DNA of 64,000 nt, from the NCBI RefSeq assembly GCF_963506605.1, contig NC_083288.1:40486001-40550000 (forward strand), read 5' to 3'. Made by a program: the position numbers and the translations under genes. The notes beneath the pieces are model-generated. The model searched no databases. It saw only the letters and a list, made by a program, of their open reading frames with translations, and had not been told where the DNA came from. Shown here one piece after another: positions 1 to 64,000 of the stretch (positions are counted from its first letter, which is position 1; every line of letters starts with the position of its first letter). Source of the stretch: Zootoca vivipara. Lineage: Eukaryota.

Positions 1-1856
1 AATAACGTCTGAACCCCAAATTCGCAGGTATTTTAAATTAGGGCGTTTTTTAAACAACATTTCATAGGGTGTAACATTTAAACTAGAATGATAGGATCTG
101 TTTTTAACAAAAAGATAGGCATGAAAAGATTCCGCCCAATATTCTTTCCCCAAATTAGCATCATGCAAGTAAGTTTTAACACCTGCCTGCAAATCACGTT
201 GCACTACTTCTACAATCCCATTCTGCCAAGGACTTCTAGGGCAGGACAACTCGTGAACAGCCCCCTGCGCTTCCAGGAAATGTGAAAATTCCTCAGAAAC
301 AAATTCTCCCCCCCTGTCAGAAAACAAATGCTTTATAGGTTTGTTAAAGTGGGTTTTTACCCAGTTGCAAAAAATCTTGTACTTCTCAAGTGCTTGTGAC
401 TTTTCAGCAATGGTGTAAACAAAACAATATCTGCTGTACTGATCAATAAGAGTAAGCCAATATTTTGAATTTCCTAAGGAAGGAGGGAGTGGCCCTACTA
501 AATCACAATGCACACGTTCAAATGGCTCTCTGTCTTTATCACATCTGTGAAATTTAAATGTCCCAAAAGTCTATGCGCCTCATGAATGCATCCGGAGTGA
601 GGCTTTACATTTCTCAGCCCCTGACTTGGCTGGGTTACTCTACAGTTCACAGGTGGCTGTGAATGCTTTTTAAAATATAGTCTATATAAACCTTCAGACT
701 CTCTGGCATACAATACATGCTTTCCCCCTTTGTAGAACTCACATAGTGATTTTGTGAAGCACACAGTTACTCCTTGGCGTGCAAAGCAACTTACTGATAA
801 TAAATTGTCCACTGATGGGCAGTAAGTGCAATTTGCTATTGTGATGTTTAAGGAGTCAAGTTTCACAGTACCTCTGCCAAGCGACTGTAGAACGTCGGAG
901 TTGGCCAGATGAATGGTGCCAATTTCCTCTTCGAAAGAAACAAACAGACTTCAGTCGTTACAAAGATGAATTGACGCCCCGGAATCTACTATAAACGATT
1001 TCCACGTGTCATCTTTAATTACTTTACGACCTAATTCACGAACATGGAACGCTCGCGGCTCACGTCCATCTTTACGATGTGCTGCCGACTGCTGGGTTGC
1101 TGTCTGTGATTTACGAAATGGAACGGACCCTGAAGCATTTTGCTTTTTAAATCTGCAGTCCCTCGCAAGGTGCCCCTGCTTTTTACAAAACCAGCAATGT
1201 TTGGAAGTTTTGAAAGCAGATAAATCACCACAGACTTGCATGCGGCGTTCCTCATTTTTAGAAATAGGAGTGCTAATCCCACAAGCCTCCCTTCTGTCCA
1301 GCTCGCCCATCAATCTTGCTGTTACCCCTTCCACAGTTAATTTTGCTGGAGGTACAGCAGATATCTGACTAGCTATGGCATCATAGTCTTCACCAAGAGA
1401 ACAAAGAATAATAAACACATATTGAATGTCAGTTATATCTACGTCTCTTTGAATTAGTTCGCCGCGTATCGCCTCCAGACGTCTTAAATGTGCTGCCAGG
1501 TCGCCTCCAGGCTGCAGCCTTGTCTGGTACAGGCGTTTAAAAAATGTTAGAGCAGACGCTGACTCCTTTCTAATGTGCACTGCCGTAAGACTGTCCCACA
1601 TTTCTTTGGCAGTTTTCTTGTTTCTTATATACACAACTTGCTGATCACTAACAGACAAGTTAATTAATGCCCTTGCTTTAGCATCACCTTTCGACCAGGC
1701 ATCGGTCATAGGAGCAGGAGGGTCCTCGGTCACGTACTTCCACACATCACGGGAAGTTAGAAGTGCTTCCATGCGAAAGGACCATAAACTGTAGTTCTCG
1801 GCCGTTAGCTGCGGGAATGTTAAAGCCTTTTCAGCCTCAGCAACACGGTCTGCCAT
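1..1856 (-). pseudogene. Copia gag-pol polyprotein, disrupted
   Basis: ATG at 1856 (MADRVAEAEK). In-frame TGA at 953-951 (HLCND*SLF, probably CGA>TGA); the frame continues into the 866-498 ORF. A frameshifting deletion near 530 removes the CxxC half of the integrase HHCC finger; the DDE core then reads open to the window edge. Confidence 0.88.
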
Positions 1857-1983
1857 GCTGGAACTTTTCAACCACCAGCCCACAAAACCGTTGCAGCAGA
1901 AAAGAGGAAAAAACCTTTCTAAACCTTTCTCCAAAAACTAACATGTGCAGTTCCACACTCAACCACTGGGCCCATAACCAAGA

Positions 1984-2303
1984 TGTTAGGGTTAAAAGCA
2001 AAATCAGCAGAAACTGGTTGAGAAACTTACACATAGAGACCAAGACTTAAACAAATGCTTGGTTTAATGGAGAAAGTAAAAATAACAAAAATTAAATTAA
2101 GCTTGCACAAAATACCCGCACAACCAAACCACCCACCAAGAGCACACTGGGAAAACGCCCAGCACAGAGGCAACACACAACACCCCTGATATACCCTGCA
2201 TCATCAGCTTCACAGCAACACCTGTAGAGCTGCTTCACAGCTGCAGAGCCCCAGTCATTAAATCTTTCCTGACTCTTAAAGGTACAGTGAAACAATAATG
2301 ACA
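1984..2303 (-). repeat. Copia 5' LTR (~320 bp)
   Basis: Lies next to the PBS and reads TGTCA...TAACA on the minus strand. The outer boundary is inferred from the terminal TG only; the partner LTR and TSD are outside the window. Confidence 0.6.
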
Positions 2304-2442
2304 CTTTTACACAATCATTCAACTCCATGGGTGACTCCTGTTCACACGTCTGTCAAAACACTCCTTCATTCATACAAGAACTGGATTACACAGGGGAGCC
2401 TAGTCACCGTGAAACTTGCTGCAAATGGTAACCAGTTATGTA

Positions 2443-2695
2443 CAGTCACACCTCGGGTTACAGTCGCTTCAGGTTGCGTCTTTTCGGGTTGCGCTCTGCG
2501 GTGAACCGAGAAGTACCGGAATGGGTTACTTGCCGGTTTTGGCATGCGTGCATGTGCAGAAGCACTAAATAGCACTTTGCGCATGTGCAGAAGCGCTGAA
2601 TTGCGACCCGCGTGTGCGCAGATGTGGATTGCGAATGCTGCGGGTTGCGAACGTGCTTCCCGCACGGATCACGTTCGAAACCCGAGTGTCCACTG
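2443..2695. mobile_element. Tc1/mariner-type MITE
   Basis: Imperfect TIRs cagtcacacctcgggtt / aacccgagtgtccactg, with TA on both sides (2441-2442, 2696-2697). Confidence 0.8.
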
Positions 2696-3016
2696 TATTT
2701 AACTTTTCATCTTTTAGGAGCCAGGCCACTGCAACGGGAAGAAATACCTTAATACTGGGTTAGGAGCTGTTGGGATCTGTGGTGAGCCACTGAGCTGCAG
2801 GTAACAGCTTCTCAGTGATGCACCCTGAGGTCCTAGACTCACTCCTTATTTCCAGGCCACTGGATCCTGCATGGCAGGAAGACATATAACTGGCTTCTTA
2901 TTTCAACAGAACTTTGCTCAAGCAACATGGTCTTCCACATCTCTGGAATATTCTTGTACCCTTAGTTGTACTATTATACTATCCCCATGACTTTCCTCCA
3001 GGCCACAGTTTTGGTT

Positions 3017-3245
3017 GGCCCTCGGTCCAGTATACCTGAAGGAGTATACTGGACCCCCATCGTTCTGCCCGGACACTGAGGTCCAGTGCCAAGGGCCTTC
3101 TGGTGGTTCCCTCGCTGCGAGAAGCCAAGTTACAGGGAACCAGGCAGAGGGACTTCTCGGTAGTGGCGCCTGCCCTGTGGAACACCCTCCCACCAGATGT
3201 CAAAGAGAAAAACAACTACCAGACTTTTAGAATACATCTGAAGGC
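3017..3245 (+). mobile_element. L2-clade LINE 3' fragment (left part, interrupted by L1)
   Basis: Encodes an L2 ORF2 C-terminus ([32 protein letters not shown]); continues at 10097-10276; same family as 53760-54150. Confidence 0.85.
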
Positions 3246-4897
3246 GACTTCCAGCGAGGCACTCTCACGAGGCAGATCAGGGAAATTTTCTCCGCTCCTG
3301 GCTGGGGACTAGGGGGGCAGTTTCGGCGGACCCCTGCCCCCCAGAAAAGGTCTGAGAGGACAGTTCAGACCAGAGGTGACCAGAGCAGCGCAAAAAATGA
3401 GGGTTTTTTTGAATTCCCGGCACTGAAAAGTGGAAGGGAAAAGAAGACCCCCCCAGCACATGGAAGAAGGGCCGCCTCAGCCAAGTGACGCCGCGACGAT
3501 CTGGTGAGTGGTGCTGAACTCTCCGTTTCTAAGGCTGCGCATAGCTGACCCCCAAATAAGGCTATAAACATCAATAAACACTAATAAGAGACTTAATTAA
3601 GAAGCGGAAATACAATATAAGAGAACAAAAGGGGGCAGAGATAAGATTGAACCAAGAGAAAGCGGTGGCTGAAATAAAAGATTTAAAGCATACCGGAGCT
3701 CCGTGTTTACTCGATGGGCTGGAGTGCAGGAAAGATCTTCATATCGGTAAATACATACTTTTTATAACGCTGTGTGCAGAAGTCCAAAAACCGGGAGGAC
3801 AAAGTAAGCGACTGCCTAGGGAGAGCATTAAGCGGAGGAGGGGATTTAAATCCCCAGCGCTTAAAGAGAACTGCGTTGAAAAAACTGTGTTTTAAAAACA
3901 AAACAAAAATAAAAATCCCAGGCAGAGAAACTAATAGCCAAATATATACAAAACAAAGGAACTGTGAGATTGCAGGGGAGGCTGAAATACAAGTTAAAAT
4001 ACACGCGTACCATAGCAAAAGGCAGAAAACAAGAGCGGGAACGGCGGTGGGAGAGAGAAAGAACGAGAGGGCTTTTGAAAATAAAACCAAAATGCAATAA
4101 AAGGAGAGCTAAAAAGAGAAGCAAGAGGAGGAGAAAGAAGACGGGATCGAAGAGGGGAGAAATCAGGAATACGAGGGAGAGCGCAGGAGAGCGCCGAGAA
4201 AATAAATAAATAAATAAATAAAGGATTAATGGCGATGAAAGAGAGTTAAAAAGTGCTGAGCACACTTCCGCCTTCTTCTTGCTTAGAGGAACGATAGAGT
4301 TTATACATACTACAGACGTGGAAGGAAAACACAGTGGCGTCTAGTGTACGCAATAGGAATCTCACAGAAACTTGGAGAAACGCTCTCACAGAGACACCCA
4401 GTGGAGGGACAAGGGAACTGAATGAGCTGTAAAATGAATTGAATGTATTGAATCTAATGTATTGAATGTATCTCTCTCTCTTCTTTTTATATATATCGGA
4501 ATGAAAAGGATGAATTAAGAGTGTGATTACCCCTAAACTCCCAGGAATCAAGGTGTATAATTAAATGTGTATAATTAAGAATTTTAACTGATAAAAAGGA
4601 AAATTATTTTATTTTTATAAAATTAAAAGTTTGAAAGGTTAATTAGATTGGATCAATTAGATTGGATAATTAGATTGGATTAATTAAAGATTATTTAATC
4701 AATTAATCAATTAATGATAGAGATCAGTTAATTAAATTTGTGGTTTGATTTAAGGTGGGATATTGTGTGTTTTAGCTGCAGGGGGGATTTTGATACCTTC
4801 AAAAAGGGGGGAAGGATAAGGTGGTATTTAATTAATCAATATAGGGTGGGGACAGCAATTGATTAATTCTGTACATTGTGTATATAGAGGAAGAACC

Positions 4898-5887
4898 ATG
4901 ACATCAACCAAAAAAGGACAATCTCAAATGACAATCCCAGCAGCTCTGGCGAGAAGACAATCCACTCCGGAAATGGACCTTAATGCAGATATTAGAGAAC
5001 TGATAATAAACATGAATAAAACATTGAATGACAAATTGGACAATATGGGACTCAAAATAGAACAGAATTCTAAATTAATTGAACAAAATTCGAAAATAAT
5101 TACGGACTTATCAGGACAGATAAAGGATTTAACAATCAAAAATATGGAGACTGAAAAATCAGTGGTGGAAGTAAATACAAAAGTGATGAAACAAGAGGAG
5201 ATGATGAAAGACATTACAAAGAAAATCCAGCAAGAGAACAGAGATTTAAAGAAATACCAAGATACCACTAATGTGGGAATGAGTCAATTGAAGCAGGCCC
5301 AGGAAGAAATCCTGGACCAAATTGCGATTTTGGAAATGTATCAGAGGGAGTTAATTTTGAGATTTAGGGGCGTTCCGGAGGTGCAGGGAGAGGACATCAT
5401 GAGTAAATTGATAAAAGAACTAGCGGAATGGCTAGGTGTAAAAGAAGAAGATCTGATCATGGATGTGGATAAAATATTTAGAGTAAGACCGGAGGGGAAA
5501 AAACAATATAGGGGTCCAGGAGATTGTCTGGTGTATCTGAATTCCAGATTGCTAAAGGATAAGATATTGCAAAAACGGAGATTGAGAATAGATGGCCACA
5601 ATGTAATTATATATAAAGAAATTCCAAAGCGCATCTTGAAGAAGAGGGAAAAATATAAGGATTTAACAGATGCGCTGAAATTGAAAGGTATCAGATTCAA
5701 ATGGCTAGTCCCGGAAGGTCTGTCCTTCACCATTAAAGATACAAGGAAGGTTATCAGATCAGTGGACACGATGGAGAAGGTTAGAAGAACATACAAAAAG
5801 GAACTGGGGGAGGAGGGGGATCCGGAAAGAGAGGAAGAGGAAGGAGTAGGAGAGGAGGAGGTAGAGAGATTGGGGGAAACAACGTAA
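4898..5887 (+). CDS. L1 ORF1p (coiled coil, RRM/CTD-like region, acidic tail), open frame
   Basis: ATG at 4898 in ACCATG context. Heptad-rich N-half, LRFRGVPE and FKWLVPEGL segments typical of L1 ORF1; lies just upstream of ORF2. Confidence 0.85.
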   Translation: MTSTKKGQSQMTIPAALARRQSTPEMDLNADIRELIINMNKTLNDKLDNMGLKIEQNSKLIEQNSKIITDLSGQIKDLTIKNMETEKSVVEVNTKVMKQEEMMKDITKKIQQENRDLKKYQDTTNVGMSQLKQAQEEILDQIAILEMYQRELILRFRGVPEVQGEDIMSKLIKELAEWLGVKEEDLIMDVDKIFRVRPEGKKQYRGPGDCLVYLNSRLLKDKILQKRRLRIDGHNVIIYKEIPKRILKKREKYKDLTDALKLKGIRFKWLVPEGLSFTIKDTRKVIRSVDTMEKVRRTYKKELGEEGDPEREEEEGVGEEEVERLGETT

Positions 5888-6016
5888 AACGAACATAAAA
5901 CGAAGAACCATTTTATAATTGACTTTGCTTTTTTTTGGTTTAGAATTTCTGTTGGTGACTCTGTAAGGTAATCAAATAAAGTGATTAAATATCTTCGATT
6001 GTAGTGAGTATAAGAA

Positions 6017-9000
6017 ATGGAGCTTAGAATAATATCCTGGAATGTAAATGGTCTGAATGATAAGAAAAAAAGAAACAAAATAGAACATATATTAAAAAAG
6101 AAAAAATGGGATGTGATCTGTCTGCAAGAGACACATATCGCACAAAAACATGAAAGGATTTTGATTAACAAAAGATTGGGGGAAGAATATATAACTTCAG
6201 ATAAGGTAAAAAAAAGGGGAGTTGTCATGTATATAAATCCCAAATTAAAAGCTGAATGTAAATTTAAAAATCAAGAGGGAAGGATATTGGGGGTACAAGT
6301 AACTAAAGAAAATAAGAAATTACTCCTAGTAGGAATATATGCCCCAAATGGGAACCAAGGACCCTTTTTTGAGAAATTGCAAAAGAAATTAGCTGATTAT
6401 AACAATGATGACATGATATTAATGGGGGATTGGAATGGGGTGACATCAGTAGAGTGGGACAGATCCCCAAACAATGCTAAATCAAGATTAAAATCAGGAA
6501 GGTTACCAGTGGCCTTTTTCCAATTGGTGGACGATCACGGATTGGAGGATGCATGGAGGGTGAAAAATGATAAAGTGCGACAGTATACATTCTATTCGGA
6601 GGCTAACAAATCTTGCAGCAGAATCGATGCCATATGGGTCTCAAAAATTTTAATGACAAAAATTTCTAAAGTAGAAATAATGCCAAAATCCATCACAGAT
6701 CATAATCCGATAAAGCTGGAGTTAAAAGGGAGTAATAGAAGGAATAAAAGTTGGAGGATGAATGAGTGGTTATTAAATGATGAAAAAATAGTAAAAGAGG
6801 CACAAAAAAGAATGAAGGAATATTTTGAAATAAATATGACTCAAGATATAGATATAAGAACGGTTTGGGATGCGGGGAAAGCATACATAAGGGGCTTCTA
6901 CATTCAACAGAATATAATACAGAAAAGAGCGAAGGAGTTTAAGTTAAAACAGATACAGAAAGAGATAGAACTAAATGAGGGGCTATTAAACAAGAATCCA
7001 AGGGATAAGGAATTAAAAAACAAAGCCAAATTATTGCAGTCTCAACTATCTACACTTTTGTCGGAGGAGTTAGAGAATAAATTAAAGTGGATGAAGCAAA
7101 AAACATTTGAAAGCGGGAACAGGCTAGGAAAACTACTCGCTTGGCAAATAAAGAAAAAACAGAAAGAAAGATATGTGAACAAAATAGTATATGAAGGGCA
7201 GGCATTAGATACAGAGGAGAAAATTAAAGAGGGTTTTTTGAAATTCTTTAAAGGATTATATAACAAAGGCCAGGAAACAGAACAAGAGGTAACGAAATAT
7301 CTACAAGGGAAGAAAATCCCCATGGTAAGTCAGGAAAAGATGAAGTATTTAAATGGAGGTACACCAGGCAATTGCAAAGATGAAAATAGGAAAGGCACCT
7401 GGCCCGGACGGGCTAGCTGCGGTACATTATAAAAAGTTGAGGAATCGCTAGTGTTGCCACTGAAAATCCTAATGAACAAAATTATGAAAGAAGGCTCAAT
7501 TCCAGAATCCTGGCAAGAAGCCTCTATTACACTAATACACAAACCAGGAACGGATGGAGAATTGGTAAACAACTACAGACCCATTTCTCTGTTAAACAAT
7601 GACTACAAGATCTTTGCGGGAATCCTAGCTAATAGATTAAAAAGGGTTATGAAAGATGTAATAAATACAGATCAGTCAGGGTTCCTGCCAGGAAGATATA
7701 TAAAAACCAACATGAGAGTACTTATTGATTTAATAGAATACTTGGAACTTAGACCCAGCAAAAGGGCGGGTTTTGTATTGGTGGACGCGGAAAAAGCATT
7801 TGATAGCCTATCAAGATGCTTTCTTTATAAGGTTTTGGAGATGGCAAGGCTAGGGGAAGATTATTGTAGGGGAGTTAAAGCAATATATCAAAAGCAAATC
7901 GCAAATATAATTATAAATGGAGATAAAACAGATGGGTTTGTAGTGGAAAAAGGAACTAGGCAGGGGTGTCCTCTTTCACCGATATTGTTTATTTTATCAT
8001 TGGAAGTACTGTTGAATCAGATAAGGGCTGAAGAGGAAATTACTGGAATAACATTAGGAAAGGAAATTTTTTAAGTGAGAGCCTTCGCGGATGACATCCT
8101 AATAACTACAGAAGATCCAGAGAAGAGCATTAGCAAAGCATTGGAGGTAATCAGAAAGTTTGGGGAAGTATCGGGATTCAAATTAAATAAAGAAAAAACC
8201 AAATTATTAATAAAAAATGTACAGGAAAAAGACCAAAAGAAATTAGAAGAGGTGGTGGGGTTAAAAATTGTGAATAAAGCTAAATATTTGGGAATAGATA
8301 TCACTATGAAGAATATCAATTTATTTAAAAATAATTATGAGAGAGTTTGGAGGGAAGTTAAAAGAGATTTGGATAGGTGGAACAAATTGCAATTATCATT
8401 GTGGGGAAGGGTTTCAGTTATCAAAATGAACATATTACCAAAAATGCTTTATCTATTCCAAACTATACCGGTTATAATAAAAGAGGATTGCTTTGACATC
8501 TGGAGGAAAGACATAACTAAATTTATATGGCAGGGGAAAAAACCTCGTATAAAATTTAAATTGTTGACACAAAAGAAGGAAAAGGGGGGGCTCTCATTAC
8601 CAAATTTAAGATTATATTATGAGGCAGAATGCTTAATATGGATGCGGGATTGGATGAAATTAGAAAATACAAAAATTTTGGATCTTGAGAGCTTTAACTC
8701 TAGCTAGGGTTGGCACACATACCTGAATTATGGAAAAGCTAAAATAAATAAAGAATTCACCAACCATATACTAAGAGGGGCATTATACAAGGTATGGGTC
8801 AAATATAAAAGGTATATTGAATTGAAAACGCCGTCGTGGATCTCTCCCATAGAGGCTTATGCAATTAAAAAATTAACTACTGAGAGAAAATGGCCTGTAT
8901 ATAAACAGTTAATAGAAGAGCACCAAGAGGAGTATAAATTAAAGTCATATGAAGAATTAAAATGTTATGGTATCAGTAATTGGCAGTATATACAGTTGGT

Positions 9001-9724
9001 CAGTATATTTAGAGCAGATTTGAAAGAGAAGTCATTCAAAATAAAAGCAATCTGCTATCCAGAACATATAATCTTCTACTGGTGTGGGATTTATTTCAAG
9101 AAGAGACAACAGAATCTATGATTAAATGGTCCCAGGATCTCGGTCAGACAATACAAATTGACCAATGGGAGAAATTGTGGAAGCAGGATATAAGATTTAC
9201 GGCTTCTTATAATATAAAAGAAAATTTTATCAAAATGTATCATAGGTGGTATTTAACACCTGTAAAGATGGCCAAAGTATATAAATTAAAAAATAATTTA
9301 TGCTGGAGATGCAATGGGGAACCTGGCACATTTATACATATGTGGTGGACGTGTCAAGAAATAAAAAAGTTTTGGTTAATGATTCATGAAGAATTAAAGA
9401 AAATGATGAAAAAAATCGATAAAGAAAAAACCAGAGATCTACCTATTAGGTTTATTAAGTGAAGAGATCCCCCAAAAGAATAAGACAGTGTTCTTGTATG
9501 CGTGCACAGCAGCCAGGGTTCTAATAGCTACATATTGGAAGACATCCAAAATACCAACAAAAGAAGAGTGGATAAACAAGCTTAGTGAGTATCTATTAAT
9601 GGCCAAGCTGACAGCAGCCTTGAGAAATCAACCGAAACTAAAATTAAGAAGCGAATGGGAAAGTTATGATGAATACATAAAAAAAAATTTTCTAAAAGAG
9701 GGCATGCTCACATGCTTAGAATAA
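6017..9724 (+). pseudogene. L1 ORF2p (APE endonuclease, RT, C-terminal CCHC), disrupted
   Basis: Motifs SWNVNGL, LQETH, GDWN, TDHNP, KAPGPDG, YRPISLLN, QGCPLSP, FADD, CWRC..HMWWTC. Stops at 8072 and 8705; frameshifts near 7356, 7435, 9045 and 9415. Confidence 0.95.
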
Positions 9725-10096
9725 AAAGATATGAAGGGATATAAAAGATAAAGAGTGGAGATATAAGATAAGAGTGACAGAGGAATACAGGAAAGACAGA
9801 ATGCATGCAGAGAATATATGTAAGTGATGGATTATATTTATAAAATTGAAACTGAAGTGAAAACAGAAGTCGGGTAAATAAAGGAGGGAAGTTTGTGGGG
9901 GAGGGGGGAAGGTGATGAGGGGTGATTGGTATTTGGTGAAATTTTTGTTGGTTTGTTTGCTTTTATCGTTACTATTATTATTTATGGATATTACGGATTA
10001 TTCTTTATGTTCATTGGTTTATAGATTATTTGTTTATTGTTTATGTTGAATTGTATAAAGATTGATGCTCAATAAAAACTTATTTTTTTAAAAAAA

Positions 10097-10219
10097 TAGA
10101 ATACATCTGAAGGCACCCCTGTTTAGGGAAGCTTTTAATGTTTAACAGACTATTGTATTTTAATATTTTGTTGGACGCCACCCAGAGTGGCTGGGGAAAC
10201 CCAGCCAGATGGGCGGGGT

Positions 10220-10262
<43 letters not shown>

Positions 10263-10276
10263 GTAATAGTAATAAT
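10097..10276 (+). mobile_element. L2 LINE 3' end (right part) with (TAA)n tail
   Basis: Resumes the L2 sequence after the L1 TSD and ends gccagatgggcggggta followed by a TAA microsatellite. Confidence 0.85.
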
Positions 10277-11299
10277 ATGCTCTGCATCCGCTTTGAATGC
10301 TGTTTCCAGACTCAAGTTTGTTCTTGAACAGTGATAATCTCTGTTGTTTGCCTGCATGGATGTGTCTGTATTCAAAACCTTTGATTGCATTGCTGGAATG
10401 CAGCAGACTGCAGAAAGTTCAAAGTCCCATCAGTTGCTCTGCCTATTTTTCGCCTCTCGCCACTGCAGTCATGGGAAGGTTTCTCACAAGGGGAAATAGT
10501 CCTTGTGTGAAAAGAAGTTCTTTCTCCTTGTGTTCTAGAAATGCCCTTAAAGTGTGCTTTCATATCCCCTGTGGAATGCGAGGGAAATAATGAGTCAGAA
10601 GGAAGAATTGCTTGAGGGGAAGAAATACAAGCAGTTTCCCTTTCTTGAGACCATTAAGGAGATTGAAGCCTAAAGAAGACTGGCGAAGCTTGGAGAAGTC
10701 CTTTTGCAGTAAGCGAGAGCCGCACTTCTAAGACCAGGAAGATGAAAATTGCACCCTGGAGGATATAGTAGCAGACAAAAAGATCGGGCTGGTGAAGGAT
10801 CTGGAAATTAGGGACAGAACTGGGAAAGAAAGGAAGTTGTTGAAGGAAGATATAGCTAATGGCTCCATAAGGAGATAATGTCACAGGAACCCATGGCAAA
10901 AGCAGGCAGGAATGGATATTTACAGATTGTGAGTGAATCATTTGGAGGGCTTTGAAAAATGCACAGCCTTGTTTTGTCACCGCCTGTGCCTCTCATCCCA
11001 TTTGCATCTGTCTAAGGCATTTGTGCTTTTTTTGACTTCTGGTGAAATTTATCTTCAATCTTCTCCACAAAGTACATCTGAGCAGGAAAGGACAACTAAG
11101 AACCTCTATCCCCCCCCACATGCTTTTCATTTCCTTGTGTAATGGTTAAGATCTTGAGGTATGAGCTGAAGTCAAGCACATCAGGCAAAGACATGGGAAA
11201 AGAACTCTGATGTGGGTGAGTTTCTCCCCCTACACTCCAAGATCCAATCATCAACCATATTAAGATGCAGAAAGTCTTACCATCTTCCCACCTGTCCTC

Positions 11300-11480
11300 C
11301 AAAGAGCTCAAGGTGATATGCATGGCTCTTCCTCTCTCGATAGTATCCTGACAACAATTCTGTGCAGTAGGTTAGACCGAGAGTTGGTGACTGGCCTAAG
11401 GTCACCAGTGAGTTTAATAGCTGAATGGGGATTTGAAACCTGGGCTCTCAGGTCCTAGCCCAACACTACACCACTGGCTC
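11300..11480 (-). mobile_element. MIR/Ther1-related (Squam3-like) tRNA SINE remnant
   Basis: tRNA B-box-like segment (complement of ggggatttgaaacc) with a MIR-like core. Similar copies at ~15660-15815 (+) and ~27560-27735 (-). Boundaries approximate. Confidence 0.55.
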
Positions 11481-12269
11481 CATATGTGGTGGAGAACGGT
11501 GTTTGTGTGGCTTGAGAAGGGAATGCAGAATTAGTTGGAATCCATGACTGGGAAGGACTCAGCTGTAGACTTTCCTTGAAAGGAAGGACATATATGGTGA
11601 ATGAAGAGTCAAGGGTGAAAGAGGATCTTGATGAAATGGAACAAACTAGCATAGAGCAGACCGCATTATGTGATCTGATGTTTGGGTGGTCCTGACTTCC
11701 AAGTTTTTTGCTTCCAATCTTGTAAACAGGGCTGGACATTCTTCCACAGCAAGTAAGGTTGAATTCTGCAGCCTCTGTTAATCAAGTACATTTGTGGCTG
11801 CTTGATAATTTTTGGGTAGGTTATTTAACTACTGCTAGTTATGGGGAGGGTAGAGTGTCTCAGTTAGGTACAGAGCAAACCAGGTGGGTTGGCCAATGGA
11901 ATGATTCTGAACATGAGCTCATTTTGTTTGTCTTCTAGGACACGGACCTTGAATAATTCTACATTATGTTAACCCACTTACTCATTCCTTTGATATGCAG
12001 TCAGAGCCTATGCAATGCAAGTGTTGAACCACGACACAGTCCTATTCATAGCTGAAGGCTTGCCTTCTCTCTTCTCCAGTCCCACACTCATTCTCTTAAA
12101 AGTGTCATGCTGTTGGACTCCAACTCCTATCATCCCCAAACAACTTGGCCAATTGTCAGGGCTGATAAAAGTTGTAGTTCAGGAGTATTTGGAGAGTTAC
12201 AGGTTCTTTGCCCCTGGTCTAGGTTACGTTCATATGTTCACATGATCTTCCTAGGTTCAAGCTACTACC

Positions 12270-13229
12270 ATGAACCCAACAGACTTCGGAAACCATACAA
12301 TCCTTACTGAATTTATCTTGCTGGGATTTGGGAATCTGGGCCATCTGGATCTCCTCTTCTTCTTCGTCTTCCTAGCGATCTACATTGCGACCATGGTGGG
12401 CAACATCCTCCTCATTGTGCTGGTGGTATCAGACCACAACCTCCACACACCTATGTACTTCTTCTTGGGAAATCTGTCTTGCTTAGAGATCTGCTACAGT
12501 TCCAACATTATGCCCAAGATGCTTGCTGGCCTCATCCTCTACCAGGGCAAAGTCATTTCTGTGGCAGGCTGCATGATGCAGTTTTATTTTTTTGGTTTCC
12601 TGGTAGTTTCAGAGTGTTATCTCTTGGCTGCCATGTCTTACGATAGGTATGTGGCAATATGCAAGCCGTTGCTCTATGTGATTGTTATGGATGGCAAAAC
12701 CTGCGTTCAGCTAGTGGCAGGGGCTTGGGTAATCAGTTTGCTGGTTATTAACCTAACAATATGTTTAACCCAGCAATTAACCTTCTGCGGTCCCAACACA
12801 ATAGACCATTTCTTTTGCGACTACAGCCCATTGTTAAAACTGTCTTGCAATGACACCCACATGATGGAGCTGGTAACTACTCTTCTGGCGGGAGTGTGCT
12901 CCCTGCCACCCTTTGTTTTAACTCTGGCTTCCTATAGTTCTATCATACGAGCCATTCTGAGAATCCCGTCCACTGTTGGAAAGCAAAAGGCCTTCTCTAC
13001 CTGCTCCTCTCACCTCATGGTAGTGTCCATCTTCTATGGCACGATCATTATTGTCTACCTGTTACCAAGAACGGACGCAATGCGAGATTGGAACAAGGTC
13101 TTTTCTCTCTTCTACATAGTCCTGACTCCATTGCTCAATCCCCTCATATATAGCCTGAGAAACAGGGAGGTGCAGAATGCTTTGAGTAAAGTGCTTCTTA
13201 AATTATCCACTTACAGAACTGTAGCTTAA
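12270..13229 (+). CDS. Class II olfactory receptor, intact, 319 aa (family 11/6-like)
   Basis: Single-exon ORF with N-glycosylation site NHT and OR motifs LHTPMYFFLGNLS, MSYDRYVAICKPL, KAFSTCSSHL, PLLNPLIYSLRN. Confidence 0.97.
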   Translation: MNPTDFGNHTILTEFILLGFGNLGHLDLLFFFVFLAIYIATMVGNILLIVLVVSDHNLHTPMYFFLGNLSCLEICYSSNIMPKMLAGLILYQGKVISVAGCMMQFYFFGFLVVSECYLLAAMSYDRYVAICKPLLYVIVMDGKTCVQLVAGAWVISLLVINLTICLTQQLTFCGPNTIDHFFCDYSPLLKLSCNDTHMMELVTTLLAGVCSLPPFVLTLASYSSIIRAILRIPSTVGKQKAFSTCSSHLMVVSIFYGTIIIVYLLPRTDAMRDWNKVFSLFYIVLTPLLNPLIYSLRNREVQNALSKVLLKLSTYRTVA

Positions 13230-14461
13230 GACGTCTGGCTACTTAGGACTGTGGCCACCTAAGTCCTACTCAGAGTAGACCCATTGAAATGAAGGAACCA
13301 AAGTCTGTCATGTCCACTGGCCACAATGGCTCTGCTTTGAGTCGGACCAGCACTAGATACAACCCTTATATTTGTCTTGAAGAGAGGAGTGTGGAATCTC
13401 AGGCATCTCTATATACAGGACATCCATCCCTCCCCAGGCCACTTGGCTCAGGTTCCCATGTTTGTACCCTCTCAAGCACTTTTGCCTGGCCAGAATGTGA
13501 CCTTGAAGTGTAATGATAATGCTGGCTGGAATGTGGTGTGTATGTGTGTAGAAGAAACCTTTATGCCTTGTGTGACTAGAATGCCACTTACTGTGCAAAT
13601 ATAAGATTCATATCCATTACGCAGATCACTTTCATCTCTTGACCTGCCTATCACTTGCACCTGCCCCCTGAAAGGTTGCCCACAATGAAATGTGGCCCTT
13701 TGGCTGAAAAAAGTTTTCTCTCTGACCTCTCCTTTAAAAGATATCATGTTCCTTTGGAAGGCCCAGGTTTGGGCAAAGCGTTATGAGGCTGGAGCTTAAT
13801 TCACCTGCATCTCAAAATTATCTTGTTTCTTTTGAAATATGATGTGTCATTTATCATTCTAGTGCTTCCGTGGGATTGGAGTGAAATTGACTGTGCTCAT
13901 TCAAGATGAAATTCTACATTTCAGGTCTGAAAATAGGTACAATCCACTGATTTGATTCTGAGAGCAGAAGAAGCATTTCAGAAACTTTCATTTAATTGGC
14001 TAAGAAACCAAACAAACCCCTATTCTAGATGTGGAAAAAGACTCAGAAGTTTGGAGCTGACTGAAGAACACTTATTAGTGCAGCAAAATTCTTTGAGCTG
14101 TGTTTATGTGCCAGCTTGGCCCCGTGACTGTGGGTGCCCAGGGCCATGGGTGTCATGAAGTGTGCATGGCCCTGATACTAAAATTTGTGGGTGCTCGATC
14201 CCTTCATGAGGAATTTTGTGGGTGATTGAGCACCCAGGGCCCCAGGGAGCTGGCACCTATGTATGTAGAAGGCTGAGGGATCCACTGGCACTTCTGAAAT
14301 CTCTCACTGCTTGGAGAGATTGGGGTGCACGTAACAATATTTTGCTGATAATTGTGAAAAAAATGCACAAATACAACACAATTTGTGACATAAACAAATA
14401 TAGTTTGAGAAGATTAACTAAACCCAAAAAACTAAAAGGAGCAACTCGGGAACATGAAAGC

Positions 14462-14945
14462 TTTTTTTTATAAAATAATTTTTATTGATTTTATATAGCA
14501 AAGAAAGACATACAAAACACATTCTACCTTCTTCTTTCTCCCCTCCACGAGCCCCCCTCTGCCACAAGAGAGCCCCATGAACAGAGAACAGTCAAAGGCA
14601 ATCCATTATGTAATTGAGTTCCCCCCACTCCTCCCCCCCGAGCCCCCCCTGCCACTAGAGGCCCCAGGATGGTAAGGAAAAGTAGAGGCGGGTATCCACC
14701 CAACTAGTTTTCCATAATTGCCTTAAAATCTAAAAAGAAAAAGAAAGAGAGAGAGAAAAGCAAAAAAAGAAGAAAAAAGAACAAAAAGGAAAATAAGAAA
14801 ACCAAAAAAGAAGAAAGACACTCATCTTATTTTTAATCCCTTGGTAATATCTTAGTGACTTCCTCATATCCCCTCTTCCTGGTTGTTCATAATTTCTATT
14901 TACTAATCTTAGCAGATTTCTTCATTCCAATTTCAATTCTTATTC
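14462..14945 (-). mobile_element. Probable 5'-truncated LINE (L1-like) 3' UTR
   Basis: T-run and tttattg (AATAAA plus A tail on the minus strand) followed by composition like an L1 3' UTR. No TSD found. Confidence 0.45.
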
Positions 14946-15872
14946 TTGAGCACACATTCCAATGTCTACCACATTCCTCCTGAAAGCTTTTGTGATATTT
15001 GGCATCACATCACAGGCAAGACATTACATCACATTACATGGAAGGTCATGCAGAAACCCCATACTTGTTTTGCAGCGGAGAGTGGAAGAAATTATTCTGA
15101 TCAGGGTTACATATGCAGTGACACATGTGTGTACAAGCTCATGCTGGATCCTACTGCGTGTGGAACAAAGCATGGATGATGATATTTATTGAGTCATCCC
15201 CCCATCAACCTCTATTTATTAAAGAGCTGCACTGCATCTCAGTGGTATAAATACTTCTGTTGGTATATTAGTGAAACCAGAATTCTTTCTATTCCATCTA
15301 TAATAAGGTTGGTGACAATTTTTAATAGTCTGAGCTGCTTAACTGCTGGAGACACAGCTCTCATATTCCCAGCTCCAATGCAGAGCCTTCCTGAACTGAG
15401 GAATCAACCAAGCCAACAGCATACCCTCTTTGAGTTCAATTCTCCCTAACATGTAGTTATGCTCTTATGCATCATAGGGAATAAATAATACAGGCAAGCC
15501 CCAATTTGCATGGGGGTTGTGTTCCTAGCCCCCCCATGCATCGGGAGAGTGCACATAAGCCCTTGTTCTGCCCCCATTCTTCCAGGCCCAAAATGACCCA
15601 CGTTGGTGGTCACATGTCAATTGAACACATGCAGAATGGTCACCGCCTATACTGTACAGCAGAGTGGTGTAATGGCTAGAGTGCCAGACTAACACCTGGG
15701 AGACCAGGGTTCAAATCGCCACTCAGTGATGAAGCTCACTGTGTGACTTTGGGCTCTAACGTAACCTCACAGGTTTGCTGTGAGGATAAAATGAGGAAGT
15801 GGGAGAAACATGGGACTCAGCTACACTGACAAAGAAACATCTCTTTATATGTGTTGTTTATGCATTCCAACA

Positions 15873-16216
15873 GGGGGACGCGGGTGGCGCTGTGGGTTAA
15901 ACCACAGAGGCTAGGGCTTGCTGATAAGAAGGTCGGCGGTTCGAAACCCCGCGATTGGGTGAGCTCCCGTTGCTCGGTCCCAGCTCCTGCCAACCTAGCA
16001 GTTCTAAAGCACGTCAAAGTGCAAGTAGATAAATAGGTACCGCTACAGCGGGACGGTAAAAGGCGTTTCTGCGTGCTGCTCTGGTTCACCAGAAGCGGCT
16101 TAGTCATGCTGGTCACATGACCTGGAAGCTGTACGCCGGCTCCCTTGGCCAATAACGCGACATGAGCGCCGCAACCCCAGAGTCAGTCATGACTGGACCT
16201 AATGGTCAGGGGTCCC
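15873..16216 (+). mobile_element. Sauria SINE
   Basis: gggacgcgggtggcgctgtgg head with A and B boxes, ggtcagggtcccttta tail; TSD tttatgcattccaaca (15857-15872 / 16217-16232). Confidence 0.95.
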
Positions 16217-16939
16217 TTTATGCATTCCAACACCGTGACACCGGATGGCGTTGTGGAGTCCCATTTTTGCTAACCTGATTTCTCATACAAAGTTTGCAAT
16301 GTGTTTAGCTGAAATGCTTCTTTGATGGGTCCAGCCATGCATACCACCTGGATACAAAAGGATGGATATAAATGTAATTAACAAAAACCAACCAACAAAG
16401 GAAGTATCACCCACCCACTCCTAAATCCAAGAGAAACTCTTAGGACTGGTGTCAGAGGTCAGCATCCCTGGGCTTCTACTGAGGCCCACATTCCAGAGGG
16501 AGGAGGCACTGGTAACCCTTGATGTCCCCAAACCTTGTTGCTCACTGTCACTTCCTGGTCACCACCAGCACTCTGCAAACAGGGACACTAGTGAAGCAAT
16601 AGGGCAGCAACCTCCACTTGCCTTATGCTGTTTCTGGGTGGTTGTGTGGCTGGAGGTGAGAGGAGGCAAGTGAGTAGGCAATGAGGATATCAGTGAGGGG
16701 GCGACGGATCCATTCAGAGCATCTTCTCCCAGGACTCCCCAAAGCCTGGAGTCATCACTGGCAACCACTGGGAGGTGGAGGAAAGGGAATAAAGATGCAT
16801 TGCAACACACCTGCCCACCCGCCCACCATTATTATTTAGCCACCCTCCATGCTGAACCTCAACCGCATGACAAAGATATCCTTATTCCTGCAGGTGTCTT
16901 AAGAGAATGTTCAGGCATCTGTTCAGTTTTATTGGTTTA

Positions 16940-17689
16940 CTAGCTGGCCCTGCCACGCGTTGTGGGGGCTCAGTTTGTTAAATGGAGCCTCAGAGTCCCA
17001 CTTTAGACTCCCCTCACCTTCAGAATCCCCCTGTTTTTCGTGTGTTATGTTTACATAGGCACATCCCTGTGTCTCCCCCACCCTGTTCCGACCTATTACC
17101 TATCCCTGTCCCCCTCCCCCCTCCCCTGGTTCATCCCTGCTCTTGGGCCCACCCTGTCCCGACCCATGAGCTATTTGGCCCCCCATCCCCCGCCCAGGCA
17201 GGCCCCTACCTCCACTCGGCCTAGTCTGCAAAGCCGAGCTTAGATACTGTGGAGAGGGCAGGTTTCATCCCTGTGTCTCCCCCCCACACCCTGTTCCAAT
17301 CCATTACCTATTCCTGGCCCCTATTCTCTCCCCCCAGGCAACGCCCTACCTCCACTCAGCCTAGTCTGGAAAGCGGCCTAGTCTATAAAGCCGAGCCTGT
17401 GGAGAGGGTAGGTTTCCTAGGTGTATTACCAGTGTAGTCGTCACTAGAGGGTGTTGCAATCTCTCCTGTGCTCCCAGCATGCACTTGTGGATGATTTGTG
17501 AGTTCTGGAACACGGAGTTTTTGGGGTTTTACCTGGCGTAGCTGACACATCTGTGTTTGAAAACAGTCTGGGGACAGTCGCGCAGTCACATTTGACTTTG
17601 TGTCCAAATTTCAATGGTATTGGGCAAGCGGTTTTGTAGAACATAGGAGATGAAGGAACATACCCAGTTTACATTTATATATATATAGA
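16940..17689 (-). mobile_element. Non-autonomous Helitron (750 bp)
   Basis: Minus strand begins A|TCTATATATATATAAATG and ends with a short hairpin (CCAC-aacgc-GTGG) followed by CTAG|T. Inserted between A and T with no TSD; contains an internal duplicated segment. Confidence 0.8.
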
Positions 17690-17911
17690 TTCTCTGTGAT
17701 TTATTTTATATACACCCCTTACAGATGCTAATGATTAGGTAGTATATAAACGCCTTAAATGTTATTGTTATTCTTATCATCTCAATTTCTTACCTGTCCT
17801 TCACTATAAAGTCCCTGGGCAGGTTATAACAATTTAAAAATACATTATCAATGGATTCCTGCTGTAGTGCAACAGATAAATGGAATTGGTTTGATACAGC
17901 TTGATTATTAT

Positions 17912-18880
17912 CTAAGGAACACCTCCCTTCCTTGCCATTGATTTCTTGAAAGCAGCTTTTATCTCTTTGTTCCTAAGACTGTAAATAATTGGGTTGAATG
18001 ATGGTGTCACTACTGTTTAGAGGAGAGAAAGGATCCTGTCGCTGTCCAGGGAATAGACTGATTTGGGTCGAACGTAGGTGAAAGTGACAGTTCCGTAGAA
18101 AAGAGAAACGACAATGAGATGTGAGGAGCAGGTGGAGAAGGCTTTGCGTCTGTTCTTGGCTGAAGGCATCCTTAGGATGGTGGCGATGATGAGCATGTAC
18201 GACAACAGGATGAGCAAAAATGGTACCAGGATAAAGAACACAGTTACCGTAGCAACTGCCACTTCATTCTTGAAGGTGTCAGTGGTAGCCAGTCTCAAAA
18301 CGGGCAGAATATCACAGAAAAAATGGTTGATTCTGTTAGGGCCACAATAGGGAAGAGTAAATATAGAAATGGACTGGCCCAAAGCCACCAAACTACCAAT
18401 GGCCCATGAAATAGAAGCCAGCAGAGCACATTCCTTAGGGCTCATGATGCAGGTATATTGCAGAGGTTTACAGATGGCGACGTAGCGGTCAAATGCCATG
18501 ACGGAAAGAAGGCAACACTCAGTAATACCAAAGAAAATAAAGAAATACATCTGAATCCCGCAGCCTACAAAGGATATGGTCTGATTCTCTGACAGTAAAT
18601 GTTCAAGCGTCTTTGGGATGATGGATGTGGTGTAGCCGATTTCCAAAAAGGACAAGTTCCAGAGGAAGAAGTACATTGGTGTGTGAAGGGTAGGCTCGGC
18701 AACCGTGATGATCAATATCAGGCTGTTCCCAATCAATGCCACCAAGTAGAATATGAGTACCAGCAAAAAAAGGAGAGCTTGCATGCTCTGGAAGTCTGAG
18801 AAGCCCACAAACACAATCTCGGTCAAACAGGACTGGTTGCCTCTTTTCATGTCATCATCCAGAGGGGATCCTGGAGACAT
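17912..18880 (-). pseudogene. Class II olfactory receptor (family 10-like) with one premature stop in TM7
   Basis: ATG at 18880 or 18850, after a polypyrimidine-CAG acceptor ending at 18889. All OR motifs present. TAA at 18019-18017 replaces the conserved Tyr (LSLL*TVVTPSFNPIIYSLRNKE); the frame continues to TAG at 17914-17912. Confidence 0.93.
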
Positions 18881-19174
18881 AACAAGAGCTGCAGATAAAG
18901 AGACGAGGGTTAGAATTACAGGCAACCCCTGATTTGTGTGCGATCGTGTTTGTGGCCCCCGTGTGCATTGGTGGAATGCACATAAGCCCACCCGCCCTGC
19001 TACACCCTGTTCCGCCCCATTCTGCCCTCTTCTGGGTCCAAAATGTTGGAGGTCACGCATCAACTGAATGCTTGCAAAATGAGTACCAACCTGTAATTCA
19101 AGTACCTTAGCTATGTCAAATAGAAGATTTACATCCTGATTTTTCTGTTTTTACTCAGAGGTAAGTCCCGTTGA

Positions 19175-19532
19175 GGGACGCGGGTGGCGCTGTGGGTTAA
19201 ACCACAGAGCCTAGGGCTTGCCGATCAGAAGGTCAGCGGTTCGAATCCCTGCGACGGGGTGAGCTCCCGTTGCTCGGTCCCAGCTCCTGCCAACCTAGCA
19301 ATTCGAAAGCACGTCAAAGTGCAAGTAGATAAATAGGTACCGCTACAGCGGGAAGGTAAACGGTGTTGCTGTGTGCTGCTCTGGTTTGCCAGAAGTGGCT
19401 TGGTCATGCTGGCCACATGACCCGGAAGCTGTAAGCCGGCTCCCTCGGCCAATAACACAAGATGAGCACCGCAACCCCAGAGTTGGTCATGACTGGACCT
19501 AATGGTCAGGGGTCCCTTTACCTTTACCTACC
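19175..19532 (+). mobile_element. Sauria SINE
   Basis: Same consensus as 15873, with a cctttaccta tail; TSD ggtaagtcccg(t/c)tga (19160-19174 / 19533-19547). Confidence 0.95.
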
Positions 19533-19671
19533 GGTAAGTCCCGCTGAGTTCAATGGAGCCAATCCCTTGGAAAAGTATGCAAGGGATAATAGTTTTAGTA
19601 TTTGTGAACAATGCATTTTGTGTGACTTCGCAGTCTTGCAACTAACCTAAGATCAACTCTTGTTGGACATA

Positions 19672-19950
19672 CGAACATAGGAAGAGTCCTGCTGGATCTG
19701 ACCAAAGGCCTCTCTCATCCAGCATCCTGTTCCCACAGTGACCAGCCAACGGGAAGCCTGCAAGTAGCATATGAGCACGGCAGAGCTCTCCCCACTTGTG
19801 ATTCCCAGCAACTGGTATTTAGAGCCATACAACCCATAAGGTCAGTGTGGAGAGCCTTATGAATTTGTCTGAGCCCCTTTGAAAGCCACCCAGGTTACCA
19901 CACCTTGTGGTAGGAAATTCCATAGCTTAGCAATGCACTGTGTGAATAAG
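19672..19950 (-). mobile_element. CR1-type LINE 3' fragment
   Basis: Starts gaacataggaagagtcctgctggatctgaccaaaggcc, resembling a CR1 3' terminus in reverse. Boundaries approximate. Confidence 0.55.
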
Positions 19951-22849
19951 TACTGTATTCCCTTTTGTCTGGATCTCAGGCTTATATGTCAGAATTGCTC
20001 CTTTCAAGTCTAAATGTGGTTTCTCTGGAATTCTAGGCACCTTTAAAATAATTTGAACTATCCTGATCTATCAGTGCTTGGTTCAGATAGTGAGGAAGAC
20101 TCAAATGAACTCCAGGTTCACGCCTTTTGTAAGCCTGTGATCACCTAATAAATAATTGATTGATCGATTGATCTATCGATTGAGTAGGGATCCCTGTTGG
20201 AGAATTTTGAGGTCATGTGCTAAAATATTTCGTAAACCAAAAACATTTTTTCTATACCATCTCCTTGACACAACAATGGAAATTTCCACTAATGTACAGT
20301 CCTCTCGGGCATGTAATGTGTAACCATCTCCACAAACAAATTACACAATAGCTCCCTACAACATAACAAAAAGCCCCCCACAATACGTTGACCAATTTTC
20401 TACTTAAAAACCATGTAAACACCATCTCCTTCCTTTTATGAGCGAAGGAACCAGCCAGCCAGCTGATCAAACAACCACACCCTTAGGTAACCTATGGTAG
20501 ATAGACCTTACATTTCTGTTAGCTTTCTGATAATTCTCAGGTAGATGACAAATGTCCACTGAATAAAAAAACTGGAACTTCTGCACCATTCATTGGGAAG
20601 TCCAAGCACTGAAGATTCTTTTGCTGCAATGCCTCTTCAGTTAGTACTATATCTGGAGAAGATCTTTCTTCAGATACTTTGTTGGTTGCTAACATCATGG
20701 TACTAAGCATGGTTAGAAAAGGGGCTTTTAAATCCCCATTAGGTCCAGAATTCTAAAGGGACTTGGTGGATTTTCTCTTGGCAAAGCCATGAGGCAAAGG
20801 CATTGTTAATTGCAGTAGGATTTGGTAAACAAATGGCAGGGGGAAGATTGGGGAAGGAATCCATTAAGTATTTGGTTTCTGAGCAGACATCCTGCCACTG
20901 TGATGATGAACCATACAAAATTGATGGGCAGAGTTCCATTTTTTTCCATGCTTGGAGCTACAGAAAGCCAATCTTTTGTATTTGAATTCTGTCAGGTCTC
21001 TTTTTCACTGCCATGTCTTTGATATTATCCGCTGCTCCCATCACTTAAATTCCAAGCTGTTTAATTAATTGATGACACAGATCTTTTATTTGGCATTTCA
21101 GGGAAATATCATTGCAAATGTAATATATGTAAACTAAACAATATAAGAGACATTACAAAAAGAACACAATTTAAAACTTTTAAACACTCAATAACCTTAA
21201 GCTATCCAGCAGTCCAGTGCACTCATACTGTATCATTGGAATTCGTTAGATTGGTGAGTGTGAGAGATGGGGGTCATATCAGTGGTGGCCCCAAATTGTG
21301 GAACTCTCATTCAATTAATATTGGTTTGACACCTTCAGTTATGGCATTTGATAAAGTCTTGAAAATGTCTCTCTCTGTAATCTTCTGTCCTTAAAAGAGT
21401 TTAGGTCAGATGTGGGGAACCTCAGGCCCAGGGACCCTCTCTGGGCCACCCTCCTCCAGCCCTCCCTGCTTATGGTCCTACTTCATACCACAACTGTTTT
21501 TTTGCTTGGCTGAAATGTCTCCTTGAACTCTGATAAAATTTATATGAAAAGGTGAAACTTCTGGGAAAAGGGGCACAACTCATTCTGAAAAGGGGATGGA
21601 ACCATTTGTCTTTTAGTTTGACATAAAGTAAGTCCTTTATTCTTCTCATATTGGCCGCAAATGGTACAATATTTGCGTAATATATTCAAACAGCCTGGCC
21701 CCAAATCAGTATTTGAGCTCCTGTACTTTCTCAACCATCTTTAAAGGCAGTCCGTGTAAGGTGATCCTGTGGATGGGTATTTCACAGATGCATAGCTGCC
21801 AAGTTATCCCTTTTTTAAGGGAAATTCCCTTATGCTGAATAGGCTTCCTCGCGAGAAAAGGGAAAACTTGGCAACTATGCAGATGGGAACACTGATGTGG
21901 GGTTTTCAAATTCACAAATGCATGTTTAATTAGACAAGCACTTCTGCTTACGTGTCCTAACTCTGGCATAACAGTGTAAGGACACATAAGCAGGAGTCAT
22001 TACTACCATATGGTACTCATAGTTGATAGGCTGCGAGGGATTGCATTAGTGATTCTCTGTTCCAAGTTGATTTCTGATCTAAAATTGAACACTACAGGGA
22101 CGAAGCTCCAAAGTGATCAATTGAGCACTGTCCTTGTGGAATCAATGGGGAGTTTTAATTAACCTCTAGAGAAATTAAATGAAGAGATGCAAATAACTTT
22201 CTTGTAATTCCAATACGAGTCTAATGGGTCCTTTTAGGCATGCTTTGAAAAATGCAGTTTCCAGCAAGAATTCCCACATGGAAATGACAAAAGAGGAGAA
22301 TGAATGCCACTGATTTAAGCCAGGCAAGGGAAGAATTGGACATATTCTGTGTAGGGCTGGGGAATATTTTTCAGACCCAAGGTCACATTCCCTCCCAAGC
22401 AACCTTCCAGGGCCTACATGCCAGTGGTGGGTAAAAGTGGTTGGAGCAATGATTGTTAATTTTGCCTTTGGACAGTGTGCTGGTTACGATGAACACTCTT
22501 ACACGCCTATCTATCATCCATCCAGGGATGCAAGGAGCTTTATCAAAATAGAAAGACACATTCCAGCCAGGCAAACACACCCAACAAGGGTGAAAAATAG
22601 GGCTGGTGAGTGGTGTGGTCTGGGATAGAGGATGTAGCTGCAGAGGAGGTGTAGCTTAGGAAAACTCTAAGAGAAGACTGGGCTATCCTATTTGGACCCT
22701 ACAGCTGAGGTTCATGTGTGTAGGTGGGTATGTGGTGTGGTGGCCCAAAGTTTGCATTTCATTCATTGTGCAAGTTGCAGTGTGGGTGCTTCATTTAGAA
22801 AATCCACCAGACATCTATTAAGTTAACGAATGTAAGCCTATATTGAAGC

Positions 22850-22851
<2 letters not shown>

Positions 22852-22902
<51 letters not shown>
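22852..22902. repeat. (TAA)n microsatellite
   Basis: Seen directly; similar tracts at ~36435-36476, ~58195-58240 and ~61997-62051. Confidence 0.95.
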
Positions 22903-22905
<3 letters not shown>

Positions 22906-24419
22906 TAGACTGTGTCCAATGCTAGTCAGAGTAGACCTACTGAAATTAAGGGACATAGACAACTTAGGTTCGTTAATTTAGATGATGAGGTGACCTTCAC
23001 TTGAGCGAAGCAGCTTGCCAAATATGATGGTTGAACTGTGAATCTTCCTGGGCAGCTCTCCATGGTGCTGAACGTTGGTTTTTGACTTCAGTCCACTGTG
23101 GGTTCAAGTTTGTATTGACCGATCAGATTCCCACCAATAATATGTGTGTGAGAGAGTGCGCGTGCTGTGGAAACCTATGTAGAAAGGAGTGCATGACCCA
23201 GATCCAGAGCCTGGCTATGTTTATGACACGCCAATGGGATCAAGTGTTCTGGTTAAAATTCCTGAAGTGGTGCTAATGACATTTATTCTGTTATTTGCTG
23301 ATGTGATGTGTGCTGCATTTTCATGTTAAAGCACTATCTAAATGAGAAAAACAGCAGATGTAGTGAAAGGAAGGTGCTTGCATAAAAGGGGTATCAAAAA
23401 AGAATGATGAGAAAAAATGGGAGAGGCTGAAGGCAAGGGGTGATATGGGGAGAGCCATTCGTGTTTCTTTCTCATCCACCCAGCTTCAACAATCCTCTGG
23501 CCACCTTTATCTCTCTGTCAAGGTCTCTCTCTCTCCACCATATACCTTTTTGATAGCTGCATCTTCTGGAGTCCTACAACTGCCACATCACCATGCATCA
23601 CTGTTTATTTATGTTTTTCATGAATCATGTAAATAGATGCATTTAACAAGAATGGTCACCTGGAGGCAGCAAAGGGGGGGAAGAAATGACTCTGGGTGCT
23701 CCATGGTGAGAGCAGGGAGCTCTAAGGGAAGAGAGTGTGTAATTTTGCCTCACCATGTAGTGTGAGCTTAAGTTGGGGAGTTGACAGAAGATTCGAGTGC
23801 TACTGCTCCCTTTAAACATTACAACAGCAACAACAGCAACAACAACAACTTTTTATTTCTTATACCCCACCCATCTGACTGGGTTGCCCCAGCCACTGTG
23901 GGCAGCTTCCAACAAAAACACAGGAAACAACCCAACAACAACAAGAACACCAAACATTAAAAGCTACACTCTTGCATACCTGGTTGGTAGGGACTGTTAT
24001 CTTTGTTGTATTGCTACATTTTGGAACTATTAGTACTTATTCTGGTCCACCTATATTAGTTGTTTTCATTTATACTATTGTTTTAAGAGGTTGTTTTATC
24101 CAAGTGTTTTGCACTTCTATAAAATGTGGAGTAATTATTATTTTTTGATAATGTTTTTATGATCATGTAAATCATTCAGAGGTTTCTTTGAAATATAGAA
24201 CGGTATATAAAATGATCTGCCTGCCTACCTAATTAAATACATACACGACAGTAAATGAGCCAGCTCTGTGTTGAGCTGTGTTGAAGGTTACTTAGTAAGC
24301 AGGGATGTAGGGAAATTGCACCCTGCCTACTAAGTAACTAAGAAATTGCACAGCCATGTTCTAATAAACATTGAAGCTTAGTTTACGGATACAGATTTAC
24401 AGGGACATGCTCTCTATTG

Positions 24420-24557
24420 CAGTGTTTCCCAACCAGTGTGCCTCCAGATGTTTTGGGACTGCAACTCCCATCTTCCCTAGCTAGCAAGACCAGTGGTCAG
24501 GAATGATGGGAGTTGTAGTCCCAAAACATCTGGAGGCACACTGGTTGGGAAACACTG
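24420..24557. mobile_element. hAT-type MITE (138 bp)
   Basis: ~51-bp near-perfect inverted arms starting cagtgtttcccaacc; 8-bp TSD ctctattg. Confidence 0.92.
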
Positions 24558-25010
24558 CTCTATTGTAACCGGTTGGGCCTTTCCCCAGGCATCAGTCACA
24601 TTGGCCAAATGAATCTCCCTCAGGAAGACACTGCTGTGTCTGGGTTTTATATCCCTTGGTTCTGTGGTATGATTAATCATAGTATTATTTATACTGCACA
24701 CTTAGGAATATTCCTACAGCAACCCACCAAGTCTAGTTTTGTTACTTTCCCAATTAGTATTAGGAAGGGCTATGGCTCAGTGATAGTGCATAGGCTTTCC
24801 ATACCAAAGATCCCAGGTCCAACTATCCGATTCTATGATTCTATCTATTTAGGTATTGCTTTTTTTCTTTTAAACTACAAGCTGCTTCAGGCAATGTACA
24901 TGACTCTCACAACCTTATCCAATGTGATAGGTTTAGATGAGAGAAAGCACTCAGTGGCTGAGTGAGGCTTTAAAGCCAAGTCCCTCTCAGTCAAAGTCCA
25001 GCACTCACCA

Positions 25011-25958
25011 CTATCCAACACTAACTCTCAGCAGGGATCTACCTGTGAGCTTCTTCAGTGCCTCTTTAACTTCTTTATTTCTCAAGGAATATATGACAGG
25101 GTTGAGCACAGGAGTCACCACTGAATAAAGGATAGCAACAACCTTGTCTTCTTCTGGGGATGAGGTTGAGGTAGGCCTGATGTATGTGTAGATGATGGTG
25201 GAAAAGTAGAAGCTGACAACAAGGAGGTGGGAAGAGCAAGTGGAGAAGGCTTTCTTCTTCCCTTCAGTAGATTTAATTCTAAAGATGGTTGTCAGAATAA
25301 ACAAATATGATGTTAACGTCAGCAAACAGCTACCCATGGAGAAGACTGCATCAGCTACATAAGCCATGGTTTCATTGAGGCTGATGTCTGAGCAAGACAA
25401 CATCAGCAAAGGAGGCAAGTCACAGAAGAAGTGGTTGATGACGTTGGAGTCACAGAAGGAAAGGCGCAGCACAAGCCCTGTGTGAACGGCAGAATTTATC
25501 ATCCCCACCACCCACACTCCAGCCACCACCCCAATGTACATTTCCCTCCTCATGATGACTGTGTACTGCAAAGGGTGGCAGATGGCGATGAAGCGATCAA
25601 AGGCCATAAAGGAAAGCAGCAATATCTCTGTTCCCAGAGCCCACAAGAAAAAGTAGACCTGGGCTATGCAGCCGGGAAATGAGATGGTCTTCCTGGAGGC
25701 CAAAGTAGTCTGGAGCATCTTGGGAATTGTCACCGAGATACAAAACATGTTTGCTATGGACAAATGGATGAGCAGGAAATACATGGGGGTGTGGAGCTTG
25801 CGGCAAGTGCTTAAAGTGAAGATGAAGAGGAAGTTGGCTGACAAAGCAGTTGCATAGATTAAAGTGAACCCCCAAAATATGATTTTCTGATGTTCAGGGG
25901 AGCTGGATAAGCCGACCAAAATAAAATCTTGAAGTGCTGACTGGTTCTTCAGTTCCAT
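25011..25958 (-). CDS. Class II olfactory receptor, intact, 315 aa (OR13G1-like)
   Basis: Single-exon ORF with NQS, LHTPMYFLL, MAFDRFIAICHPLQY, KAFSTCSSHL, PVLNPVIYSLRNKE. Confidence 0.97.
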   Translation of the reverse strand: MELKNQSALQDFILVGLSSSPEHQKIIFWGFTLIYATALSANFLFIFTLSTCRKLHTPMYFLLIHLSIANMFCISVTIPKMLQTTLASRKTISFPGCIAQVYFFLWALGTEILLLSFMAFDRFIAICHPLQYTVIMRREMYIGVVAGVWVVGMINSAVHTGLVLRLSFCDSNVINHFFCDLPPLLMLSCSDISLNETMAYVADAVFSMGSCLLTLTSYLFILTTIFRIKSTEGKKKAFSTCSSHLLVVSFYFSTIIYTYIRPTSTSSPEEDKVVAILYSVVTPVLNPVIYSLRNKEVKEALKKLTGRSLLRVSVG

Positions 25959-26509
25959 GTGTCTGATAGTGCTGACTTGTCCAGATGAATAAATTTATTG
26001 GGTGTTAACCAAAGGTCAAATTCATGAAGACAAATTCATAGAGGATGAACCATGATCTGGAACCCCCATGTTCAGAAACAGGACATTTTCCAGTATATTC
26101 ACACATCTCCAGTGGGATCAGAAGGAAATAAGAAATAGGTCACACAAAATTGCATGGCTGTCAACTGCTGCAAGACAGTCAAAAACTGCTGACAAAGACA
26201 AATAGAAGCCTTTGAGGTGTGAATTTAGCAGTCTCTTGCCGCCTCCAGCCACTCCACATCCCCTACCCTGTTACGCTGTAAGTCAGGGATAGGGAACCTG
26301 TGGCTCTCCAGGTATTGCTGGACTACAACTCCCATCATTGCAGATCATTGGCTACACTGGCTGGGAATGATGGGAGATGAAGTCCAACAGCACATGGAGG
26401 GCCGCATATTTCCTGCCCCTTCCTGCCAAAAGTTCTGTGGAAACCTACACTCCAGACATGTCTCATAGTAAGTTGGTGATGTGGGTGGCACATAAGTAAC
26501 AGTCTAGGA

Positions 26510-26635
26510 CAGGGTTTCCCAAACATGGATTTCCAGCTGTTTTTGGATTATACTTCTCATTATCTCATTATCCCTGACTAGCTAGTGATGGTGGGAGTCC
26601 ATAAACAGCTGGAGACCCAAGTTTGGGAAATCCTG
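26510..26635. mobile_element. hAT-type MITE
   Basis: TIRs cagggtttcccaaac / gtttgggaaatcctg; 8-bp TSD gtctagga / gtttagga. Confidence 0.8.
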
Positions 26636-26743
26636 GTTTAGGACTACTATTGACCCACAGCTGATTCTGGGCTCTGGCCAAGGCTATCAACTTATTTTAT
26701 AGCATGTCAACAGTATCTGATCTTTGACACCTACTTCCTCTTA

Positions 26744-27098
26744 AGGTAAAGGGTAAAGGGACCCCTGACCATTAGGTGCAGTCGTGACCGACTCTGGGGT
26801 TGCGTGCTCATCTCGCATTATTGGCCAAGGGAGCCGACGTATAGCTTCCAGGTCATGTGGCCAGCATGACAAAGCCGCTTCTGGCAAACCAGAGCAGCAC
26901 ATGGGAACGCCGTTTACCTTCCCGCTGTAGCAGTTCCTATTTATGTACTTGCATTTTGAAGTGCTTTTGAACTGCTAGGTTGGCAGGAGCTGGGACCAAG
27001 CAATGGGAGCTCACCCCGTCACAGGGATTCAAACTGCTGACCTTCTGATCAGCAAGCCCTGGGCTCAGTGGTTTAACCCACAGCGCCACCTGGGTCCC
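26744..27098 (-). mobile_element. Sauria SINE
   Basis: Reverse complement of the Sauria consensus with an (ACCTTT)-type tail. Confidence 0.93.
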
Positions 27099-28084
27099 TC
27101 TTACTTATGAGTAAAAACACATGCCAGTTTGTACTGCATATGCTGATCATGTAGACAAAGCATTTCCCCTTATAATAAAGAAAACATCTGTACCAGAATC
27201 TTCTGCTTTAGGTTTAAAATTAGCTCACCTGGAAGCAGCAGCAGGATTCAAATGCTCCATATACCTGAAGATGTGAGGCAAAATGAAACTTGTCTCATTG
27301 ATGATGATCCCCACCCCTTTCTGCTAAGCCAGAGAAGAATGGAAGAATCAAGTGGAGAAACCGACAGCAAACATAAATAGTGAGCGAATGGTTCAAGTGC
27401 AGTGTTGGTGGCGTAGGGACAAAACCCTCAGAGGGAGTCAAATTAGGAATAGTCTAAGGATGTAAGGCTGCCACCAAGGAGAATTAGGATCATTGCTTCT
27501 GATTGCCTGGGGACCTCTGGGCCCAAGGAGGATGGTGTGGGTTATTATTTATTTATTTAGTATTACATGTATATCCAACGTTTCCTCCGAGGAGCACAAA
27601 TGTGGCACATGTGGTTATCTACCTTCTCCATTTTATCCCCACAACAACCCTGTTAGGTAGGTTTTGCTGCAAGATAGTAGCCCAAGGTCACCCAGTGAGC
27701 TTCATGGCTGCATGGGGATTTGAACCCTGGCCATAGTAAGGGCACAGAGAATCCATTCACATTGTCCAACTGCAAATTCCATATGGTAGATATGCAGTTC
27801 TAAAGAGTATAATCCTCTGAGAACTTCAGCTTTCTCTCTACAGTCATATTTATACAATCCACTGCCTTCTCCCAAGTGTAGGACATTGTAAATACATGTG
27901 TTTTTAAAGAAGCATTATCCTTATTACATCTCAAACAAAATGCTGCTTTAGTTAATACAAATCAAATATTTCCTGTTGAACAAGTCATCATTTAAGGTGC
28001 AATGACACTCCTGTAACATAAGTTTAAACACTGCCCAGTAGTTTAGGAGCCTCCTTTATTTCATTTATATATATCAATATCTGC

Positions 28085-28239
28085 NNNNNNNNNNNNNNNN
28101 NNNNNNNNNNNNNNNNNNNNNNNNNNNNNNNNNNNNNNNNNNNNNNNNNNNNNNNNNNNNNNNNNNNNNNNNNNNNNNNNNNNNNNNNNNNNNNNNNNNN
28201 NNNNNNNNNNNNNNNNNNNNNNNNNNNNNNNNNNNNNNN
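28085..28239. other. Assembly gap (155 N)
   Basis: Run of N. Confidence 1.
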
Positions 28240-28748
28240 TCAGAAGCTGAAAATGCTGCTGGCCAAAACAAAGCTGCTAACAAATGTTGAAGCTGTAGGT
28301 GTTACTATTTGGTTACATCCATTAGCTGATATTTATCTCATAAAACACAGCATGCTAAAAATTCACCTTCATCATCTATCAATTGATCCAAAGTCAATAT
28401 ACCCGCTTCCATCCAATTTTTGCATATCACCATCTTTTCCTGATTTTTTAAAGTTGGGTTTCTAATAGGAAAAGGGGTCGAATCTATTTTTTATTAGGCA
28501 TTGCATTCTATATCTTTCTAGCTGATGTTATTGTTTCCAGAGATTATTATTAATAAAATGGTCTCAACATAAATGTGGTGATTACTGTGTTGTACTATGA
28601 GCTAGGAAAACTGGGTTCAAATCCCCATTCAACTATGGGTCAGATACCATCTCTCAGTCTATCCCACCATGAACTCATTGGATGGGATGCAAGAAGGGAA
28701 ATAAAAACAAATTTAAGGTCCCTGGCTAATGGCATCTCTTTCACCTTC

Positions 28749-31700
28749 TCAATTATGGTCATCCTTCTTCCTTACTAACCTCTCTTTACTGTTCATATCT
28801 GGCCTAAATATAATGATGTGGATTTTGGGGAGGAAGATGCAACCCAGTAAGCCAGCAGTAGAGGCCAAGATGGAGAAGATCTCCACAGCCACCATGTATT
28901 TCCCTTTGGTGCTCAGATAAGTGGGGACAAAGGACAGCCAAACACTGCAGAAGACCAGCATGCTGAAGGTAATCAACTTGGCTTCATTGAAAGTATCAGG
29001 CAACTTCCTGGCAAAGAAAGCCACAGAGAAGCTCACAATGGCCAAAAGACCCATGTAGCCAAGAATAAGGTGGAACATGATGTCGGAGCCTTCATTGCAC
29101 TGCACTGTGATTTTCCCATCCTGGGAGTGCAGGTCAAACTCTGGGAATGGGGGAGAGGATGCCAGCCACCCAACACAGATGCCAGCTTGAATGAGAGAGC
29201 AGAAGGTGATAAGGGATCCTGCCAGCCTCTTCCCAAGCCATTTCCTCATGCTGTTTCCAGGCTTGGTGACCATGAATGCCAAAACCACAGTGAGGGTTTT
29301 GGCTAACACACAAGCAACAGCAATGGAGAAGACGAGGCCAAAGACGGTTTGCCTCAAGACACAGGTCACCTTTGTAGGCCTGCCAATGAATAAGAAGGAG
29401 CAGAGAAAGCAGAGAAGCAGAGAAGAGAGCAAGGTGCAGGTGATTCCCCAGTTGTTGGCTTTGACAATGGGAGTGTTCCAGTGCAGAGCGAAGGTCCCCA
29501 TCACAACAAGCGTGACCAGAGAAAGCAGGAGAGCCAAGGAAGCCAGAATCACCCCCAAGGGCTCCTCATAGGATAGGTAGCTTATTTTTTTTGGAACACA
29601 TTGGTCCTGAAAGGCATTTGGGTAGCGATCGTCTGGGCATTTCTCACACTGATCTGCATCTGAAAGTGAGAAGCATGCTTTTAGCATTTCTGGAAGTGAT
29701 AAAAATTAATTTTATTGATACTGTCTATTATGCTGTGCACAAAAAATATTACTGAGCTGTTGAACCATAGCCTATTTTTTCAACTAAGTGATGGTTCCTC
29801 CATGAGCATCTCCGCTGTACTAATTAATCCATTCATATTTATTTGTCATGGTTGCGGTATACTGATTGATTTCAGTCTTTTCCCATTAAACATGTCTAGC
29901 TCTACTAGTAAGTAAGTGAAGATGAAAATCTGTTGGCTGCAGGTTGAATGCTGACAAAAGGGAATCTATGGAGTGCAATCCTAATTATTTCTTCCCAGAT
30001 GTATGTCATCCTGATTTCAATGGTGGTTACTCCCATGTGGATGTACTTTCACACAATATACTCTTGAAAGAGGAGGCGAGAGGAAAGGACAATATGTATC
30101 AGTAAAATATAAACACATGTGCTTGGGATCCATGACAGTAGATAAGCAGACATAATAAGACTAAGACATGAATGTCTGTGTTGGAGAGGAAGATGGGAAT
30201 TCCAGTTGACTTGGGTTCCTTCACTTACCCTTCTGGACTGAAATCCTCCCTTTAGGGCACTGAACACAGTCATAGCAACACATTTGCTTTCCCTGCTGAG
30301 CAAACATACTCTGTCCAGGGTGGCAGCTCTCAACACAGGTGGAAATGGGCAGCATCTAATGGTAATGACAAGCAAGAGATTTTGAGTGGAATAAATCTTA
30401 TTGTCATCTATATGCAGCAGAAAGGTCACAGGACTGAAAATATCAGGCCCCCTGATAAAGATTCTTTCTGCTGTCCCCAGACTATTTGGCCAGCCCAGCA
30501 GATGCATGAATAGCAAAGAGAAGCTAGTGCCAACATTCTCCTTCCTGATAGATTGATTCCTCATAACCCAAGCCTGATTCCCTTCTGGAGGGAGAGGAGA
30601 GCTGAGATAAGGACCCAGCAGCAAATGCTTCTTCTCCTTCTTAGGTGTGCAGGAGTAGGGAATGAAGGACCATCATGAGTTAGTTCTGGTTGTTGGTGAT
30701 GAAAGATATTTAATATGGTTGCTATACATATTTTCTCTGCAGATCACACAACCTTGACAGTCCTCTCCAAGGAAGTTTTCACCAACCATTTTGTGGGAAT
30801 TAAACTCTCGTTCCCATTTTTAAAGTTATGCGGAAGATAGCCCTGGTCATTTGACCCGTTAAGAAGTTCCCCTTTTCCTCCTATAAAACTATGCAAGACA
30901 CTCTCTTTAAAAGTTCAAATAAGAATTAATAAATATAAAATCTACAATGCACGTAGGCTTCGTTCACATTGCTAATACATCTTTGTATTAGACCTCCAGT
31001 TATATGGCAGTATATAAACTCATTCAATCCATCCATCCATCCATCCATCCATCCATAAAAGATGATGATGATGGATAATGATTAAAAAAAAGATCTCTGG
31101 GTATAGGGTTATATATAAATTCAATCAATCAATCAATCAATCAATCAACCAATCAATCGCCTCAGGCATATGACAACACATATAGCCTTCCATAGCCTTC
31201 TGAGCAGCAGCTCTTTCCTTAGCCTTTGGGATGCTTTCATCCCACACATTATGGCCAAGCCTGCATGGAGTTTGGCCTCACAATCAGCCTGATGGAGACC
31301 AACATCCTGGCACAGGATATCGCCAGCCACTCCGTCCTTCAACATTAGTGACCACACACTTCAGGTGGTAGGTGATTTTCTTTCTACCTAGGCTCCGCAT
31401 TGTTCCCAACAACACATTTTGGAGCACAACAGGCCCTTTTCAAGAGCTTTAAACACTTGCAGATTCCTTACTCATAAATACTTTGTTCTTATCCCTGAAC
31501 TCCAAATTAGCTTCAAACTAGCTCTGCATCAACAAATTTGAACAAAGTAACAAAGATAGTATTTCATCAGTAAGTACCAGAGCTTGTCTCCTCACACCTC
31601 TCCTTTGTAGCCATCTCTGTTTTCCTGGATCTCCTGATCTTCTAATAAAAGATGATGATTAAAATAAGAAATAGTCCCACCCACCTGCTTGAACTTGGGA

Positions 31701-34700
31701 TTCCATGCAACGGCACTTCCATCCACTGTGAACTCTTTTCCTGGGGGTGCCTGAGGGTCCACCCTCCCCACTCGGACTCTCTGGAAAGACTCATTGGGAA
31801 ATGTGACCAAGTTGAGGAGATCATAGCCACCTGCCTGCTGCCCCTTCTCATCAAAAGAGATTTCTTCCCCAGCACTGTTGTTGAAGTGGATGTTCTTCAG
31901 GAAGGAGTGAAGCTAGATTGCAGGGAAAAACAACAACACAATCCTTGGAGGCTAATACGCTCTCTCTCTCTCATTTGCAAAGTGGACCTTTGTATTCTTA
32001 CTACAATTTATCATATATATTGGGTACTTCAAAAAAATTCCCCAATTAATATGTGAAACTGCCATGTGCTGAGTCAAACAACTGGTCTCTGTAGCCCAGA
32101 ACTGTCGACTTTGAATTGCCACAGTGCTACAGGGCATACATCCGAGGTTTCAACCCAATTTTGACACCAGAGGACACCCCTGCCTCTTGTGCAGCCCAAG
32201 TAGGAGAATCCTGGGATGGATTAATTTCAAGAGTTTGAATGTGCAGCTTGCAAAGCATGTGGCCTTTAACTGAGATAATGTCCCTCCCAATGATAGAATT
32301 CACCAGGGGAAATCCCCAAGGCCTCTCCTCCATGCCAGGTCTCAGCTGTGCAACATACAAATCAGTAATAATAACATTTGCTTCTAACATTGAGGAGAGT
32401 AATTGGCAGTACCTGCCAGGGCGGCATCCGTCTCTCAACCAGTACTTTCTGTTTGGCTCTTGATGAATACATGCTATGGAGAGCATGCGCTACTGCATGG
32501 ACGGCATTGTAGATGGTGTAGCTCTGGCTGGACATTTCCATTTCAAACACAGGTCCAGTGAGTTTCTCCAGCTTCTCCTCCCCAGTGCAGTGTTCCCGCA
32601 GTGTCTCAATTAGATTGTTATCTGAGAATGAACAGAGGAATGCACTGGCCCAGAACTCCTGGATGAAATTAAGATTTGACTGCCATGGATTTATGGTCTG
32701 TAGAAAGTCGTGAAACCCTGGAACTGGATTTGAGTGGAGTGTAAATGTCAAGGTGCCATTGAAGGATATGGAAGGGAATTTGTCTCCAGCCAGCACTGCA
32801 GTGAAATCCCATTGAGCTGTTGTAATCCACACCCTCTGTACAGGGTACATAGATAAAACCTCACAGGAGACTAAAACCAGTCTCAAACCCTCTAGAGACT
32901 GACTGTCTCCATAGACGAGAATCACATTCATCTGCCTCTGTGTGAGAGCAAACATGATTGGTCTCAGTTTTTGTTGAAGTAGCTCATTAGGTAACCATTT
33001 TGTCACTAGTGGGATCACCAGTGTCCAAGAAATGCAAAGATTATTTTGGAAAAGCCTTGGTCTAAGAGTACGAAGGAAGGTTTCTCCACTGTCATCATCT
33101 GAAACAAGGAGGCCAATCCAGTTCCACCCAAACTTCCGGAGGAGCCACACAATGCCATCATACTGAGCTTCTTCATTGGGGGCCATTTGGAAGAAGGAAG
33201 GGAAGAGCCTTTTGTCACTCAGCACTGGATCCAAGGAGCCATAGCTGAGCTAAAGTGAAAGGCATCATATTTTTTAGAATCCGAAGACCATCTATTTCTT
33301 CAAAGAAAGAATACGTCTGTGTTGTGGTGGTTAACCACCTGGTCTTACTTTTCAAAGTCTACACCCCTGGCATTATTAAGTCTCAGGGTAAGAGAAGTTT
33401 CTAAATAGGAGGCTGGATGCTCCCATGATTACATGCTTTGTGGCATTGTCAGGTTTGGAAGAATCAGAACTTTGGTTATTAGTATTATTGCTACCTTTGC
33501 CCCCCCCCCCGAAATCCCAATGCTAATTCAGATGGCAGTGTAGACTACACATAGCTATGAAGCTTTAACATAATCATGTACCCATACCAAGTCTAATGTA
33601 GGACATAGGTGTAGAAAACATAATATAATGGGATTGAAAGCAAACCTGGATGCTTTTTGGGGTTTCCCTGTGTATGTCTGCCCTTGTGGTTGTATCTATG
33701 TATCTACAAACATACCTGTGGAATCTTGTAGGTGTTTAATATATTGGCCATCTGAAGGGAGTTTTGGGAGGTGAGCCCTCCAACGACGGCAATTAATTTA
33801 TCTTCCCCATTACAGTGGTAATTGGGGGGATTTTGTTGTCCCACAAAAAGAAGAGCAAGAGTGTTCCAACAAGATTGCAAAGGATTAAAAGCATTCTCAT
33901 AAAATGTTGATCCCAGTGTGATGTTGGATAAGAATTTGGCATTCTTGTTGACCTCTTGCATGGCAAAGATGAAGGCAAGAACATGTTGGTAGTTTTTCGG
34001 GATCAGACTGCAATGAGACAAAGAATGATTGCAACACTGGTGGAAGAGAAACAACTGTGTTTCAGTTTTGATTTGTAAATCTATGTACCTTGAATTTTGC
34101 AACCCATAGGAAAGGAACATTTTATTCCAACTAATGAAACTACAGCAGTCTCCTAATAGAATTTGATTAGATGTATGTGAATGGTGGAGTCCAAGAAATC
34201 CCATGTTGTGCTATGGATGAATTGGTGGGTTTGGATATGGGAACCTTCGAACCAAAATTTCTTAATGTGCCAAGTTCAGTCAAGCTCTAATTCTGTTCCT
34301 ATTTAACTAGGTTCAAAACCACAAATGCAATGGAATATAAAATCGAGTGAAGCTGATTGTATGTTCCCAACTTCTTATATACAGAGTCCACGCCTACTTT
34401 TTGTTTAGTTTCTTTGTCTTCCATTTCTGAAACATGAAATTTTCATGGGAATGTATTCCCAATTGAACCTGGAGAAGAACTAAACATTAGACAAGGGTGG
34501 TCTTACCTGCGGGACACAAGGCCTTTTTTAGTGTCCCTGGAATCTGAGCCTAAGAGAGGGAGAAAGAGGGAGGGTAGTAGGAGTGGGATGTTCCTTCACA
34601 TTCTCTCCCTTTCTTTCTTTACTGCCTTTCTCCCTCATTGCTTTCTGCATGATTGGTATTTTCAATGGTTCCTTTAATGCAATCCCAAGCCAATAGCAAC

Positions 34701-35502
34701 TGACAAGAGTGATTATTTTATGGGAAATGCAATGCCTGTGTCCCCCAGGTTCAGAGTTGTCCTATTGGAAGATGATGATATATTTGTGGAAACCAGCTAA
34801 GCTCTGTCCTCCTGCCAGATGAAAAGTGCAGCTTGTAGCCCTGATGCTGCTGCATGCCTTTTTTTTAAAAAAAAAAACTTTGGAAGTGAAACCTTCCTCT
34901 TCTTCTTTTATTCAGCGAGATTTGCTTCCCCAATAATCATGCACAGCTTAAAGGTTGTGATCACTCAAGCTTCCACTAGAATTTTTTTCCTTCCATGTAA
35001 ACGTGTGGTAATGAAAGCTGTTCTTGATCCCAAGTATTAGAGAGGGATTTGATCAGCCACATCTGGCGCCTTAGCCTGCTAATGGCTTTATTTCTGCTAA
35101 CTCGAGGGGTGGGAAATAGGTCTGAATGTATCCTAGAAGGCTTCCAGGAGAAGCAAAGACAGAAACTGATGCAGTGGTTCATTTAATAAACTCAAGAATG
35201 ATCAGTGGGCCCAGTGGAATTGTTTCTGATAAATAAGTAACTACTTACCGAGCATATAATGCAGAGAATTGGGGGTCCTCTGTTAATTTCTTTATTCTGA
35301 AGTCTGATTGTGTAACGGATACAAATACACCAATGATCATGTCTGCCAGAGGACCATATGAATTGATTTGAATTTTTTGTCTCAATGTGCATGAGGAGGA
35401 GTTCAAACTCTTGCTAGAAGAACAATGCAGCAGCAACAGCAGCAGGAAAAGCAGGTGGAGCGCTAACCATTCTTGTGCTGAACTGCATCTGGAAGCCATC
35501 AT
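28749..35502 (-). CDS. Vomeronasal type-2 receptor (class C GPCR), paralogue 1, six exons, 882 aa
   Basis: Exons 35502-35249, 34007-33716, 33249-32413, 31912-31685, 30355-30229, 29659-28749 (254+292+837+228+127+911 = 2649 nt). All introns GT-AG and phase-compatible. Signal peptide, Venus-flytrap domain (FGWNWIGL), cysteine-rich domain (CCYDCVQC) and 7TM ([17 protein letters not shown]). Confidence 0.95.
31180..31480 (+). mobile_element. Old RTE-type LINE RT fragment in V2R intron 4 (also ~48320-48610 and ~62880-63170)
   Basis: Degenerate translation resembling ACxEFGLTIS..TNIL..[13 protein letters not shown]..F.YLG. Present in all three paralogues, so it predates the duplications. Confidence 0.6.
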
Positions 35503-35619
35503 GTTTGCCTGTAGTCACAATTTCAGTCTTGGCTGCAGTTACAGGGAAACTTGGCTGCATGGAGCTATGTGCCTGCATCATATCCACCTTCCTAACTGGG
35601 TTCATGTAAGTTGATAGGA

Positions 35620-35760
35620 CAGGCGCCTATATAGACTAGAACACAGGATCATCATATTTGGAAAGGGCTGTTTCTGTGGCTGTTATTGTGCCGGGCCTCT
35701 GATTTCCCAGGGGATATTTAGAAGTAGTGGTGCTGATCAATAATTATAAAAAATTACAGG
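35620..35760 (-). promoter_or_regulatory. Putative promoter of V2R paralogue 1 (TATA-like, O/E and homeodomain sites)
   Basis: TATATA 35628-35633, TCCCAGGGGA 35705-35714, TAATTA 35741-35746; all conserved upstream of paralogue 2. Confidence 0.6.
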
Positions 35761-36081
35761 GTGGAGGATCTGTTTTGCTCAAGTTCTCAATTCTCAGTAC
35801 ACGCAAAGTGCTATGTCGGTGCCATCCAGCTGTAGCCCAAGATCTGCTCACTTCTGAAGCAGTGCCTCTCACCTTGAGTATTGCTTTCTGAATTGATACA
35901 ATTTTACACATGGCCAACCCATAGAAAGAGGATTGTGGATGTGCATATCCCTTATTTTGAGTCAAACCATTAACCCTTCTATCTAACTACAGTCTACCCT
36001 GAGGAGCAATCAAGCATTTTTCTTTCATTCAATTGGAACTCTTTTAACTGGAGATGTTAGCAATTAAACTTTGTCCTAATG

Positions 36082-36325
36082 CAGGGGTCAGCAAACTTTT
36101 TCAGCAGGGGGCCGGTCCCTCACACCTTGTGGGGGGCCGGACTATATTTTGAAGAAAAAAATGAACGAATTCCTATGCCCCACAAATAACCCAGAGATGC
36201 ATTTTAAATAAAAGGACACATTTTATTCATGTAAAAAACATGCTGATTCCCGGACTGTCCCTGGGCCGGATTTAGAAGGCGATTGGGCCGCATCCAGCCC
36301 CTGGGCCTTAGTTTGGGAAACCCTG
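36082..36325. mobile_element. hAT-type non-autonomous element (244 bp)
   Basis: Termini caggggtcagcaaac / gtttgggaaaccctg; 8-bp TSD tcctaatg; absent from the paralogous flank near 57420. Confidence 0.88.
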
Positions 36326-36435
36326 TCCTAATGCAACCAAAGCTGAGTTATGTTACTGAGCTATATCTCCTCATTCTAAGCTTGATGGTTAAGCACTCCT
36401 TCATTACTCCTTCATAAGAATAAGAATAAGAATTA

Positions 36436-36476
<41 letters not shown>

Positions 36477-37199
36477 GGAATAGCATGCCAGGCAATCCTT
36501 CTCTCCTTCTGCCTCCATCAGATATCCTCATACACGTGGTCTTTTCAAGGCCATCCCACTATAGCCCAAGACTTGCTCCCTAGTGAAGCAGTGCCTAGGA
36601 CAGTTGGTCTAACTTTCTGAATGGATACAACGTGAAACTCTTCTGGTCGAGACAACCAGCCCTTCCCCCCATGTACTGCCAATTATGATCCATGGTGTAT
36701 CAAGGAGATGTTTCTGTCATGCAACTTGGGCTTTTTAAAACTTTGGCCCTTATGTATCCAATCTGAACTCTGCTACTGAGCAATAGCCCCTTACTCTAAG
36801 CCATTTGGTTAAGCTCTCCCTCATAACAGCATCCCAGGTAACTCTTCCCTTCTTCTACCTCCATCAGATGCCATCCCACATGAGATTCTCGTCCCCCCCC
36901 CCAAAGCGGGAGTGGTTTTGTGTGGGACAGCAAAGGTGTGGGCCTCCCTCTCTCATGCCGGGAAGTCAGAGAGGCAGGGCGGTGGTTGATTTCTGTTTGA
37001 ATCCATGGGTGTGACTATGAGAGAAACAAGGCCTTCTTGGGGTGTTAATGCTCTGAACCCCTCCAGGTTGTATATATGTGTAAATAAACCATATATCATA
37101 AGGACACCACAGTCTCTGTGGTAGCTCATTCCAAAGGAAACACATCTGGAATCCCTGGAATCTCACAATGCTAGGAGATAGGGACGGTGTACAGCAATA

Positions 37200-37920
37200 T
37201 GTAGTGAAGTTCCCAGGTGAGCTTCCCTGGATAGAGCATTCCACAAGTGGGGAGCCACCACAGAAAAGGCCCACTATTGTGTTGCCACTCTCTGAGGCAC
37301 AAAAAAGGGGCCTCCGATGATGATCACAGCGTCTGAATTGGTTTTTAGAGGTCCTTCAGGTTCTGCAGTCCTGAGCGCTTTAAGGCTTTACAGGTCAAAA
37401 CCAGCACTTTGAATTGCACCTGGAAAGTAATCAGCAGCCAGTGCAGTTGGGCCAGGATTGGTGTTATATTCTTAAAATGTATTGCCACGGTAAGCAACCT
37501 AGTCATGAAATTCTGCACTAGCTGAAGATTCTGAATGTCTTTCGAGGAAGCCCTAGGTATAACACATTGCAATAATCTAACCTAGAGGTTCCAGCAGCAC
37601 AGGAAAAAGAAGTTTAATATAATCATAGAACTGTGGAGTTGGAAGGGACCCTGAGGATCATCTAGTCCAACCACCTGCCTCCTACATGGGGATCAAACCT
37701 GCAGCCTTGGTGCTATCAGCACCACACTCTAAGCAACTGACTTATCCAGGCTGATAAAGTTAGGCTATCCTTGTCCAGATAAGGCTGCAGCTGGGCCCCC
37801 AGCAAAAGGTGATGGAAAGCACTCCATGTCACCAAGGCCACCTGAGCCTCAAGTGACAGCAACGGATCAAGAATACCCCCAAGTTGCATACCTGCTCCTT
37901 CAGAGGGAGTGGGACCCAAT
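37200..37920 (-). mobile_element. Old L2 LINE ORF2 fragment interrupted by a tRNA-head/CR1-tail SINE (~37620-37750)
   Basis: Translations LQLVQN..ITPILAQLHWL..FKVLVL and LGGILDP.LSLEAQV. The insert shows atcatagaa..gttggaagggacc and a reversed tRNA box. Confidence 0.7.
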
Positions 37921-38332
37921 CAAGAGCAGGCCTCCTCTCATCCATGCAGTTTGGGGAAATGTGCACTAACAGTTACCAGTCATATTTTGATTGAACTTAT
38001 GTTTATTGGTGCTAAACTAGTCCACTAGTGAGGCAAGACATCCACAGCCACACCTGCAGATGTAAAGGGAAAGTAGAGTTGTGTTTCACCAGTATATTGC
38101 GTGGACAGGCAGTATTTTTATGGGGAATATCTGTTTGAAGATGGATGAGGGCAGATGCAAATCAAAACAAATGTTAATGTGCTTGGAGCAATCCCCATTG
38201 TGTCAACTATGCAAAGAGAGAGTAAGAATTTCTCTTCCAAACCTCCCTCTCTAATATGCCAGAGAGCTCTTAAGAGCACACACAACAAGGGCCCCAACAG
38301 TGTTGTGTATGTGGAATATTGGTACAATCATG

Positions 38333-38749
38333 TGTCAGAGGGCCTGATATGGCTACTCTAGAGTAACGACTCCAGCATGGTCTTTTTAGGCTTTTATTAA
38401 GTGCTGATTATTTACAGTGTTCAGAGCGGTAAATATGCATCCTTAAGGTGAGGTGTCAGAACCTCCGAATGGCGATTGGCGCGTTTTCTTCCAGCACAGA
38501 AGCCTTGGTAGACCCAACCTCTTCCCCCTACGTTTGCGTCGCAATTCGGGAGTTGGGGGGATTGGCCTTCCCCCCGGGCCCCCCACTTCCTGTCCCACCT
38601 GGTGCATGGGCTCCGCAACCTTGCCTGAGCCTCGGACCCCACTTCCTGACCCTCCGCTAGAGGCAGAGCTCTCCCTACTCTCTCCAGCGCTTGGGGATGG
38701 GCTGGAACTTAAGATGGGAGGGACTTCCCTGTATCCCTTGTCCCTCACA
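38333..38749 (-). repeat. Gypsy 3' LTR
   Basis: Direct repeat of 43727-44143; AATAAA on the minus strand near 38393-38398. Confidence 0.98.
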
Positions 38750-39066
38750 TCCACCCCCCTCCCAGGCTCCTCTCCCCCCCTCCCTAAGGGCTCTCCGCTT
38801 GCTGGGGACGAGTGAAACCCCAAGAAGTCCGTGGTGTCAGAGCCTGTGGGTGTAAAAATTTCCCCCCAATCTGGCGATCTTTCCCTCTCCCCCTGAGAAG
38901 ACTGGAATCCCAAAAAGTCTGTGGCGTCAGAGCTGGTGGGAGTAAAAATGTTCTGCCAATCTTCTCCTGCCTCTGACGTAGTCGACCTTGGTGAAACCCA
39001 CACCTCTTCTTCCGTATCCTCAAATTCCGCTTCCCATCTCCATGGAGAGCTGCTGCCTGCTATCCC
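38443..39066 (-). CDS. In-frame C-terminal extension of Gypsy Pol (two FxGF motifs plus a basic NLS-like patch), overlapping the PPT and 3' LTR
   Basis: Same frame as Pol, directly after the TAA at 39069-39067 (39069-39003 = 66 nt), and open for 207 codons. Its internal 90-nt repeat differs mostly at synonymous sites. Confidence 0.7.
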   Translation of the reverse strand, partial: GIAGSSSPWRWEAEFEDTEEEVWVSPRSTTSEAGEDWQNIFTPTSSDATDFLGFQSSQGERERSPDWGEIFTPTGSDTTDFLGFHSSPASGEPLGRGGEEPGRGVDVRDKGYREVPPILSSSPSPSAGESRESSASSGGSGSGVRGSGKVAEPMHQVGQEVGGPGGRPIPPTPELRRKRRGKRLGLPRLLCWKKTRQSPFGGSDTSP

Positions 39067-42000
39067 TTACTCCCGCCCCTCCCCCTCCCTTTCCATGTTC
39101 CAGGGCTTGGGTCTGTGGGGGAAAAGGGCGTGGAACTCTTCCACTAAAAATTCCTCAGGTACTTCCGTGGCCGGTATCCACTCATTGTGGGACGGCGGAG
39201 TGTCCTCCCATGCTATAAGGTACTCCACCCCTCTCACCCCTCTCCTTGAGTCTAAAATCTCAGTTGCCTCATTGAGTCGTCGGGCGTCTCCCGTCTCCCC
39301 CCCTCCCTCTGGAGGCTGATCACTGTCCCGCAACCTGGTGCTTTCTCTGTACGGCGACAGCAGGGATCTATGAAACACTGGGTGCACTCTCATGTCCTCC
39401 GGCAGTGCTAGCCTGAAGGCTACCGGGTTGACCTGTTGCGTGACCGTGAAGGGGCCCAGCCTCCTGGGTGCTAACTTCTTGCATCGCCCCCTGGTGGGAA
39501 GACCTTCCGAGGACAACCAAACCTTGTCCCCCACCCTGATGACCTCCCCCGGTCGCCTGTGGCGATCTGCCCCCTTCTTGTACGCTTCCTTGGCCCTCTC
39601 CAAGTGTTCTCTGAGCTGCTGGTGCACCGTCTCCAGGTCCTCTGCCCAATCCTCTGCCTGTGGGCCCTCCTCCCCCTCCTCCCCCTCCCTCTCTGGGAAA
39701 GATCTGAGGTCGCGCCCATAGTTGGCTTTAAAGGGCGACACCCCTGTGGAAACGTGCACTGCATTATTGTAGGCAAATTCTGCCAGTGGCAGGCGATCCA
39801 CCCAGTCCGTTTGCCTCTGGCTGACGTAGCATCTCAGGTACTGCTGCAGAATGGCGTTGACCCTCTCCGCCTGTCCGTTGGTCTGCGGGTGTCTAGCCGT
39901 CGACAAGCTGACCTCCACCTGCAGGAGGTTCATGAGCCGCCGCCAGAACCTGGAAACAAATTGGCGGCCACGATCCGAAATAACTCTTAAAGGTAATCCA
40001 TGCAGTCTGAATACGTGGTCAACAAACAGTTTGGCTGTCTCTTCTGCAGAGACCGCTCTGGCACACGGTGTAAAGTGGCACATTTTGGACATAAGGTCCA
40101 CCACCACCAACACTGCGGTCTTGCCCCTGGATGAAGGCAGGTCTGTGATGAAGTCCATGGACACCACTTCCCACGGCCTGTGCGGTGTGGCTAAGGGCTC
40201 CAGCAACCCTGCTGGCGCTGCTCTGACCACCTTTGCTCGCTGGCAGGTGTCACAACCCCTTACATAGTCTCGAACATCTTCCCGCACCCCTGGCCACCAG
40301 AAGTGTCTCATGACTAGGTGAGCGGTTTTGTCCCTTCCAAAATGACCCGCCGTTGGGTTGTCGTGCATCTGCTTGAGGACCTTACGTCTAAGCTGGGTGG
40401 TGGGCAGGTACAGTGCACCCTTGTAGAAAAGCAGCCCCCTGCATTCTGCAAAGTCTCTTGCCTGCTCCCTCCCCCCTCGCAGCTCTCTGAAGATGTGGGT
40501 GGCAAACTCATCTGCTGCCGTCAGTGCTGTGAGTTCTGCCTCGCTCACCACTGCTGCTCCGCAGGACCATGCTGATGGGGGGAAAATGTGCCTGGGTGCT
40601 GGTGGCAACTCCTGCTCCATGTACTCTGGTTTGCGGGAGAGGGCGTCCGCCCTGACATCCTGCTCCCCCGGGATGTAGTGGATGGAGAAGTTGAAGTTCG
40701 AGAAGAACTCTGCCCACCGTATCTGCCGCTGGTTGAGCACCCTGGCCGTCCTCCAGAACTCCAGGTTCTTGTGGTCTGTGCACACCTGAATGGGGTGCTT
40801 GGCGCCCACCAGGAAGTGTCGCCAGTGCTGGAATGCAGAGTGGATCGCAAGAAGTTCCCTATCAAACACCGTGTAGTTGCGCTCTGGCTGGGTCAGCTTC
40901 CTGGAGAAGAAGGCACAGGGTCTCCACTCTCTGTTGGCGTCCAGTTGCAACAAAATGGCGCCCACAGCTCTATCTGAAGCATCTGTTTCCACGCGAAGGG
41001 GCGCATCCTGTACCACGTGGAACAGGTTCTGGTCTGAGGCGAATACCCTCTTGAGGCTTTCGAACGCTGCTTGCGCCTCTGGTGTCCACCTGAACTTCTG
41101 CTTGCCTCTCAGGCAGTCAGTGATGGGAGCCGTAACGCGAGAGAAGTTCTTGATGAACTTCCTGTAGAAGTTGGCGAAGCCTAGGAGGCGTTGGGCATCC
41201 TTGCGCGTCCTGGGGCTGTGCCAGTCCAGGATGGCCTGCACCTTGTCCTTGTCCATCGCCAGCCCCTTGTCTGACAGCTTGTAGCCCAGGAAGTCCACTT
41301 CCCTGGTGTGAAACTTGCACTTCTCCAGCTTCACATACAGGTGGTTCTCCTTCAGGCGCTGCAACACCTCCCTGACATCCTTCACATGTTGTACTGGGTC
41401 ATTGGAATAGATAAGGATGTCATCTAGGAATACCAAGCAGTTCTTGAAAAGGAGGGACCCCAGGACGTGGTGCATGAAGGCCTGGAAGCATGCTGAGCCC
41501 CCTTGCAAACCGAAGGGCATCACCAGATATTCAAAAGAGCCCAGTGGCGTGAACATCGTGGTTTTCCACTCATCGCCTTCCCGGATCCTGATCAAGTTGT
41601 ACGCCCCCCTCAGGTCTAGCTTGGTGAAGATCTTGCCCCTGTGCGCCGCTGTCAGCAGATCGTCCACTCTGGGCATTGGGAAAGCCACCGGTTCCGTCAT
41701 GGAGTTGAGCCGTCTAAAATCCACCACCAGACGGCGCTGTTGCGTGTCCTTCTTGTCCACCCAGAAGACCGGGCTGCCCCCTGCTGCCTTGCTTTCTCTG
41801 ATGAACCCCCGCTTGAGGTTCTTGTCGATGAACTCCCTCAGATCCTCCAGTTCCTGATCTGACATGGAGTACAGTTTGGCTGGGGGTAGCGTGGCCCCTG
41901 GCACCAGGTTGATTTGACAGTCAAAGGACCTGTGTGGGGGTAGGTGGTCGGACTCCGCTTCGCTGAAGACCTCCTGCAGGTCCCAGTACGGCTTGGGTAT

Positions 42001-42573
42001 TGCCTCACCCCCCTTGATGTGCATGGTGGCCACTGTGGCGATGGGAGGCCCCTCCCCAGGTTGGCGCTGCATGCAATGCTCCAGACAAAAGTCCGATCCA
42101 AACGTGATGCATCTCTGGTGCCAACTGATAGAGGGGTCATGTTGCTCCAGCCAGCTCATGCCCAAGATGATGGGGGGGTCGGAGATGGTGGTGACGTTGA
42201 ATGCCAGTGTCTCTGAGTGTCATCCCACCGTCATTCTCATGGGGGGGGGTCTGGTGGGTGATGCCCCCCCCCAGTAACTCCCTGCCGTCAATGGTGGAGA
42301 CGTGCAGGGGGAAATCCAGCTGCAGAAGTTGGATCTGGTGCTCTTCTGCAAAGTTTCTCGAGAAGAAGTTGGCTGATGCACCACTGTCAATTAACGCGAG
42401 TACCGTCAGGGGATAGCCATTTGGGAGCGTTAACGTCACTTCTAGAACCACCCCTGCTCTGGGGGGTGGGTGGGCTGTCGCTGCTCCTCGCTGTGCGGGT
42501 GGGTGGGGTGGGGCCGGTTTGTGCTAACTGTGCCTGGCTGCTGCCCCTTGTCTCCTGCAGCCAGGCTGTCTCG
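39067..42573 (-). pseudogene. pol: Gypsy pol (protease, RT, RNase H, integrase, chromodomain)
   Basis: LIDSGASANF, FLDDIL, ETDASD, H..GH..CDTC, SMDFI, SDRG, QTNGQAE, GPF and chromodomain. Lesions in the protease region: -1 nt in G6 (42461-42466), +1 nt in G9 (42241-42249), TGA at 42222-42220. RT through IN is open for over 1000 codons. Confidence 0.95.
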
Positions 42574-43685
42574 TTTCCCTGCTGTGGTGCTGCTTCAGTG
42601 GGGGAAGGTACAACCGTTCCCGCCTTTCCTTGCCACTCCCTGCGATGAGGGCAGTCTCTGATGCGATGCCGGGGGGAGTTGCAGAGAAAGCAATTCCCGC
42701 CTCTTCCCTCCTTGCGTCTTGGCGCCGCCGGGGTTTGAAAAGCCCCCGCGCGCACTCCACCGATCTCCATCGGTTCCGGCTCTGGGCTTGGTCTGGGCGG
42801 GTCTGGGGGCGGGCCCTGGGGTGGGGTTTGGTGATGTGGTCTGTCCTGGGAGCGTGGGAACCAAGGTTTTGCTGCGCGCGTCGCTTGTTTGTCATTCCAT
42901 CTGGATTCCTGTCTCACCCCCACCGCTAGCGCCGCTTTGCTTAAATCATCCATAGTTCGCGGTTTAGGACCTCTCGCCAGCTCATCCTTAACGTCTGCGT
43001 GCAAACCTAGGTAGAAGGCTGATTTCACTGGCTCACTTTGCAGATCCCACCCCAGTTTGTGCACCAGCATGGTGAATCTCGCCCAGTAGTCCCTAACTGT
43101 CGATATTCCTTGTGTTAAGTTATGAAGCTCCTCTTTAGTGGCCTCCATTTCACTGTCACTAGCGTACATTATTTTTAAAGCTTCTAGAAATAGTTTTGCG
43201 TTCTTCATGCAAGGATTTTTTTGCGCGATGAGCGGTCTTACCCATTCTCGGGCGGCCCCCGTCAAATGCTCTATGATAAAGGAGACTCTGTGCGCGTCAT
43301 CTGGGAATTCTGCTGCATGCAATTCCAGCGCATAATTTATTTCTGTCTCAAATCCTAGGTACTCCCTAGTGTCGCCGCTAAACTTGGTGACTAGGCTCTG
43401 TCCCCTCCTCACTTGGACTAGCTGCGGCTGGGGCGCCCCCCCACCTCTAGCGGCTTTCTCCTCTTCCAACTTCTTCTGCAGGTCCAATACCATCACCCTT
43501 AGCTGTTTCTCAGTCTCCTCTTTTGTCCTCACCTGGTCCACCAGCTTGTCCAGCTCCTCCTGCGCCCCTCGCGCTTCCTCCTGAGCGGCATGCAATTGCT
43601 GCTGTGCCTGCGCTGTAAGGTTCCGTAGCTCCTGCTTCGCTGCTTCGGCCTCCAGCCTCCAATGCTCAGCCTCCTGCGCGCTCAT
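42387..43685 (-). CDS. gag: Gypsy Gag (coiled coil, capsid, CCHC zinc knuckle)
   Basis: ATG 41 nt inside the 5' LTR boundary; KFSGD..LTGAAREW..LTQG capsid motifs; CFLCNSPRHRIRDC. The true stop is uncertain because of the downstream homopolymer indel. Confidence 0.92.
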   Translation of the reverse strand: MSAQEAEHWRLEAEAAKQELRNLTAQAQQQLHAAQEEARGAQEELDKLVDQVRTKEETEKQLRVMVLDLQKKLEEEKAARGGGAPQPQLVQVRRGQSLVTKFSGDTREYLGFETEINYALELHAAEFPDDAHRVSFIIEHLTGAAREWVRPLIAQKNPCMKNAKLFLEALKIMYASDSEMEATKEELHNLTQGISTVRDYWARFTMLVHKLGWDLQSEPVKSAFYLGLHADVKDELARGPKPRTMDDLSKAALAVGVRQESRWNDKQATRAAKPWFPRSQDRPHHQTPPQGPPPDPPRPSPEPEPMEIGGVRAGAFQTPAAPRRKEGRGGNCFLCNSPRHRIRDCPHRREWQGKAGTVVPSPTEAAPQQGNETAWLQETRGSSQAQLAQTGPTPPTRTARSSDSPPTPQSRGGSRSDVNAPKWLSPDGTRVN

Positions 43686-43726
43686 CGCGGCACTCCAAAG
43701 TAGCCAAAAAAAGATTCGGAGGTTGC

Positions 43727-44143
43727 TGTCAGAGGGCCTGATATGGCTACTCTAGAGTAACGACTCCAGCATGGTCTTTTTAGGCTTTTATTAAGTGCTG
43801 ATTATTTACAGTGTTCAGAGCGGTAAATATGCATCCTTAAGGTGAGGTGTCAGAACCTCCGAATGGCGATTGGCGCGTTTTCTTCCAGCACAGAAGCCTT
43901 GGTAGACCCAACCTCTTCCCCCTACGTTTGCGTCGCAATTCGGGAGTTGGGGGGATTGGCCTTCCCCCCGGGCCCCCCACTTCCTGTCCCACCTGGTGCA
44001 TGGGCTCCGCAACCTTGCCTGAGCCTCGGACCCCACTTCCTGACCCTCCGTTAGAGGCAGAGCTCTCCCTACTCTCTCCAGCTCTTGGGGATGGGCTGGA
44101 ACTTAAGATGGGAGGGACTTCCCTGTATCCCTTGTCCCTCACA
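43727..44143 (-). repeat. Gypsy 5' LTR
   Basis: Direct repeat of 38333-38749. Confidence 0.98.
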
Positions 44144-44544
44144 TCATGGAACCCACATACAATATTTGAACGTTGTGATTACTGTAACATGAATTTAATG
44201 TACAAATCTATAAACAAAGGGAAAATAAGGGTTGCATTTAAAAATGAACGGATATTGAAAACATTAGCCACAACATGACCTGAGGAACGCCTGACCTGGA
44301 TTTGGGCCCAGATCAATTCTCATGTTTCTCCACACAGACAGCACCCTGGAGAAGTAGAGCACAGTAAGTAACAGCATTTCACATTCGGCTCAGCAGCAGG
44401 TGAGCAGAGGGTGAATTTTCTTTATTTGGCCTGTGTTTGTCTTTTGAGGGTATAGACAGGCAGGCCAAAAATGCAGATATTCAGCAAAGTTTACAAAAGA
44501 TGCACAAATACCCCATGGTCCCAGCATAATGTGCTGTCCTAGGT

Positions 44545-44679
44545 CAGGCATCCCCAAACTTTGGCCTTCCAGAGGTTTGGACCACACTTCCCATCTTCCC
44601 CGACCACTGGTCCTGTTAGCTGGCGATCATGGGAGTTGTAGGGCAAAACATCTGGAGGGCCACAGTTTGGGGATGCCTG
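44545..44679. mobile_element. hAT-type MITE (135 bp)
   Basis: TIRs caggcatccccaaact / agtttggggatgcctg; 8-bp TSD tcctaggt. Confidence 0.9.
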
Positions 44680-44924
44680 TCCTAGGTCCTGGGAAACTAG
44701 GGTTGAAATCCCCATTCAGCCATAGGTCAGGTGCCATCTCTCAATGTAAGCTTCTTCACAGAGTTGTTGAGAAGACAACAGTGAGAGGGAGAGTGGCTGG
44801 CACTTGGATGGCATAGAAGATGGAACATAAAAACAAAGAAATTATTATGAAAATACATACAAAGGAAATAACATCTTCTTGCCACAACTTAAGGTCCCTG
44901 ACTAACAGCATCTGTTTCACCTTC

Positions 44925-47900
44925 TCAACTATGGTCATCCTTCTTCCTTACTAACCTCTCCTTACTGTTCATCTCAGGCCTAAATATAATGATGAAGATT
45001 TTAGGGAGGAAGATGCAACCCAGTAAGCCAGCAGTAGAGGCCAAGATAGAGAAGATCTCCACAGCCACCATGTATTTCCCTTTGGTGCTCAGATAAGTGG
45101 GGACAAAGGACAGCCAAACACTGCAGAAGACCAGCATGCTGAAGGTAATCAACTTGGCTTCATTGAAAGTATCAGGCAACTTCCTGGCAAAGAAAGCCAC
45201 AGAGAAGCTCACAATGGCCAAAAGACCCATGTAGCCAAGAATCAGGTGGAACATGATGTTGGAGCCTTCATTGCACTGCACTATGATTTGCCCATCCTGG
45301 GAGTGCAGGTCAAACTCTGGGAATGGGGGAGAGGATGCCAGCCACCCAACACAGATGCCAGCCTGAATGAGAGAGCAGAAGGTGATAAGGGATCCTGCCA
45401 GCCTCTTCCCAAGCCATTTCCTCATGCTGTTTCCAGGCTTGGTCACCATGAATGCCAAAACCACAGTGAGGGTTTTGGCTAACACACAAGCAACAGCAAT
45501 GGAGAAGACGATGCCAAAGACGGTTTGCCTCAAGACACAGGTCACCTTTGTAGGCCTGCCAATGAATAAGAAGGAGCAGAGAAAGCAGAGAAGCAGAGAA
45601 GAGAGCAAGGTGCAGGTGATTCCCCAGTTGTTGGCTTTGACAATGGGAGTGTTCCAGTGCAGACCGAAGGTCCCCATCACAACAACCGTGATCAGCGAAA
45701 GAAGGAGAGCCAAGGAAGCCAGAATTGCCCCCAAGGGCTCCTCATAGGATAAGTAGCTTATTTGTTTTGGAATACATTGGTCCCGAAAGGCATTTGGGTA
45801 GTGATCAGCTGGGCATTTCTCACACTGATCTGCATCTGAAAGTGAGAAGCATGCTTTTAGCATTTCTTGAAGCAAAAAATTATTAATATTATTGATACAG
45901 TCTATTATGGTGTACACGAAACATATTACTGAGCTGATGAACCAAAGGTGATGAACCAAAGTGATGGTTCCTCTCTGATCATCTCAGATTTACTAATCAA
46001 TCTATGCATATTTATTTGTCATGGTCGCAGTATATTGATTGATTTCAGTGTTCCCCCTTAATCATGTCCAGCTCTGCATCCAGCCCCATGTTTTTGCATT
46101 TCTAAGCTTGTCGTCTAAGTGTTTCTTTTTTACACTTTCTGTAAGGGAACTTGGGAGTAGACGAAACAGCCAAGTAGCCTGTCATCAGGAAAATCTATAT
46201 TTCACAAGAAATGACTGTTCCTAAGGCTTGAAACTGTGTGGATACAATAGAAGAGATAATTTACAATTTTAATAACAGAAGATGAAAATTTGTTGGCTGC
46301 AGTTTCAATGGTGAGAAAAGGAAATCTATGGCATGCAATCCTATCCATTTCTACCCAGATGTATGTTATGCTGATTTCAATGGTGCTTACTCCAATGCGG
46401 ACGTAGTTTCACAGAAGATATACCAGAATAGCTGTCCAAAGAGTAGGGGAAAGGAAAGGAAAATATGTATCAGTAAAATAAACACATGTGCTTGGGATCC
46501 ATGACAGAAGATGAGCAGACATAATAAGACTGAAACATGAATGTCTGTGTTGGAGAGGAAGATGGGAATTCCAGTTGACTTGGGTTCCTTCACTTACCCT
46601 TCTGGACTGAAATCCTCCCTTTCGGGCACTGAACACAGTCATAGCAACAGATTTGTTTTCCCTGCTGAGCAAACATACTCTGTCCAGGGTGGCAGCTCTC
46701 AACACAGGTGGAAATGGGCAGCATCTAAGGGTAATGACAAGCAAGGGATTTTGAATGGAATAAGCTTGCTTCTCTACATAAATCTTATTGTCATCTATGT
46801 CTGCTATGCGGCAGAAAGGTCACAGGGCTGAAATTAGAGGATGACTGTCAAGCATTTGCTCCCTTGGCAAGCATCAGGCCCCCTGATAAAAATGCTTTGT
46901 GCTGTCACCTAACCATTTGGCCAGCCCAGCACATGTCTGAATGGCAAAGAGAAGCTCCTGCCAACCTTCTCCTTCTTGATAGATTGATTCCTCATAACCC
47001 AATGCTGAATCCCTCCTGCAGACACTGTCTTTTAAAGTTTAAATAAGAATTAATTTTTACTTAGTGTACTATGGCAGCTTTTGACTGATCTTGGATTAAG
47101 AAAGATAGAGAAAGTAAGATTAAGGGTATAAATCATCGTAAGAATGTAGTATATAAAGGATAGAGATTAGAGAAATGAGGTTGGGTACATTCAATATAAG
47201 AATTAAATTATACAACGGGATTCGACAGGAAGTCTATTTTTTATGTCATAGCCTTTGTAAATAATCGAATAGAAACTAGCAGCAATACATTTTAAGTTTT
47301 TGTTCATAAGTATGCAAGAAAGGACAAACACAGGTTTTTCTTTTTCTTTTTATTATTTTTCTTTTTATTCTTCTTCTTCTTCTTTGTGTAAATAGCTGGA
47401 ATTTTCATTTATTCTGAGAGATGTATTATATATTTAATGCTCTGCAAGACTATTAATAAAGCTAATAAAAATACTTAGTGTACTTTTACTTGCAGATTAA
47501 AATACACGATGCAGGCAGGTGTTACTTACATTGCTGATACATCTTATATAGATTTTTATCTAAGATAAATGCTGTTACAGACTGACAGCAGCACAACAGA
47601 ACATTCTGCTCTATTGTGTTTTTAATATTCGGTTGGGAGCCGCCCAATGCCCCTGGGGATACCCAGCTTCATGGGCGGGGTATAAATAAATTATTATTAT
47701 TTCGATTCAACCCATCACATAAATCATTACCTCATTTTATATTTAATATTAATCATTACCTCATTTCATGTTTAATACGCATGCGCAATAAGCATCGCTA
47801 ACTAAACTTTGATTCTCACCGTGATCTGTTACATATTGTTAGTTTACATGCATGGGAACCTGTGTTACGTGTGGATGTAACAACTTATGTTCTAGCTCAT

Positions 47901-50900
47901 GAATTATATCATTGTGATTTGCGTATTAGCTGACCTTCTGTTCTGGTAAAAGAACGGCATCTTGCTGAATCATCAGTTCCTTTAAAGCATCAGGTTACCA
48001 TAACTCTTCTAATATAAGCATATCCTGAGATTTATAAGGATTTACATTATCACCTTAATTGTGGCCCTTTGGGCCCCTGCTACAATAACTGCCATAACTG
48101 TACAAACCGACAGAACTATGCCCTTTTAAAATGTGGTTTGTTTGTTTTTACAGGGGCTATTGGGTTGTTGTTTTTATTATGATTATGTATGATGTGGTTT
48201 CATGTGTTTATTTCAATCTATGAATCGCCCTGAGACCTCTTGGTATAGGGTGGTATATAAATTCAATCCACCCACCCATTGCATCAGGCATATGAAAGCA
48301 AAGGGTTCTATAGCCTTCTGAGCATTCACCGTTTCCTTAGACTTTTGGAGGCTTTCATCCCAAACATTATGGCCAAGCCTGCACGGAGTTTGGCCTCACC
48401 ATCAGCCTGATGGACACCAACATCCTGCAACAGGTTATCACTGGCACTCCATCCATCAACATTAGTGACCACACACTTCAGGTGGTAGGTGATTTTCTTT
48501 CTACCTGGACTCCACTTGTTGGGACACAGTCTCAAACAAAGATTGTTGCCAACAACACATTTTGGAGCACAACAGTCCCTTTTCAAGAGCTTTAAACATT
48601 TGCCAATTCCTCACCCAGAAATACTTTGCTCTTTAACCCTGAGCTCCAAATTTGAACAAAGTAACAAAGATTGTAGTTCATCAGTGAGTACCAGAGCTTG
48701 TCTCCTCACACCTCTCCTTTGTAGCCATCTCTGTTTTCCTGGATCTCCTGATCTTCTCATAAAAGATGATGAAAACAAGAAATAGTCCCACCCACCTGCT
48801 TGAACTTGGGATTCCATGCAATGGCACTTCCATCCACTGTGAACTCTTTTCCTGGGGGTGCCTGAGGGTCCACCCTCCCCACTCGGACTCTCTGGAAAGT
48901 CTCATTGGGAAATGTGATCAAGTTGAGGAGATCATAGCCACCTGCCTGCTGCCCCTTCTCATCAAAAGAGATTTCTTCCCCAGCACTGTTGTTGAAGTGG
49001 ATGTTCTTCAGGAAGGAGTGAAGCTAGATTGCAAGGGGGGGGGGGGAGACAGACCTTGTAGGTTAATACGCTCTCTCTTTTGCCAGTTGGACCTTTGGCT
49101 TTTTACTACCATTCATCGGTATGTTATAGGACACTGAAAGTTGCCTTCCAGTGAGTGAAATCATTGCTCTATATAGCTCAGTAATTTCTACACTGGTTGT
49201 TATTGACTCTCTAAGGTTGCTCTAGTCTATTCTGAATTCAAAGCAGATGCTCTGCCATTGAGCTGTAAGCTCTTGTTTTACTTGGCATAGATACTGGGTA
49301 CTTCAAAAAACTCCCCATTAACATATGAAACTGTCATGTGCTGAGTCAAACAATTGGTCTCTGTAGTCCAGAACTGTCTACTCTGAATTGCCACAGTTCT
49401 ATACGGCATACATCTGAGGTTTCAACCCAGTTCTGATGACAGAGGACACCCCTTTCCCTTATGCAGCCCCAAGTAGGAGAATCCTGGGATGGATTAATTT
49501 CAAGAGTTTGAATGTGCAGCTTGCAAAGCATAAGAAATAAATTCTCACCCAATGATAGAGCTCACCAGGGAAAATCCCCAAGGCCTCTCCTCCATGCCAG
49601 GTCTCAGCTGTGCAACATACAAATCAGTAATAATAATAACACCTGTGCTTCTAACATTGAGGAGAGTAGTTGACAGTACCTGCCAGGGCTGAACTTTTGG
49701 CTGCATCCATCTTTCACCCAGTACTTTCTGTTTGCCTCTTGATGAATACATGCTATGGAGAGCATGTGCTACTGCATGGACGGCATTGTAGATGGTGTAG
49801 CTCTGGCTGGACATTTCCATTTCAAAGACAGGTCCAGTGAGTTTCTCCAGCTTCTCCTCCCCAGTGCAGTTTCTCTGAGTTGTGGCAATTAGATTGTGAT
49901 CTGGGAATGAACAGAGGAATGCACTGGCCCAGAACTCCTGGATGAAATAAAGATTTGGCTGCCATGGATTCATGGTCTGTAGAAAGTCCTGAAACCCTGG
50001 AACTGGATTTGAATGGAGTGTAAATGACAAAGTGCCATTGAAGGATATTGATGGGAATTTGTTTCCAGCCAGCACTGTAGTGAAATCCCATTGAGCTGTT
50101 GTAATCCACACCCTCTCCAGAGGGTTCATAGCGAAAACCTCACAGGAGACTAAAACCAGTCTCAAACCCTCCAGAGACTGACTGTCTCCATAGACGAGAA
50201 TCACATTCATCTGCCTCTGTCTGAGAGCAAACATGATTGGTCTCAGTTTTTGTTGAAGTAGCTCATTAGGAAAAAAGTTTGTCACTAGTGGGATCACCAG
50301 TGTCCAGGAAATGCAAAGATTATTCTGGAAAAGCCTTGGTCTGAGAGTACGAAGGAAGGTTTCTCCACTGTCATCATCTGAAACAAGGAGGCCAATCCAG
50401 TTCCACCCAAACGTCCGGAGGAGCCACACAATGCCATCATATTGAGCTTCTTCATTTGGGGCCATTTGGAAGAAGGAAGGGAAGTGCCTTTGGTCACTCA
50501 GCACTGGATCTAAGGAGCCATAGCTGAGCTAAAGGGAAAGACACCATATTTTTAAGAATCCGAAGACCATGTATTTCTTCAAAGAAATAATACTTCTGTA
50601 TTGTGGTGGTTAACCACCTGGTCTTACTTTTCAGAGTCTACACCCCTGGCATTATTAAGTCTCAGGGTAGGAGAAGTTTCTAAACAGGAGGCTGGATGCT
50701 CCCATGATTACATGCTTTGTGGCATTGTCAGGTTTGGAAGAATCAGAACTTTGGTTATTACTATTATTGCTTCCTTTGCCCCCCCCCCGAAATCCCAATC
50801 CTAATTGAGACGGCAGTGTAGGCAACACATAGCTATGAGGCTTTAACATAATCATGTACCCATACCAAGTCTAATGTAGGACATATGTGTAGAAAACATA

Positions 50901-53900
50901 ATGTAATGGGATTGAAAGCTAACCTGGATGCTTTTTGGTGTTTTCCTGTGTATTTCTGCCCTTGTGGTTGTATCTATCTACACACATACCTGTGGAATCT
51001 TGTAGGTGTTTAATATATTGGCCATCTGAAGGGAGTTTTGGGAGGTGAGCCCTCCAACGACGGCAACTAATTTATCTTCCCCCTTACAGTGGTAATTGGG
51101 GGGATTTTTTTGTCCCATGAAAAGAAGAGCAAGAGTGTTGAAACAAGATCGCAAAGGGTTAAAAGCATTCTCATAAAATGTTGATCCCAGGGTGATGTTG
51201 GATAAGAATTTGGCATTCTTGTTGATCTCTTGCATGGCAAAGATGAAGGCAAGAACATGCTGGTAGTTTTTCGGGATCACACTGCAATGAGACAAAGAAT
51301 GACTACAACACCTTTTTAGAACTAAAATATCCACCTGATGAAGTTAAACAACAGATCAACAGAGCCAGACAGATACCTAGAGAGAACCTGCTGCAAGACA
51401 GACCCAAAAAAGAAAATAACAGAACACCACTAGTCATCACATACAGCTCCCAAGTTAAAACAGTACAACGCATCATCAGAGATCTACAGCCTCTCCTGGA
51501 CAATGACAGCTCCCTTTCTCAAGCTCTGGGAGGAAGACCTTTCATTGCCTACAGACAGCCACCCAATCTTAAACAACTCCTCACCCACAATAATACAACC
51601 ACCAGACTTAACATGGACACTGGTACCAGAGCCTGCAATAAACCCAGATGCCAACTTTGCTGCCACATACACCCAGACAACACCATTACTGGCCCCAACA
51701 ACATCCAACATACCATCTCAGGACTATTTAATTGCTCATCCTCTAACATTGTGTATGCCATCAAATGCCAACAGTGCCCTTCAGCTCTCTATATTGGACA
51801 AACAGGCCAAACCCTACGCCAAAGGATAAATGGACATAAATCTGACATCAGGAACCAGAAGACAGAAAAACCAGTAGGAGAACACTTCAATCTCCCAGGA
51901 CATTCTATACAAGATCTCAAAGTAGCTGTCTTACTACAAAAGAATTTCAGAAATAGACTGGAAAGAGAAGTTGCTGAATTACAACTTATCACCAAGCTCA
52001 AAACCATGGAGGGACCTGGTTTGAACAGAGATATCGGATTCTTATCTCATTATACATGATAAGCGATCTTCAGCCATCTCAACCCTTGCTTTTTCATGCA
52101 AAACCATTTGCAGTCGTTTCCAGTCATCAACAGCTATCAGTCAGTCAATCACCCATTTCCACCACCCTTCTGAGTGATCCCCCAACCCCATCCCCACCCC
52201 TCCCCACTCCTTCTCTACATATGTGCCTGGAAACTCCCATTTCACTGTATCTGAAGAAGTGTGCATGCACACGAAAGCTCATACCAAAATAAAAACTTAG
52301 TTGGTCTTTAAGGTGCTACTGAAGGAATTTTTTTATTTTACTTCGACCCAGACCAACACGGCTACCTACCTACAACACTGGAGGAAGAGAAACAAGTGTG
52401 TTTCAGTTTTGATTTGTGAATCTATGTACCTTGAATGTTGCAACCCATAGGACAGGAACATTTTATTACAACTAATGAAACTGGAGCAGTCTCCTTATAG
52501 ATTTTGATTAGATTTAGGTAAATGGTGAATTCAAAGAGATTCATTTTTGTGCTATGGATGAATTGGTGGGTTTGGATATGGGAAACCCAGAAACAGAAAG
52601 CTGTTAAGTTCTACGGTTAACACATTCCCCTCTCTTTTAAACATAATCTCCATGCCTGTCTCTTGTTCTTCTTCTTTGTCCACCACCTCCCTTCCGTTTC
52701 TGAACCATGAAGTATTCACTGGAATATGTTCTCAATTCAACCTGTAGAACAACCATTTAGTATACCAGTGTGCTCCAACACACAAGGGCTTTTGAGCGGC
52801 CCTTGAATCACAGTGTAAGAGAGGGAGACAGTGTCAGCATTTGTGCCCGGGGGACAGGATGAGACTGCCCAGAGCTGGAGCAATGCCCTGTGCACATTCC
52901 TGGCTGTAAGGACAGACTTGTGGCATGAAAATATGCGATTGTCCTCATTTGTGAAGAACAACACACACAAGTAATAAAGAGCCATACAGTAGGGCTAAAC
53001 TACTTTATTGTAGGCTATTCACAACATCAATCTCTGCTGCGCTGCTCAGATACTCAGAGTTGTGCATAGTTGCTTCCAGCACGTCTCGAGCCAGAAGCGA
53101 AAATAAAGAAGTACAATACCATCACATGGGGAGAAAGGCAGATAACACACAGTCATTTTTCACGGTAAAATTCCAGACACACAAATCATACCACCCTGTG
53201 CTGTAGAAGCTCGGTGAACAAAATCATAACAGACAGATGGGAGGGTAGGACTGGGATGGTCTCTCCTTCTCTCCTTCTCTCCCTGCTACATTTTGACTGC
53301 CAGTAGTGAGCTCCAGGAACAGACAGAGAAACTGCATATGAGCAATATCTGCTCTATTTCCCCCTCGCTGCTTTCTGCACGCTAAGTCTTCTAAACTGCT
53401 GATTTCATGCAACTCCAAGCCATTAGCAAGTGACAGAATACTTGGTACGCCTATTTAAATTATGACAAGTGTAAAGTACATAAAAGCTTTACCAACCATA
53501 TAATAAGAAATGTGCTGTTTAAGGTACGGGCAAAATACAAACCCCTGCTAGAACATAAAACACCACTTTGGATATCTCCTTTAGAGGCCAAGGTGGTTAA
53601 AAAGAAAAATATGAAAGGAGATTGGCTGCCATATAACTCATTACTAACAGAGGATGGTAACCAAGTAAGACTAAAGAATTATGAAGAAGTAAAGGATCAA
53701 CTATTAGGATGGCTAGAGTATTCCCAACTCTTTGCGACGTCCAGTACATTTCTGAGCACAATTCAAAGTGTTGGTGCTGACCTTTAAAGCCCTAAACGGC
53801 GTTGGTCCAGTATATCTGAAGGAGCATCTCCACCCCCATCATTCTACCAGGACACTGAGGTCCAGTGCCGAGGGCCTTCTGGTGGTTCCCTCGCTGCGAG

Positions 53901-56247
53901 AAGCCAAGTTTCAGGGAACCAGGCAGAGGGCCTTCTCGGTGGTGGCGCCTGCCTTGTGGAACGCTCTCCCACCAGATGTGAAAGAGAACAACTACCAGAC
54001 TTTTAGAAGACATCCAAAGGCAGCCCTGTTTAGGGAAGCTTTTAATGTTTGATGGATTACTGTATTTTAATATTTTGTTGGATGCTGCCCAGAGTGGCTG
54101 GGGAAGCCCAGCCAGATGGGCGGGGTATTATTATTAATAATAATAAAAAAATAATTTATTCAAAAATAGGATATGTTCAAGAGATATCTATAAAAAATAA
54201 CAGTAATATACCATCTATGGCACCGTTTGAATGACCCTTGGGAATATAAAACATTGAGAAATAAGGAAAAAAGGTACGATATGTTGTAAGAAAGTAGTAC
54301 GGTAGAAACTATATTAAGAGTAAGGTAATAAATATAAGTACATTCACTATTATAAATGTCAATTACATCGGGAAATAATGGGAAGTTTACTTTATGTTAT
54401 GTTGTTGTTATGTTATGTCATGTTATCGTATTCTATTTTAGTTTGTTATGATTTATGAGGAAAGAGAACATATAAGTCTAAATTAATCATTAACGTTAAA
54501 TTTATTTAAGATTATTTTTCTTTCTTTGCACTTGTATGTGTGAATTTAGCATTGTGTAAAATACCAATAAACTTCAATAAAGGGTTTCTTCCCCCAAAAA
54601 GCAAGTGACAGAACAGATTGTTTCTGGGAAATGCAAGGTCTGTGTCACCCAGGCTCCATTTATTCTGTTGGGAGATGAGGATCCATTTGCTCTAGGCCTC
54701 TTCGCAAACCAGCTCAGCTCACTCCAAACTTTCCTTATACTGCTGCATGCCTTACAGAAATATACTTGGGAAGCAAACCCCTCCTTTTCTTTTTTTATTC
54801 AATGCATTTGGCATCCCCAATAAGCATGTGTAGGATTACAAGCATAGGATCCAACACCTAGGGGCTGAAGGGTCTTCGGACCCCCCCAGATATTGGAGAA
54901 AGCCTCTCCCCCCAAAAGCATTGCCATTGAAATGGTGTGCATGGACTGTTTCATGTGATCCATTATGCGGAGAGGGGCTTACCTGCTCCCCCCATATTTT
55001 ATGCAAGTTAGCATCGTTGATTACAGGGTTTGATCGCTAAAGCTTTCATTTGAAATTGCCTCCTCCCAAGTATACATGAGTTAAGGAAAGCTGCCCTTGA
55101 TTCCAAATATTTGAGAGGAAGCATCCCATTGGCTGAACTGGCGCTCTCAGAAACATGATTTAAGCAGCAATCCAGTTGCAGCCACTTACCCGTCAGTGGT
55201 GATTACTTCAGAGTAGACATGGATAGGGTTGCCCATTTCGGTTAAAAGCCGATGCATGCTGGTGGGAAGTGAGGTGTACTTGCGGGTAAAGTTTGGCATA
55301 GGGATGGGTTGCAAAATCTATGGGTTTCAAGTAGCTTCGAAATTTCAGCTGGGTTGTATCTGTGGCCCATATGGGGGGAAAGCAGGGGAAATCTAGGAAC
55401 CAAACTTAAGCTCTTTGAAATCCCCATGGTTTTCATGAAGATTCTGAAGCCCATGCTTAAGAGTTGATGGTCCTCTGCTCTTTTGCCTAAGAAGAAACTC
55501 ACTGACCAAAATGAAGGGACTTGTTTTCAAGTAAATGTGTACCAAATGCATGCAGTTTTTTGCACTTTCAGTTTTTTTGCATGCATTTGGGACACACAAA
55601 TGTGTCCCAAATGCATGCAGGTTTTTGCACTTGTAAGGGGAGGGAGCTGCAATTTATCACGCTGCATTGTCCTACAGTGTCCTTGTGGAGTATATGTATG
55701 TCTCTCTCTCTGTGTGTGATTGTGAGTGAAGTTAAGGGTGGGGGTGAATGCTGCTGGTTCTCCTTCCTCTACTTCATTCCAGACTTCCCTAAATGGTCAC
55801 ATGTTCTGCATTGGCACCAGTGGTACCATCAGGAGGGCATGGTGGAATGACAAAAGCTAATCTGAGTGGTGGGACATAAGTCTGAATGTATCCTAGAAGG
55901 CTTAAAGGAGAAGCTGATGCAGTTGTTTATTTCATCAAGTCAAGAATGATCAGTGGGCCCAGTAGACAGTTTCCCACTAAATAAATAGCTACTTACTGAG
56001 CAGTTAATGAAGAGGCTTGTGGGTCCTCTGTTAATTTCTGCATTCTGAAGTTCGCTTGTGTGATGGATACAAATACACCGATTATCATGTCTTCCGGAGG
56101 ACCATATGAATAGGTTTGAATTGTTGGTCTCAATCTGCATGAGGAGGAGTTCAAACTCTTGCTAGAAGAACAATGGAGCAGCAACAGCAGGAAAAGCAGG
56201 TAGAGCACTAACCATTCTTGGGTTGAATTGCAGCTGGAGGCCATCAT
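44925..56247 (-). CDS. Vomeronasal type-2 receptor, paralogue 2, six exons, 885 aa
   Basis: Exons 56247-55997, 51281-50990, 50528-49680, 49023-48796, 46724-46598, 45835-44925 (251+292+849+228+127+911 = 2658 nt); GT-AG introns with an intact frame. Confidence 0.95.
47071..47471 (+). mobile_element. 5'-truncated L1-like 3' end in V2R intron 4 (shared with paralogue 3, ~61029-61773)
   Basis: 13-bp TSD tacttagtgtact (47058-47070 / 47472-47484), AATAAA and A tail; absent from paralogue 1. Confidence 0.75.
51312..52369 (+). mobile_element. Penelope-like element (Neptune type), 5'-truncated: RT thumb, Zn linker, GIY-YIG endonuclease, 3' pLTR
   Basis: Frame open to 52059 with [22 protein letters not shown] and GLN motifs; ctacaacac duplicated at 51303-51311 / 52370-52378; empty site in paralogue 1. 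Confidence 0.93.
52247..52284 (+). ncRNA. Minimal type I hammerhead ribozyme in the Penelope pLTR
   Basis: gtat-CTGAAGA-a-gtgtgcatgcacac-GAAA-gctc-atac: CUGANGA and GAAA core boxes, palindromic stem II, stem I gtat/atac. Confidence 0.8.
52832..53231. mobile_element. Solo LTR (400 bp) in intron 1 of V2R paralogue 2
   Basis: TGTCA...TAACA termini, 5-bp TSD gacag (52827-52831 / 53232-53236), internal AATAAA; absent from paralogue 1 (~34560). Confidence 0.85.
53439..54599 (+). mobile_element. 5'-truncated L1 whose interior is replaced by an L2 3' fragment (~53760-54150)
   Basis: TSD agcaagtgacagaa (53425-53438 / 54600-54613). L1 ORF2 peptide ([19 protein letters not shown]) homologous to 8710-9000, then the L2 tail, then the L1 C-terminus, 3' UTR and AATAAA. 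Confidence 0.85.
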
Positions 56248-56371
56248 GTTTACATTCAGTTAACAATAGCATTTCAGTCTTGGCTAAAGTTATAGGGAAA
56301 CCTGGCTGCAGGGAGGCATGTATCTGCCTCAAAATCCACCTCCCTAACTGGATTCAGGTGAGTTGATAGGA

Positions 56372-56512
56372 CAGCCGCCTATATAGAGCACAACACAGGA
56401 TCATCACATTTGGAAAGGGCTGTTTCTGTCACTGTTATTGTGCCTGGCATCAGATTTCCCATGGGATATTTAGAAGTAGTGATGCTGATCAATAATTATA
56501 AAAATTACAGGG
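56372..56512 (-). promoter_or_regulatory. Putative promoter of V2R paralogue 2
   Basis: TATATA 56380-56385, palindromic O/E site TCCCATGGGA 56457-56466, TAATTA 56493-56498. Confidence 0.6.
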
Positions 56513-56648
56513 TGGGTGAACTGTTTTGCTCAAGTTCTCAACTCTCAAAATAAGCAAAGTGCTAAATCAATATCATCCGACTATAGCCCAAGATCTGCTC
56601 CCTTGTGAAGCAGTGCCTTGGACAGTTGGTCTAACATTCTGAATTGAT

Positions 56649-56848
56649 TCAGTAGCACCTTAAAGACCAACTAAGTTTTTATTTTGGTATGAGCTTTCGT
56701 GTGCATGCACACTTCTTCAGATATCTGAAGAAGTGTGCATGCACACGAAAGCTCATACCAAAATAAAAACTTAGTTGGTCTTTAAGGTGCTACTGAAGGA
56801 ATTTTTTTTTTTTTACTTCGATCCAGACCAACACGGCTACCTACCTGT
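56649..56848. mobile_element. Penelope pLTR fragment as an inverted duplication containing two hammerhead cores
   Basis: Perfect 75+75-bp palindrome 56648-56797 centred on gat|atc; 13-bp TSD attctgaattgat (56636-56648 / 56849-56861). Confidence 0.93.
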
Positions 56849-58203
56849 ATTCTGAATTGATATAATGTGAAACTTGGCCAGAGTATAGATAGAGGATTGT
56901 GGATGTACATATCCCTTCCTTTGATTCAAACCACTAGCCCTTCTATCTAACTACAGTCTACCCCAAGTATCAATAATTCTCCCTTGTCCTTCAAAGTGTT
57001 TTTCTCTCATTCAACTGGGCAGGGGCGAACGGTGCCGCTTGGCTGCCCGAGGTGGCACCTCTGGGGCATCGCTCCACAGCGCGCATGTGTCCTGACGCCA
57101 CGCATGTGTCCTGACGTCACAAAGCACGCCAGGACAAACTGCGCATGTCCACACATGCACACTCCAGGTTGGTGCTGCTGCTCTGCTGCTCTGCTCGGCT
57201 AGCACACTCTGAAGCAGAGCATTCCGCCTGGCAACCCGCTCTGTAGCGTGCTCTGCTTCTTCTTGCTTGGGTGGAGGAGGCGAGGGACGGGTCAGGGGCC
57301 GGGGGCGTTGGCCCCGTGCGCTGCCCCACCAGACTGGAGCTAGGGGCGGCCTGCCCCCTATGCCCCTTTCTTGCTATGTGCCTGCAACTCGAGCTCTTTT
57401 AACTGGATATGTTAGCAATTAAACTGCTAATTAAGCTGAGCTCTGTTACTGAGCTATATCCCCTCGTTGTAAGCTAGATGGTTACGCACTCCTTCATTGT
57501 TTATATTGTCAACTGCCCTGTGATTCTCAGATGAAGGGCAGTATAGAATAAAAAGAATAAGAATAGGAATAGGAACAAAAAAAGAATAATAGCATGCCAG
57601 GAAATCCTTCCCTCCTTCTGCTTTCATCAGATTCCCTCACACATGTGGTTCCTGTCTCTCCCCATAGAAGCCAAAGTATCTTTTTCACTGGGTCTCTTGA
57701 TAATATTGAACTTCAGCTCCCATCATCTGTGGCCGTTGGCCCTCGCTGGCTGAGAATGAAAGTAGTTGTAGTTCAACAACTTCTGCAGACACAAGGTTGA
57801 AGAGGAGTGATCTATTCCATGTACACTACCTATTTTCATGTCATCTACCTCTCTTCATTTCATGACTCCAATCCTAACATAGAGGTGTGATGTCCAATGC
57901 CATCAGAGGCAGCCCAATGGGTGGTGGTTGGGATATCATATGGTCACTGCAGATGGTGGATTGAGATGTCACTAGGGATGAGTGAACAGGAGACACACAG
58001 ATCTCATATACTAACCCCAGCAAGGAAGAACATTCTGCAGGAAGCGCTGAAATGAATGGGAAGTGTAAAATAATATGAAAATACTTGGTGTTATTCATTT
58101 TGACAGTCTTTTGCTGCTGTAGTGAGCACTCCAGTGGAAGCAGCATCTCTATGTACTTCAATCTGCAAATGGCTCAGTTTTGTCTGCTGAAAATAAATAA
58201 ATA

Positions 58204-58239
<36 letters not shown>

Positions 58240-58976
58240 TTTTATTATTGTTATTTATACCCCACCCATCTGGCTGGGTTTTCCCAGCCACCCTGGGCAG
58301 CTTACAGCATACCTTAAAACATAAAACATCAAGCGTTAAATACCTCCTGATAGAGGGCTGCCATCAGATGTCTTTTAAAATAAATATTAAAGATTTTTTT
58401 GGTTTACAAAACTCGATGCCTTGTCTTTCTCCCTGGGTTCTACGGTATTTCTTACAAAGCAGTTACATTTGTTGTGAGACATTAGTGTTGAGCACAGTAG
58501 AAGGTTGGGGAAGAAGAGGGGGTGTAGAGAGGAGGGGTGGTGTGGTAAGGCTTATATTCCGTTTTTAACCTGAAATGGTTCTTTTTTTATTTTAAAATTC
58601 TTTTTATTCATTTTATGCGTGAATCGCCAAACCCAGAAGTAATCCTGATCTTTTTTTGAAGTTGGGTTTCTTATAGGAAAAAGGGCCAAATCTATTTTTA
58701 TTAGGCATTGCATTCTATATCTTTCTAGCTGATGTTATTGTTTCCAGAGATTATTATTAATAAAATGGTCTCAACATAAATGTGGCGATTACTGTGTTGT
58801 ACTATGAGCTAGGAAAACTGGGTTCAAATCCCCATTCAACTATGGGTCAGATACCATCTCTCAGTCTATTCCACCAGGAACTCATTGGATGGGATGCAAG
58901 AAGGGAAATAAAGACAAATTTAACATCTCCTTGCCAAAATATAAGGTCCCTGGCTAATGCCATCTCTTTCACCTTC

Positions 58977-61900
58977 TCAACAATGGTCATCCTTCTTCCT
59001 TACTAACCTCTCTTTACTGTTCATCTCAGGCCTAAGTATAATGATGAAGATTTTAGGGAGGAAGATGCAACCCAGTAAGCCAGCAGTAGAGGCCAAGATG
59101 GAGAAGATCTCCACAGCCACCATGTATTTCCCTTTGGTGCTCAGATAAGTGGGGACAAAGGACAGCCAAACACTGCAGAAGACCAGCATGCTGAAGGTAA
59201 TCAACTTGGCTTCATTGAAAGTATCAGGCAACTTCCTGGCAAAGAAAGCCACAGAGAAGCTCACAATGGCCAAAAGACCCATGCAGCCGAGAATAAGGTG
59301 GAACATGATGTTGGAGCCTTCATTGCACTGCACTATGATTTGCCCATCCTGGGAGTGTAGGTCAAACTCTGGGAATGGGGGAGAGGATACCAGCCACCCA
59401 AGACAGATGCCAGCTTGAATGAGAGAGCAGAAGGTGATAAGGGATCCTGCCAGCCTCTTCCCAAGCCATTTCCTCAGGCTGTTTCCAGGCTTGGTCACCA
59501 TGAATGCCAAAACCACAGTAAGGGTTTTGGCTAACACACAAGCAACAGCAATGGAGAAGATGATGCCAAAGACGGTTTGCCTCAAGACACAGGTCACCTT
59601 TGTAGGCCTGCCAATGAATAAGAACGAGCAGAGAAAGCAGAGAAGCAGAGAAGAGAGCAAGGTGCAGGTGATTCCCCAGTTGTTGGCTTTGACAATGGGA
59701 GTGTTCCAGTGCAGACCAAAGGTCCCCATCACAACAACAGTGACCAGAGAAAGCAGGAGAGCCAAGGAAGCCAGAGTGGCCCCCAAGGGCTCATCATAGG
59801 ATAGGTAGCTTATTTGTTTTGGAATACATTGGTCCTGAAAGGCATTTGGGTGGTGATCATCTGGGCATTTCTCACACTGATCTGCATCTGAAAGTGAGAA
59901 GCATGCTTTTAGCATTTCTGGAAGCAAATTTTTTTATTATTATTGATACAGTCTATTATGGTGTACACGAAACATATTACTGAGCTGATGAACCAAAGGT
60001 GATCAACCAGTGTTCCCCCTTAATCATGTCCAGCTCTGAATCCAGCCCCATGTTTTTGCATTTCTAAGCTTGTCGTCCAAGTGTTTCTTTTTTACACTTT
60101 CTGCAATGGAACTTGGGAGTAGACGAAACAGCCAGGTAGCCTGTCATCAGGAAAATCTATATTTGACAAGACTGTTGACGGTTCCTAAGGCTTGAAACTG
60201 TGTGAATACAATAAAAGAGATAATTTACAATTTTAATAACAGAAGATGAAAATTTGTTGGCTGCAGTTTCAATGGTGAGAAAAGGAAATCTATGGCATGC
60301 AATTCTAACCATTTCTACCCAGATGTATGTTATGCTGATTTCAATGGTGCTTACTCCAATGCAGACGTAATTTCACAGAAGATATACCTGAATAGCTGTC
60401 CAAAGGGTTGGGGAAAGGAAAGGAAAATATGTATCAGTAAAATAAACACATGTGCTTGTGATCCATGACAGAAAATAAGCGGACATAATAAGACTGAAAC
60501 ATGAATGTCTGTGTTGGAGAGGAAGATGGGAATTCCAGTTGACTTGGGTTCCTTCACTTACCCTTCTGGACTGAAATCCTCCCTTTCGGGCACTGAACAC
60601 AGTCATAGCAACACATTTGCTTTCCCTGCTGGGCAAACATACTCTGTCCAGGGTGGCAGCTCTCAACACAGGTGGAAATGGGCAGCATCTAATGGTAATG
60701 ACAAGCAAGGGATTTTGAATGGAATAAGCTTGCTTCTTTACATGAATCTTATTGTCATCTATGTCTGCTATGTGCAGAAAGGTCACAGGATAGAAATTAG
60801 AGGATGGCTGTCAAGCATTTGCTCCCTGGGCAAGCATCAGAAGACAAAGATGCATTGTGCTGTCACCTAACCACTTGGCCAGCCCAGCACACATCTGAAT
60901 GGCAAAGAGAAGCTCCTGCCAACCTTCTCCTTCTTGATAGATTGATTCCTCATAACCCAATGCTGATTCTCTCCTGGAGACGCTCTCTTTTAAAGTTTAA
61001 ATAAGAATTAATTTTTACTTAGTGTACTATGGCAGCTTTTGACTGATCTTGGATTAGGAAAGATAAGGAAAATAAGATTAAGGGGATAAATCGTTGTAAG
61101 AATGTAGTATATAAAGGATAGAGAATGGAGAAATGAGGTTGGGACGCAGGTGGCGCTGTGGGTTAAACCACAGAGCCTAGAGCTTGCCGATCAGAAGGTC
61201 GGCGGTTCGAATCCCTGCGACGGGGTGAGCTCCCGTTGCTCGGTCCCAGCTCCTGCCAACCTAGCAGTTCGAAAGCACATCAAAGTGCAAGTAGATAAAT
61301 AGGTACCGCTCCAGCAGAAAGGTAAACGGCGTTTCCGTGCGTTGCTCTGGTTGGCCAGAAGCGGCTTTCTCATGCTGGCCACATGACCTGGAAGCTGTAC
61401 GCCGTGTCCCTTGGCCAATAATGCGATATGAGCGCTGTAACCCCAGAGTCGGTCTCGACTGGACCTAATGGTCAGGGGTCCCTTTACCTTTACTTTTACA
61501 TTCAGTATAAGAATTAAATTATACAACGGGATTTGACAGGAAATCTATTTTCTTTTATGTTATAGCCTTTGTAAATTATCAAATAGAAACTAGTAGGAAT
61601 ACATTTTAAGTTTTTGTTCATAAGTATGTAAGGAAGGACAAAAACAGGTTATTCTTTTTAAAATTCTTTTTCTTTTTATTCTTCTTTGTGTAAATAGCTG
61701 GAATTTTCATTTATTCTAAGAGATGTATTATAGATGTAATGCTCTGCAAGACTATTAATAAAGCTAATAAAAATACTTAGTGTACTTTTACTTGCAGATT
61801 AAAATATACAATGCAGGCAGGTGTTACTTACATTGCTGATACATCTTATATAGATTTTTATCTAAGATAAATGTTGTTACAGACTGACAGCAGCACAACA

Positions 61901-61995
61901 GAACATTCTGCTGTATTGTGTTTTTAATATTCGGTTGGGAGCCGCCCAATGTCCCTGGGGATACCCAGCTACATGGGCGGGGTATAAATAAATAA

Positions 61996-62028
<33 letters not shown>

Positions 62029-63579
62029 GTTATTATTATTATTATTATTATTTCCTGCTGCTCTAACTGTTTGAACTGCTCATAATGTTGCAAGCCAAAA
62101 AATTGCTCATCTTCTGAGTTAAATAAAACTCAGAGAAAATAGGAGTTAGAAGTCCATTTTGTTTATTGCAAAGCAATAGGCTACAGTCGAATTATTTCGC
62201 AAAACTGCAACCCCGCCCATGGTGGGGCAGAGGAATTTATAACATTTCAGACAAAGGATTTCGATTTAACCAATCACATAAATCATTACCTCATTTTATA
62301 TTCAATATTCATCATTACCTCATTTCATGTTTAATACGCATGCGCAATAAGCATCTCTAAGTAAACTTTGATTCTCACCGTGATCTGTTACATATTGTTA
62401 GTTTACATGCATGGGAACCTGTGTTACATGTGGATGTAACAACTTATGTTCTAGCTTATGAATTATATCTTTGTGTATTAGCTGACCTTCTGTTCTAGTA
62501 AAAGAACGGCATCTTGCTGAATCATCAGTTTCTTTAAAGCATCAGGTTACCATAACTTTTCTAATATAAGCATATTCTGAGATTCATAAGGATTTACATT
62601 GTCACCTTAATTGTGGCCCTTTGGGCCCCTGCTACAATAACTGCCATAACTGTACAAACCAACAGAACTATGCCCTTTTAAAATGTGGGATTTTTTTAAC
62701 AGGGGCTATTGAGTTGTTGTTTTTATTATGATAATGTATTATGTGGTTTTATATGTTTATTTCAATCTATGAATCGCCCTGAGACCTCTTGGCATAGGGT
62801 GGTATATAAATTCAATCCACCCACCCACCCATTGCATCAGGCATATGAAAGCAAAGGGTTCTATAGCCTTCTGAGCATTAGCTGTTTCCTTAGACTTTTG
62901 GATGCTTTCATCCCAAACATTATGGCCAAGCCTGCACGGAGTTTGGCCTCACCATCAGCCTGATGGAGACCAACATCCTGGGACAGGATATCACTGGCAC
63001 TCCATCCATCAACAATAGTGACCACACACTTCAGGAGGTAGGTGATTTTCTTTCTACCTGTACTCCACTTGTTGGGACACAGTCTCAAACAAAGATTGTT
63101 GCCAACAACACATTTTGGAGCACAACAGTCCCTTTTCAAGAGCTTTAAACACTTGCCAACTCCTCACCCAGAAATACTTCGTTCTTTAACTCTGAGCTCC
63201 AAATTTGAACAAAGTAAAAAAAATAGTATTTATTCAGTGAGTACCAGAGTTTGCCACCTCACACTTCTCCTTTGTAGCCATCTCTGTTTTCCTGAATCTC
63301 TTGATCTTCTCATAAAAGATGATGATGAAAACAAGAAATAGTCCCACCCACCTGCTTGAACTTGGGATTCCATGCAATGGCACTTCCATCCACTGTGAAC
63401 TCTTTTCCTGGGGGTGCCTGAGGGTCCACCCTCCCCACTCGGACTCTCTGGAAAGACTCATTGGGAAATGTGACCAAGTTGAGGAGATCATAGCCACCTG
63501 CCTGCTGCCCCTTCTCATCAAAAGAGATTTCTTCCCCAGCACTGTTGTTGAAGTGGAGGTTCTTCAGGAAGGAGTGAAG
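58977..63579 (-). CDS. Vomeronasal type-2 receptor, paralogue 3, exons 4-6 (5' exons beyond the right edge)
   Basis: Exons 63579-63352 (228 nt), 60688-60562 (127 nt), 59887-58977 (911 nt); intact frames and splice sites. Confidence 0.93.
61141..61497 (+). mobile_element. Sauria SINE
   Basis: Full Sauria consensus; absent at the equivalent site of paralogue 2 (~47185). Confidence 0.95.
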
Positions 63580-63882
63580 CTAGATTGCAAGGGGAGGGGG
63601 AGAGACAGACCTTGTAGGCTAATGTGCTCTCTCTATTGCCAGTTTGACCTTTGGCTTTTTACTACCATTCACCGGTATGTTATAGGACACTGAAAGCTGC
63701 CTTACAGTGAGTGAAATCATTGCTCTATATAGCTCAGTCATTTCTATACTGGTTGTTATTGACTCTCTAGGGTTTCAGAGTCTTTCCCAGCATGATCTTG
63801 AGATGCTGGGGGTTGAACATGGGACCTTCTGAATGAACAGAAATGCTCTGCCATTGAGCTGTAAGCCTTTCCAGTTCCAATA

Positions 63883-64000
63883 CAGTGGTACTTTGGGTTA
63901 TGAACACTTTGGGTTACAAACGTGTCAGGTCACAAACTCCGCTAACCTGGAAGTGGTGCCTCAAGTTGTGAACTTTGCCCCAGGATGAGATCAGAAATTG
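63883..64000. mobile_element. Tc1/mariner-type MITE, left end
   Basis: TA followed by cagtggtactttgggtta, resembling the TIR of the 2443-2695 element; runs off the window. Confidence 0.55.

Follow-up and report, generated by a model that had tools for sequence, protein, structure and literature searches.

Coding sequence overlaps U3 in HIV nef and MMTV sag, which are separate accessory genes and not the end of pol. Among Ty3/Gypsy retrotransposons, the accessible parts of the literature describe a polyprotein frame that enters the 3′ LTR in plant CRM group A and in the Tekay elements Bingo1-4/7 (PMC3059260, PMC3605345, PMC6317226). A first-pass annotation of the locus described below had called such an overlap unusual for a Gypsy pol; that judgement is not supported as worded, because CRM group A and some Tekay elements already have it in the same excerpts (PMC3059260, PMC3605345), which gives such an overlap a precedent within Gypsy. 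As portrayed there, the LTR-encoded end of CRM is a putative targeting domain, and a CR motif, located past the polypurine tract (PPT), takes the place of a chromodomain; the lizard element analysed here, by contrast, keeps its chromodomain upstream of the PPT and carries FxGF motifs before the PPT, and its LTR codes for a Gly/Ser linker as well as a basic end with LLCWK. V-clade (Amn- and sushi-like) elements, in the available portions of PMC2774666 and PMC4131045, share with the lizard element the order gag-PR-RT-RH-IN-chromodomain, TG...CA LTRs and an AATAAA near the LTR 3′ end; neither the degenerate cage of the lizard chromodomain nor its 200-residue tail through the PPT and U3 is found in those portions. 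The portions of PMC2774666, PMC4131045 and PMC3601003 at hand hold no vertebrate Pol-LTR overlap. We found no precedent in the vertebrate literature covered, and one may exist since subscription papers and Repbase notes lay mostly outside that scope. The locus extends pol-into-LTR overlap from plant chromoviruses to vertebrates.

The lizard tail also resembles the TIM/IBM motifs of KMT2A/MLL1, IWS1, JPO2 and JIL-1, as far as the accessible text of PMC9987994 and 10.1101/624023 goes, in its hydrophobic anchor, its 8-9-residue linker with CK2-type sites and, to a varying degree, D/E/S/T richness, its FxGF and its predicted disordered setting; it differs in that the motif lies in a retrotransposon integrase and is a candidate ligand known from sequence. 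That part of PMC9987994 describes a TIM as a helix, an 8-16-residue acidic or S/T-rich linker and FxGF, with FxGF essential for LEDGF and HRP2, the readers used by lentiviral integrases, which bind the same domains as TIMs. Ty1 integrase, in the sources partly available to us, parallels the predicted lizard arrangement in having a disordered C-terminal tail with a nuclear localization signal (NLS) and a short host-docking (Pol III-binding) segment, and differs in its superfamily, Copia, and in its partner. We know of no LTR overlap for the Ty1 integrase tail. Lentiviral integrases use a folded core, not a linear motif, for LEDGF-type binding. To our knowledge, integration-site choice by vertebrate Gypsy elements is essentially untested.

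The element studied here is a Ty3/Gypsy retrotransposon on the minus strand of a 64,000-nucleotide stretch of Zootoca vivipara DNA (the window), spanning 44143-38333; all features given below lie on that strand. Its 5′ LTR (43727-44143) and 3′ LTR (38333-38749) are each 417 bp, begin and end in TG...CA and are 99.5% identical, with two differences that each alter a residue, and a 5-bp target duplication, CATGA, flanks the element at 44148-44144 and 38332-38328. The gag ORF (42387-43751) matches the Pfam families Retrotrans_gag, Ty3_capsid and zinc knuckle and has near 42579 a slippery-type heptamer, G-GGA-AAC, which we take to be PEG10-like. Pol (39070-42575) encodes protease, RT, RNase H, integrase (H2C2, rve and SH3) and a chromodomain at 39130-39267 (PF00385, 27 bits against a cut-off of 25.1). 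The order RT-RH-IN with a chromodomain at the integrase C-terminus in Pfam makes the element a chromovirus, and TG...CA LTRs, a PPT and a target duplication are all present. In this copy pol is disrupted by an in-frame stop at 42222-42220 and by a shift of frame in each of two C-runs, near 42465 and near 42245, so the copy is dead from lesions other than the TAA discussed below. The insertion lies between class C GPCR genes, about 780 nt beyond the last exon of one and outside gene bodies; this single site neither supports nor tests the tethering idea set out further on.

Pol ends in ...EGEGRE at an in-frame TAA (39067-39069) that separates the chromodomain end from a tail of 207 sense codons (38446-39066), which is closed by a stop at 38445-38443. 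Reading of the ORF bore out the first-pass annotation's 207 open codons across the PPT and LTR boundary: the PPT (38754-38763) is read as Gly/Arg codons, the LTR starts inside the D-V codons of D-V-R (38751-38743), and the initial 307 of the 417 nt of the 3′ LTR (74%) are in the tail frame, in keeping with the three quarters proposed earlier. The tail has an acidic first half, a Gly/Ser/Pro middle and a basic end; PELRRKRRGKRLG occupies 38550-38512 in its frame, and the basic patch with LLCWKK spans 38476-38550. The tail stop lies upstream of the LTR AATAAA (38398), as had been noted. The frame covers most of the inferred U3 and not all of it: 6 nt separate its end from a TATA-like box at 38437, just past the tail stop (box to AATAAA, 38393-38437), and CCAAT boxes at 38565 and 38479 fall within the coding part of the 3′ LTR. 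Related copies carry TATATATA at the position matching the TATA-like box region, as judged by eye from loose read ends. The frame is also open in the 5′ LTR, as the first-pass annotation stated, and this is not independent evidence because the two LTRs are 99.5% identical and both of their differences change a residue.

The whole-tail frame stayed open over 207 codons in 88 of 20,000 dinucleotide shuffles (0.44%). The 102 LTR codons by themselves stayed open in 1,164 of 20,000 (5.8%), so the LTR part alone is not significant. Evidence of coding comes from relatives. Podarcis Pols head the best 120 of 840 matches to the integrase end, and Gypsy Pols of Podarcis and Anolis are the closest proteins. 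In all 13 of the closest lizard-type Pols whose chromodomain end could be located, the frame continues uninterrupted for 122-398 residues beyond it; most of the distant relatives stop within about 30 residues past the chromodomain. Four sister clusters, with 55 members listed, include 38 with a chromodomain match, and the tails of 34 of these 38 have at least 100 residues, while three end within 4 residues. Four Pols (P0002, P0133, P0134 and P0216) were taken not from gene models of genomes but from ENA or Logan contigs, and they are unbroken to LLCWK.

The nearest sister tails finish in the same basic patch and LLCWK, and LLCW[KR] is common to the window tail and the sister families. Sister tails cross a Gly/Glu-rich stretch and then D-V-R or D-V-T, corresponding to the PPT and LTR start of the window. 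In pairwise alignments, on which these homology claims rest in preference to a MAFFT alignment, the LTR part of the window tail alone aligned to five sister tails with z 7.3-9.1, above all 300 shuffles in each case, and gave no significant alignment to the other 6 of the 11 tails (P0002, P0007, P0148, P0017, P0020 and P0016; z ≤ 2.0). The overlap of tail and LTR in relatives is suggested by peptide alignment. As a direct query the tail found no Pol among longer proteins or cluster representatives and had no match in Atlas, Pfam or PDB sequences; one repetitive 889-residue protein matched among the cluster representatives and was set aside. Searches for related loci in viral contigs and for Rfam matches returned none, and one distant locus (33%) in metagenomes was likewise set aside.

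Variation among copies bears on the same question. Reads and contigs of four runs were mapped on 38320-39900; of the 186 variant rows and 157 loose ends that this gave, 40 and 24, respectively, were listed. Among the listed rows, third-position variants made up 16 of 23 in the tail (P = 4 × 10−4), against 12 of 16 in Pol. Before the LTR, 16 of the 20 listed tail rows are third-position; of the three within the LTR, none is. Four loose ends of diverged copies within the LTR (38687, 38648, 38609 and 38586) are in frame without a stop, and by our count by eye 17 of their 30 differences are third-position (P = 0.007) and 13 are silent; a fifth (38574) was left out of the count as it overlaps the same codons, and is also open. 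The codon-position bias in U3 that the first-pass annotation had proposed as a check is found in the loose ends and is missing from the three listed LTR rows. In another loose end, at 38456, the frame closes ahead of the TATA box and is shorter by one codon than in the window. Frameshifting indels, which had been named as evidence against the frame, are absent from the listed rows, whose sole indel is 6 nt. Homologous sister Pols that read through the site, together with third-position bias, uphold the earlier proposal that the stretch is a coding integrase tail overlapping the LTR. On this evidence the 207 codons are very probably a true integrase C-terminal tail in a clade of lizard chromoviral Ty3/Gypsy elements, and the overlap of that tail with the PPT and U3 is real and appears to be family-wide.

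Beyond the first-pass annotation, our analysis brings in conserved FxGF motifs before the LTR and a degenerate chromodomain. Two TIM-like motifs, both upstream of the PPT and LTR, lie in the window tail: WQNIF, 9 residues and FLGF at 38905-38958, and WGEIF, 9 residues and FLGF at 38815-38868, the latter being the second unit of a 90-nt tandem duplication (79% identical). All 11 close tails contain a hydrophobic residue and F, 7-11 residues and [FL]xGF, a pattern missing from every one of the corresponding bodies; shuffling seven of the tails 5,000 times each produced it 1-10 times per tail. Linkers are 8-9 residues long in all 14 motifs and hold 3-6 D/E in 10 of the 14; the two in the window are mildly acidic, with 2 D/E and 5 S/T among 9 residues, and the P0004/P0007 linkers contain 0 D/E. 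W-x-x-[IVMQ]-F precedes the linker, where a TIM has an obligate helix with hydrophobic anchors; a low-confidence single-sequence model showed no secondary structure there, and the same model predicts the tail, acidic and then basic, to be disordered (mean pLDDT 53). In literature listings and abstracts, whose coverage is incomplete, no retrotransposon with an FxGF motif was found.

At the cage positions the window chromodomain has N, W and T, so the first and third aromatics are missing; it lacks the three aromatic cage residues of a type I chromodomain and is type II-like by the definition in the available part of PMC3059260. We scored the cage in 115 of 123 proteins, reading W loss from printed windows. 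The cage is degenerate in all 14 motif bearers: seven lack the third aromatic (six of them also the first) and seven lack the central W. Motif-free Pols keep the first and third aromatics in 90 of 101 cases. In a quick tree of 66 rows, the 13 motif bearers included formed one clade (SH-aLRT 89), and the link between motif and cage loss therefore counts as one evolutionary event. The tree contained no named Amn or sushi reference, and the nearest matches are lizard Pols.

Taken together, these features are best explained, at roughly 70% probability, by a coding, disordered docking tail with LEDGF/HRP2-type tethering and a basic end. The tail would remain on the integrase as a disordered docking arm, and its two helix-linker-FxGF motifs would engage LEDGF or HRP2 at the TND/IBD domain. 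Such docking would hold the integration complex at transcribed chromatin carrying H3K36 methylation and would stand in for a chromodomain whose methyl-lysine cage is lost; nuclear import or chromatin binding would fall to the basic end encoded in the LTR. A classical bipartite NLS consists of two basic residues, a 10-12-residue spacer and a stretch with three of five residues basic. The window end and those of 9 of 13 relatives match this pattern, in agreement with the NLS-like patch of the first-pass annotation, and we favour, with modest confidence, a putative role in nuclear import or chromatin binding; the conserved LLCW exceeds what an NLS needs.

The tethering component, taken singly, is a tentative proposal to which we give slightly less than even odds. 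If it holds, an 18-residue peptide is expected to bind LEDGF/HRP2, and the clade's young insertions should favour transcribed gene bodies, unlike those of cage-intact sister families. The element, a retroelement, would then employ the linear LEDGF-binding motif of its host and reach the lentiviral tether by a different interface. The combined scenario, in which TIM mimicry replaces histone-methyl reading and readthrough of a conserved stop switches the tail on, is unlikely as a whole.

Weighed against a docking tail is the possibility that the open frame is a by-product of G/C richness and promoter constraint with no protein function. The shuffle result for the LTR codons, the listed LTR rows, the lack of a Pfam match and the CCAAT boxes inside the frame all fit that account, but the rarity of whole-tail openness in shuffles, in-frame peptide homology to uninterrupted sister Pols and silent-site bias both before and inside the LTR leave it largely refuted and highly improbable. 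A stronger competitor accepts the tail as coding and denies that FxGF is a TND ligand, making the tail a generic acidic/basic arm for histone binding, import or another partner; it has a nearly even chance. FxGF is a short motif, and the linkers are weakly acidic in the window and non-acidic in one sister group. Furthermore, cage-intact relatives are also tailed and end in RRS[AL]R[IL] (22 of 218 stored proteins), an ending that resembles the HMGN acidic-patch motif as given in the accessible part of PMC12487698. Database 'Gypsy integrase-like' proteins conceal modular tails of an FxGF type and an HMGN-like RRSAR type. Against a generic arm, the 8-9-residue spacing of two aromatic anchors is kept though the rest of the tails is unalignable between families, and the motif is present twice in several of them.

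How a docking tail would be reached depends on the TAA, which the first-pass annotation took to be copy-specific. In support of that claim, the frame is open at this site in sister Pols and in an expressed, related subfamily; on the other side, no variant row at 39067-39069 appears among the 40 of 186 listed. A private lesion in a dead copy, with active copies making one constitutive long integrase, also accords with the three other lesions in pol and stands close to an even chance, but a private change would be expected among the best-supported variant rows, as other private changes were. If the stop is instead shared by the subfamily, the tail must be reached by readthrough, giving at a low rate a long tail-bearing integrase beside a short one and adding readthrough control at the pol end; this too comes a little short of even odds. 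At about 13 listed rows nearly all other copies differ from the window copy, none of them at 39067-39069, even though the site is covered by X1 (depth 27,866 at 39075) and by an organism-B contig spanning 38639-39111. The listing includes rows that are weaker by every measure, 38983 for instance, yet none at the stop, and 39017-39082 holds no listed row against 2.6-4.2 expected. Past the stop the organism-B contig differs at 16 listed places, 12 of them third-position (P = 8 × 10−4), and therefore selection acted in the tail of that contig. GGG directly after the stop resembles the type III readthrough context in the part of PMC2754532 at hand, but it is the sole match, the context being neither type I nor type II there, and the sequence 3′ of the TAA folds into no stable structure (z 0.09 to 1.54). 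The missing row is indirect evidence because only 40 of 186 rows, of unknown ranking, were listed; the frame beyond the stop is conserved, and the missing row is the sole source for sharing of the stop. Further against sharing, the window copy carries its three other pol lesions, sister Pols have no stop at the matching point, and neither does the diverged expressed subfamily (13 and 8 reads), which has a different sequence across the stop point, is two codons shorter and rejoins the same frame. This indirect evidence on sharing leans slightly against a copy-specific TAA and leaves private and shared at about even odds. The stop could also be spliced out, since it overlaps GA|GTAAGG and an in-phase site follows at 38934-38933, which would bound a 138-nt intron. 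These letters are read directly from the sequence, and by the splice consensus they are donor-like and acceptor-like. All five listed variant rows in the would-be intron are third-position, which argues that it is translated, and no matching joint is among the four listed, at low RNA depth, making splicing very improbable. No RNA data set was listed as carrying the sequence, and the mapped RNA reads are mostly of the diverged subfamily, too few for transcript ends or for expression of this copy. Two hairpins, on which we do not rely, appeared in 18 windows compared with mononucleotide shuffles; the first (z −3.4) lies shortly before the stop and the second (z −3.6) at 38980-38921.

Several lizard-type Pols related to that of the minus-strand element, namely P0017, P0019, P0020 and cluster members (Anolis, Podarcis), are chromoviral proteins in which the aromatic cage of the chromodomain is intact and the tail spans 102-129 residues. 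These tails terminate in RRS[AL]R[IL], a pattern found in 22 of the 218 proteins collected; judged by their peptide pattern, they too probably enter the LTR. Their C-terminal ends are close to RRSARLSA, the acidic-patch motif of HMGN (PMC12487698). In one sister group, P0004-P0011, about 210 codons extend beyond the LTR-start motif, and a run of basic residues together with [VI]L[SN]WC makes up the C-terminal end; this group has also lost the central W of its chromodomain.

Within the tail's coding frame, U3 carries a 19-nt repeat (38655-38637 and 38599-38581) containing CAGGAAGT, an ETS-type site. A stem-loop ending immediately upstream of the Pol stop (39130-39071; -27.4 kcal/mol) scored z = -3.4 against mononucleotide shuffles, as 1 of 18 windows scored. 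At the gag-pol junction, the heptamer G-GGA-AAC precedes a GC-rich stem (42581-42500; stem z = -0.54), an arrangement similar to the -1 frameshift site of PEG10.

Three class C GPCR genes arranged in tandem (28749-34210, 44925-51343 and 58977-63693), with 7tm_3 and ANF_receptor domains, are 91-97% alike and probably encode vomeronasal type 2 receptors. Three olfactory receptor ORFs lie at 12255-13229, 18017-19150 and 25011-25994. A Copia-type gag is present at 951-1937, a LINE-like element that bears an endonuclease and contains in-frame stops at 4832-9462, and a GIY-YIG ORF, possibly Penelope-like, at 51247-52059.

Follow-up and report, generated by a model that had tools for sequence, protein, structure and literature searches.

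We predict that the integrase tail of a lizard Ty3/Gypsy chromovirus binds the IBD of LEDGF/HRP2, whose PWWP would bring the element to H3K36me2/3 chromatin in place of direct methyl-lysine reading by its own chromodomain; we give this reading a probability of about 0.6. In most copies the motif concerned is in frame with the integrase, and it is conserved, selected as protein, consistent with published IBM features and limited to a lineage whose chromodomain lacks its cage. The element is full-length (5.8 kb, 44143-38333, minus strand) and lies in the window, the whole stretch of 64,000 nucleotides of Zootoca vivipara DNA that was analysed. ORFs and domain matches identified gag, protease, RT, RNase H, integrase, SH3 and chromodomain. 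The LTRs, target-site duplication, gag, PR-RT-RH-IN order and C-terminal chromodomain mark the element as a chromovirus. Its features are as follows.

44144..44148, minus: target-site duplication of 5 bp, upstream copy (second copy at 38328-38332)
43727..44143, minus: 5' LTR (417 bp, TG...CA), 2 mismatches against the 3' LTR
43714..43724, minus: primer-binding site of 11 nt, complementary to LTR 43864-43854, self-priming type
42387..43685, minus: gag ORF with Retrotrans_gag, Ty3_capsid and a weak CCHC knuckle (ORFs and domain matches)
42573..42579, minus: GGGAAAC heptamer, candidate -1 frameshift site into pol
42137..42523, minus: protease-coding ORF with DSG motif, its frame differing from that of RT in the window copy
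39067..42219, minus: RT-RNaseH-integrase-SH3-chromodomain ORF
39130..39267, minus: chromodomain with N and T in place of aromatic-cage residues 1 and 3, the W being retained
39067..39069, minus: TAA stop, private to the window copy
38443..39066, minus: acidic integrase tail, predicted disordered, in most copies continuous with Pol and running through the polypurine tract into the 3' LTR
38995..39042, minus: third unit without FxGF (W-x-W-x-A-x-F and an acidic run), retained by families A, B and C of the own genome
38905..38961, minus: IBM/TIM-like unit 1 (W-x-x-I-F, S/T/D linker of 9 residues, FLGF)
38815..38871, minus: IBM/TIM-like unit 2
38754..38763, minus: polypurine tract, across which the Pol frame stays open
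38485..38547, minus: LTR-encoded basic cluster and L-L-C-W-K/R motif, conserved in P0003 and P0004, variant in P0002
38333..38749, minus: 3' LTR; its AATAAA (38398) follows the stop codon that usually closes the ORF (38445-38443)

The two LTRs of the window element differ at only 2 positions, indicating a young insertion. A self-complementary 11-nt primer site (43714-43724 and 43854-43864) replaces a tRNA PBS, presumably as in Tf1/sushi, and would put the transcript start near 43864. The GGGAAAC heptamer is one that we take to resemble the PEG10 site. In the window copy, a frame break near 42220-42245 separates the protease and RT ORFs. The nearest named relatives of the element are proteins of lacertid lizards, and we place it in a lizard lineage of sushi-like chromoviruses with a long disordered integrase tail and one or two putative IBD-binding motifs.

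The two tandem units had been placed by the earlier note at 38961-38905 and 38871-38815 on the minus strand, each of 19 residues with a 90-nt period, and the same positions were recovered here. Its tally of codon differences from I to the last F (15 codons; 6 synonymous, 2 replacement) was reproduced exactly, and over all 19 codons the units differ by 6 synonymous and 4 replacement changes. The units had also been described as lying downstream of the chromodomain in the Pol frame. A Pfam Chromo match (E 4e-6) and a frame equal to that of RT-RH-IN agree with this, but in the window copy a TAA at 39069-39067 closes Pol 35 codons ahead of unit 1, so that this copy cannot make a Pol-motif fusion without readthrough. 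Thus the repeat, its codon counts and its frame in most copies stood, whereas the stop, the loss of the chromodomain cage and the run of the ORF through the 3' LTR had been missed.

Among DNA matches in the own genome, the best 40 of 1369 first-look candidates were scored and the best 30 fetched, window copy included. The TAA was absent from 29 of these 30, the window copy being the one that has it, and the frame was open from the chromodomain to unit 1 in 27/30 and through both units in 25/30. A set of distinct loci (L001-L095), biased toward intact copies, gave a similar picture: in family A the TAA was absent from 66/67 copies, 64/67 were open to at least one unit and 62/67 to both, and in family B the corresponding counts were 16/18 and 10/18. 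A conserved stop dividing the motif from Pol, which the earlier note had named as a point to check, was therefore rejected; the in-frame continuity in most copies indicates that the motif belongs to the normal Pol tail of the family. In most copies the Pol frame continues across the polypurine tract and the entire U3 and ends, still ahead of the poly(A) signal, at 38445-38443; the LTR (38333-38749, minus strand) thereby doubles as coding and regulatory sequence. The Pol frame is also open through U3 in the sister family L103, indicating that the open U3 predates the FxGF motif. The LTR-encoded LLCWK/R region showed low pN/pS (0.05-0.29), and the tails of sister families end basic and lack LLCW; the basic cluster and motif may serve as an NLS or chromatin anchor. 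In CRM, too, the ORF extends into the 3' LTR and includes a basic stretch resembling an NLS (PMC3605345).

RNA raw reads matched the element at 90% identity or more (247, 595 and 2165 in three runs, with about 6% of each run sampled), in both mate orientations and mostly from other copies, which shows RNA of the family, not a strand or transcript unit. In one run, six reads jump over 1144 nt bounded by GT..AG inside RT/RNase H (40784-41927, minus strand), possibly a spliced transcript of some copy.

A TIM is described as a helix followed by an acidic or phosphorylatable linker of 8-16 residues and an optional FxGF (PMC9987994). IBM consensus sequences are given as D/E-x-E-x-FxGF (PMC8022399) and S/E-x-FxGF, the latter with the DPF3a peptide LFGSTSESDTSTFHGF, whose binding to HRP2 was raised by phospho-S at -2 and abolished by S-to-A (PMC7337902); the upstream helix of IBMs is covered in PMC10854676. 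Both window units contain the FxGF core and end in DFLGF, to be set beside the fly JIL-1 motif quoted as DFxGFDE (PMC6877644). Their linkers are 9 residues long, with D, S or T at 7/9 positions per unit, D at -4, T at -2 and just 2 acidic residues, so that strong binding would need phosphorylation. The CK2 consensus claimed for the linkers is present, since T-S-S-D and T-G-S-D match S/T-x-x-D/E.

Nine sequences selected as family representatives supplied 14 units for comparison. FxGF was present in all 14, the spacing was F-x9 in 12 and F-x8 in 2, and no linker contained K/R (0/14). Position -4 was D/E in 12/14; position -2 was T in 8, S in 4 and E in 2, giving S/E at -2 in 6/14, and D/E-x-E-x-FxGF was matched in full by 2/14 (P0004 unit 1 and P0217 unit 1). 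A CK2-type S/T-x-x-D/E site was found by sequence match in 12/14, and W/F-x-x-x-F spacing, which a putative upstream amphipathic helix with a conserved F would show, in 13/14. On the charge-hydropathy index, a crude predictor, six tails scored -0.13 to -0.35 versus -0.00 to +0.09 for the IN core, so the tail is predicted to have the disorder expected around an IBM/TIM. The proposed likeness to IBM/TIM motifs is thus supported by FxGF, linker, disorder and resemblance to DPF3a, but T at -2 where S/E is expected is a conservative mismatch. By every sequence feature examined except this one, the window units should work like an IBM.

With the set of DPF3a, JPO2/CDCA7L, IWS1, PogZ, MLL1, ASK and fly JIL-1, the window units have in common a hydrophobic pair ending in F, a basic-free D/E/S/T linker of 8-9 residues, FxGF and a disordered acidic region. 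They differ from it in being encoded by a mobile element, in T at -2 in the window's families, and in proline and fewer acids in the linker. The motif had been called bivalent; this fits the two units of the window lineage, but two are not required, as P0001, P0003 and P0007 have one.

The partner had been proposed as LEDGF/HRP2 or elongation-factor TNDs. Because FxGF matters specifically for LEDGF and HRP2 (PMC9987994), the likely partner is narrower than any TND, and we limit the proposal to these two. A different TND (IWS1, TFIIS, ELOA, MED26 or PPP1R10) would fit the conservation of the FxGF-less third unit with its helix and acidic run, which could itself be a TIM, as many TIMs lack FxGF (PMC9987994). 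Other candidate partners are transport factors, reached through the FG-like word, and ATG8-family proteins, reached through a LIR-like acidic W-x-x-I/V. D-W-x-x-I in both window units matches the LIR consensus pattern, but W/F-x-x-I/V is missing from P0001, P0004 unit 1 and P0217 unit 1, where F..FxGF is invariant; LIR was accordingly rejected as the main signal, and we consider any of these other partners distinctly improbable. For LEDGF/HRP2, structural searches were uninformative. IBD-IBM fusion entries were not retrieved from the PDB by profile or single-peptide search, which gave chance matches only and is insensitive for such short motifs, and an ESM Atlas search with the P0004 motif region gave a best score of 0.80 and nothing usable. 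Complex prediction pairing window unit 1 (32 aa) with a lacertid HRP2 IBD (P0175 460-548), run with no alignment, scored 0.01, gave no verdict and is evidence neither way; single-sequence AlphaFold of the chromodomain and units was unusable (mean pLDDT 35).

The pattern F-x(8-9)-F-x-G-F with its D/E/S/T-rich, basic-free linker is kept in relatives down to about 40-50% identity, including own-genome L061 and L069, with tails around it that are otherwise unalignable between distant families. P0004, P0216 and P0217 carry two units (one decayed in P0216) and P0001, P0002, P0003 and P0007 one; P0001 has zero acidic residues in its linker. In a survey of 152 proteins, the chromodomain end could be mapped in 150, and 87 had tails of at least 40 residues, many outside tails being gene-prediction chimeras; FxGF occurred in 6, of which five belong to the motif lineage and the sixth is in unrelated text and has no upstream F. 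A metagenome scan with P0004 kept 80 loci, none above 47% identity, and found FxGF in no tail, just 6 tails reaching 40 residues; of 56 readable chromodomains at these loci, 51 were intact, 1 lacked positions 1 and 3, and 4 were other.

Selection on the peptide, claimed earlier from the two copies, was borne out by five pairwise comparisons against L002, in which pN/pS was 0-0.27 in the units (where computable) versus 0.23-0.66 in the spacer and 0.34-0.73 from unit 2 to the LTR, with small counts, uncorrected and non-independent, and by the retention of the motif in distant families. A chance repeat was rejected on the same grounds. We also considered an intramolecular or nucleic-acid role, such as packing on the cage-less chromodomain, a protease site or a cis-signal near the polypurine tract, or near neutrality. 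The chromodomain is conserved despite its lost cage, as packing would have it, and the synonymous divergence of unit 1 is low in 2/5 pairs (0.00 and 0.18), which could reflect recombination or DNA-level constraint. However, codons vary across families at invariant motif residues, pN/pS is low, and a single F-x(8,9)-FxGF arises by chance in just 0.06-0.7% of 100,000 composition-preserving shuffles of each of 5 tails. The motif also lies 8, 45, 54 or 84 residues from the chromodomain, depending on the family, which points to re-duplication and repeated turnover, not mere inheritance. We therefore regard these roles as highly improbable, and a protein-binding motif is retained as the preferred reading.

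In a quick IQ-TREE of 58 integrase C-terminal rows, 11 of them loci of the own genome and 47 proteins picked by hand, with SH-aLRT as the only support measure and the root at the midpoint, a branch of support 100 has all 13 motif-bearing rows on the same side. Two motif-less rows share that side, P0005, whose tail is apparently frame-shifted, and P0023, which is decayed. Cage residues 1 and 3 were lost in 14/14 readable chromodomains of the motif lineage, four of which also lack the tryptophan; outside the lineage, three aromatics are kept in every one of the 28 fully readable rows out of 43, the others being partly read (4) or unread (11). The window cage reads N-W-T instead of the group I Y-W-Y, and its match to HP1-alpha (E 1.4e-3) begins after position 1. 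The closest outside families in the own genome, L103 and L098/L100, have a Y-W-Y cage and a long acidic tail that ends basic and lacks FxGF; L103 aligns to HP1-alpha across the cage (E 1.4e-7), and its acidic tail is as long as that of the motif lineage. As cage loss and motif gain fall on one branch, they count as a single event and give no statistical correlation; the coincidence is suggestive.

The chromodomain of the motif lineage is still under purifying selection (pN/pS 0-0.13). Plant group II chromodomains remain functional without these cage residues, so cage loss need not end chromodomain targeting. Group II, in which the first and third cage residues are lacking as in the window chromodomain, was detected only in plants as of 2013 (PMC3605345); chromodomain groups and heterochromatin targeting are covered there and in PMC2864245. 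Unlike plant group II, the lizard cage loss falls within a set of vertebrate group I elements, which makes it look convergent, and is accompanied by the FxGF motif. It would represent group II-like chromodomain decay in an animal lineage. The Gag-PR-RT-RH-IN-chromodomain order is the same as in other chromoviruses, whether group I, group II or CR-motif.

In the proposed mechanism, the W/F-x-x-I/V-F segment would be the anchoring helix on the IBD of LEDGF/p75 or HRP2, the S/T/D/E linker would face the basic patch of the IBD, and FxGF would enter a second pocket, with phosphorylated linker S/T, -2 included, raising the affinity. If the tail remains on the integrase, the PWWP of LEDGF/HRP2 would tether the pre-integration complex to H3K36me2/3 chromatin, and this docking may have taken over from methyl-lysine reading by the chromodomain. 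Judged by its sequence, the peptide very probably binds an LEDGF/HRP2 IBD; given that binding, integration tethering is quite probably its purpose. A one-step targeting switch in a vertebrate chromovirus, which lost its cage, gained a linear, phospho-switchable mimic of an LEDGF/HRP2 ligand and independently reached the tethering factor of HIV, we regard as an even bet.

Host readers and insertion sites were examined in the own genome. The HDGFL2/HRP2 IBD exon is present, and the two arginines required in human HRP2 appear to be kept in lacertid P0175 (R520/R521, equivalence from sequence context); PSIP1 was not found in one search. GC (p=0.21) and CpG (p=0.26) of 900-bp flanks were no different in the motif families (n=74) than in the intact-cage family (n=30). 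The window copy lies between two V2R (vomeronasal-receptor-like) genes, with no obvious gene body as read from ORFs. These two observations and the conserved chromodomain speak against the targeting step, although as weak proxies. On 10-kb flanks of 20 young copies, strand skew had the same sign in 11/19 usable pairs, an uncontrolled count that speaks neither for nor against a bias.

The flank result would suit a tail that binds LEDGF/HRP2 for something other than site choice, recruiting or sequestering the readers, on the integrase or after protease cutting, for chromatin retention, integration efficiency or transcription/anti-silencing. The entire motif evidence fits this equally, and with its LTR-encoded basic motif the tail acts like an accessory region. 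Against such a role stand the coincident loss of the cage and the place of the motif directly behind the integrase chromodomain, where the flexible MLV IN tail has its BET-binding motif (PMC5053271). We consider it unlikely, and integration tethering remains the preferred reading.

Integrase-tail tethering comparable to that proposed here is known from Ty5-Sir4 and Ty1-AC40. MLV integrase carries a short BET-binding motif on a flexible C-terminal tail (PMC5053271); the lizard element would similarly use a short motif for a host chromatin factor, with docking predicted from sequence, but it is a Ty3/Gypsy element with another motif for another host domain. With lentiviral integrases it would share the host readers, LEDGF/HRP2, and the outcome. 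HIV IN contacts LEDGF through a pre-arranged structured surface and not an unstructured IBM (PMC6382798), in agreement with the earlier note, whereas the lizard element has a linear motif on its tail and should therefore compete like a cellular partner, independent of D366. Lentiviral integrases are the only viral TIM mimics named in the accessible text of PMC9987994, where "transpos" is absent. No mobile-element IBM was found, by titles and abstract beginnings, among the papers listed on LEDGF/FxGF/IBM, IBM partners, LEDGF and retrotransposons, TIMs and transposons, and reptile or vertebrate chromoviruses, a scope that excludes the primary IBM/TIM papers and most subscription papers and leaves absence unproven. 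Host-binding motifs on integrase tails were already known; this motif, the proposed partner route and the coupling to cage loss would be new.

If the reading is correct, the element would be a mobile-element mimic of an IBM/TIM and a second, mechanistically different user of LEDGF/HRP2 for integration besides lentiviruses; in lizard germ cells it would be expected to compete for the IBD with MLL1, IWS1, JPO2 and DPF3a. To our knowledge, little is known about site choice of vertebrate Gypsy elements. Two young sister families in one genome that differ in exactly cage versus motif offer a natural controlled experiment on integration targeting. The intact-cage sister family (L103/L117 and L100) is young, has a W-rich acidic tail and could serve as the control for insertion studies; one of its copies lies about 120 bp from a protocadherin-like exon.

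Several further observations concern genomic setting. The window contains tandem vomeronasal type-2 receptor-like genes on the minus strand (28488-35514, 44925-52000 and 58695-64000), spaced about 14-17 kb apart and 91-97% alike. Tandem element copies with a common LTR were found at G000:C6:89482771-89489669 (L055, L056) and at L003. In the 3' flank of L046 (family A), a coding exon that we take to be KCTD-like (BTB) lies within about 1 kb of the copy. Finally, 13 of the 40 best family-A matches cluster at G000:C9 45-63 Mb.
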